A DNA stretch of 64,000 nt, from contig OZ024752.1 of assembly GCA_964016885.1 (NCBI GenBank), positions 39,184,001 to 39,248,000 on the forward strand, written 5' to 3'. Position numbers and translations under genes: made by a program. The notes beneath the pieces are model-generated. The model saw nothing but the letters and a program-made list of their open reading frames with translations, was not told the origin of the DNA and did not search any database. The DNA comes from Eledone cirrhosa. Lineage: Eukaryota. Shown here one piece after another: positions 1-64,000 of the stretch (positions within the stretch are counted from its first letter, which is position 1; every line of letters starts with the position of its first letter).

Positions 1-276
1 AACACTTTAATCAGTGAACAAGAACAACAAATCCTAAAGTTACCACCAAAATTTGCCATCTACAAAAAGATTAACCCTATGGAATGCAAAACGGAGCTGG
101 AAAAGTGTTTCACAAAAATACGTTGGAATGCAAAGGTAAACAACAACAACAATAATAACGGTAGTAGTAATATAAACAATAACTCTGGGTATAGAAATAA
201 CAGCCATAACCATAACAATGGCAGGAAAGTGAGAAATAGTGATAATAGTAATAATACTAGCGATAGACAGAACAAC
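1..276 (+). mobile_element. Penelope-like element ORF, N-terminal fragment, truncated by the assembly gap
   Basis: Frame 1 reads NTLISEQEQQILKLPPKFAIYKKINPMECKTELEKCFTKIRWN then an Asn-rich tract. This resembles the pre-RT motif of PLE ORFs (recognised from memory). Confidence 0.5.
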
Positions 277-476
277 NNNNNNNNNNNNNNNNNNNNNNNN
301 NNNNNNNNNNNNNNNNNNNNNNNNNNNNNNNNNNNNNNNNNNNNNNNNNNNNNNNNNNNNNNNNNNNNNNNNNNNNNNNNNNNNNNNNNNNNNNNNNNNN
401 NNNNNNNNNNNNNNNNNNNNNNNNNNNNNNNNNNNNNNNNNNNNNNNNNNNNNNNNNNNNNNNNNNNNNNNNNNNN
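277..476. other. Assembly gap (200 N)
   Basis: Run of N. Confidence 1.
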
Positions 477-1026
477 AATGTTTTATGTATATTTTAAAGC
501 TAAATACAGATATAGTTATTGAGGACTAATGGAATGGAATAAAGTATGAATGTCAGGTTCAAATCCCGCCAATATTTGACAATGGATATCGAAAATATCA
601 CCTTGGTGTGAAAGACTAAAAAACTATAATGACATCTACTGATAATAGGGAACAATGTTTGTAAATAAATGGAAACATCAGCCCGAAAGCAGACATTCGA
701 ATATTAAAGGACATACAACTGCTGAACTGGGCATAATTTTGGTTAGAACTGGGCATCCCATAAGATGGTCATCCTGGTGACATAAGAAAAAAGCACCCAG
801 TCCATCATGTAACATGGATGTGCTGGTGACACCAAAAAGGTATCCAGTCTGCCCTGTAAGATGGTTGTGCTGGTGACATGATGAAAAAGCACTAAGTCCA
901 ACCGGTTAGATGACCTTTCTGGTGCCACAATAAAAGCACCCAGTCCACACTGTAACGGGTTTGGCCTTAGAAAGATCATCCAGATGTAGAAACCAAACCA
1001 AAATACAAATACAAGACATGGTCACT

Positions 1027-2640
1027 TTATACAATAAACTACTGGATGTTGTAGGTAACAGTTTGGTCTTTCACACACTCCACCTTATACAATAAACTAC
1101 TGGATATTGGAGGAAACAGTGTGATATTTCACACATTCCACCTTATACAATAAACTACTGGATATTGGAGGAAGCAGTGTGATATTTCACACATTCCACC
1201 TTATACAATAAACTACTGGATGCTGGGGGAAACAGTGTGATATTTCATACACTCCACCTTATACAATAAACTACTGGATGTTGGAGAAAACAGTGTGATA
1301 TTTCACACATTCCACCTTATACAATAAACTACTGGATGTTGGAGGAAACAGTGTGATATTTCATACACTCCACCTTATACAATAAACTACTGCATATTGG
1401 AGGAAGCAGTGTGATATTTCACACATTCCACCTGATACAATAAACTACTGGATGTTGGAGGAAGCAGTGTGATATTTCACACATTCCACCTTATACAATA
1501 AACTACTGGATGTTGGAGGAAACACTGTGATATTTCACACACTCCACCTTATACAATAAACTACTAGATATTGGAAGAAGCAGTGTGATATTTCACACAT
1601 TCCACCTTATACAATAAACTACTAGATATTGGAAGAAGCAGTGTGATATTTCACACATTCCACCTTATACAATAAACTACTGGATGTTGGAAGAAACAGT
1701 GTGATATTTCACACATTCCACCTTATACAATAAACTATTGGATGTTGGAGGAAACAGTGTGATATTTCACACATTCCACCTCATACAATAAACTACTGGA
1801 TATTGGAGGAAACAGTGTGATATTTCACACATTCTACCTTATACAATAAACTACTGGATGTTGGAGGAAGCAGTGTGATATTTCATACACTCCACCTTAT
1901 ACAATAAACTACTGGATGTTGGAGGAAACAGTGTGATATTTGACACATTCCACCTTATATAATAAACTACTGGATATTGGAGGAAGCAGTGTGATATTTC
2001 ACACATTCTACCTTATACAATAAACTATTGGATATTGGAGGAAACAGTGTGATATTTCACACATTCCACCTTATACAATAAACTACTGGATATTGGAGGA
2101 AGCAGTGTGATATTTCATACATTCCACCTTATACAATAAACTACTGGATATTGGAGGAAGCAGTGTGATATTTCATACACTCCACCTTATACAATAAACT
2201 ACTGGATGTTGGAGGAAACAGTGTGATATTTCACACATTTCACCTTATATAATAAACTACTGGATATTGGAGGAAACAGTGTGATATTTCACACATTCCA
2301 CCTCATACAATAAACTATTGGATATTGGAGGAAACAGTGTGATATTTCACACACTCCACTTTATACAATAAACTACTGGATGTTGAAGGCAACAGTGTGA
2401 TATTTCACACATTCCACCTTATACAATAAACTACTGGATATTGGAGGAAACAGTGTGATATTTCACACATTCTACCTTATACAATAAACTACTGGATGTT
2501 GAAGGAAACAGTGTGATATTTCACACATTCCACCTTATACAATAAACTACTGGATATTGGAGGAAACAGTGTGATATTTCACACATTCCACCTTATACAA
2601 TAAACTACTGGATGTTGAAGGAAACAGTTTGGTCTTTCAC
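1027..2640. repeat. 58-bp minisatellite, about 28 copies
   Basis: Unit CACCTTATACAATAAACTACTGGATATTGGAGGAAACAGTGTGATATTTCACACATTC; period 58 (1081, 1139, ...). Confidence 0.97.
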
Positions 2641-3417
2641 AAAATGAAAGTAAAGTATATTTGGAACAGATCTGTTAATTACATCAAGTCAATTAATTAC
2701 CTACCTATACTGTATTGATAAAATTGTTAGCACATTTAAAATACCTGTAATAAGTAGTTATGTTTCTTTTTCTACTAAGTTTATATTCTGTCATACTAAC
2801 AATTCCTTCTGTGGTTGATCAACTAAATTACCAGAGAAGTATTGGAGGTCAATTTAAGATAACTAAAAGGCACCCAAGATGTGAATCATCATCATCATCA
2901 CCATTTAATGTCCATTTTCCATGATAGCAGAGGTTTTACAAGTCTATAATCTGTCCTGACAAATCTTTCTCATTACATTTGTATAGATGTGTTTTGATAT
3001 ATATTGTCATGTTTTTTCTACATTCTCTATCTCACTTTTTATATGTTTTTCTGTTTCCTTCTTTACAAATTCTGTGTTCAGTCAACTACATAATATCTAA
3101 TTATATAATGATTTACTTAATACAACCCTGAATCTATACAGTTGTTGTGATAACAGTTGTAAACAGTCAGGTTCAAATAACTATTTAGTTGCTTAATCTG
3201 TAAGACATAGTAACAAAAGGAATCATGTGTGTGAGAAATAAAATACCCATGTCTGGAACAACATTAATCCTAGATCTGTTTGATCAGTGTTAACTTTAGG
3301 ATCAAATAACAGAATCACTGATGAAGTTCTTAATTTTATCAACAAATGAGACTTTCTTATAAGTAATTGTTTTGAAAATAAAATCAATCTTTATATTAGA
3401 AACATAATATTACCTAC

Positions 3418-3487
3418 CGTAGCTGTGTAATTGTGAGATTTGTGTGATTAACAAAAGTTTCAAAAATAACAGATGCAATTCCATTAT
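3418..3487 (-). CDS. Candidate signal-peptide exon of a minus-strand host gene
   Basis: Acceptor tttcttttatatacAG and donor G/GTAGGTA flank 70 nt reading IMELHLLFLKLLLITQISQLHSY, ending in phase 1. Confidence 0.4.
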
Positions 3488-3589
3488 CTGTATATAAAAG
3501 AAAAATGTTGATATGAACAACAATATTTTCTACAAATAAGGAACATGTAGTCAATGAAAGGACGATGTAAAGAATCATTTGACATTAAT

Positions 3590-4010
3590 GGTTTCTGATT
3601 TAGGCACAAGGTCAACAATTATGGGTGAGGGGAATATCAATTAAATCAACCTCAGTGCATTACTGGTACTTTATTTTGTTGACAACGTAAGGATGAAAGG
3701 CAAAGTTAACCTTGGTGGGATTTGAACTCAGAACATAGCGGGCCATAATTATATGCCACAAGGCATGTAGTCTGACACTCTATTAATATTGTGAAAACAC
3801 TGACTTAAATAATGCTTTCTAATTTAGGTACAAAAACAACAATTTTAGGGGTAAGCCAATTAACTCGACCCCAGTGTGTTACTGGTACTTTCTTTTATTG
3901 ACAACATAAAGATGATAGGCAAAGCTAACCATGGCAGGATATGAACTCAGAATGTAACGGGCTCCAACTATATGCCACAAAGAATGTTGACTAATGCTCT
4001 ATTGATACTG
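3590..4010 (-). mobile_element. Two degenerate tRNA-derived SINE copies
   Basis: Reverse complement has B-box GAGTTCAAATCC and the core GCCTTTCATCC...ATAAAGTACCAG shared with other copies in the window. Confidence 0.8.
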
Positions 4011-4812
4011 TCAACCAAATACTCTAAATAAGAATTTGACATTAATAAAAGAAATTTGTTTATGCATAAAACAAAAACTGTCTAAACATTATAGTGGCAC
4101 AACATGTAGTAGAAGGGTGACCTTATAAAGATACTAGAGCCACTATATCTTGCTAAATTTCCATCTTCCATCTACATTGAATTTGATATGCCAGACTAGC
4201 TGGCAAGAAACATATATGACCCCCCAAATACAGGTCCATAATCCATTACTGATATAAAAAGATTATATTTTACAGGGTAACTTTTGTTGACATGTTAAAA
4301 AATAATAATTGATTTATGTCTGGACTATATGAAGGTGTCTGAGTGCCACTCATGGATACTAGAGTCACTATGCCCTGTTAAATTTCCATGACCATAGCTG
4401 AAACCATTCAAAAACTGACTGTTATATGTCCACTCAGCTGTATTGAAAAACTACTTCCGTTTTAGTCACAGACAGAATTGGTGTATTGACAGGAATATTT
4501 CATGGTGACAGCTTGTCTGTAATAATATTTCTGCTGACTGTGACTCTATTGTTAGCCCTGTTACATGCTTGTCAGTATAGAAGACAGAAAGGTTAATATC
4601 ACTTATATCTTTTTCATGATGTCCTTAAGTACCAAGAGAAAATTACATCAGGTCACAGCATCTCACAGGTCATAATAACAGAAGTACAATAGATTTGGTA
4701 GTAAACTGTGGTAAATTGTCAAGAGGAGACTATGTATGTCAATGGCCTGTCTATTTCACCTATCTCCAGTGGTGAATGCTACAAGTAACTTGGAATAGAT
4801 GAGAATATTGTA

Positions 4813-5560
4813 TATGATGTTTGTTCCAAATGTAAAGGTACTGATGTTTCATTTGAATGTGTATTAGACATATATGAAATTACAAGTTAGCTCCTTCAAA
4901 ATATTTTCTCCATTGATCATAGCAGCCTGGAAGTAATTTTCTGTGAGTGTCCTTAGCTCATCAGTTTCAATTTTTTTCAACAGTCCCAAAATGATGATCC
5001 TTCAGCTGCAATTTCAACTTAGGAAAGAGGTAGAAACCACACAGAGCTCAATCTGAGCTGTTGTAAAGATGTGGAAGAGTGGGAATGTTTTTCTTTGCTA
5101 GAAATTCTCAAATTGAAAATGCTGTGTTTGGGCAATACCTTTACACAAATTTTTCACATGTGCTAATGGTCTGTTAAAATTCTGTGAACTCCATTTTTAT
5201 CCAAGCCCATTTCTTCTGCAATCATCCTAACACATAATCAGCAATCTTTCCTTATCACCCCTCATACTACTTCTACATTGTGTTCATTTGTTGACGAGAT
5301 TGCCCTTCCAGAATGAGGTCAGTCTTCAACATTTTCCTGGCCCTGTTTGAAAGCTTTGTACCTCTTAAAAACCTTACTTTCCAATAGAGTGGCATCTTCA
5401 TATTCTTGTGTTAAAGGATTATATGTTTCAATGGAAGATTTGTTGAGTTTCACATAAAATTTGATTGCGTTCTATTATTTGATTTTTTTCTTGTATCGCA
5501 AATGTAACAGACATTATAAACACATCTGTACATAAACATCAATAATTCATGATTGGTTTA
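4813..5560 (-). mobile_element. Internally deleted, degenerate Tc1/mariner transposon
   Basis: Minus-strand translation gives AIKFYVKLNKSSIETY...FKQGQENVED*PHSGR (HTH region) and FYLFPKLKLQLKDHHF (catalytic C-terminus), with many stops. Ends are approximate. Confidence 0.8.
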
Positions 5561-6682
5561 ATTAATCATGTTGAAACAAGTATGCATGTGTAGCCAAAGT
5601 CATAACCAACACATTTATATACATAACCGAGGTGCTGCATTACCGTGTTAAACATATAAAAACCAGTAGTTTTGTGATAAGCATGTTGGCATTGTGAATA
5701 AAGTCAGAATGACCAAGAAATACCTCAGTGGACATAAAATATTATAAAAGTCAGAGTTGTTTATATTCAATGAGACAACTCATATTGCTGGTATGGGTGT
5801 GTGGTACATATGAAAGAGATCTGAATAAAATAGTGCAGGGAAAATATAGAAGAATTAGACTAAAGAAAATTTGGGATTACATGGTAATGGCTGACCTCAC
5901 AAAGCTGGACCTTATGAAGGATATGACACAGCATCAAGTTATCTGGAAATATGTGATGCGGCAGAAGACTTAACTTCCCACATGAACAGGATAGAACGAG
6001 TAAGGAGAGAGTGGTGGTACAAGCATAGGCTGACTATAAAGGAATGGTGCTAGAGCTGTGAAATCTTGCATGCATTAATTTCAACTTTTCTTATTCACAA
6101 CTGCATTGTTTCTTTCCATGGACTATGTTGAAAAATTAACCTCATTTGGTCATTCCATGAGAGTATCTTGGTTAGACAATGAATTTTTCTGCTGGCCCTT
6201 ATAATAGCAAAAAGGTACAATATTTAGATCTCTACTCACCTGCTAAATATGTCCTTGACATTTCCATACCTCATCCACCTAGCTATCCCCATCACATATA
6301 ATCTTACCCCCCTCCCCACACATTCCATTTCACCACCTGAGTCTTCCCACTCATCCCACAACTCTGATTCCTCCTTTCTTGTTCAATCCACGCCAGCAGG
6401 GAAAGATGGATGTACTTCCCTGACACAGTGTACTGTCAAATGTCATTTCTTCACATTCTCACTCAATGGTACATACATACCTCTCCCCACTACCAATATT
6501 CCCCCTCCATCTCTCCCCCTAGGTCACTACCAAACCTCCCTGTTTTCCCCCCTCTTCTCAAACTCTTTCTCTGCCACCTTAGTAATCCCATCCTCCTTGA
6601 TCCTCAGTTTTTAGTCCAACTATGCCAGCATGGAGAGGCGTATGTACTCACTCCACAATGCACTGTCAGACATCACTCTTAA

Positions 6683-6901
6683 CCCTTTAGCATTTACATT
6701 GCTCCTATATTTACTATTATAATTTTGTGGTAAAGGCTTTACCTCATGTAGTTATCTCACATAATACTGAATCTATGAGATTTTGATATTTATTTTGAGA
6801 AAAATACCTTGATATCAGTATGAGTGGCCTGTTACGACTGGTTTGAACAGAAAGAGGTTAGAGAATTCTGGCCAGATATGGTCGGTATAAATGCTAAAGG
6901 G
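6683..6901. mobile_element. piggyBac-type MITE
   Basis: TTAA|CCCTTTAGCATTTA ... TAAATGCTAAAGGG|TTAA: terminal inverted repeats with a TTAA duplication; 219 bp. Confidence 0.85.
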
Positions 6902-7006
6902 TTAAGGCCACCTTTACACCTCCCTCCTCCTTCAGCAAGAAACATGAGGCCTATCACAAACTCTTCAGCCTAGCCAAGGACCCAACAACAGGCACTCTCA
7001 TCTGGA

Positions 7007-9115
7007 AAATGGTAGTGCTGGTGTCACAGTAAAATGTACTGTCCACACTGTAAAGAGGTAGTGCTGGTGTCACAGTAAAATGTACTCAGTCCACACTGTA
7101 AAGTGGTAGTGCTGGTGTCACAGTAAAATGTACTCAGTCCACACTGTAAAGTGGTAGTGATGGTGTCACAGTAAAATGTACTCAGTCCACACTGTAAAAT
7201 GGTAGTGCTGGTGTCACAGTAAAATGTACTCAGTCCACACTGTAAAGTGTTAGTGCTGGTGTCACAGTAAAATGTACTCAGTCCACACTGTAAAGTGGTA
7301 GTGCTGGTGTCACAGTAAAATGAACTCAGTCCACACTGTAAAGTGGTAGTGCTGGTGTCACAGTAAAATGTACTCAGTCCACACTGTAAAGTGTTAGTGC
7401 TGGTGTCACAGTAAAATGTACTCAGTCCACACTATAAAGTGGTAGTGCTGGTGTCACAGTAAAATCTACTGTAAAATTGTAGTGATGGTGTCAATAAAAT
7501 CTATTGTAAAGTGGTAGTGATGGTGTCACAGTAAAACGTACTCAGTCCACACTGTAAAGTGGTAGTGCTGGTGTCACAGTAAAATGTACTCAGTCCACAC
7601 TGTAAAGTGGTAGTGCTGGTGTCACAGTAAAATCTACTGTAAAATTGTAGTGATGGTGTCAATAAAATCTATTGTAAAGTGGTAGTGCTGGTGTCACAAT
7701 AAAATATACTGTAAAATTGTAGTGATGTGTCAATAAAATCTACTGTAAAGTGGTAGTGATGGTGTCACAGTAAAATCTACTGTAAAATAATAGTGATGGT
7801 GTCACAATAAAATCTACTGTAAAGTGGTAGAGATGGTGTCACAATAAAATCTACTGTAAAGTAGTAGTGATGGTGCCACAGTAAAATCTACTGTAAAGTA
7901 GTAGTGATGGTGTCACAATAAAATCTACTGTAAAGTAGTAGTGATGGTGTCACAATAAAATCTACTGTAAAGTGGTAGAGATGGTGTCACAATAAAATTT
8001 ACTGTAAAGTGGTAGTGATGGTGTCACAACAAAATCTACTGTAAAGTAGTAGTGATGGTGTCACAACAAAATCTACTGTAAAGTAGTAGTGATGGTGTCA
8101 CAGTAAAATCTACTGTAAAGTAGTAGTGATGGTATCAACAAAATCTACTGTAAAGTGGTAGTGATGGTGTCACAACAAAATCTACTGTAAAGTAGTAGTG
8201 ATGGTGTCACAACAAAATCTACTGTAAAGTGGTAGTGATGGTGTCACAACAAAATCTACTGTAAAGTAGTAGTGATGGTGTCACAACAAAATCTACTGTA
8301 AAGTGGTAGTGATGGTGTCAATAAAATCTACTGTAAAGTGGTAGTGATGGTGTCACAATAAAATCTACTGTAAAGTAGTAGTGATGGTGTCAATAAAATC
8401 TACTGTAAAGTGGTAGTGCTGGTATCGCAGTAAAATCTACTGTAAAGTAGTAGTGATGGTATCACAATAAAATCTACTGTAAAGTGGTAGTGATGGTGTC
8501 AATAAAATCTACTGTAAAGTGGTAGTGCTGGTATCGCAGTAAAATCTACTGTAAAGTAGTAGTGATGGTATCACAATAAAATCTACTGTAAAGTAGTAGT
8601 GATGGTATCACAATAAAATCTACTGTAAAGTGGTAGTGATGGTGTCACAATAAAATCTACTGTAAAGTGGTAGTGATGGTGTCACAATAAAATCTACTGT
8701 AAAGTGGTAGTGATGGTGTCAATAAAATCTACTGTAAAGTGGTAGTGCTGGTATCGCAGTAAAATCTACTGTAAAGTAGTAGTGATGGTATCACAATAAA
8801 ATCTACTGTAAAGTGGTAGTGATGGTGTCACAATAAAATCTACTGTAAAGTGGTAGTGATGGTGTCACAATAAAATCTACTGTAAAGTGGTAGTGATGGT
8901 GTCAATAAAATCTACTGTAAAGTGGTTAGTGATGGTGTCACAATAAAATCTACTGTAAAGTGGTAGTGATGGTGTCACAATAAAATCTACTGTAAAGTGG
9001 TAGTGCTGGTATCGCAGTAAAATCTACTGTAAAGTAGTAGTGATGGTGTCACAATAAAATCTACTGTAAAATGGTAGTGATGGTGTCACAATAAAATCTA
9101 CTCACCCAACACTGT
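7007..9115. repeat. Minisatellite switching from a 48-bp to a 37/35-bp unit
   Basis: 48-bp GTCCACACTGTAAAGTGGTAGTGCTGGTGTCACAGTAAAATGTACTCA until about 7620, then the deletion derivative CTACTGTAAAGTGGTAGTGATGGTGTCACAATAAAAT. Confidence 0.95.
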
Positions 9116-9449
9116 TTAGTTGTTGATCGTCTTGAAAGCTCTTTTGTCACACATTCTGTAACTGCTTTTGTTATTTTGCGTCTCTCCTTTGAACTGTCTT
9201 ACACCATCTTGTTTTTGAGAGCTGTGTACTTGGGATGTGCATGCATTATATCCGGGTTTGTGTGTGAGTGAGTGTTTTTTTAATAGTTTTAAAAATATAT
9301 TTATTTGTTTATTTATATGTTTATCTATTTATTTATTTTCTCTCTGTCCTACTTCTTACTAGTTGGTTACTTGTTCTATTTGTGTGTGTTTGGTTTATCT
9401 TGGGTTAGTTTTGGTGTGTCTCTGTATGTTTTTATATTATCCTTAGTTA

Positions 9450-9720
9450 CTCAATTGTGAGGTTGTTGCTATTCCATTCATGTTTTCAATTTAGTTTTGG
9501 TCAGAGTTCGTTTATGTTTGTCACTCCAGTAATCTGTTTGAGCATTGTGTTTGTTCTGTGTGTGGATATAATTTTTATCTCGATGTTCTCTCGTGAGCCC
9601 CATGTTCTATTCTGGCATGTTGGTGGAGTACTGATGAGTTTTTCTCATCTTGAAGTTTACACCAGTGTTCATTTCTCATTTCTTCTATGCTACAGGCTCA
9701 CCTATGTATGTCATGTTCCT
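9450..9720 (-). mobile_element. Penelope-like element GIY-YIG endonuclease remnant
   Basis: Minus strand, with frameshifts: MTYIGE...NEHWCKLQDEKNSSVLHQHARIEHG...IEIKIISTHRTNTMLKQIT...LN*KHEWN. Confidence 0.7.
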
Positions 9721-10482
9721 ATTCCTGACGATGTCACTAAGGTCTTACATCATGATCGGATGATGTAATATGACCATTGAAATATGTATAATGCTTTTTG
9801 CAACGTTAAAATTTTAAAAGGATATTTCAAGACCGGCCTTCTGTTGTTTTAAATAAATATTTTACTCTGTTCCTGCACCAGCCATGGCATTTAACATCTA
9901 TGATAGATGAGTTATATAACGTAGAGTGCTTTTCATCATAGTTTACTAACCAGAATGACCTATTTGACCCATTGGTAAACTATACAACACAAATGGAATA
10001 CAGCTCCTGTTGCAGTCGAGTGCTTTGTGATGTAATGCGGAACCAAATGCCCTGACCGCAATATTGGAGGAACTACCACTCCAGGCCAAGGTAACTTACT
10101 AAAACTAAGACTATCTCAAAGTCTGGACATGACTATATATGGCTACATCCACCCATATGGATCAACAAAATATTTGACGGGCTCTCTAAATTGTTTGATG
10201 CACCTGCATGATCCTTTCTGATTCAATTTGACTTTATATATCTTGTGCTGAGTTTTTACCTTCATAGATTAATTTTATCAGGTATTTATATTGGATGCTG
10301 GATATTACATTTTATAACCTACATTACATGATTTTTATTTAATTTTATTCTATTTTGTTTTATTTGATTTTAATTTTTATCATATTTATTATATTTTATA
10401 TTTGAAATATACATTGCCTACAACTTACCCTACAACTTACTAGTCATTTTATACTTCATGTGGGATATAAATTTCTAATACC

Positions 10483-10866
10483 AGTCCACACTGTAAAGTG
10501 GTCGTGCAAAAAACACCCAGCACACACTGTAAAGTGGTCAAGTAGGAGACACAGCAACAAGTACCCAGCACACACTGTAAAGTGGTAGTGTAGGTGTCAG
10601 GCAAAAAGCACCCAGCCCACACTGTAAAGTGGTCATGTAGGTGTCAGGACAAAAAGCACCCAACTCACACTGTAAAGTGGTCCTGTAGGTGTCACGACAA
10701 AAAGCACCCAGCCCACACTGTAAAGTGGTCGTGTAGGTGTCAGATCAAAAAGCACCCAGCCCACACTGTAAAGTGGTCGTGTAGGTGTCAGGACAAAAAG
10801 CACCCAGCCCACAGTGTAAAGTGATCGTTTAGGTGTCAGGACAAAAAGCACCCAGCCCACACTGTA
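10483..10866. repeat. 48-bp minisatellite, about 8 copies
   Basis: Unit AAAAAGCACCCAGCCCACACTGTAAAGTGGTCGTGTAGGTGTCAGGAC; same source motif as the 7-9 kb array. Confidence 0.9.
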
Positions 10867-11160
10867 ACCCAACTTGCCTCTAATGGAACAAAACAGTCTA
10901 GAAAAAGTGGAAGAGGTAAAGAAGGGCAGATGTGGCTGTATGGGAATGGATCAGAAAGGACTCTAAATGCCATAAATGAGAGGAAAAGCATGACTCTTGG
11001 GTCACAGAAGAAAGGGAGGGGGAAAAGGAGAGGGTGATGGGCTCTGAGCTTAGGGCACGGTTTGGGCTGCACCCTGTGGACTCACTATCTCTTTTACTTC
11101 TTTACTATTAAATAATAAAATATTTATTTATCCTTCCCCTACAATTTACTTACCCCTTAA

Positions 11161-11381
11161 CCCTTTAGCATTTAAACCGGCCGTATCTAGCCAGAACATT
11201 CTCACTTCTTTCTATTCAAACCGGCTGTAACTGACCGCTCAAACCTACATTAAGGATTTGTTCTCAAAATAAATAACATCAAAATCTTGTGGATTTGATA
11301 TTACAGGAGATAATTATGTAAGATAAAGCCTTTACTGCGAAAATACAATAGTAAATATAGAATAATGTAAATGCTAAAGGG
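11161..11381. mobile_element. piggyBac-type MITE, second copy, inverted relative to 6683-6901
   Basis: TTAA|CCCTTTAGCATTTA ... TAAATGCTAAAGGG|TGAA; the interior is the reverse complement of the first copy. Confidence 0.8.
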
Positions 11382-11684
11382 TGAACATTTAATATAGTTC
11401 TTCTGAATTATAATAATTACACGAGGTACATACTTACTACATATTGTAAACTTAACTCTACTCTAAATCTTACTTTTTTATAATTTTATATTTTCCCTAT
11501 TTATCATATTTTATCTTATAGTATATCATTTTATAGTTATTTGATACTCCATATGTAATCTGATATTAAGCAACCCATTTAACACTAGCTACTCACTTAA
11601 TTTAATTTATCTTCAATTTTACCTTCAGCTGTGTACAAGCATTTTTTTTATCTACACTATGTAATTTTATCACCATTATCATTC

Positions 11685-11880
11685 AGTATCGGTAGGACGT
11701 CAGACGTCATGCTTTGCAGCATAGTTATGGCCCTTTACGTTCTGAGTTGAAATCTCACTGAGGTTAACTTTGCCTTTCATCCTTAGAGGGTCGATAAAAT
11801 AAAGCACCAGTAATGCACTGGGGTTCATTTAATTAACCCCCCCCCCCACATTGCTGACCTTGTACCTATATGGAAATCAT
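11685..11880 (+). mobile_element. tRNA-derived SINE
   Basis: Degenerate B-box GAGTTGAAATC followed by core TTTGCCTTTCATCC...GGTCGATAAAATAAAGCACCAG. Confidence 0.8.
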
Positions 11881-11909
11881 TATAATTACTTTGCAGTGGA
11901 TTGGCAGTA

Positions 11910-14900
11910 TTGGTAGAGGCTTCAGGAGTAAACCCCGAGGATAAATCCAGCTGCTGAAGAACTGTGCAGAGCCATTTATAGCTTGCCTGCTGGAAAGGCA
12001 CCAGGAATGGAAGGCATCCTCTCAGAGGTCATCAGGTGTGCAAAGGGAGTGCTACTTAGCGGGAGAGTTGGATGAGCAGCCTCCACATATGCCAGGCTGA
12101 CGAAGAAGAGTCTGAGAGAACAGAAAACTAACTACAAACACCAAGATTACTGTCTACAAGGCGTGTGTCCTCAGCACACTACCTTATAACAGTGAGAGAT
12201 GAAGCCTCTACACCTGACATGATTGGTGTCTCAATGTCTTACACCTTTGTAGCCTGAGACACTTTCTGGATAGCAAGTAGACTGACCGGGTCATGAACAT
12301 TGAGGTCCTCAACTACGCCAAGATACTCAGCATATACACCCTGCTCCAACAGTGCCATCTGCACTAGCTCGATCATGTGCATTACATGCCGGACAGGAGG
12401 ATCCCCAAAGACCTACCATTAGGGGAACTGGCCACTGGCACAAGAACACGAGAACGACTTCATTTTCGCTTCAAAGACATCTACAGGAGGGATATGAAGT
12501 TGATAGAACTGGACACCCAGAGATGGGAGGAAGTCACTAGTGACATCTACAGGAGGGATATGAAGTTGATAGAACTGGACACCCAGAGATGGGAGGAAGT
12601 CGCTAGTGACACCTACAGGAGGGATATGAAGTTGATAGAACTGGACACCCAGAGATGGGAGGAAGTCACTAGTGACATCTACAGGAGGGATATGAAGTTG
12701 ATAGAACTGGACACCCAGAGATGGGAGGAAGTCGCTAGTGACACCTACAGGAGGGATATGAAGTTGATAGAACTGGACACCCAGAGATGGGAGGAAGTTG
12801 CTAGTGACACCTACATGAGGGATATGAAGTTGATAGAACTGGACATCCAGAGATGGGAGGAAGTTGCTAGTGACATCTACAGGAGGGATATGAAGTTGAT
12901 AGAACTGGACACCCAGAGATGGGAGGAAGTCGCTAGTGACATCTACAGGAGGGATATGAAGTTGATAGAACTGGACACCCAGAGATGGGAGGAAGTCGCT
13001 AGTGACACCTACAGGAGGGATATGAAGTTGATAGAACTGGACACCCAGAGATGGGAGGAAGTCACTAGTGACATCTAGAGGAGGGATATGAAGTTGATAG
13101 AACTGGACACCCAGAGATGGGAGGAAGTCGCTAGTGACATCTAGAGGAGGGATATGAAGTTGATAGAACTGGACACCCAGAGATGGGAGGAAGTCGCTAG
13201 TGACACCTACAGGAGGGATATGAAGTTGATAGAACTGGACACCCAGAGATGGGAGGAAGTCGCTAGTGACACCTAGAGGAGGGATATGAAGTTGATAGAA
13301 CTGGACACCCAGAGATGGGAGGAAGTCACTAGTGACACCTACATGAGGGATATGAAGTTGATAGAACTGGACACCCAGAGATGGGAGGAAGTCGCTAGTG
13401 ACATCTACTGGAGGGATATGAAGTTGATAGAACTGGACACCCAGAGATGGGAGGAAGTCGCTAGTGACATCTACTGGAGGGATATGAAGTTGATAGAACT
13501 GGACACCCAGAGATGGGAGGAAGTCGCTAGTGACACCTAGAGGAGGGATATGAAGTTGATAGAACTGGACACCCAGAGATGGGAGGAAGTCGCTAGTGAC
13601 ACCTAGAGGAGGGATATGAAGTTGATAGAACTGGACACCCAGAGATGGGAGGAAGTCGCTAGTGACACCTAGAGGAGGGATATGAAGTTGATAGAACTGG
13701 ACACCCAGAGATGGGAGGAAGTCGCTAGTGACATCTAGAGGAGGGATATGAAGTTGATAGAACTGGACACCCAGAGATGGGAGGAAGTCGCTAGTGACAC
13801 CTAGAGGAGGGATATGAAGTTGATAGAACTGGACACCCAGAGATGGGAGGAAGTCGCTAGTGACATCTAGAGGAGGGATATGAAGTTGATAGAACTGGAC
13901 ACCCAGAGATGGGAGGAAGTCGCTAGTGACACCTACAGGAGGGATATGAAGTTGATAGAACTGGACACCCAGAGATGGGAGGAAGTCGCTAGTGACACCT
14001 AGAGGAGGGATATGAAGTTGATAGAACTGGACACCCAGAGATGGGAGGAAGTCACTAGTGACACCTACATGAGGGATATGAAGTTGATAGAACTGGACAC
14101 CCAGAGATGGGAGGAAGTCACTAGTGACACCTACATGAGGGATATGAAGTTGATAGAACTGGACACCCAGAGATGGGAGGAAGTCGCTAGTGACATCTAC
14201 TGGAGGGATATGAAGTTGATAGAACTGGACACCCAGAGATGGGAGGAAGTCGCTAGTGACATCTACTGGAGGGATATGAAGTTGATAGAACTGGACACCC
14301 AGAGATGGGAGGAAGTCGCTAGTGACACCTAGAGGAGGGATATGAAGTTGATAGAACTGGACACCCAGAGATGGGAGGAAGTCGCTAGTGACATCTACTG
14401 GAGGGATATGAAGTTGATAGAACTGGACACCCAGAGATGGGAGGAAGTCGCTAGTGACATCTACTGGAGGGATATGAAGTTGATAGAACTGGACACCCAG
14501 AGATGGGAGGAAGTCGCTAGTGACATCTACAGGAGGGATATGAAGTTGATAGAACTGGACACCCAGAGATGGGAGGAAGTCGCTAGTGACATCTACAGGA
14601 GGGATATGAAGTTGATAGAACTGGACACCCAGAGATGGGAGGAAGTCGCTAGTGACATCTACAGGAGGGATATGAAGTTGATAGAACTGGACACCCAGAG
14701 ATGGGAGGAAGTCGCTAGTGACACCTACATGAGGGATATGAAGTTGATAGAACTGGACACCCAGAGATGGGAGGAAGTCGCTAGTGACACCTACAGGAGG
14801 GATATGAAGTTGATAGAACTGGACACCCAGAGATGGGTAGAAGTCGCTAGTGATCGGCCACAATGGAGACGAGTACTGGCCAAAGGGGTGGAGTGAGTGG
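11910..14900 (+). mobile_element. Degenerate RTE-clade LINE 3' fragment hosting the 66-bp array
   Basis: Reads VYKACVLSTLPYNSE, then HVHYMPDRRIPKDL...GELATGTR...RFKD, then after the array ASDRPQWRR, as in RTE ORF C-termini. Confidence 0.85.
12475..14852 (+). repeat. 66-bp minisatellite, about 36 copies, derived from RTE coding sequence
   Basis: Each unit encodes DIYRRDMKLIELDTQRWEEVAS and is continuous with non-repeated RTE sequence on both sides. Confidence 0.97.
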
Positions 14901-15411
14901 AGGAGAAATTGAAACTTGCCTCCGAAGAAAAGCTTGCTCGAAAAAAGAACACAGTTGCACCAGAAGAGAGCAGCCTCTAGCCTGCCAAATCTCTGTCCTT
15001 GATAACCTGTCCTTCCCATACCAACATTGAGGCAGACGTAAAATGACAATGTCTGCTTATGTCTAACGAAACCATTGGTAACGTATGAATAAATCAAATT
15101 GTTAATACAAATGTGAGTGTGTGTGTGTGTGTGTGTTTGTGTATACATATATAGGAATATATACAAAAAGAAAAGGGAGAATATAAAACCAGATCAAAAC
15201 AAAAAGAAGACACAGGGTAAGAAGAAACGCCATTGAGAAGGTCACAAGACGTGGATTAGGTAGATAATAAAACTGAAGTGAAACTAAACAGGTACGTGTG
15301 TTATATTGACAGCATGACCCTCCCAAAGTATCGCTATATATATACACACATACGTACATATATACATACATATTGGCAAAATGACTCCCAAAGTATAACT
15401 ACATATACACA

Positions 15412-15830
15412 CATCTGTACATCCAGCCTGTAGCTTTCGAGACGTTTGGGGGAGTCGGGCCGCTGAATACCAGCTTCCTCTCTTCACTGGCGGCTCGCCT
15501 AATAGAGGTAACTGGAGAATCTCGCGCGGGCGCTTGGCTGTTTCAGCGCATTAGCCCCGCCATCACCCGAGGCAACGCTGCGAGTGTGCTGGCTTGCCTC
15601 AAAAATCACTAGAGAGGTTGCCCAGTACTCCTAGCGACGCTGCTGTCTTTTGCTCTGGTGTTGGCTCCGTTGTTCACCCCTTCCTTTACATTAAAGGAAT
15701 ATATCCTTCTGAAAGGATCACGAGCAATTTATGTCATTTAAGCATTTGTAAGGTTATTTATATATATATATTTAAAACATATTTGTTATGTTATTCTACT
15801 GTAAATTTATTTATATGCTTTGTATATATC
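15412..15830 (+). mobile_element. CRE-clade (restriction-like endonuclease) non-LTR retrotransposon, 3' end
   Basis: 15421-15612 reads IQPVAFETFGGVG...LAARLIEVTGESRAGAWLFQRISPAITRGNAASVL, the typical CRE C-terminus, followed by a 3' UTR. A second copy lies at 37790-38125. Confidence 0.8.
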
Positions 15831-17409
15831 ATATGTAAACATACATATTGGCCAAATGACTCTCCCAAAGTATAACTATATATACACATATACGTAGATA
15901 TATACATACCTATTGGTAAAATGACTCCCCCCAAAGTATAACTATATACACACATATACGAATATATACACATACCTATTGGCAAAATGACTCCCCCCAA
16001 AGTATAACTATATACACACCCATACAAACACAATAATTTTCATTATTATCATAATATATACATGTTATGGTATGCTTCCGTAACTCTTGATGGAGTCGCA
16101 GGGGTGCCGTAGTGACATACGGCTTTTCTTGGGCATATTAAGCCTGGCGGAGTCCATCGCTCTCCAGGAATACATACATACATAGGTATTTATATACATA
16201 CACACAGTGTGTATATATATCCTTTTAGACTTTCGTGTGGAACGAGTTTATGGAAGTACGTAAGAGTACTTCAGAGAAATATGAATTTAAACTTTTCAAG
16301 CCAGACATTAAAAATCACGAATAAAGTTATACTTTCTTGAATTTAAGTTTTACGACAATATTAAACAATGTATACTCACCATTAACAACAAGGCTTACAT
16401 TTGTGTTATATGTTGTAAATGCGGATGTAAAACTGTTCAAAACTTAAGTACTTTAGTTCGTTTATCTACTGATATAAGTAATATAATTGTCAGTCACAGA
16501 GAGACAGACAGACACACCTATATACTCAAACTTTGTCTCTTCCCCTTCCTTTCTCTTATTCAAAATAACTTCACATCTAATCAGGTTATGTTAGACTTAT
16601 TCTATTTAAAATGTCATTTTAGTCTCTTCTCTTATTTTCACCCTATTTTTTTTTATTGTTTCTGTGTAGTTCATACCCCTTTCTTGGTCACCCTGTTTAC
16701 TCTTCTATTTTACAGTACGGTGAGTGTGGTCTATATTTACCACCTGTGGCCAGGGGGCCCTCAGTAGCATTGCAGAGACCCACTGTAGTATTTTAGGGGC
16801 CAATGCCCCTAAGTACGTAAATGATACGGTGACGGGTCATCACCGTATCATTTACGTACTTATACCTCTTAAAAGGGTCCTTGCCTATACCGTCCCACCT
16901 AGTTCATTTACTTATTTCGTTATTTCTTTATTTCTTTCTTTACTTCTTTCTTTCTTTCTTTATTTATTTATCTAGCCTAACAATAGCTAGAGACCTAGGT
17001 CGTAGAACCCGCTTTACTTTTTTCTTTACACTTATGCGCTTTTCTTCACTCTCAGTATTTTTTCTTTCATATATATTTTTACCCCCTATTGTTCTACCTA
17101 CCGTTCCGACTTCCTCCCCCTCCCCAGTATCTTCTTTGACCTCATGCCCAGCTGTAGCTGGCACTACCAACGCTTGATTGGGTCTACTCCACCCCCTCCC
17201 CTCTTTCTCCTACTGGCAGGTTTAGCCACCATCTCCCCTACTAATTTGCAATCACAGAATTACTACTGATTTTTGACAATCACTTTGACCATATATGGAA
17301 TTACCCCTTGAGAAGATCGGCTATTTAAATACCAGGATAAATTTTCATTTAGTCCAGAATTAGCCGTCGAAACGGCTTGTAGCTACACATTTTATCTCCA
17401 GCCTGTATA

Positions 17410-17640
17410 GGTTGGCCACTGGTGTAAGAGGGAGTTTGTTGCTGTTGCTCTTAGGTTTCACTCGTGCCTTGCTGTGGGCTCATCCGGGATCCTGGATAAC
17501 AAGGTGTCGAGATGTTTCTTGAAGACATCCACCTCCACGTCATGCAAATCTCTCAGATCCCTCGGCAGCCTGTTGAAGAGTTGAGGGCCCTTGAATCCCA
17601 GGCTATTGCAATACCTGCTCCTTATTCTAGACGTGGAAGT
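17410..17640 (-). mobile_element. CR1-group LINE 3' fragment
   Basis: Minus strand reads YCNSLGFKGPQLFNRLPRDLRDLHDVEVDVFKKHLDTLLSRIPDEP. Confidence 0.75.
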
Positions 17641-17912
17641 ATGTATATGTTTATATGTATAGACATATAAACATATAGATACCAGACACAGGCTGATCTG
17701 TTTCTAGGAGAATTTCAATAGACTTTCGGCTGGGTGAGACTTTCAGGTGAGGGCATATCTTTTGGACGCCGAAATTCGTTCATTCTAAACCACACGCTTG
17801 CAGTTCCTTAGAGAACTAACACCATGCTCTGGATCTGAGCATATCAATGAATTAACAAGGTAAAATCTATTACAACGTCATGTTTTCCTGTTTTTTTTTG
17901 TTCAAATTCTTA

Positions 17913-19545
17913 GTTATACTTTGGGTGAGTCATTTTGCCAATATGTATGTATATATGTATATATGTATGTATATATGTACGTATATGTGTATATATAGTT
18001 ATACTTTGGGAGAGTCATTTTACCAATATGTATGTATATATGTACGTATATGTGTATATATAATTATACTTTGGGAGAGTCATTTTGCCAATATGTATAC
18101 ATATATGTATATATATACATATGTATGTATATATGTACATATAATTATACTTTGGAAGAGTTATACTTATGGAGAGTCATTTTGCCAATATGTATGTATA
18201 TACATATGTATGTATATTTGTACGAATATGTGTATATATAATTATACTTTGGAAGAGTTATAATTTGGGAGAGTCATTTTGCCAATATGTATGTATATAT
18301 GTACATATGTATGTATATATGTCTATATATGTATGTATATATGTCTGTCTCATGGTCGGGTCGTTGGCGACTAAACTGGCAACCCCACCAAGGTTTCTTG
18401 GTGAGGAGGGTGACTTTGGACATCCTGCAGGACTAAAAACAAAACCTGTCAAAGGGCAAAGGAGCTCTTAAGAGACAATGGTCATCCAAAATCACTGGGA
18501 GAGATGACCCCTTAGCCTTTGTCAAGGCAGAATACTAGGAGAAGGAAAACTCTGATATAACACTTGCAACCCTGATGATATCCAATGATGTTGACTTGTT
18601 CTTCTTTTTGGTAAATATCTTGGTTAAGAGAGTGGGACTGGCCTTGTGCTCACTATAAAAGCTTCACGGCACAGGCATTGCGTTATATCTGGAGATCTTT
18701 CTGCACTTGTCGTCACATGGTACCATGAGCCCACACTATGTGTCAATAATTGTCACAAGTGTAGTGTTTGTACCAGAGTTTTCAAGTGGCTGGCTGGACT
18801 AAAAAGTCACACTCGTTCAGCGCATCGGTAGGGGTTCTCCTACATGGATAAAAAGTAGTGGCCGTACTCGAAAACGAGTTGGCAGCCACCATATGTATAT
18901 ATATAATTATACTTTGGGAGAGTCATTTTGCCAATATGTATATATGTATGTATATATGTACGTATATGTGTATATATAATTATACTTTGAAAGAGTTATA
19001 CTTTGGGAGAGTCATTTTGCCAATATGTATGTATATATGTACATATGTACGTATATGTGTATATATAATTATACTTTGGGAGAGTCATTTTGCCAATATG
19101 TATGTATATATGTACATATATACATATATATGTATATATGTACGTATATGTGTATATATAATTATACTTTGGAAGAGTTATACTTTGGGAGAGTCATTTT
19201 GCCAACATGTATGTATATATGTACATATGTACGTATATGTGTATATATAATTATACTTTGAAAGAGTTATACTTTGGGAGAGTCATTTTGCCAACATGTA
19301 TGTATATATGTACATATATACATATATATGTATATATGTACGTATATGTGTATATATAATTATACTTTGAAAGAGTTATACTTTGGGAGAGTCATTTTGC
19401 CAATATGTATGTATATATGTACATATATACATATATATGTATATATGTACGTATATGTGTATATATAATTATACTTTGGAAGAGTTATACTTTGGGAGAG
19501 TCATTTTGCCAATATGTATGTATATATGTACGTGTGTATGTATAC
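17913..19545. repeat. Variable-length minisatellite with a fixed core and TA-rich spacer, interrupted at about 18340-18890
   Basis: Recurrent TTATACTTTGGGAGAGTCATTTTGCCAATATG; inverted copies at 15320-15410 and 15840-16025. Confidence 0.9.
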
Positions 19546-20184
19546 ATGTCAGGTTGGTTTTGAATGCTCCTGGTAACATGTAACCCAGTACAACCTGTTT
19601 CATGGTTGGGTTATTGGCGACTAAACCGGCAACCCCACCAAGCTTGCTTGGTGAGGAGGGGGATATTTGGACACCCTGCGGGATGAAATACAAGAGCCAG
19701 CAAAGGGCGGAAGATCTCGGGAGGGTCAACAGCCATCCAAATAGTACTTTTTTTTTTTTTTTACCTGGAAGTTAAAGGCCCTCAATTGTTGTCACAACAT
19801 CTTTCTAAGAGAGGGAAACTCTGAAAAAATCCTGAGGCTTCGGACGCATCCGAGGATGTTGACCAATTCTCCTTTTTGGGTAGTGTTTGCGATGCCCAGA
19901 GAGTGGGATTGGATGAGTGCAGGGCCTTTCCCCACTTGAAAAACCTTCAAAGCACAGGTATTGCTTGTTCAGGTAATGTTACAGGTTCTAGTACTCTTAG
20001 CAGAGTGTAACGAATAGATGGAATTGTTGGTATGATGGTTTCAATGCAAAGAATAATACCAGGATTGTGTTGTTACAATGTTTATTTTATTATAACAATA
20101 TTTAATTTGAATATTGAATGATAAAATCTATGACATGAAATATTCGTACAATGAGTACGAATACAAGTATCACAAAATACGATA

Positions 20185-20335
20185 TAATTGTTTCTACTTT
20201 AGGCACAATGCCAGCAATCACCCAGTGTATTACTGGTACTTTATTTTATCGACCACGGTAAGGATGAAAGGCAAAGTCAACCTCGGCGGGATTTGAACTC
20301 AGATCGTAAAGGGACGTAACTATGCTGGAAAGGTT
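20185..20335 (-). mobile_element. tRNA-derived SINE
   Basis: Reverse complement has GAGTTCAAATCCCGCCGAGGTTGACTTTGCCTTTCATCC. Confidence 0.85.
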
Positions 20336-20914
20336 TTGCAGCCATCATGTATATATGTGCGTATATGTGTATATATAATTATACTTTGGAAGAGTCATTT
20401 TGCCAATATATATGTATATATGTACGTATATGTGTATATATAGTGATACTTTGGGAGGGTATGCAGCCAATATAACACTCGTACCTGTTTAATTTCACGT
20501 CAGTTTTATTATTAGTTATCTACCTAATCCACGTCTTGTGACCTTCTCAATGCCTTTTCTTCGTACCCTGTGTCTTCTGTTTGTTTTGATTTTGTTTTAT
20601 TTACTCCCTTTTCTTTTTGTATATATTTCTATATATGTCTACACAAACACACACACTCACACACACACATTTGTATTAAAGATTTGATTTATTCATACAT
20701 TACCAATGGTTTCATTAGACATAAGCAGACATTGTCATTTTACATCTGCTTCAATGCTGGTATGGGAGGAAAGGTTATCAAGGGCAGACATTTGGCAGGC
20801 TAGAGACTGCTCTCCTCTGGTGCAACTGTGTTGTTCTTTTTTCGAGCAAGCTTTTTTTCAGAGGCAAGTTTCAGCTTCTCACCCCACCCCTTTGTGCAGT
20901 ACTCGTCTCCATTG

Positions 20915-21200
20915 TGGTCATTGCTATTACACATCCAAGCTTCATTTCTTTCTAATCTGCGCAAGTCTTCTACAGACAGCGCCCAGGTTTCACTTCCATG
21001 TAACATTGCTGTTCGTATACACGCATCATATAGTCTGCTTTTCATTTTGAGGGAAAAGCCTTTTGCAGCTAGCAGTGGCTCCCTGAACTTTTTCTATCCC
21101 ATTCTTACCCTAGTTATTGTACTTTCTGAACACCCACCTCCACTGCTAATTCGGTCACCTAGGTAGCAGAAGCTATCTACTGTTTCTACAGAGCTCTCCC
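20915..21200 (-). mobile_element. RTE LINE fragment
   Basis: MKSRLYDACIRTAMLHGSETWALSVEDLRRLERNEA; same family as 31350-32716. Confidence 0.9.
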
Positions 21201-21280
21201 AGAGTTTGGTGGGTCTTGTTATTATATTCTAAATGCATATATATATACAAAACATGAAACAATCAAATTTTAGCTTAATA

Positions 21281-21344
21281 CATTCAGTTGCTGACGATCG
21301 TTTCTTCCAGACATCAGTCTGGAATCATCGGAACATATACAATG
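21281..21344 (-). ncRNA. Type I hammerhead ribozyme motif with variant core CCGAUGA
   Basis: Minus strand: UGUU-CCGAUGA-UUCCAGAC-ugau-GUCUGGAA-GAAA-C-gauc-GUC/AGCA. Perfect 8-bp stem II and palindromic stem III. Confidence 0.7.
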
Positions 21345-21425
21345 TTTAAACAAGTAAAACATTCATAATGATACATTACTATTGACATTGTCAGTGACAT
21401 CATACTGAAAAGCAAGAGTGACGAA

Positions 21426-21920
21426 AAGATATTATGTTATACATATATCAAAGTATTAGGAGTGAAAATATTGAGCATATTATATATAAAGATATTATGT
21501 TCTACATATATCAAAGTATTAGGAGTGAAAATATTGAGCATATTATATATAAAGATATTATGTTATACAGATATCAAAGTATTAGGAGTGAAAATATTGA
21601 GCATATTATATATAAAGATATTATGTTATACAGATATCAAACTATTAGGAGTGAAAATATTGAGCATATTATATATAAAGATATTATGTTATACAGATAT
21701 CAAAGTATTAGGAGTGAAAATATTGAGCTTATTATATATAAAGATATCAAAGTATTAGGAGTGAAAATATTGAGCATATTACATAGAAAGTTATTATGTT
21801 ATACAGATATCAAAGTATTAGGAGTGAAAATATTGAGCATATTATATATAAAGATATTATATTATACAGATATCAAAGCATTAGGAGTGAAAATATTGAA
21901 TATATTACATAGAAAGTTAT
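21426..21920. repeat. 63-bp minisatellite, about 7-8 copies
   Basis: Unit AAAGATATTATGTTATACAGATATCAAAGTATTAGGAGTGAAAATATTGAGCATATTATATAT; 21-aa periodicity in the ORF track. Confidence 0.9.
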
Positions 21921-22194
21921 TCATTAATGTAATTCAGGTGTAAAAGATACCAAGCAAAAAGGTGTTACAGAAGATAGATAAAAGATATCATAGCATTGAA
22001 AAATGTAATAGTAAGGGTATATGATGCAAAATATTAATAAAGGCATGCATGAGGTAAGAGTTAGAAAATGAATATATCAAGCATATTTCATACAGAATGT
22101 TAAAGACTGTTAAAAGTGTTAAAAATGGAATGCATTATGGTAAAGAAATACGTAATGATATGATGAATAAATGTTGTGTAATGCAAAATATAAA

Positions 22195-22385
22195 TAGTTG
22201 TTTCTACTTTTGGCACAAGGCCAGCAATTATCACAGTGTATTACTGGTACTTTATTTTATCGACCCCCGTGAAAATGAACGACAAAGTTAACCTCGACGG
22301 GATTTGAACTCAGACCGTAAAGGGACATAACTATACTGGAAAGCATGGCGTCCGACCTTCTACCGATACTGCTAATTCACCGCCC
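22195..22385 (-). mobile_element. tRNA-derived SINE
   Basis: Reverse complement has A-box-like GGCGGTGAATTAGCAGTATCGG, B-box GAGTTCAAATCC and the conserved core. Confidence 0.85.
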
Positions 22386-22852
22386 TTTATGCAAAATATA
22401 AATAGTATAAGTAAATAAGATAAATAACCTATATATATATGAGAAATGGCAATTTCATAGCCTCTGTTATCTTAAACACGGCTATTCCTTATGAGCGATT
22501 TTTCCGTTACGAATATATGCACGTACACAACACACATATATATATTAACAGCTATATAAATACAAACAGACATTAGTACATATATCTATATATATATATA
22601 AACATCAAAAGAAGAAAATTGACAATTTATCCCTTATCTTCTCTATGCCAAATATTGAGACTAATGTAAAAATATATGTATATATATATGTATATAAATA
22701 TGTATATATATATGTATATATATATGTATATAAATATGTATATATATATATATAAATAAATATGTATATATATATATATATATAAATAAATATGTATATA
22801 TATATATATATATAAATAAATATGTATATATATATATATAAATAAATATGTA

Positions 22853-23358
22853 TCATCATCATCATCATCATCAGGTTTAGCGTCCGTGTTCCACGCTTGC
22901 ATGGGTTTGGACGGGGGTTTTACCACTTGAGGCAAGAGTGGTTGTCTTGCTCGCATAGGACTGTCTGGCGGGTTTTCTACAGTTGGATGCCCTTCCTAAC
23001 ACCAACCACATTTACAGTGTGGGGCTGGGAGGTTTTTACCGTGTTGCCTACACGGCCACATTACAGCATGGACTGTCTGGCGGGTTTTCTACAGTTGGAT
23101 GCCCTTCCTAACACCAGCCACATTTACAGTGTGGGGCTGGGAGGTTTTTACCGTGTTGCCTACACGGCCACATTTACAGCGTGGCCTGTGTGTTTTTTTG
23201 TCGTGACACCTACACGATCTCATTTGTTTCGCCCTGGATGTTGTGGGACCAACATAACTTTACATTGAAAGGGGCGGTGTGGATGGGGTGGAGGTGGTGG
23301 GACGGGGGGGTGTTTTGATAGAGATGCCTACTGACTGTAGTAGGTTTTTACTTTGTAT
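22853..23358 (-). mobile_element. 5'-truncated RTE (3' UTR plus (GAT)n tail)
   Basis: Reverse complement of 32320-32716, with one internal tandem duplication; (CAT)n at 22853-22872. Confidence 0.85.
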
Positions 23359-23529
23359 TATATATATATATATATATATAAATAAATATGTATATATATA
23401 TATATATAAATAAATATGTATATATATATAAATAAATATGTATATATATATATATATATAAATAAATATGTATATATATATATATAAATATGTATATATA
23501 TATATATATAAATATGTATATATATATAT

Positions 23530-25786
23530 ATATATATGTGAATATAGACATAGAATATTCGAAAATATTCTGTATGTTTATAATAAACATTTTGAAGACC
23601 TAATCGCTATAGAATAGAATACGTCACGTATTACAATTAGATTCTCGATAAAAGCAAGGGAAGTAAGTCTACGCGTTTCATTCTTGTTAGAATTCATCAG
23701 GACTACATATCCAGTGCTTTTATCGAGAATGACACAGCTAGAGACTTATAGAATACTTAGCTGTGTACAGGAACTGGTTTGAAAGAGCGGTTGCCGGTCC
23801 GGCAGAAATTAGAAATTGGAATAAATGCTCTGAAATAGCGATATATATGTGAATATAGACATAGAATATTCGAAAATATTCTGTATGTTTATAATAAACA
23901 TTTTGAAGACCTAATCGCTATAGAATAGAATACGTCACGTATTACAATTAGATTCTCGATAAAAGCAAGGGAAGTAAGTCTACGCGTTTCATTCTTGTTA
24001 GAATTCATCAGGACTACATATCCAGTGCTTTTATCGAGAATGACACAGCTAGAGACTTATAGAATACTTAGCTGTGTACAGGAACTGGTTTGAAAGAGCG
24101 GTTGCCGGTCCGGCAGAAATTAGAAATTGGAATAGATGCTCTGAAATAGCGATATATATGTGAATATAGACATAGAATATTCGAAAATATTCTGTATGTT
24201 TATAATAAACATTTTGAAGACCTAATCGCTATAGAATAGAATACGTCACGTATTACAATTAGATTCTCGATAAAAGCAAGGGAAGTAAGTCTACGCGTTT
24301 CATTCTTGTTAGAATTCATCAGGACTACATATCCAGTGCTTTTATCGAGAATGACACAGCTAGAGACTTATAGAATACTTAGCTGTGTACAGGAACTGGT
24401 TTGAAAGAGCGGTTGCCGGTCCGGCAGAAATTAGAAATTGGAATAAATGCTCTGAAATAGCGATATATATGTGAATATAGACATAGAATATTCGAAAATA
24501 TTCTGTATGTTTATAATAAACATTTTGAAGACCTAATCGCTATAGAATAGAATACGTCACGTATTACAATTAGATTCTCGATAAAAGCAAGGGAAGTAAG
24601 TCTACGCGTTTCATTCTTGTTAGAATTCATCAGGACTACATATCCAGTGCTTTTATCGAGAATGACACAGCTAGAGACTTATAGAATACTTAGCTGTGTA
24701 CAGGAACTGGTTTGAAAGAGCGGTTGCCGGTCCGGCAGAAATTAGAAATTGGAATAAATGCTCTGAAATAGCGATATATATGTGAATATAGACATAGAAT
24801 ATTCGAAAATATTCTGTATGTTTATAATAAACATTTTGAAGACCTAATCGCTATAGAATAGAATACGTCACGTATTACAATTAGATTCTCGATAAAAGCA
24901 AGGGAAGTAAGTCTACGCGTTTCATTCTTGTTAGAATTCATCAGGACTACATATCCAGTGCTTTTATCGAGAATGACACAGCTAGAGACTTATAGAATAC
25001 TTAGCTGTGTACAGGAACTGGTTTGAAAGAGCGGTTGCCGGTCCGGCAGAAATTAGAAATTGGAATAAATGCTCTGAAATAGCGATATATATGTGAATAT
25101 AGACATAGAATATTCGAAAATATTCTGTATGTTTATAATAAACATTTTGAAGACCTAATCGCTATAGAATAGAATACGTCACGTATTACAATTAGATTCT
25201 CGATAAAAGCAAGGGAAGTAAGTCTACGCGTTTCATTCTTGTTAGAATTCATCAGGACTACATATCCAGTGCTTTTATCGAGAATGACACAGCTAGAGAC
25301 TTATAGAATACTTAGCTGTGTACAGGAACTGGTTTGAAAGAGCGGTTGCCGGTCCGGCAGAAATTAGAAATTGGAATAAATGCTCTGAAATAGCGATATA
25401 TATGTGAATATAGACATAGAATATTCGAAAATATTCTGTATGTTTATAATAAACATTTTGAAGACCTAATCGCTATAGAATAGAATACGTCACGTATTAC
25501 AATTAGATTCTCGATAAAAGCAAGGGAAGTAAGTCTACGCGTTTCATTCTTGTTAGAATTCATCAGGACTACATATCCAGTGCTTTTATCGAGAATGACA
25601 CAGCTAGAGACTTATAGAATACTTAGCTGTGTACAGGAACTGGTTTGAAAGAGCGGTTGCCGGTCCGGCAGAAATTAGAAATTGGAATAAATGCTCTGAA
25701 ATAGCGATATATATGTGAATATAGACATAGAATATTCGAAAATATTCTGTATGTTTATAATAAACATTTTGAAGACCTAATCGCTA
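23530..25786 (-). mobile_element. Left arm of the 311-bp hammerhead-ribozyme array (putative non-LTR retrozyme), 7 full units plus a partial
   Basis: Exact period 311. HHRs on the minus strand at 23663-23706 and every +311 up to 25529-25572. Only one substitution noticed (24135). Confidence 0.9.
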
Positions 25787-28180
25787 AAAGCACTGGATAT
25801 GTAGTCCTGATGAATTCTAACAAGAATGAAACGCGTAGACTTACTTCCCTTGCTTTTATCGAGAATCTAATTGTAATACGTGACGTATTCTATTCTATAG
25901 CGATTAGGTCTTCAAAATGTTTATTATAAACATACAGAATATTTTCGAATATTCTATGTCTATATTCACATATATATCGCTATTTCAGAGCATTTATTCC
26001 AATTTCTAATTTCTGCCGGACCGGCAACCGCTCTTTCAAACCAGTTCCTGTACACAGCTAAGTATTCTATAAGTCTCTAGCTGTGTCATTCTCGATAAAA
26101 GCACTGGATATGTAGTCCTGATGAATTCTAACAAGAATGAAACGCGTAGACTTACTTCCCTTGCTTTTATCGAGAATCTAATTGTAATACGTGACGTATT
26201 CTATTCTATAGCGATTAGGTCTTCAAAATGTTTATTATAAACATACAGAATATTTTCGAATATTCTATGTCTATATTCACATATATATCGCTATTTCAGA
26301 GCATTTATTCCAATTTCTAATTTCTGCCGGACCGGCAACCGCTCTTTCAAACCAGTTCCTGTACACAGCTAAGTATTCTATAAGTCTCTAGCTGTGTCAT
26401 TCTCGATAAAAGCACTGGATATGTAGTCCTGATGAATTCTAACAAGAATGAAACGCGTAGACTTACTTCCCTTGCTTTTATCGAGAATCTAATTGTAATA
26501 CGTGACGTATTCTATTCTATAGCGATTAGGTCTTCAAAATGTTTATTATAAACATACAGAATATTTTCGAATATTCTATGTCTATATTCACATATATATC
26601 GCTATTTCAGAGCATTTATTCCAATTTCTAATTTCTGCCGGACCGGCAACCGCTCTTTCAAACCAGTTCCTGTACACAGCTAAGTATTCTATAAGTCTCT
26701 AGCTGTGTCATTCTCGATAAAAGCACTGGATATGTAGTCCTGATGAATTCTAACAAGAATGAAACGCGTAGACTTACTTCCCTTGCTTTTATCGAGAATC
26801 TAATTGTAATACGTGACGTATTCTATTCTATAGCGATTAGGTCTTCAAAATGTTTATTATAAACATACAGAATATTTTCGAATATTCTATGTCTATATTC
26901 ACATATATATCGCTATTTCAGAGCATTTATTCCAATTTCTAATTTCTGCCGGACCGGCAACCGCTCTTTCAAACCAGTTCCTGTACACAGCTAAGTATTC
27001 TATAAGTCTCTAGCTGTGTCATTCTCGATAAAAGCACTGGATATGTAGTCCTGATGAATTCTAACAAGAATGAAACGCGTAGACTTACTTCCCTTGCTTT
27101 TATCGAGAATCTAATTGTAATACGTGACGTATTCTATTCTATAGCGATTAGGTCTTCAAAATGTTTATTATAAACATACAGAATATTTTCGAATATTCTA
27201 TGTCTATATTCACATATATATCGCTATTTCAGAGCATTTATTCCAATTTCTAATTTCTGCCGGACCGGCAACCGCTCTTTCAAACCAGTTCCTGTACACA
27301 GCTAAGTATTCTATAAGTCTCTAGCTGTGTCATTCTCGATAAAAGCACTGGATATGTAGTCCTGATGAATTCTAACAAGAATGAAACGCGTAGACTTACT
27401 TCCCTTGCTTTTATCGAGAATCTAATTGTAATACGTGACGTATTCTATTCTATAGCGATTAGGTCTTCAAAATGTTTATTATAAACATACAGAATATTTT
27501 CGAATATTCTATGTCTATATTCACATATATATCGCTATTTCAGAGCATTTATTCCAATTTCTAATTTCTGCCGGACCGGCAACCGCTCTTTCAAACCAGT
27601 TCCTGTACACAGCTAAGTATTCTATAAGTCTCTAGCTGTGTCATTCTCGATAAAAGCACTGGATATGTAGTCCTGATGAATTCTAACAAGAATGAAACGC
27701 GTAGACTTACTTCCCTTGCTTTTATCGAGAATCTAATTGTAATACGTGACGTATTCTATTCTATAGCGATTAGGTCTTCAAAATGTTTATTATAAACATA
27801 CAGAATATTTTCGAATATTCTATGTCTATATTCACATATATATCGCTATTTCAGAGCATTTATTCCAATTTCTAATTTCTGCCGGACCGGCAACCGCTCT
27901 TTCAAACCAGTTCCTGTACACAGCTAAGTATTCTATAAGTCTCTAGCTGTGTCATTCTCGATAAAAGCACTGGATATGTAGTCCTGATGAATTCTAACAA
28001 GAATGAAACGCGTAGACTTACTTCCCTTGCTTTTATCGAGAATCTAATTGTAATACGTGACGTATTCTATTCTATAGCGATTAGGTCTTCAAAATGTTTA
28101 TTATAAACATACAGAATATTTTCGAATATTCTATGTCTATATTCACATATATATCGCTATTTCAGAGCATTTATTCCAAT
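25785..28180 (+). mobile_element. Right arm of the 311-bp hammerhead-ribozyme array, about 7.7 units
   Basis: Reverse complement of the left-arm unit. HHRs start at 25801, 26112, 26423, 26734, 27045, 27356, 27667 and 27978. Confidence 0.9.
25801..25844 (+). ncRNA. Minimal type I hammerhead ribozyme (representative of 15 copies)
   Basis: GUAGUC-CUGAUGA-AUUCU-aaca-AGAAU-GAAA-CGC-GUA/GACUUAC. All core nucleotides are canonical; predicted cleavage after A25837. Confidence 0.92.
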
Positions 28181-28439
28181 ATATATATATATTTAGAAAC
28201 ACACAGATACATGCGGGGACACACATATACATGAATGCATCCGCACCCAACCGTGAGTTAAGGTTGCCAACTTCACCGATGTTGCTCAATGAATGACTGG
28301 GACAGACCAATCCGGTTGAACTAGACTGAACCAGTATCAGAGTTAAAAATACATTATGAAGAGAGAAGAAACATTTAGATATAATTAGTAATAAAATGTA
28401 TCATACCTAAACTGCTCCTAGATTCCTCTCTTCATAATA

Positions 28440-30180
<1,741 letters not shown>

Positions 30181-31026
30181 AATGAAATAACCGGAGGCAG
30201 TTCAGCCTCCTGTTATTTCATTTATAATTAACTCCGTATTCACACCATCAACTACACAAACGAAGATGGGTGAACTGCACTGCGTTGAGTACTCTTCACA
30301 ATATTACACCAGGATTGACCATACGGAATGACCAGTTCTATCCAGTGGTGAACCAACAAACCTTAAGATATATATATATATGTATATATATGTATATATA
30401 TGTATATATATATATGTGTGTATATATATATGTATATATATATATATATATATACACATATATATTTGGTAGCCCCTACATGGACACACTAGAAGAGGAA
30501 GACCAAGGTTAACGTATGTTGATGCCCTAAGGACATACACTGGTCTGTTGGAGATGCAGGACATGGCAGCGATAATGAGGGACAGAGACCGCTGGAGAGA
30601 ACTCGTCCATGGATCTCGGGAATTTTACCCGCCTTAGATAGATAGATATATATATATATATTGCAAAAATCATTTATTCATAATAATTATTTCAACGGTT
30701 CTCCCATGCAATCCAAGATGTAATTCATGCAATTGTTGTTGATATGACAATTGTAACCTCAGATGAAAATCTGATTTTGTGATATGCCGCAGGCAGAAAA
30801 ACATGCCCCTCCGTTTGTGGGTCCAGTAGACATATAAGTTCCTAAAGGGTCTTTCCCAGCTCTTATGTTTACATTTTGTAGAACAAAGTGCTATCTATGT
30901 GTCAATTAGTGAATCTGGACTCAAGTAGACCCCACAGAGCAGGGGTTGCAAATTGTATATATAAGTACATATATATATATATATATATCCATATGCCAGC
31001 AGGGAAAAGCAGACATAAGATGATGA

Positions 31027-31059
<33 letters not shown>

Positions 31060-31170
31060 TACATATATATGTGTGTGTATATATATATAAGTACATATAT
31101 ATGTGTATATATATATATGTGCGAGTACATATATATATATATGTGTGCGTGTATATATAAGACATATATG

Positions 31171-31201
<31 letters not shown>

Positions 31202-31349
31202 ATATATATATAAGTACATTTATATGTATATATATATAAGTACATATATATGTGTATATATAAGTACATATATATGTGTATATATATATGTGTGTCTATA
31301 TATATATATAAGTACATATATATGTGTATATATATTTATATATATATAT

Positions 31350-32716
31350 ATCGGCCACTCCTATACGCAGATGATCTAACGCTCATAGCTGAATCATTGG
31401 CCGAGCTAGAGAAGAAATTCCAAACATGGAAGAATGGCCTAGAATCAAAAGGCCTTAAAATTAACCTGGCTAAGACTAAAGTTCTAGTTTGTAAGAAAGA
31501 AAATAAGGCGGCGGTCCCCTCCGGGAAGTGGCCATGCGCGGAGTGTAGGAAAGGCGTAGGCAGAAACTCCATTTTGTGTCCCAAATGCAAAGTTTGGGTG
31601 CATAAAAGATGTAGTGGGATCACAGGTAAGCTAACTAAGAACATAGATTTTACATGTGGCTGGTGTTCTGGGGCAATAAGTAGCAGCAAGTGCCCAAAAA
31701 ATACTAGCTCTTTCAACTGCGCAGAGGGTTCTATAGAAATAGTGGACAGCTTCCGTTACCTGGGTGACAAAATCAGCAGTGGGGGAGGGTGCTCTGAAAG
31801 TACAGTAGCTAGAATCAGAACTGGGTGGAAAAAGTTCAGAGAGCTTATACCACTATTAGCCGCTAAATGGTTCTCCCTAAAAATGAAAGGCAGGTTGTAC
31901 GATGCCTGCATACGAACAGCAATGTTGCATGGCAGTGAGACCTGGGCATTGTGTGCAGAGGATATACGCAGACTAGGGAGAAACGAAGCTTGCATGCTCC
32001 GCTGGATGTGTAATAGTAATATACGTGAACGACAAAGCATAAACGAACTAAGGAAAAAATTATAAATAAGAGGGATCAGATGTTGTTTACTCGAGAGAAG
32101 GCTACGTTGGTATGGTCACGTGATGCGCATGAAGGACGATAGCTGTATAACAAAGTGCAGGGCAATAAAGATAGACAGTAGCCATGGAATAGGCAGACCC
32201 AGAAAAACCTGGGACGAGCTGATAAACTCCGACCTCAGACACTTACACCTCACCAAGACAATGTCACTGGACTGAGACCTTTGGCGGTACTCAGTAATAG
32301 AGAAGACCCGCCTTACCTAAATACAAAGTAAAACCTACTACAGTCAGTAGGCATCTCTAACAAAATACACCCCCGTCCCACCACCCCCACCCCATCCACA
32401 CCGCCCCCTTCTATGTAAAGTTATGTTGGTGCCACACCATCCAGGCCGAAACAAATGAGATCGTGTAGGTGTCACGACAAAAAAACATACAGTCCATGCT
32501 GTAATGTGGCCGTGTAGGCAACACGGTAAAAACCTCCCAGACCCACACTGTAAATGTGGTTGGTGTTAGGAAGGGCATCCAACTGTAGAAAACCTGCCAG
32601 ACAGTCCTATGCGAGCAAGACAATCACTCTTGCCTCAAGTGGGAAAACCCCCGTCCAAACCCATGCAAGCGTGGAACACGGACGTTAAACGTTGATGATG
32701 ATGATGATGATGATGA
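31350..32716 (+). mobile_element. 5'-truncated RTE LINE (RT C-terminal half, 3' UTR, (GAT)n tail)
   Basis: LLYADD motif, Cys-rich insert, FRYLG, LHGSETW; premature stops; inserted in (TA)n. Confidence 0.95.
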
Positions 32717-32782
32717 TATATATGTACATATATATGTGTATATATATTTATATATATATATATATATGTACATATATATATA

Positions 32783-32814
<32 letters not shown>

Positions 32815-32916
32815 CATACATATATACATACATATATACATATACATACATATATACATGTACATATATATATATATATATACATACATATATACATGTA
32901 CATACATATATATATA

Positions 32917-32954
<38 letters not shown>

Positions 32955-33057
32955 CATATATACACGTACATACATATATATATATATATGTACATTTATA
33001 TATATATATATATGAAAATAAACCAAAGAAGCCTTCAATACATCAAAAGTCTTTATT

Positions 33058-33098
33058 AGCCAACAATGTTTCGTCCTATTAAGGACTCATCAGGGCAA
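33058..33098 (-). ncRNA. Minimal type I hammerhead ribozyme (second family, left copy)
   Basis: Reverse complement of 33741-33780. Confidence 0.85.
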
Positions 33099-33740
33099 TT
33101 AAAGCTATAAGGAGCATTATCGGCCAATACAAGCCGAAAAACTCAGAAGAATATGGAGTTTACAAACATTAAAGCATAGGAAAATATCAAGTAAAAATTG
33201 CTAAGGAATTGAATAACATTTTGAACCATATTACAAATATAGTCCAATGCAAAATCTAAAGCTAAACAAAGGTGGTATTATAGAGCGGGAATTATTGCAC
33301 GATATATAATATAATATAATATAATATAATATAATTGATAATAATAATAATAATATTAAAAGGCCCAATATATATATATATATATATATACACATATGTA
33401 CACACATATACATATATATTAATACACATTTCCATCAATCCAAGCACAGACTAACCCTTATTAAGAGTTTATATATAAATAAGAATAATAAGAATAAAAA
33501 TAAAGATAAAAATAAAGATAAAAATATAATACATATATTATTTACAGTATAAAATGAAGAATAAATGAAGAATATAGCTTTAGTTTTTGCATTGGACTAT
33601 ATTTGTAATATGGTTCAAAATGTTATTCACTTCCTTAGCAATTTTTACTTGATATTTTCCTATGCTTTAATGTTTGTAAACTCCATATTCTTCTGAGTTT
33701 TTCGGCTTGTATTGGCCGATAGTGCTTCTTATAGCTTTAA

Positions 33741-33780
33741 TTGCCCTGATGAGTCCTTAATAGGACGAAACATTGTTGGC
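33741..33780 (+). ncRNA. Minimal type I hammerhead ribozyme (second family, right copy)
   Basis: UUGCC-CUGAUGA-GUCCU-uaau-AGGAC-GAAA-C-auu-GUU/GGC; stem I extends to CUUUAAUUGCC/GGCUAAUAAAG. Confidence 0.85.
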
Positions 33781-33929
33781 TAATAAAGACTTTTGATGTA
33801 TTGAAGGCTTCTTTGGTTTATTTTCATAATTCTTCGGCTCTGTTTAATTACATTGAGCTATGCTTTTACTGTCATTTCTATAATACGAAGAGGGTGTGTA
33901 ACTCCAACACACTCTAGTATTTTAATTCT

Positions 33930-33961
<32 letters not shown>

Positions 33962-34189
33962 CATATGTACATGTACATACATACATATATATAATATACA
34001 TATATATATACATACATATATACATGTACATACATATATATATACATGTACATACATATATATATGTACATATATAAATATATACATATGCATACATATA
34101 TACATATATACTTATACATTAATACATACATATATATATTATATATACATATACATACCGACACACACACACATATATATATATACATC

Positions 34190-35700
34190 ATCATTTGTTC
34201 GAGTTTGCTTGGTCATTTATGAGCCTAACCCGCCATCCATCATGATCAAGCATAAATGTTGGGAGGTCATTAGGAGAGCATTCTGTGCCTCTATATAGTT
34301 TCTCAATGGAAGTTAAAGCTAGTCAGCTAACTTTCCTCTGACCATGTCTAAGTGACCAAAGCAAAATATCACAAACAAATCTTGCTTTGCTCACCAGCCT
34401 TGTCCTGCAAATCTTATTCTTCGTTCTTGCAATATTGCAGATATATCAGGGATGGGACCATAGAGCAGTTGTTTAGTAGGATGCTGTGTCCACAGATATA
34501 TCAGGGATGGGACCAATAGAGCAGTTGTTTAATAGGATGCTGTGTCCACAGATATATCAGGGATGGGACCATAGAGCAGTTGTTTAGTAGGATGCTGTGT
34601 CCACAGATATATCAGGGATGGGACCAATAGAGCTGTTGTTTAGTAGGATGCTGTGTCCACAGATATATCAGGGATGGGACCATAGAGCAGTTGTTTAGTA
34701 GGATGCTGTGTCCACAGATATATCAGGGATGGGACCAATAGAGCTGTTGTTTAGTAGGATGCTGTGTCCACAGATATATCAGGGATGGGACCATAGAGCA
34801 GTTGTTTAGTAGGATGCTGTGTCCACAGATATATCAGGGATGGGACCATAGAGCAGTTGTTTAGTAGGATGCTGTGTCCACAGATATATCAGGGATGGGA
34901 CCATAGAGCAGTTGTTTAGTAGGATGCTGTGTCCACAGATATATCAGGGATGGGACCAATAGAGCAGTTGTTTAATAGGATGCTGTGTCCACAGATATAT
35001 CAGGGATGGGACCATAGAGCAGTTGTTTAGTAGGATGCTGTGTCCACAGATATATCAGGGATGGGACCATAGAGCAGTTGTTTAATAGGATGCTGTGTCC
35101 ACAGATATATCAGGGATGGGACCAATAGAGCAGTTGTTTAATAGGATGCTGTGTCCACAGATATATCAGGGATGGCACCAATAGAGCAGTTGTTTAATAG
35201 GATGCTGTGTCCACAGATATATCAGGGATGGGACCATAGAGCAGTTGTTTAATAGGATGTTGTCCATGAGATATTAAGTACAGCCCTTAGTATCAGTGTA
35301 TAAGTTCCATCAAGCTTTGATTCTCATTTTGTGTTCAGTGTCCAAGGAATGGCACCATATATCAAAACCAATTCTACAGTGGCGCAGAAGAAGCTGCATT
35401 TTAGGTTGTCTGGATTATGTCCATCTTGTCAAGTGCGGTCCATACATTAGCTATTCTGATCATATCCTTTTCAGTTGAATTGATTTCACTACCAAGATAT
35501 GTGAAGATCTCAACAGATTCAATAGATTCTCCAGTGAGTGTTTCAATAGAGTCCAACGTCATTTGCTGCTTTCTCAAGATAATGAGGCAAGGATTATGCA
35601 TTTGCCATCTTGTCAGCAATTGCAGATAAATCATCTGCATAATCAGCATCAGTCGATTTTTTTGCAGGACTTTTCTGAAATGGATGTACCAATTTGTGAA
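34190..35700 (-). mobile_element. Degenerate RTE LINE fragment hosting the 55-bp array
   Basis: Minus strand has IESVEIFTYLGSEINSTEKDM...W and WTQHPTKQLLYGPIPDIS. Confidence 0.8.
34438..35262. repeat. 55/56-bp minisatellite, about 15 copies, derived from RTE coding sequence
   Basis: Unit ATATATCAGGGATGGGACCA(A)TAGAGCAGTTGTTTAGTAGGATGCTGTGTCCACAG. Confidence 0.95.
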
Positions 35701-37478
35701 ATGTAGGTCTCATTTCAAACAGCTCATCAAGTATTTTAATATTAAGTGTTAATTATATATGTACACGTATATACCTGAGCAAGCAGGATACATGTTGTAT
35801 ATATATGTACTATTGAGAAAGTGCTATGCAAGAGACTTGACAGATGTTACACGAGGATGCTGAGAATGGCTCTCAACATTTCTTGGAAACAGAAGCTGAC
35901 AAATAAAGAAATATACAGATCACTACCACCAGTCTCAAAAAAGGTTGCCTGCTGATGAATGAAATAGGCTGGGCACTGCATCTGTCACCGAGAAGAGACA
36001 GCATCACAACTTGTGCTCTGGAAACTGGCAGTCGAACGAAGAAGCGTAGGAAGACAGGCTGTTTCATTCATTGATACCCTGCTGAGAGATGCCGACATTG
36101 ATAACATCGAAGAACTGAGAAATGTCATGCTCTACCAGGACGATTGGAGAAAGTGTGCTGAATCTTTGTGAGTGTAAACTTGGCCGAGGAAGGAGAAGAA
36201 GATATATGCAATAGAACAGAATAAAAGAACTAGAACTTGAAAAGAGTAGGACCATACCAACTGCTTCATCTCATCCTTCTGATTCTGCTTGAATGCTTCC
36301 TTGAGTAAGGATACTTAACACAATCAACAAATAGATATATCTTATTATCACATGAAAAGGGTTGGTGCCTCTGGCTGTAAAAGATGACCTCTAAGGTTCA
36401 GTGTTTGACAATTCAAAAAGTAAATTGATTTGTACGAAAAAGGAGAAAAGAAGAAAAAGTAAAATCAAAACTTTAAATAACTCCAATAATTCAATCTCAT
36501 GACTGAATTAGAACATGGTAAATATAGTGGGTGCTGAAATGTAGTTTATTCAAAACTTGTATATCTTTTATATAGAAGTTAAAATTACTTCACTAGTGTT
36601 GAAATTAACTATGAGATTTGCTAGGATATATAATCATGTCATTTCTTTCAATGTCAATTAATCTACTTAAGTCAAAGTATGTGGAAATGCAACAAAACAC
36701 AATGCCCTACTCAAGATCCTGTTAATAGATGTTAAGATAATTAGTATTAAAGGATGGACTTTCAACTCGTCTCCATTTAGCCACATCCTGTTTATCATAT
36801 ATAGAATTAAATTTCATGTATTTATCTTCCATATTAATTCAGGAAAAAGAAACACAATGACTAAAGTTGATTTTTTAATAATTTATTTCTAAATTACAAT
36901 ATAAAATAAGCAAAAAGATTAACAATTATATTGTATAACTACCAACCAGAACTTAGTTAAGGTAGCTAATGATAAATTGAAATGAAATAATGGTACAAAG
37001 ATGAGATATTCATAGTTTTTAAGCTAATTTTTTAAGTCAAATTTTCTCTTTTATTATTTTACATTTTCCAGCCAAAAGGCTGTGGCCATGCTGGGGCACC
37101 ACAATTATTGACTTTACTGTTTAAAAATGAAGCGTGTGTGTGTCTGCATATATATGTCATCATCATCATCGTTTGGCATCCGATTTCCCTGCTAGAAATA
37201 ACCTTTTATTCTCCTTTGTATCTCATCCTAATTATGTACACACAGTATAAAAATACATGCAAAAATGTTTTTTTTAATGTAATCTTTGATAAATCCTCAT
37301 TAAAATGTTTCTTTAATCTTTGTTTTATTTTTCCACATCTATTTAGAAATATTACACAATAGTTGAATCATTTTCAGAAAAACTGTTTATTAAAAAAAAA
37401 ATTGAATGAAATAAAGTGATTTAATAAATTAAGTTTAAGAATAATTTTTAATAGTTTTAATATTAGTATAATTCAGAC

Positions 37479-37680
37479 TTAAATCAAAGGTTGTCAACCT
37501 TTAAATGTTCTGATCAAAATATTTGGATCTGTAGCTAAATCAATAACTGCTGCAGTCTGTTGTTCAACAGTAAGATGTTTCTGTGGAAGTGTATACCAAT
37601 TATTGTCTTCAGCACCAAAAATAATTTAAGCTGCATGTTCCAAGGCACCATTTACATGTGAATTCAGAGCTATTTCATCC
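37479..37680 (-). pseudogene. PRKDC: Terminal exon (FATC domain) of DNA-dependent protein kinase catalytic subunit, with two premature stops
   Basis: Acceptor ttttttatttaaAG, then DEIALNSHVNGALEHAA*IIFGAEDNNWYTLPQKHLTVEQQTAAVIDLATDPNILIRTFKG*QPLI*. Matches the recalled DNA-PKcs end (ATDPNILGRTWEGWEPWM). AATAAA about 90 nt downstream. Confidence 0.8.
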
Positions 37681-37789
37681 CTTTAAATAAAAAATTAGAA
37701 AGAGTAGACATTTCAAATATTGGCTATTTTCAATATTTTTGTCACCCACCAGTTGTATAAATTGTTTATAATTCTTTACAGAATGAAAA

Positions 37790-38125
37790 TATAAATAAAT
37801 ACAATTAATATACAAAGCATATAAATAAATTTACAGTAGAATAACATAACAAATATGTTTTCAATATATACATAAATAACACTACAAATGCTTAAATAAC
37901 ATTATAAATTGCTCGCGATTCTTTCAGAAGGATATATTCCTTTAATGTTGCAATATTAAAGAAAATGTAAAGGAATGGGTGAACAACCGAGCCGACAGCA
38001 GCGTCGCGAGGAGTGCCGGGCAACCTCTCTAATGATTTCTGAGGCAAGCCAGCACCCTCGCAGTGTTGCCTTGGGTGATGGTGAGGTTGATGCACTGGAA
38101 CAACCAAGCGCCCTCGCGAGAATCA
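37790..38125 (-). mobile_element. CRE-clade retrotransposon 3' end, second copy
   Basis: Reverse complement aligns by eye with 15520-15830 (AWLFQ...ITQGNTARVLACL plus 3' UTR). Confidence 0.8.
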
Positions 38126-38395
38126 CAAGAGAAATCGGAATGTAAGTTTATTTTACATAAACATACTGTATATGGGTCCGTGCTAAGCAATTGTGAAATA
38201 TTTGAAATAATGAAAAATAATAAAAATTCGATCTAGCTGCAACAATTCTTCTGAAGCGGAAACCCATATCAACATATGCCAAATCTTCAACTCGGTCGCA
38301 AGATTTCAACCCTGAAGCCAAAAATGTAAAGAAGCAGTTGACTTAAGAAATTACCGATTCCATGAAAGTCTGACACTCGACGGAAGCAAAGAAAA

Positions 38396-38527
38396 ATGGA
38401 AAAGAAACAACTTTGTGAAAGAAGCTAGTTTGAAAAGTATTGAAGTCCAAAAAGATGTCAAACTTGATATCGATGAAGGAAATTTGCTTGCATCAGATCC
38501 CAATCCTCTTGAGTTAAAAAGATTAAG
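38396..38527 (+). pseudogene. RRS1: First coding exon of ribosome biogenesis regulator RRS1, ATG out of frame
   Basis: KSIEVQKDVKLDIDEGNLLASDPNPLELKRL resembles the recalled RRS1 N-terminus (ITVHKELELQFDLGNLLASDRNP). Donor AG/GTTAGT at 38527/8. The ATG at 38396 is 1 nt out of frame. No downstream exons found. Confidence 0.7.
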
Positions 38528-39439
38528 GTTAGTTTATAATGAATGTTTATCTCAAACATTTACCACTTGGCTTTTGATTATAGATCTTCTCCATTGTGAA
38601 TTAGCTCTTCTCGATACCATGTGCCCTGCCAAAAATGACAAATCATACCCTATCATCTGAATAACAAACTCAGTGGATAACACAGTCAGGATGGTCAAAA
38701 CTGGAATGGCTTTCATCGTAAGGTTTTATTGAAGCTGACAAAACGTTAAACAAAAGCAGAGGTCTGTTTACATAAACATCATCACACAAACTGTTAGAAA
38801 TAGCAGATAAATCGCACATTACATATTTGAATGTTTGACTAAAATATCATTGTAATTGAATCATTCAAACATTATCTGATTGAGCACTCAATACTGGTGG
38901 GTAGAGTTTAAATTTTCTTGTATTTGTACACACACAAGCCGACGAGGGAATCCTAAATGTAACGTGCATAATCCGGTGAATCGCACGAGATATTTTCATT
39001 CCCTTATTTCCTATTAATTTAACATTCAATCAGTCAACACAAGCCAAATATTCGACTGACACAGGACATAAGCTAATAATAATGATTAATGACAATAATC
39101 TTTAAATTTATTGCAAATTCACCCATGTGGAATCTCACACACTCACACAGGTTCTGATTCTACTGCAGTCTTGCCCATGCAGAATTTTACACAAACTCAC
39201 AATTTCTGATTTTACTGCGTATTTACCCATGCGAAATATTACACAAACTCACAGCCTTAGAATTTGTACTTCTAACCTTTTTATTTTCCTTCTTTTTGCA
39301 TGTTCTTCCACTGTATTTACCTGCCTCTCACATGACCACACTTATCTCCACACACTCATAATCTTCTCCCCCCTTCTCTACTTTCTATCCCTCCCTCTGC
39401 TCACCTCTCACTTTGTCCTCATGCACAGCCCACCTATGT

Positions 39440-40203
39440 CTTCGTTCAACCCGTTGGTGGCCCAATGTTTCGATCGAACTATCACCGGCGATTGCCGATT
39501 GATAAAGTTGCCTCCACTTTAACCTAGTCCACTCTAGGTGGCGGAGGCATGTGTTGAATGACCAAGAGACCTGCTTGGTGGAACGACTATGTTACAACAG
39601 GTCAGCCTTTGACCTCTCAGTTTACACCAGCTTCATGACGCACGAGAAGAGCTAACTTGTCTCCACTTACCCCCTCCTTCACCGCAGATTCCAAGCGAAT
39701 TCAACCCTGCCAACTCCACCACCCCTACAACTATTAGCCCACCACCCAACCTCCACTCTAGTCCCACCGTTAGAACCATTGCTGCCTCTTTTACTGACTC
39801 ACTCCCTCCACCAAATTCCAACGCTGGCCCTCTACTGCTGGCTGCTGCCAACCCACCACCTGATTGCGCTCTCTGTGCCCGCACTAGCCGGTACTTAAAG
39901 ACTATCAAACGTCACCTATGCCACGTAAGCTACCACAGAAGCTGTGTCGGCATCACCAAGGCTCAAGCCGAAAGGCTTCCATACTGGACCCGTGATCGGT
40001 GCCACTTCAGCTACGACGTATTCCATGGAGATGCCCCATGCTTCGATGACCACCTCTCTACTGAGGACTTTGCCACACCCCTCCAGAGTTTCTCCAAATC
40101 AAAGCTCGTCAACTGGATCCCTGAGGGAGCTCGGAATAGCTTTGCACATGCCCTCTCTCCTTACTGGTTGGTGACACCGGACTCAAGCTCTTGGAGTGTC
40201 TGA
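39440..40203 (+). mobile_element. 5' fragment of a CRE-like retrotransposon: structured leader, Pro-rich linker, degenerate PHD finger
   Basis: Open frame 39613-40203 has no usable start codon, so it is missing from the ORF track. It reads CALC...IKRHLCHVSYHRSCVGITKAQAERLPYWTRDRC, then WIPEGARNSFAHAL. Confidence 0.6.
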
Positions 40204-40517
40204 CTCAGTTTGCGAATCAGTTCTCTTTAGTAAACCTTCTCCTCTATATCCGCCCACTGTTCTTCAAGGTAGGGGAACTCGAGAGATTGCCTACGCATAG
40301 ACTTGTTTATGCTAAAAAGGGGGTAACCCAGAATTTGACTGTTAAATGTCACCCAGAGGTCAAGGTGGGGACAGATTCCGCTACATATGTGTACATACTT
40401 CATGTAAAAGTATATATGGTAATTTTACTTCAATTCCTTTAACAGTTAAGAGCAGCGTTATTGGTTTATTTCCCCAAGTATTTGTGCTGAATATTCAATT
40501 AATAATAAATAATTCAT

Positions 40518-41640
40518 AGTAATTTTATACCACACCACCTCAGTAACTATAGTTTACCAAGTAATTTTATACCACACCACCTCACTAACTATAGTATACC
40601 AAGTAATTTTATACCACACCACCTCGGTAACTATAGTTTGCCAAGTAATTTTATACCACACCACCTCAATAACTATAGTTTACCAAGTAATTTTATACCA
40701 CACCACCTCAATAACTATAGTTTACCAAGTAATTTTATACCACACCACCTCAATAACTATAGTTTGCCAAGTAACTTTATACCACACCACTTCAATAACT
40801 ATAGTTAGCCAAGTAATTTTATACCACACCACCTCAATAACTATAGTTAGCCAAGTAATTTTATACCACACCACCTCAATAACTATAGTATACCAAGTAA
40901 TTTTATACCACACCACCTCAATAACTATAGTATACCAAGTAATTTTATACCACACCACTTCAATAACTATAGTTAGCCAAGTAATTTTATACCACACCAC
41001 CTCAATAACTATAGTTTGCCAAGTAATTTTATACCACACCACCTCAATAACTATAGTTTGCCAAGTAATTTTATACCACACCACCTCAATAACTATAGTT
41101 TGCCAAGTAATTTTATACCACACCACCTCAGTAACTATAGTTTACCAAGTAATTTTATACCACACCACCTCAGTAACTATAGTATACCAAGTAATTTCAT
41201 ATTATATCACCACAGTAACTATAGTATACCAAGTAATTTTATACCACACCACCTCAATAACTATAGTATACCAAATAATTTCATACTACACCACCTCAGT
41301 AACTATAGTTTGCCAAGTAATTTCATACTACACCACCTCTAACTATAGTTTGCCAAGTAATTTTATACTACACCACCTCAGTAACTATAGTTTGCCAAGT
41401 AATTTTATACAACACCACCTCAATAACTATAGTATACCAAATAATTTCATACTACACCACCTCTAACTATAGTTTGCCAAGTAATTTCACATTATATCAC
41501 CACAGTAACTATAGTATACCAAGTAATTTTATATTATATCACCAAGTAATTTCATAATACACCACCTCAGTAACTATAGATTACCATGTAATTTTATACT
41601 ATACCATCTCAGTAACAATAGTTTACCAAGTAATTTCATA
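40518..41640. repeat. 42-bp minisatellite, about 26 copies, degenerating rightwards
   Basis: Unit AGTAATTTTATACCACACCACCTCAATAACTATAGTTTGCCA. Confidence 0.95.
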
Positions 41641-44600
41641 TTTCCTTGGGTTGTGAGAGATGTATCACATTTGTCACACCAAATACCTTGTTGTTTGTTT
41701 TATAACAATAAGACCACTGGCCCTGACAATGAATATGTTTCTCTTGTTCACCCTGACATCCTAAACAACATCTGGAAAATAGCTACTCCGCTAATCAATT
41801 TAATGTCACTCATTGACACACTAGAATCACAGATCCACAGACTTCATGTCTCCCCTCTCTCTGTCTCTTATACCATTTCTACAATGATATCTCCTCTTTG
41901 AAACTTGCTAGTTTCATACCACCTCAACACTTAATTCCCTTACCTCTCCTTGTTGTGTCCAGGCCTCACACTAACCACTACCCTCAGTCCTTCTTGCCCA
42001 CAACATTTATATTATGGAACACAACCCCTCTTTATGTCTTTCCAGAAGGAGTGGACATCAACAATCTTAAAACAAAACACCAATAGCATCAATATCTTTG
42101 GTCCCAGAAGATCTGTTAAGGCCTTGGGCACTGTCCCTTCCTACAGACCTACCAAGTAAAACAATAAATACTTACTTTTAGGAGTGTTTGGATGATTAAT
42201 ATAAATATCCTCGGCACCAGCAGCAGCTTTATCTATAAGAGAGGAAATGAAAAATGAGTAAATGTACTGCTTGTGGTGCTTGATATCTGAAGGCTACAGA
42301 GAAATGAAGTGGGCATGATCATATGGGTGTGTGATGTTAATGTACATGATTGACAAAGCATGGATGAGTTGAGAGGAAAACTATGTATAAGAGGAATCAA
42401 ATGGATGATGATCATTGAAACAAGAAATGTTAAGAGAGACAAGAGGAAGAAAGATGCAGTAGAGGAAGACTGAGGAGGGCTTCAGTAGATGTGGAGAGAT
42501 CTGATCTCAGCAGACTGAACCTCATAGAAGAGATTATGGATGTATGATATAAAGTAGAAGGAAACTGTGCTTGAAAGGACCCATACAGCCCATGAAAACA
42601 TGAAAAAATAGATGTAAAAAGGCGATAATGATATATATATAAACAACATTCAATTTGGCTAAAATTATGTAATCTAAATAAACTCTGAAATATTGATAAT
42701 TTTCTCACTGAATTTGTTTATTTGTTTAATTAAAATATTAAAAATTAAGAATTTTGAAAAATACATGTTTTTAAAAATCAAAAATATATGTTCTATTATC
42801 TTCTAACATATCAGAACCATCTGCTGTCCATCTTTTTTCATTCTAGCTATTAACAATTTACTGGTAAGAAGATCAACAACCATTTACTTCTGCTTCTTGT
42901 CTTTTTTGTTCTTATTTAATGCTTCCATTAATTTATTCATATTTTCTGGATCCATCTCCTTGACTTCCATTTTTTATAATACATAATATGTTTATTTAGT
43001 CATTTGATAGGATCCATTAGTAATTTTTCTTGAGAAGAGATGATGTGGCAGATTAAAAGAAGAGAAAGCGAGAATGATTACGTAACAGTATTGGAATAGG
43101 TTCTAAAGAAAGGTTGAAAGTTATGAAGTAGAAGCAAAGTTACAAAATAATATATTTTGATATGACAACGTGAAGGGCTATATTTAAGTGACTGAGTGAA
43201 TTAGAAATAAATATTTATAAAATTAAATTATTATTCAACAAAAGAAAAATGGGGAAAACAAAAGTTATAAGATAAATAAGTCTTTAAATAATACCTAGTT
43301 CCAAATAATCAATCGAATCATAGGTGTCATCTGAAATTGTAAGAATAAAAATATATATTATTGTATATTTTCTGAATTTCTTTTGAATATTGAAATTCCT
43401 TCATTGTGAAAATAATTAAATTTATGACTATATTAAGTTAATAATATTATTTTTAATTTTAAGGGGCTTCTTAAAAAATAAAGTCGTTTGCAAGACAAAT
43501 ACATTCTAATCCTGAAGCACATATATGTTCTTCTTAAACAATTTTTACATGTATGGTATAGAGATGCAATAAATGGTATTTTCTATTCTAAAGTATGACA
43601 TACACACACACACATATATATATATACAATGTGTGTGTATGTGTATGTGTCTTCAAAATAGAGAAAGAGAGGGGAGGGTTTGAGGTGGATGGAGAGTGAG
43701 AAATAGACAAAAATATTTTCCAAGCCTAAAGAAGAAATCAGTTTGGTTATTCTCCTTCTTCGAATTATTAGTGGTTTGGCAGTATTGGTAGAGCATTAGA
43801 TACCACGTTTTGCAGCATAGAGTTATGGCCCTTTTCGTTCTGAGTTCAAATCCCGTCGAGGTTAACTTTGCCTTTCATCCTTACAGGATGAATGGCACTG
43901 GGTAATTGCTGGCCTCGTGCCAAAAGTAGAAACAATTATTATTATTATCTACTTCTTTTTCTTCTTTTTCACCCACATATTCCTGGGATGGTCATGGGAG
44001 CAAAGTCCTAAAGCATGCCTTTGACACTATTGGCATGCAGTTAGAATATCTCAAAAAAGAAACGCTGGACAAATTTTATGGGCAAAACCAACCTTCTTCT
44101 TTGGCCACATATTTCTGAGAGACTCATGGGGTCAGAGTTCTTAAACACTCCTTTGGGTGAGTCTGGTTAGAAGCAAGCAATTCCAACAGATCTGACTGGA
44201 TCTCCAAGCACCACCCACTATGTTCATGTATTTTACCCAACCATCTCACTTGGGGTCTACTCTGGATCTTGTGCTGGTTGGTTTTGTCTATAAAATATGT
44301 CCAGCAATTCTTTCTTGAGACATTCTAACATGCCGAAAGTATTGCAGCTGGGATGTCTCAATCTAGAGAAATAACAGCTCTACCTGTAGTGCTTCTCTGA
44401 TCTCTGAGCTATGCATTCTATCAAGTAACATTACTCAAAAGACCTTTCAGTGGAACCACATTTCGGCCCCCCTTGTATTCACAATCGTATTCTTTCTCAA
44501 CAGTTCTGTTCTGCTAGAGAACAGGACCGCAGGTAGCAGATGGCGATAAGGTCACCAGATACAATGGTTAGTTGCAATATAATCTAGTAGCTTCCAGATG

Positions 44601-45062
44601 TATGAGCAAACCCGGACAAAGAGCGGTACATTACGAGGGGATATGAAGCAATGGCTGACACCTGTAGCTCACAAGAAAACTGTCACAACCCAGTGATGTA
44701 GATATGATGAGGTGAGTAAAGGCCACCTCTAAAAAAGACTAGTCTTGACGGGTTTGAGAAAATACCAGATTATTGACTGGCATAAATAAGACCACCAAAA
44801 CTGCAATATGGTGAGAGCTAAGAAAAAGAATCATACTGCATTGTCTTTCACATTGAATATCAAGGATGCATTCAGGCCTTAGACAGTGGGGCATGTTCAA
44901 AGAATATATTTCAGTCCCTATTTCCTACTGTAAAACCTGGTGATGTGTCTGCAACCTGTCCTGGGAGGAGTGGCATGGATGCACAAAGTTTGTGTATCTC
45001 GAGACTCCAAAGAGTGTTCGAAATTGAGCAAACATTGACTGTTTGGTATTTAGTTTTGTATA

Positions 45063-48000
45063 TCATCATCATCATCATCATCATCATTTTACGTCCGCTT
45101 GCAAGGGCGGGACGGGTCTTATTGAACACAGCATCTCTCCACTCGTCACGGTCCTTCGTCATCTCCACCGTGAGCTTCAATTATCTGAGGTCTGTTCTCA
45201 CCACCTCTGCCTATGTTTTTTGTGGTCTACCTCTACCACGTCTTCCTTCAACTGGCATTTCCTGGCACTTCTTCACCCATCGGTCATCCTCCATGCGCAT
45301 CACATGTCCATACCACCCCAGTCTCCTCTCCCATACACTACATTCTATCCCTCTCAGACACAGTTTCTCTCTCAACACATTCATGCTGGGTCTTTCATGC
45401 ACATTTACACTGCACATCCAACGGAGCATGCTTGCCTCATTTCTCTCCAGCCGTTGCATATCCTCTGCAGATGCTGCCCATGTCTCACTACCATGCAGCA
45501 TCACGCTCCTCACACAGGCATCATACAACCGTTCTTTCGTACGCAGGGAGAAACCCTTCTTCGTCAACAGAGGAAGCAGCTCCCTAAACTTCTTCCAACC
45601 CGTCCTTATTCTAGATACTATGGCCTCGGAACACCCTCCTCCCATGCTAATCTGATCTCCTAGGTACCGGAAGCTATCCACCACTTCTATAGCGCCCTCT
45701 TGCATTTGAAAAATGTGTCTATCAATGCGACTTCTACTGTCTAATTTCCCTGTACATCTACTGCATACATATTTCTCCCTACCTGTTAGTTTGCCTGCTA
45801 TCCCGCTACATCTCTTGTGTACCCAGGATCTGCATTGTGTGCATTTTATAGAATTTATGCCAGTTCCTTTTCTGCATATCGAACATGGCCATTTCCCTGA
45901 CGGAATCAGGGTTTTGTCCTCTTTTCTACTCATCAACACTTTTGTCTTAGCTAGGTTCACTCTCAGTCCTCTTGCTTCCAACTGCTGTTTCCATAGCCAG
46001 AATTTATTCTCTAGCTCCTCTACTGATTCTGCTATAAGAACCAGATCGTCAGCATAGAGAAGTTCCCATGGACAGCCAGTCTTAAACTCCTCTGTTATGG
46101 CTTGGAGGACTATAATGAACAAGAGCGGGCTGAGGACCGAACCCTGATGTACTCCTACTTGTATCTGGAATTCCTCACTAAACTCCATTCCTACCCTGAC
46201 TTCACTGAGAGTACCTCTGTACAAAGTTTGCACTGTCCTCACAAGCCATTCCTCAACATCTAGCTTCCTTAGGGACCACCAGATGACAGATCGGGGTACC
46301 CTATCAAAGGCCTTCTCTAGGTCAACAAAGGCTAAGTATAGTGGCTTATTTTTCTCTAAGAACCTCTCTTGCAATTGTCTCACCAAGAAGAGGGCATCTG
46401 TTGTACTCTTCCCAGGCACAAAACCAAACTGCATCTCATGTAGTTTGAACCTTTCTCTAATTAGTTGTGCTAATATCCTTTCGGCCACTTTCATAACCTG
46501 ATCTATCAGTTTTATACCCCTATAATTGCTCCTCTCCAGAGCACCCCCTTTACCATTGTAGCAATTTATGAGAATACTGCTGCACCAGTCTTTGGGTATG
46601 ACCACCATATATAGCCTGATTGATGATGCGTGCAACCAGTTTATTGCCTACGTCCCCTGATGCCTTCAGCATCTCAGCAACTATTCCCGATGGTCCAGCA
46701 GCCTTACCATTTTTCATTTCCTTAATCGCCTCTTGGACCCTCTATTCGTCAATCTCAATAGCTGGTCCCTCTGTCAGATCTACTGAGGGTAATTTCTCTC
46801 TCTCCCATTCGTTCTCCACATTCATCAGTCTCTCATAATGACATTTCCAGGCCTCCTTTTTCTGATCATTCGTGACACTAAGTACACCGGGATCAACCTG
46901 GACACATTTATCTCCAACAACATCCTGATTTGCATTGACACACTGCCTTGCAATGTGGAACACTGCACGACTCTGATCTTCCCGTCGCAGAACATTGGCA
47001 AACCTCCTACTCTCCGCCTCCCTGCGTGCTAAGTACACCTGACGTCTAGCTTCTCTCTTAGTGGCTGTATATTCTTCCCTACTCCCACCCTTTTTCCAAG
47101 CCTTCCATGCTAGTCTTTTGTCTCTAATAGCCTTATCTACTGTGCTGTTCCACCACCAGGTCACTCTCTGTCTGGTTGGAGCTCTGCTCCAGCCACAAGT
47201 TTCATCAGTAGCCTGCAGCAAGTTGTCACGTAAGAAATTCCAGTTATTATCTATGTCATACTTCTCTAAATCATCTTCTTTTTCGTCATATACATCTTGA
47301 AGGGCTTTCCTGAATTTGTATTTTAGTGAAAGGTCTTTTAGCTTCCAGACCTTTCTTCTCCACACCTTCCTATATGTCTCATTCCATCTCTTGCTTACTG
47401 AGATATCACTAACAACTAACCTATACTGTGGGGTACATTCTTCCCCATTGTATGCCTTGGTATTAGACACCCTCTGCCTGCCCACTGCCTAACTAGTAAG
47501 AAGTCAATCTGGCTTATGTGCTCACCAGATTTGTAGGTTATTAGGTGATTGGCAGGTTTCTGGAAGTTTGTGTTGCAAATAGTCAATGTACCTGCATCAC
47601 AAAATTCAAGAAGTCTCACTCCTTCTTCATTTCTTGAACTGTAACCGTGCCCACCAGTGTAACCATCCTGGAGCTGTCCAACATGACCATTGAAGTCTCC
47701 TGATAGCATATGATGTCTCCGTCCTCTGTCATTGCGGTTGTTTGTAAAAGTTGCTCGTAAAAGCAGTCTTTCTCATCTTTGCCTAAGCCTGCTTGGGGAG
47801 CATAGACCGAGATGATTGTCAGTAGTCTCCTACCTACAACTAATCTAAGCTTAATTACTCGATTACTAACTTGAACTACCTCTATTGTCTTATTGATACA
47901 TTTCTCAGCCAGGAAAATGCCTACTCCCCCTAACCCATCATCCTTGCCTACCCAGAATTGCTTATAGCTAAGACGCTTGCCTACGACTAGTCTCGCAGAG

Positions 48001-48340
48001 GCACCTCTCCATTTCACCTCTTGCACGCAGCACACATCCACCTGCCTTCTCTCCAGCATCTCCGCTATTTCAGCACATCTACCTCTGAGAGTGCCAACAT
48101 ATAAGTGTTGCAACTCTGAGATGCGAGGTCTTCATATTTTCTTGTTGTTCCTATTTGTTGCTGTGCTGATAAGCGTTTTGGCATTGATACACTGGTTGGA
48201 TGCCCTTCCTAATACCAGCGCCACTTTACAGCATGGACTGGATGCTTTTATTTCTGCCACCAGCACTAGAGAGGATGTCTTACTAGACGCAAGGGCCCTC
48301 TCTACCCCTCCATTTTACAGCATGGTCATTAAAAAAAAAA
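45063..48340 (-). mobile_element. Near full-length RTE LINE (APE endonuclease + RT), disrupted
   Basis: VGTL/CVQE, ISVYAPQ, GDFNGHVG and SQIDFLL (APE); QFGFVPG, AFVDLEKAFD, GVHQGSVLSP and YADD (RT); (GAT)n tail; frameshifts and a stop. Confidence 0.97.
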
Positions 48341-51300
48341 ATATATATATATGCATAGCCCAGAGATTAGAATAGCTACTGTTAGGTCCATTACTTCTCT
48401 GATAGTATGGACATGAGATCAGAATATTTAAGTAAAGAATTGTTCCACAGATTTTATAAGAATAACCAACTGGCAGAACACCCAGTGGTAGACCCTAGAA
48501 ACAAGATGTTTGGATGAGATTCATGAGCTCAACTGGTAATGCTTGGGGATCTAGCTGGATCAATTGGAAACATTTCCTTCTGACAGGATCTGCTCGAAGG
48601 CATGCTTCAGGATTTGCCTCCATGACCCTCTCAGGAATAAGTTGAAGAAGAGGAAAATGAAGAAGCGAATTGAGAAGGTGATGGTGGTGGAGAGGAAGAA
48701 GAAGAAGACGATTAGTTTGAGTCTCATTAGTTGTATCTTAGAAACAATTAATAGTAGGCTCAAAATAATACTCAACATTCCATATACACAACAAATACTC
48801 AAGCCTTTAAATTCTCCAAGTTGTTAACTTATAGCTGTACTCCAGTAGTTCAGATAAAAAGAAAAATAACGCCTAGAATACCTGGAGAAAGTCACCTTTC
48901 TCCCAAAACTGGGCAGTGTCCTTCCAGCATCATAACTTTTGTAAATCTACTATTCAAAGTGTGAAGGGAGCCTCTCTATATAAAAGAGCTCTCAAAGCTT
49001 TCTAGCTTCCCAAACAGCATTTAATTTACCTGGTTTCTTGCTAAAATTATGGCTACCAATTTTGCAGAATTCTCATTTCCTCTACTCCTCAAACAATAGT
49101 TCTGTGAACAGCTCTCTCAAGGAGAAAGCCTCCACCTTTGCATGCGAGTCTACCCTACACATACATAGTGAATCTCCCCTCAACCTATCGACTCTATCCC
49201 ATATGAAGCCCTACTCTTCATTCATAAACACCAAATACCTTGTTTGTTTCATAACAATAAGGCCACTGGCCCTGACAATGAATATGTTTCCCTTGTTCAC
49301 CCTGACATCCTAAACAACATCTGGAAAATAGCTACTCTGCTATTCAATTTAAAGTAACCCATTGACACACTAGAATCACAGATCCACAGACATCATGTCT
49401 CCCCTCTCTCTGTCTCTTATACCATTACTGCAATGATATCTCCTCTTTGAAACTTGCTAGTTTCATACCACCTCAACACTTAATTCCCTTACCTCTCCTT
49501 GTTGTGTCCAGGCCTCACACTAACCACTACCCTCAGTCCTTCTTGCCCACAATATTTATATTATGGAACTCAACTCCTCTTCATGTCTTTCCAGTTGGAG
49601 TGGACATCAACAATCTTAAACAAAACACCAATAGCATCAATATCTTTGGTCCCAGAAGACCTGTTAAGGCCTTGGGCACTGTCCCTTCCTACAGACCTAC
49701 AAAGTAAAACAATAAATACTTACTTTTAGGAGTGTTTGGATCATTAACATAAATATCCTTGGCACCAGCAGCAGCTTTATCTATAAGAGAGGAAATGAAA
49801 AATGAGTAAATGTACTGCTTGTGTTGCTTGATATCTGAAGGCTAGAGAGAAATGAAGTGGGCATGATAATATGGATGTGTGATGTTAATGTACATGATTG
49901 ACAAAGCATGGATGAGTTGAGAGGAAAACTATGTATAAGAGGAATCAAATGGATGATCATTGAAGCAAGAAATGTTAAGAGAGACAAGAGGAAGAAAGAT
50001 GCAGTAGAGGAAGACTGAGGAGGGCTTCGGTAGATGTGGAGAGATCTGATCTCAGCAGACTGAACCTCACAGAAGAGATTATGAATGCATGATATAAAGT
50101 AGAAGGAAACTGTGCTTGAAAAGACCCATACAGCCCATGAAAACATGAAAAAATAGATGTAAAAAGGTGATAATGATATATATATAAACAACATTCAATT
50201 TGGCTATAATTATGTAATCTAAATAAACTCTGAAATATTGATAATTTTCTCACTGAATTTGTTTATTTGTTTAATTAAAATATTAAAAATTAAGAATTCT
50301 GAAAAATACATGTTTTTAAAAATCAAAAATATATGTTCTATTATCTTCTAACATATCAGAACCATCTGCTGTCCATCTTTTTTCATTCTAGCTATTAACA
50401 ATTTACTGGTAAGAAGATCAACAACCATTTACTTCTGCTTCTTGTCTTTTTTTTTCTTATTTAATGCTTCCATTAATTTATTCATATTTTCTGGATCCAT
50501 CTCCTTGACTTCCATTTTTTATAATACATAATATGTTTATTTAGTCATTTGATAGGATCCATTAGTAATTTTTCTTGAGAAGAGATGATGTGGCAGATTC
50601 AAAGAAGAGAAAGCGAGAATGATTATTTAACAGTATTGGAATAGGTTCTAAAGAAAGGTTGAAAGTTATGAAGTAGAAGCAAATTTACAAAGTAATATAT
50701 TTTGATATGACAACGTGATGGGCTATATTTAAGTGACTGAGTGAATTAGAAATAAATATTTATAAAATTAAATTATTATTTATCAAAAGAAAAATGGGGA
50801 AAACAAAAGTTATAAGATAAATAAGTCTTTAAATAATACCTAGTTCCAAATAATCAATCGAATCATAGGTGTCATCTGAAATTGTAAGAATAAAAATACA
50901 TATTATTGTATATTTTCTGAATTTCTTTTAAGTATTGAAATTCCTTCATTGCGAAAATAATTAAATTTATGACTATATTAAGTTAATAATATTATTTTTA
51001 ATTTTAAGGGGCTTCTTAAAAAATAAAGTCGTTTGCAAGACAAATACATTCTAATCCTGAAGCACATATATGTTCCTCTTAAACAATTTTTACATGTATG
51101 GTATAGAGATGCAATAAATGGTATTTTCTATTCTAAAGTATGACATACACAGACACACATATATATATATATATACAATGTGTGTGTGTATGTATGTGTC
51201 TTCAAAATAGAGAAAGAGAGGGGAGGGGTTGAGGTGGATGGAGAGTGAGAAATAGACAGAAATATTTTCCAAGCCTAAAGAAGAAATCAGTTAGGGTATT

Positions 51301-54300
51301 CTCCCTCTTATTATTATTAGTGGTTTGGCAGTATTGGTAGAACATTAGATACCATGATTTGCAGCATAGAGTTATGGCCCTTTTCGTTCTGAGTTCAAAT
51401 CCCGTCGAGGTTAACTTTGCCTTTCATCCGGTAATTGCTGGCCTCGTGCCAAAAGTAGAAACAATTATTATTATTATCTACTTCTTTTTCTTCTTTTTCA
51501 CCCACATATTCCTGGGATGGTCATGGGAGCAAAGTCCTAAAGCATGCCTTTGACACTATTGGCATGCAGTTAGAATATCTCAAAAAAGAAACGCTGGACA
51601 GATTTTATGGGCAAAACCAACCTTCTTCTTTGGCCACATATTTCTGAGAGAGTCATGGGGTCAGAGTTCTTAAACACTCCTTCGGGTGAGTCCTGGTTAG
51701 AAGCAAGCATTTCCAACAGATCTGACTGGATCTCCAAGCACCACCCACTATGTTCATGAATTTTATCCAACCATCTCACTTGGGGTCTACTCTGGATCTT
51801 GTGCTGGTTGGTTTTGCATATAAAATATGTCCAGCAATTCTTTCTTGAGACATTCTAACATGCCGAAAGTATTGAAGCTGGGATGTCTCAATCTAGAGAA
51901 ATAACAGCTCTACCTGTAGTGCCTCTCTGATCTCTGAGCTATGCATTCTATTAAGTAACATTACTCAAAAGACCTTTCAGAGGAACCACATTTCGGCCCC
52001 TAGTATTCACAATCGTATTCTTTCTCAGCAGAGCTGTTCTGCTAGAGAACGGGACCGCAGGTAGCAGATGGCAATAAGGTCACCAGATACAATGGTTAGT
52101 TGCAATATAATCTAGTAGCTGCCAGATGTATGAGCAGCCCCGGACAAAGAGCGGTACATTACGAGGGGATATGAAGCAATGGCTGACACCTGTAGCTCAC
52201 AAGAAAACTGTCACAACCCAGTGATGTAGATATGATGAGGTGAGTAAAGGCCACCTCTAAAAAAGACTAGTCTTGACGGGTTTGAGAAAATACCAGATTA
52301 TTGACTGGCATGAATAAGACCACCAAAACTGCAATATGGTGAGAGCTAAGAAAAAGAATCATACTGCATTGTCTTTCACATTGAATATCAAGGGATGCAT
52401 TCAGGCCTTAGGCAGTGGGGCATGTTCAAAGAATATATTTCAGTCCCTATTTCCTACTGTAAAACCTGGTGATGTGTCTGCAACCTGTCCTGGGAGGAGT
52501 GGCATGGATGCACAAAGATTGTGTATCTCGAGACTCCAAAGAGTGTTCGAAATTGAGCAAACATTGACTGTTTGGTATTTAGTTTTGCATATATATATAT
52601 ATGCATAGCCCAGAGATTAGAATAGCTAATGTTAGGTCCATTACTTCTCTGATAGTATGGACATGAGATCAGAATATTTAAGTAAAGAATTGTTCCACAG
52701 ATTTTAAAGGAATAACCAACTGGCAGAACACCCAGTGGTAGACCCCAGAAACAAGATGTTTGGATGAGATTCATGAGCTCAACTGGTAATGCCTGGGGAT
52801 CTAGCTGGATCAATTGGAAACATTTCCTTCTGACAGGATCTGCTCGAAGGTATGCTTCAGGATTTGCCTCCATGACCCTCTCAGGAATAAGTTGAAGAAG
52901 AGGAAAATGAAGAAGAGAATTGAGAAGGTGATGGTGGTGGAGAGGAAGAAGAAGAAGACGATTAGTTTGAGTCTCATTAGTTGTATCTTAGAAACAATTA
53001 ATAGTAGGCTCAAAATAATACTCAACATTCCATATACACAACAAATACTCAAGCCTTTAAATTCTCCAAGTGGTTAACTTATAGCTGTACTCCAGTAGTT
53101 CATAAAAAAAAAAATAAATAACGCCTAGAATACCTGGAGAAAGTCACCTTTCTCCCAAAACTGGGCAGTGTCCTTCCAGCATCATAACTTTTGTAAATCT
53201 ACTATTCAAAGTGTGAAGGGAGCCTCTCTATATAAAAGAGCTCTCAAAGCTTTCTAGCTTCCTAAACAGCATTTAATTTACCTGGTTTCTAGCTAAAATT
53301 ATGGCTACCAATTTTGCAGAATTCTCATTTCCTCTACTCCTTGAACAATAGTTCTGTGACAGCTCTCTCAAGGAGAAAGCCTCCACCTTTGCTGTCAACT
53401 TTGCATGCGACTCTACCCTACACATACATAGTGAATCTCCCCTCAACCTATCGACTCTATCCCATATGAAGCCCTACTCTTCATTCATAAACACCAAATA
53501 CCATATTGGTTTGTTTCATAACAACAAGGCCACTGCCCCTGACAATGAATATGTTTCCCTTGTTCACCCTGACATCCTAAATAACCACTGGAAAATAGCT
53601 ACTCTGCTATTCAATTTAAAGTCACTCATTGACACACTACATACAGTCACAGATCCACAGACATCATGTCTCCCCTCTCTCTGTCTCTTATACCATTTCT
53701 GCAATGATATCTCCTCTTTGAAACTTGCTAGTTTCATACCACCTCAACACTTAATTCCCTTACCTCTCCTTGTTGTGTCCAGGCCTCACACTAACCACTA
53801 CCCTCAGTCCTTCTTGCCCACAATATTTATATTATGGAACACAACCCCTCTTTATGTCTTTCCAGAAGGAGTGGACATCAACAATCTTAAAACAAAACAC
53901 CAATAGCATCAATATCTTTGGTCCCAGAAGACCTGTTAAGGCCTTGGGCACTGTCCCTTCCTACAGACCTACCAAGTAAAACAATAAATACTTACTTTTA
54001 GGAGTGTTTGGATCATTAACATAAATATCCTCGGCACCAGCAGCAGCTTTATCTATAAGAGATGAAATGAAAAATGAGTAAATGTACTGCTTGTGGTGCT
54101 TGATATCTGAAGGCTACAGAGAAATGAAGTGGGCATGATAATATGGATGTGTGATGTTAATGTGCATGATTGACAAAGCATGGATGAGTTGAGAGGAAAA
54201 CTATGTATAAGAGGAATCAAATGGATGATCATTGAAGCAAGAAATGTTAAGAGAGACAAGAGGAAGAAAGATGCAGTAGAGGAAGACTGAGGAGGGCTTT

Positions 54301-56876
54301 GGTAGATGTGGAGAGATCTGATCTCAGCAGACTGAACCTCACAGAAGAGATTATGAATGTATGATATAAAGTAGAAGGAAACTGTGCTTGAAAGGACCCA
54401 TACAGCCCATGAAAACATGAAAAAATAGATGTAAAAAGGTGATAATGATATATATATAAACAACATTCAATTTGGCTATAATTATGTAATCTAAATAAAC
54501 TCTGAAATATTGATAATTTTCTCACTGAATTTGTTTATTTGTTTAATTAAAATATTAAAAATTAAGAATTCTGAAAAATACATGTTTTTAAAAATCAAAA
54601 ATATATGTTCTATTATCTTCTAACATATCAGAACCATCTGCTGTCCATCTTTTTTCATTCTAGCTATTAACAATTTACTGGTAAGAAGATCAACAACCAT
54701 TTACTTCTGCTTCTTGTCTTTTTTGTTCTTATTTAATGCTTCCATTAATTTATTCATATTTTCTGGATCCATCTCCTTGACTTCCATTTTTTATAATACA
54801 TAATATGTTTATTTAGTAATTTGATAGGATCCATTAGTAATTTTTCTTGAGAAAAGATGATGTGGCAGATTAAAAGAAGAGAAAGGGAGAATGATTACGT
54901 AACAGTATTGGAATAGGTTCTAAAGAAAGGTTGAAAGTTATGAAGTAGAAGCAAAGTTACAAAGTAATATATTTTGATATGACAATGTGAAGGGCTATAT
55001 TTAAGTGACTGAGTGAATTAGAAATAAATATTTATAAAATTAAATTATTATTCAACAAAAGAAAAATGGGGAAAACAAAAGTTATAAGATAAATAAGTCT
55101 TTAAATAATACCTAGTTCCAAATAATCAATCGAATCATAGGTGTCATCTGAAATTGTAAGAATAAAAATATATATTATTGTATATTTTCTGAATTTCTTT
55201 TGAATATTGAAATTCCTTCATTGCGAAAATAATTAAATTTATGACTATATTAAGTTAATAATATTATTTTTAATTTTAAGGGGCTTCTTAAAAAATAAAG
55301 TCGTTTGCAAGACAAATACATTCTAATCCTGAAGCACATATATGTTCTTCTTAAACAATTTTTACATGTATGGTATAGAGATGCAATAAATGGTATTTTC
55401 TATTCTAAAGTATGACACACACGCATATATATATATATACACAATGTGTGTGTGTGTGTATGTGTGTTCAAAATAGAGAAAGAGAGAGGAGTGGTTGAGG
55501 TGGATGGAGAGTGAGAAATAGACAAAAATATTTTCCAAGCCTAAAGAAGAAATCAGTTAGGGTATTCTCCCTCTTCTTATTATTAGTTGTTTGGCAGTAT
55601 TGGTAGAGCATTAGATACCATGATTTGCAGCATAGAGTTATGGCCCTTTTCGTTCTGAGTTCAAATCCCATCGAGGTTAACTTTGCCGTTCATCCGTACA
55701 GGATGAATGGCACTGGGTAATTGCTGGCCTCGTGCCAAAAGTAGAAACAATTATTATTATTATCTACTTCTTTTTCTTCTTTTTCACCCACATATTCCTG
55801 GGATGGTCATGGGAGCAAAGTCCTAAAGCATGCCGTTGACACTATTGGCATGCAGTTAGAATATCTCAAAAAAGAAACGCTGGACAGATTTTATGGGCAA
55901 AACCAACCTTCTTCTTTGGCCACATATTTCTGAGAGAGTCATGGCGTCAGAGTTCTTAAACACTCCTTCGGGTGAGTCTGGTTAGAAGCAAGCATTTCCA
56001 ACAGATCTGACTGGATCTCCAAGCACCACCCACTATGTTCATGAATTTTATCCAACCATCTCACTTGGGGTCTACTCTGGATCTTGTGCTGGTTGGTTTT
56101 GCATATAAAATATGTCCAGCAATTCTTTCTTGAGACATTCTAACATGCCGAAAGTATTGCAGCCTGGATGTCTCAATCTAGAGAAATAACAGCTCTACCT
56201 GTAGTGCTTCTCTGATCTCTGAGCTATGCATTCTATCAAGTAACATTACTCAAAAGACCTTTCAGTGGAACCACATTTCGGCCCCCCTTGTATTCACAAT
56301 CGTATTCTTTCTCAGCAGAGCTGTTCTGCTAGAGAACAGGACCGCAGGTAGCAGATGGCGATAAGGTCACCAGATACAATGGTTAGTTGCAATATAATCT
56401 AGTAGCTTCCAGATGTATGAGCAAACCCGGACAATGAGCGGTACATTACGAGGGGATATGAAGCAATGGCTGACACTTGTAGTTCACAAGAAAACTCTCA
56501 CAACCCAGTGATGTAGATATGATGAGGTGAGTAAAGGCCACCTCTAAAAAAGACTAGTCTTGACGGGTTTGAGAAAATACCAGATTATTGACTGGCATAA
56601 ATAAGACCACCAAAACTGCAATATCGTGAGAGCTAAGAAAAAGAATCATACTGTATTGTCTTTCACATTGAATATCAAGGATGCATTCAGGCCTTAGGCA
56701 GTGGAGCATGTTCAAAGAATATATTACAGTCCCTATTTCCTACTGTAAAACCTGGTGATGTGTCTGCAACCTGTCCTGGGAGGAGTGGCATGGATGCACA
56801 AAGATTGTGTATCTCGAGACTCCAAAGAGTGTTCGAAATTGAGCAAACATTGACTGTTTGGTATTTAGTTTTGTAT

Positions 56877-59800
56877 ATCATCATCATCATTTTACGTCCG
56901 CTTGCAAGGGCGGGATGGGTCTTATTCAACAGAGCATCTCTCCACTCGTCACGGTCCTTCGTCATCTCCACCGTGAGCTTCAATGATCTGAGGTCTGTTC
57001 TCACCACCTCTGCCTATGTTTTTCGTGGTCTACCTCTACCACGTCTTCCTTCAACTGGCATTTCCTGGCACTTCTTCACCCATCGGTCATCCTCCATGCA
57101 CATCACATGTCCATATCACCTCAGTCTCCTCTCCCATACACTACATTCTATCCCTCTCAGACACAGTTTCTCTCTCAACACATTCATGCTGGGTCGTTCA
57201 TGCACATTTACACTGCACATCCAACGGAGCATGTTTACCTCATTTCTCTCCAGCCGTTGCATATCCTCTGCAGATGCTGCCCATGTCTCACTACCATGCA
57301 GCATTGCGCTCCTCACACAGGCATCATACAACCGTTTTTTCGTACGCAGGGAGAAACCCTTCTTCGTCAACAGAGGAAGCAGCTCCCTAAACTTCTTCCA
57401 ACCCGTCCTTATTCTAGATACTATGGCCTCGGAACACCCTCCTCCCATGCTAATCTGATCTCCTAGGTACCGGAAGCTATCCACGACTTCTATAGCGCCC
57501 TCCTGCATTTGAAAAATGTGTCTATCAATGCGACTTCTACTGTCTAATTTCCCTGTACATCTACTGCATACATATTTCTCCCTACCTGTTAGTTTCCCTG
57601 CTATCCCGCTACATTTCTTGTGTACCCAGTATCTGCATTGTGTGCATTTTATAGAATTTATGCCAGTTCCTTTTCTGCATATCGAACATGGCCATTTCCC
57701 TGACGGAATCAGGGTTTTGTCCTCTTTTCTACTCATCAACACTTTTGTCTTAGCTAGATTCACTCTCAGTCCTCTTGATTCCAACTGCTGTTTCCATAGC
57801 CAGAATTTATTCTCTAGCTCCTCTACTGATTCTGCTATAAGAACCAGATCGTCAGCATAGAGAAGTTCCCATGGACAGCCAGTCTTAAACTCCTCTGTTA
57901 TGGCTTGGAGGACTATAATGAACAAGAGCGGGCTGACGACCGAACCCTGATGTACTCCTACTTGTATCTGGAATTCCTCACTAAACTCCATTCCTACCCT
58001 GACTTCACTGAGAGTACCTCTGTACAAAGTTTGCACTGTCCTCACAAGCCAATCCTCAACATCTAGCTTCCTTAGGGACCACCAGATGACAGATCGGGGT
58101 ACCCTATCAAAGGCCTTCTCTAGGTCAACAAAGGCTAAGTATAGTGGCTTATTTTTCTCTAAGAACCTCTCTTGCAATTGTCTCACCAAGAAGAGGGCAT
58201 CTGTTGTACTCTTCCCAGGCACAAAACCAAACTGCTTCTCATGTAGTTTGAACCTTTCTCTAATTAGTTGTGCTAATATCCTTTCGGCCACTTTCATAAC
58301 CTGATCTATCAGTTTTATACCCCTATAATTGCTCCTCTCCAGAGCACCCCCTTTACCATTGTAGCAATTTATGAGAATACTGCTGCACCAGTCTTTGGGT
58401 ATGATACCACCATATATAGCCTGATTGATGATGCGTGCAACCAGTTTAGTGCCTACGTCCCCTGATGCCTTCAGCATCTCAGCAACTATTCCCGATGGTC
58501 CAGCAGCCTTACCATTTTTCATTTCCCTAATCGCCTCTTGGACCCTCTATTCGTCAATCTCAATAGCTGGTCCCTCTGTCAGATCTACTGAGGGTAATTT
58601 ATCTCTCTCCCATTCGTTCTCCACATTCATCAGTCTCTCATAATGACATTTCCAGGCCTCCTTTTTCTGATCATTCGTGACACTAAGTACACCGGGATCA
58701 ACCTGGACACATTTATCTCCAACAACATCCTGATTTGCATTGACACACTGCCTTGCAATGTGGAACACCGCACGCCTCTGATCTTCCCGTCGCAGAACAT
58801 TGGCAAACCTCCTACTCTCCGCCTCCCTGCATGCTAAGTACACCTGACGTCTAGCTTCTCTCTTAGTGGCTGTATATTCTTCCCTACTCCCACCCTTTTT
58901 CCAAGCCTTTCATGCTAGTCTTTTGTCTCTAATGGCCTTATCTACTGTGCTGTTCCACCACCAGGTCACTCTCTGTCTGGTTGGAGCTCTGCTCCTGCCA
59001 CAAGTTTCATCAGTAGCCTGCAGCAAGTTGTCACGTAAGAAATTCCAGTTATTATCTATGTCATACGTCTCTAAATCGTCTTCTTTTTCGTCATATACAT
59101 CTTGAAGGGCTTTCCTGAATTTGTATTTTAGTGAAAGGTCTTTTAGCTTCCAGACCTTTCTTCTCCACACCTTCCTATATGTCTCATTCCATCTCTTGCT
59201 TACTGAGATATCACTAACAACTAACCTATGCTGTGGGGTACATTCTTCCCCATTGTATGCCTTGGTATTAGACACTATCTGCCTGCCCACTGCCTAACTA
59301 GTAAGAAGTCAATCTGGCTTATGTGCTCACCAGATTTGTAGGTTATTAGGTGATTGGCAGGTTTCTGGAAGTTTGTGTTGCAAATAGACAATGTACCTGC
59401 ATCACAAAATTCAAGAAGTCTCACTCCTTCTTCATTTCTTGAACTGTAACCGTTCCCACCAGTGTAACCATCCTGGAGCTGTCCAACATGACCATTGAAG
59501 TCTCCCGATAGCATAACGATGTCTCCGTCCTCTGTCATTGCGGTTGTTTGTAAAAGTTGCTCGTAAAAGCAGTCTTTCTCATCTTTGCCTAGGCCTGCTT
59601 GGGGAGCATAGGCCGAGATGATTGTCAGTAGTCTCCTGCCTACAACTAATCTAAGCTTAATTATTCGATTACTAACTCGAACTACCTCTATTGTCTTATT
59701 GATCCATTTCTCAGCCAGGAAAATGCTTACTCCCCCTAACCCATCATCCTTACCTACCCAGAATAGCTTATACCTAACACGTTTGCCTACGACTAGTCTC

Positions 59801-60093
59801 GCAGAGGCACCTCTCCATCCCACCTCTTGCACGCAGCACACATCCACCAGCCTTCTCTCCAGCATCTCCGCTATTTCAGCACATCTACCTCTGAGAGTGC
59901 CAACATATAAGTGTTGCTGTGCTGATAAGCGTTTTGGCATTGATACACTGGTTGGATGCCCTTCCTAATACCAGCGCCACTTTACAGCATGGACTGGATG
60001 CTTTTATTTCTGCCACCAGCACTAGAGAGGATGTCTTACTAGACTCAAGGGCCCTCTCTACCCCTCCATTTTACAGCATGGTCATTAAAAAAA
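56877..60093 (-). mobile_element. Near full-length RTE LINE, duplicate of 45063-48340, disrupted
   Basis: Same motifs and same insertion flanks; a deletion of about 45 bp near the ORF start; additional stops. Confidence 0.97.
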
Positions 60094-61465
60094 TATATAT
60101 ATATATATGCATAGCCCAGAGATTAGAATAGCTACTGTTAGGTCCATTACTTCTCTGATAGTATGGACATGAGATCAGAATATTTAAGTAAAGAATTGTT
60201 CCACAGATTTTATAAGAATAATCAACTGGCAGAACACCCAGTGGTAGACCCCAGAAACAAGATGTTTGGATGAGATTATTGAGCTCAACTGGTAATGCCT
60301 GGGGATCTAGCTGGATCAATTGGAAACATTTTCATCTGACAGGATTTGCTCGAAGGTATGCTTCAGGATTTGCCTCCATGACCCTCTCAGGAATAAGTTG
60401 AAGAAGAGGAAAATGAAGAAGAGAATTGAGAAGGTGATGGTGGTGGAGAGGAAGAAGAAGAAGACGATTAGTTTGAGTCTCATTAGTTGTATCTTAGAAA
60501 CAATTAATAGTAGGCTCAAAATAATACTCAACATTCCATATACACAACAAATACTCAAGCCTTTAAATTCTCCAAGTGGTTAACTTATAGCTGTACTCCA
60601 GTAGTTCAGAAAAAAAAAAATAAATAACGCCTAGAATACCTGGAGAAAGTCACCTTTCTCCCAAAACTGGGCAGTGTTCTTCCAGCATCATAACTTTTGT
60701 AAATCTACTATTCAAAGTGTGAAGGGAGCCTCTCTATATAAAAGAGCTCTCAAAGCTTTCTAGCTTCCCAAACAGCATTTAATTTACCTGGTTTCTTGCT
60801 AAAATTATGGCTACCAATTTTGCAGAATTCTCATTTCCTCTACTCCTCGAACAATAGTTCTGTGAACAGCTCTCTCAAGGAGAAAGCCTCCACCTTTGCT
60901 GTCAACTTTGCATGCGACTCTACCCTACACATACATAGTGAATCTCCCCTCAACCTATCGACTCTATCCCATATGAAGCCCTACTCTTCATTCATAAACA
61001 CCAAATACCATATTGGTTTGTTTCATAACAATAAGACCACTGGCCCTGACAATGAATATGTTTCTCTTGTTCACCCTGACATCCTAAACAACATCTAGAT
61101 AATTTTCTAAATGTATGTATAAAAAAGGAGAATATAGCCAAATACCTTGTATTTCTAACTGTTGATCACACCTGTTACCCACAGAGTCAATATTGTTAAT
61201 TGCTGAAAACAAATCAATAGAATATATTAACTCAAATAGTAATGACAAAACTATGAAGAAACACTAAAGAAATTTCTTTTTAAATTAGCAACTCCTTTTT
61301 TCTTCTATTAGACTCTTCACCTTATTTCATAATCTATTTTATAACATCTCTTCACATGAGCACATCATTCTTTAAATTAGTACTAAAATAATTGGTCATA
61401 AAATAATAATCAAGTTTACTTTGTTGTAATTTAAAAAGTGAAAGTAAATCCTAACAATTTTCATA

Positions 61466-61790
61466 TGCATAGACGAGTTGAGAGAGAAACTGGGTATAAG
61501 AGGGATAGGTTCTAGTGTGCGAGAGAGAAGACTGCATTGGTATGGACATATGATGCGCATGGAGGATGACCACTGGGTAAAGAAGTGCCAAGAAATCCCA
61601 GTAGAAGGAAGATACAGTCCAGGAAGACCATGAAAAACATGGGCGGAGGTGGTGAGAGTTGACCTGAGATCGCTGAAACTCACGGAGGAGATGACAAAGG
61701 ACCGTGATGAATGGAGAGATGCTGTGCTGAATAGGATCCTTCCCACCCTTGCAAGCAGGGAAAAGCTGACATAAAATGATGATGGTGATA
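61466..61790 (+). mobile_element. 5'-truncated RTE 3' end related to the 45-48 kb family
   Basis: IDELREKLGIRGIGSSVRERRLHWYGHMMRMEDDHWVKKC, followed by (GAT)n. Confidence 0.9.
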
Positions 61791-61814
61791 TATATATATA
61801 TATATATATATACA

Positions 61815-62577
61815 TAGCTGCAAAATGGAAGGCAGACTGTATGATGCGTGTATCCGAACAGCAATGTTGCATGGTAGTGAGACCTGGGCGCTGAAGGTGG
61901 AAGACTTACGTAGATTAGAGAGAAACGAAGCCTGCATGCTCCGATGGATGTGTAATAGTAATATATGTGAACGACAAAGCATAAATGAATTGAGAGAGAG
62001 ACTGAGCATAAGAGGAATCAAATGCTGTGTGCAGGAGAGGCGATTGCGTTGGTATGGATATGTGATGCGTATGAAGGATGACAGCTGCATAAAAAGGTGC
62101 AGAGCACTAGAAGTCGATGGAAACCGCGGAGTAGGGAGACCCAAGATGACCTGCGATGAGGTGATAAAAGCCGACCTGACCCAATTACACCTCTCAAAGG
62201 CGATGACACACGACCGTGACCTCTGGCGTCACGCAGTAATACAGAGTACCCGACCTCCCATGGGTACAAGCTGAAGCATCTAGACAATATGGCCCCACAC
62301 CCTCCACTGCAAGGTGGTCGTGGAGGTGCCACGGCAAAAAAGCACGCAGCCCAAACTGTAAAGTCGACGTCTAGGCACCACGAAAAAGCACCCAGCACCC
62401 CCTGTAAATGAGGTTGGTGTTAGGAAGGGAATCCAGCTGTAGAAATCAAGCCAAATCAGTTCCGGTATGAGCAAGGCATGGTCAGCCGACCAGACACTGC
62501 CCACAACAGGACAACACTTCTAACCCATGCTAGCGTGGAAGAAAGGACGTAAAACGGTGATGATGATGATGATGATA
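61815..62577 (+). mobile_element. 5'-truncated RTE 3' end with 3' UTR and (GAT)n tail
   Basis: ORF 61825-62274 contains LHGSETW...RLRWYG...GRPK; flanked by (TA)n. Confidence 0.92.
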
Positions 62578-62802
62578 CATATACATATATATACATATAT
62601 ACATATACATCCATATATATACATACATATATATATATACATATATACATATACATATACACATATACATATACATATATATACATATACATATATATAC
62701 ATATACATATATATACATACATACACATACATATATATACATATATATATATACATACATATATATACATATATATATATATATATACATACATATATAT
62801 AC

Positions 62803-62835
<33 letters not shown>

Positions 62836-63071
62836 CATACATATATATATACATATATATATATACATACATACATACATATATATACATATATATATAT
62901 ACATACATACATATATATACATATACATATATATACATATACATATATATAGATATACATATATATACATATACATATATATACATCCATATATATACAT
63001 ACGTATATATACATATATATATATACATATACATATATATACATCCATATATATACATACGTATATATACA

Positions 63072-63131
<60 letters not shown>

Positions 63132-63135
63132 CATA

Positions 63136-63173
<38 letters not shown>

Positions 63174-63913
63174 CATAGATATATATACATATATATATAT
63201 ATATACATACATATACATACATATATATATATACATACATATACATACATATATATATACATACATATATATACATATACATACATATATATACATATAT
63301 ATATATACATATATATATATACATACATACATATATATACATATATATATATACATACATACATATATATACATATATATATATACATATATATACATAT
63401 ATATATATATACATATATATATATACATATATACATATATGTAGGAGCAACACATATATATCCTAGAAACGATCGTTAAATAATGAACTTTTTTTGTTTA
63501 CTATAAGGAATTGTTTATTCATTATTTGTTTAATATTTTATATACATATATATACATATATATATATACTTATATACATATATATACATATATATACATA
63601 TATATATATACTTATATACATATATATACATATATATACATATATATATATATACATATATACATATATATACATTCATATATATACATATATATATATA
63701 CATATATACACATTCATATATATACATATATATATACATATATACATATGTATACATTCATATATATACGTATATACATATACATACATATATATACATA
63801 CATACATACATATATATACATACATACATATATATACATACATACATATATACATATATATACATACATATATATATATACATATATATATACATACATA
63901 CATATATATATAC

Positions 63914-63944
<31 letters not shown>

Positions 63945-64000
63945 CATATATATATATATACATATATATATATACATATATATATACATATACATATACA
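62577..64000. repeat. (TA)n/(TACA)n microsatellite block
   Basis: Direct inspection. Confidence 0.98.

Follow-up and report, generated by a model that had tools for sequence, protein, structure and literature searches.

In the window, which is the whole 64,000-nucleotide stretch of Eledone cirrhosa DNA analysed here, positions 23530-28180 are occupied by 311-bp units carrying 15 hammerhead cores; these coordinates, the period, and the number of cores had been given by an earlier sequence-only reading and were all reproduced. That reading described one head-to-tail tandem array, whereas the units are in fact arranged in two head-to-head arms, minus then plus. The left arm (23530..25786, minus strand) contains 7.26 tandem 311-bp units and 7 hammerheads, whose scissile A residues are located on the minus strand at 23670, 23981, 24292, 24603, 24914, 25225, and 25536; the right arm (25785..28180, plus strand) contains 7.70 units and 8 hammerheads, with cleavage predicted after 25837, 26148, and so on up to 28014, the first of these predicted sites agreeing with the position indicated previously. 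The two arms meet in a 2-bp microhomology common to both (25785..25786). Taking as position 1 of the unit the base after the cleavage site, the left arm extends from an inner (5') end at unit position 61 to an outer (3') end at position 140, within the AU tract of the unit that merges into the TA target, and the right arm from an inner end at position 259 to an outer end at position 166; a 26-bp tail (28155..28180, plus strand; unit 141-166) is present at the right end only. Both end sites fall within a region of the unit termed the backbone (~unit 55-240; 25892..26077, plus strand). The target is a (TA)n-rich microsatellite on the left (23359..23537) with a (TA)n remnant on the right (28179..28192), and a target-site duplication is unreadable because both ends of the array lie inside (TA)n. 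The near-zero divergence noticed previously corresponds to a single substitution (24135) in ~4,650 bases. The most informative features, absent from the sequence-only reading, are the inversion and the fixed position of both end sites.

The unit is 311 bp long with 34% GC, has a hammerhead in each copy and no LTR, as in non-LTR retrozymes, whose units measure 150-450 bp with a GC below 50%, and no ORF of 150 codons is present inside the array. The previously proposed production of monomers from a read-through transcript is doubtful at this locus, where the sense strands of both arms point outward from the centre: a transcript running in from either side would cross the first arm in antisense and the second in sense, and such an RNA is predicted to fold as a ~2.2 kb hairpin hiding the ribozymes.

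The CUGAUGA core, stem II AUUCU/AGAAU, GAAA, the palindromic ACGCGU, and the GUA triplet are present in all 15 copies, as originally described, and each copy has the intact type I core (CUGANGA / GAAA / UH), helices I and II, and an open helix I. In particular, the complete type I hammerhead at 26112..26155 (plus strand; cleavage predicted after 26148) comprises helix I with a 1-nt bulge, CUGAUGA, a 5-bp helix II with a 4-nt loop, GAAA, and the palindromic helix III, and it is borne by a hairpin (26088..26177, plus strand) whose closing stem of 16 bp is perfect (26088-26103 with 26162-26177). The hammerhead had been called minimal; it is instead canonical type I, because helix I continues into an internal loop and the 16-bp stem. 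Likewise, a stem III of two pairs around a 2-nt loop had been proposed, but a 2-nt loop III is sterically unable to close and therefore the monomer has one pair and a CGCG loop. The suggested dimer-type helix III is favoured by cofolding of two motifs, which is predicted to give a double-hammerhead form (-22.9 vs 2 x -7.5 kcal/mol).

The hairpin is more stable than expected (z = -4.5; equally stable shuffles 0/200) and its closing stem is retained via compensatory changes in older sister families. Among 10 family and sister sequences, 15 of the 30 pairs of the hairpin and hammerhead are changed on both sides, a number reached in 0/500 shuffles and compared with 3-6 in slid controls. The search with Rfam models that had been recommended was run and returned nothing at gathering score, the only match being Hammerhead_HH9 (E = 0.17, 17.8 bits, cut-off 52); the motif is therefore identified by its intact core and by the sister-family covariation rather than by Rfam. 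A U-U mismatch closes helix II in the commonest form (50/71 insertions) and should weaken cleavage. None of 27 fixed variant sites falls in the 12 core bases, which is not significant, about 1 being expected.

The locus belongs to a family of 310/311-base non-coding repeats whose genome-wide abundance was estimated by sequence patterns (reversed-pattern controls = 0). The hammerhead of the locus subfamily has 1,144 exact copies, an 18-mer shared among the family hammerheads has 11,995, which is a minimum family size, and identical tail junctions number 1,051; by these pattern counts arrays lie at over a thousand genome places. The anticipated dispersal is thus present and, together with the tandem non-coding units and their hammerheads, supports the assignment to young non-LTR retrozymes. 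A census of contig 1 covered its first 100 tail junctions, picked by one end only, and found an inverted second arm at 95 of them (91 two-armed, 3 two-armed beyond the retrieved DNA, and 1 with a small extra inverted piece); the others are one-armed (3) or one-armed and adjoining an N gap (2). Both arms have at least 2 units at 56/91 two-armed loci. No two-armed locus contains a foreign insert between the arms, nor the reverse transcriptase plus GIY-YIG frame of an autonomous Penelope element (PLE).

An assembly artefact, either a collapsed satellite or a fold-back long read, is scarcely credible as the origin of these structures. Chimeric long reads can create palindromes, and the junction of the locus is spanned by none of the listed contigs of run X1, which may be the source sample; against this, the arms are unequal in length and stop at different fixed positions of the unit, the sequences flanking the array resemble each other only as 89-94% alike copies of a common LINE 3' end and not as mirror images, junction and haplotype are specific to each locus, and eight other minus-to-plus unit joints are present in X1 contigs.

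The ends of the arrays are fixed. The tail end lies at unit 166, and the opposite end falls at unit 119-140 in 90/91 two-armed loci, most often at unit 131 (39 loci) or 140 (32 loci). The tail, present at one end only, is 26-35 bp long (~30-40 bp in PLEs) and corresponds to the distance between the two putative reverse-transcription start sites, being 35 bp where the other end reads 131. The tail end had been selected for TA; the opposite, unselected end is TA-rich in 87/91 loci. Fixed ends with an inverted arm suggest the "tail" footprint of PLEs. In fact, EN+ PLEs (Craig et al. 2021, 10.1101/2021.04.23.441226; Frangieh et al. 2024, PMC11167929; Cervera and de la Pena 2014, PMC4209133) are described in the available texts with an inverted 5'-truncated copy, a 30-40 bp one-end tail, a (TA)n target, and a hammerhead upstream of two internal start sites, all as in the present family, and a purified PLE protein is reported to nick and extend both strands in vitro, starting at two internal sites bounding the tail (PMC11167929). 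Unlike EN+ PLEs, the family encodes neither reverse transcriptase nor endonuclease and each arm consists of many perfect copies of the 311-nt unit; moreover, its hammerhead is canonical with a long closing stem whereas the PLE form is described as minimal, and one of its start sites is able to base-pair with the target, in contrast to the anole element, which is described as starting at a non-homologous site.

Insertion by one LINE reverse transcriptase, with inversion by twin priming or fold-back, is very improbable on the same evidence. RTE-like copies and reverse transcriptase frames with AP-endonuclease pieces are present in the window, and twin priming yields inversions with microhomology; nevertheless, each outer end is the 3' end of a sense-strand copy and falls at one of two fixed internal sites, the element has no poly(A) or simple-repeat tail of its own, and the same sequence is covered many times by both arms. 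Twin priming inverts the 5' part at variable places and would not duplicate the 3' end.

The inner ends behave differently from the outer ones. They were studied with the arm-arm junctions at 81 loci, 10 of the 91 being left out (9 that were odd or lacked a usable full unit, 1 with a junction variant). Only 4/162 inner ends lie within -3..+4 of the cleavage site, where 3.7 are expected, and their positions do not depart significantly from a uniform distribution (KS p = 0.07); linear monomers copied with template jumping were rejected on this lack of pile-up at the cleavage site. The junctions show microhomology in 50 cases, are blunt in 9, and have extra bases in 22, with a mean microhomology of ~2.1 vs 0.75 by chance. 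The arm lengths fit an exponential distribution (182 arms, mean 1.5 kb, KS p = 0.09).

The distribution of variants is informative about how the units were made. Among 71 insertions (691 units) 25 fixed haplotypes are present, 16 of them seen once, and the two arms of one locus agree in their variants in 55/55 comparisons (36/38 in an earlier, cruder comparison that flagged L058 and L059). Differences per unit are 2.64 between arrays vs 0.29 within them (63 arrays), about ninefold; the arm-shared variants and this gap support the one-shot synthesis from a monomer put forward previously. No variant is limited to a subset of units in 66/71 arrays, and 69 substitutions are private to single units. 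It is quite improbable, on this pattern, that a PLE inserted short arms of one or two units that were then expanded locally by unequal crossing-over, the satellite route proposed in the available text of Li, Clavereau and Pollet 2026 (bioRxiv 10.64898/2026.07.22.740005), which favours local tandem amplification after insertion. Some expansion after insertion does occur, as indicated by variants common to 9 and to 5 units in the longest arm, L050 (44-46 units), and by variants shared by unit pairs in L037 and L038. The subset-free arrays and private substitutions are instead star-like, as if the units were made at once, and both arms are long together with near-exponential lengths.

Another possibility, unlikely but weightier, is that the same PLE enzyme and start sites operate on a linear multimer that is transcribed from a pre-existing array and left uncleaved, with a weak or idle hammerhead and a minor role for circles. 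The indifference of the inner ends to the cleavage site is as compatible with this template as with a circle, the U-U closing helix II in the commonest form points the same way, and unprocessed RNA is described as the main PLE substrate in vitro, where hammerhead mutants did not block insertion (PMC11167929). Mirror-position variants, unit-specific and equally distant from the outer end in both arms, occur at 2/81 loci, L058 (6, from one haplotype switch) and L048 (1), which point to multimer templates, L058 not being explained by a single monomer circle; an allele change inside one arm is also present in L146. On the other hand, a linear multimer by itself leaves unexplained the new variants found in every unit of both arms: the fixed haplotypes and the ninefold gap require a one-unit bottleneck. 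Mirror-shared variants are only 7/75 over 77.7 kb of arm overlap, whereas ~25 would be expected, as estimated from the private rate, if sources varied like today's arrays, and daughter arrays could never exceed the length of their source.

The preferred reading, to which we assign a probability of about 70%, is that a single recent insertion placed two head-to-head arrays in a TA microsatellite, likely through a PLE reverse transcriptase/GIY-YIG protein that acted at both sides of a break and copied one small RNA, probably a circle. Starting from the observed architecture, fixed ends, target, shared variants, and junction microhomology, the following steps can be proposed. Multimer transcripts would self-cleave via paired (double) hammerheads and be ligated to monomer circles; a PLE protein would nick both strands of a (TA)n tract and each 3' end would prime reverse transcription inside the RNA, the putative start sites being the AU tract (unit 131-140), with up to 8-9 bases pairable with the target, and unit 166, with 2 bases only. 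Both enzymes would then circle the same template a variable number of times, stopping at random, and the cDNA ends would be joined by microhomology or a few extra bases, generating the head-to-head junction. An uncleaved or mixed multimer is the likely template in a minority of insertions.

The search for an autonomous partner was extended to the genome, in which PLE-type reverse transcriptase and GIY-YIG frames are present (10,597 candidates). The backbone was found beside an ORF neither in 40 GIY-YIG loci of these candidates nor among the 22 of 30 sister-family loci listed, and GIY-YIG loci, blastn, and a backbone profile returned only further retrozyme copies. The backbone is ~75-82% identical in older sister families with other hammerhead sequences, and it is a candidate PLE-recognition region. 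Inversion of a solo pLTR-type hammerhead island was considered as a source of the unit hairpin, given a weak similarity to such islands (73% over 81 nt, E = 5e-4); this origin rests on one weak match and is superfluous because sister families have a homologous stem. No RNA of the family, linear or circular, was found, none of the sequencing runs listed for the unit being recorded as RNA. Runs X4, X5, and X6 each gave one 340-nt contig equal to one closed 310-nt unit, which was rejected as circular RNA: in a control on the spliced ribosomal-protein L6 gene, high-copy intronic repeats of this genome were present while pieces covering the two exons and the splice joint were absent, and therefore the runs look like trace genomic DNA and the closed contig like a collapsed repeat.

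Retrozymes are already known and their mobilisation by PLEs has already been proposed. The metazoan non-LTR retrozymes (Cervera and de la Pena 2020, PMC7229834) are likewise described as non-coding tandem units of ~300 nt with low GC and one type I hammerhead each; the short palindromic helix III matches that given for axolotl HHR_Amex1, and in its commonest form the present family shares with HHR_Amex2 a U-U at the base of helix II. The same work proposed that a PLE carries out rolling-circle reverse transcription, and its retrozymes are presented as head-to-tail, with larger target duplications when present, in a main text that contains neither "inverted" nor "orientation"; circular RNA was demonstrated for them, whereas the circle proposed here is a predicted one. 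According to the available text of a review (PMC7761336), retrozyme repeats have no conserved motif indicating a partner, in contrast with the two fixed end sites and the backbone conserved across sister families in the present case. PLE origin and mobilisation are argued likewise in bioRxiv 10.64898/2026.07.22.740005, from co-occurrence and pLTR similarity and mainly in vertebrates; ends, tails, and inversions are not analysed in the available text, and the frog families have a matching autonomous pLTR, whereas none was found here. Only 1/9 frog retrozyme dimers is reported to have cleaved, which tells against the preferred reading. No description of two-armed retrozyme arrays was found in the literature searched, although subscription papers or supplements could hold one.

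The A>G changes in fixed variants are suggestive, and only suggestive, of an A-to-I editing scar: fixed sites are A>G in 7 cases vs T>C in 5 (p = 0.27), A>G makes up 7/27 fixed vs 5/69 private substitutions (Fisher p = 0.03, one of several tests), and A>G at unit positions 21, 260, and 277 is recurrent on different backgrounds, in stems. On a wider scale, we consider the chances about even that the roughly one thousand near-identical insertions record twin rolling-circle reverse transcription, in which a PLE-type protein pair at both ends of one break started at two fixed sites within the same ribozyme-made RNA circle and copied it many times over in each direction, and that the family is a viroid-like circle lineage keeping its PLE-recognition backbone while the hammerhead hairpin was remodelled and A-to-I edits of the circle were occasionally fixed in whole arrays.

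The movement of animal retrozymes by PLEs and the origin of tandem arrays from reverse transcription round a circle are two long-standing proposals without direct support in the literature examined, and how PLEs make inverted-plus-tail insertions is termed undefined in the PLE literature available. With its precisely located start sites, its target, a substrate of 311 nt, and around a thousand very young insertions, the family makes all three questions testable by an in vitro PLE assay of the type of PMC11167929. As for the host, at least 3.7 Mb of its genome (11,995 units) originated recently in the form of palindromes 1-15 kb long, with possible consequences for the burden of double-stranded RNA and the stability of the genome.

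At window 23530-28180, Tandem Repeats Finder separates the insert into one array at 23530-25786 and another, facing the opposite way, at 25781-28180, each with a period of 311; the sequence-only reading had proposed one 311-bp array with 15 hammerheads, of which the period and the ribozymes (7 + 8) are retained, while the single array gives way to two opposite arms joined head-to-head. With position 1 of the unit set at the first base 3' of the predicted hammerhead cleavage site, the minus-strand left arm (7.26 units, 7 hammerheads) has unit 61 as its central end and unit 140 as its outer end at 23530. The plus-strand right arm (7.70 units, 8 hammerheads) goes from unit 259 in the middle to an outer end of unit 166 at 28180, and the two overlap by 2 bp at 25785-25786. 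One substitution is counted over the entire insert, in agreement with the near-zero divergence claimed earlier; no ORF of at least 150 codons lies within it and a TA microsatellite is found at both outer ends. The flanks share only the 3' end of a LINE that recurs in the window and are not mirror images, which excludes a fold-back read as the source of the palindrome.

This LINE, with AP-endonuclease, RT and a PHD-like finger, is represented by copies or 3' ends at window 44800-48100, 56600-60000, 31200-32700, 22860-23350 and 28880-29400; the opposite orientation of the two 3' ends on either side of the insert (89-94% alike) is probably due to chance. The window also holds unrelated minisatellites devoid of hammerhead cores (1023-2641, 7002-9102, 12476-14853, 21425-21921, 34438-35263 and 40518-41533; periods 58, 37/48, 66, 63, 55 and 42) and a further inverted element, not related to the insert, which lies in (TA)n at 33010-33830. 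This element has 254-bp arms that are 98% alike and bears one hammerhead-like core on the minus strand at 33093 and one on the plus strand at 33746; it extends past the right arm and looks like an inverted pair of Penelope-like element (PLE) pseudo-LTRs.

The young family to which the insert belongs is dispersed, as the earlier reading had anticipated: the exact 40-base hammerhead of the window occurs 1,144 times in the genome, an 18-mer common to most family forms 11,995 times (one common variant escapes it) and the unit 166/(TA)n junction 1,051 times, the reversed-pattern controls of the three counts giving 0. A census covers every one of the 100 junctions of this last kind that come first on contig 1: 91 belong to simple two-armed inserts, 3 to two-armed inserts exceeding the fetched DNA, 1 to an insert with a small extra inverted piece, 3 to one-armed inserts and 2 to one-armed inserts beside an N gap. 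The outer end not used for selection is located at unit 119-140 in 90/91, in particular at position 131 in 39 and at 140 in 32, and is TA-rich in 87/91. Since the AU tract flanked by ends 131 and 140 is able to pair with the target, these probably represent a single site, whose reading depends on whether a 2-base slip occurred. The minus-then-plus order also recurs in all nine loci picked by hammerhead alone.

Arm lengths are distributed near-exponentially, averaging 1.5 kb and reaching 14 kb at most, and are weakly correlated within an insert (rho 0.27, p = 0.01). The head-to-head junction shows microhomology in 50/81 loci, with a mean of about 2.1 against 0.75 by chance, and a few extra bases in 22/81, as expected of two cDNA ends joined by repair. 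At one locus (L021:4343-4520) a 173-bp duplication spans this junction and repeats the same 5-bp microhomology joint.

The core is complete in each unit of the window insert; helix I is bulged and prolonged by a perfect 16-bp stem (fold z = -4.5), helix II has 5 bp and helix III is palindromic. The Rfam check suggested with the sequence-only reading returned Hammerhead_HH9 as the sole match, below threshold. When two motifs are cofolded, the predicted structure is a double hammerhead, favoured over a pair of monomers by about 8 kcal/mol; this form is known from newt and axolotl ribozymes. Among 10 family and sister sequences, 15 of the 30 predicted pairs are changed on both sides, a value reached in 0/500 shuffles and compared with 3-6 for slid structures; as the alignment examined also served to derive the structure, and its members are related to one another, this is support and not proof. 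Variants fixed within the young family either occupy the free position of the core, lie in loop II or leave pairs intact through wobble, and 0/27 sites fall in the 12 core bases, where chance would place only about one. The closing pair of helix II is A-U in the subfamily of the window and U-U in 50/71 insertions; published hammerhead cleavage tests gave mixed results (bioRxiv 10.64898/2026.07.22.740005; PMC11167929).

The template was approached through 71 insertions with at least 3 full units (691 units). These carry 25 fixed haplotypes, on which the arms agree in 55/55; variants common to a subset of units are absent from 66/71, private substitutions amount to 3.2e-4 per base, and differences amount to 2.64 bases per unit between arrays versus 0.29 within, so that each insert was usually made at once via one unit. 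Inner ends coincide with the cleavage site in 4/162 cases against 3.7 expected, and this lack of enrichment argues against linear monomers; the template would then be either circular or a multimer that stayed uncleaved. From a multimer, unit-specific variants should pass to both arms, as occurs at 2/81 loci, with 7/75 variants over 77.7 kb of the whole set mirror-shared; the clear and best single case is L058 (G000:C1:136719500-136725900), in which two units of one haplotype begin both arms and are followed by another haplotype. At another locus, L146 (G000:C1:61293175 inward), one allele changes part-way along one arm: an A>G in helix I is absent from its outer four hammerheads but present in the inner two and throughout the seven on the opposite arm, a pattern suggestive of a template switch or of editing during copying; the editing signal in fixed variants is weak. 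Most insertions are thus read, from sequence, as copied from RNA circles and a few from multimers or template switches. Closed 340-nt contigs from three sequencing runs were rejected as RNA circles, as they occur alongside the genome's high-copy repeats and without exons of a ribosomal-protein gene, and look like trace DNA. For a transcript that enters the window locus from outside, folding into a self-paired hairpin is predicted; the likelier origin of active templates is therefore a putative internal promoter or strongly asymmetric inserts.

Older sister families of about 317-320 nt, roughly 75-82% identical in the backbone and with a different hairpin, are found at L111-L140, L072:2440-2870, L091:290-705, L106:8965-9115 and L067:1466-1774; they use the same two end sites, frequently form inverted pairs and have a decayed core in many copies, and one 29-base pattern has 1,593 exact matches. 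Small inverted hammerhead islands in (TA)n (L107:3210-3310, L097:7780-7900, L096:885, L093:9245) have a helix II nearly equal to that of the commonest retrozyme form, with a weak profile match, and another hammerhead tandem array (L101:8050-9800, period about 490-510 bp) is weakly related to the young-family backbone (E about 0.01).

The family fits the sequence-level definition of metazoan non-LTR retrozymes (PMC7229834). Mobilisation by PLEs and rolling-circle copying were already proposed (PMC7229834; PMC7761336; bioRxiv 10.64898/2026.07.22.740005), in accessible sections without the end or orientation analysis (PMC7229834; bioRxiv 10.64898/2026.07.22.740005) carried out here for the young family; no account of two-armed retrozyme arrays was found in the literature searched, and supplements outside that scope could hold one. 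An autonomous partner with the backbone in its ORF-linked repeat was found at 0/40 GIY-YIG loci, and no coding sister-family copy is among the matches listed (22/30 loci, all non-coding). The genome contains 10,597 GIY-YIG candidates, plus long frames with RT and C-terminal GIY-YIG (L091:4809-7622, L092:2488-5019, L093:1775-5062); the near-identity of those at L091 and L092 points to a young PLE family as a candidate partner. Insertions of PLEs are described as recognisable by a 5'-truncated copy in inverted orientation, by a tail of 30-40 bp on one side and by preference for (TA)n (10.1101/2021.04.23.441226; PMC11167929; PMC4209133); the purified anole protein, modelled as a dimer, nicks and extends both target strands, and reverse transcription begins at two internal sites whose spacing equals the tail (PMC11167929). 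In the young family the two ends are separated by 26-35 bp and, like those of the anole PLE, are located downstream of the hammerhead (PMC11167929). The young family inserts like a PLE without being one.
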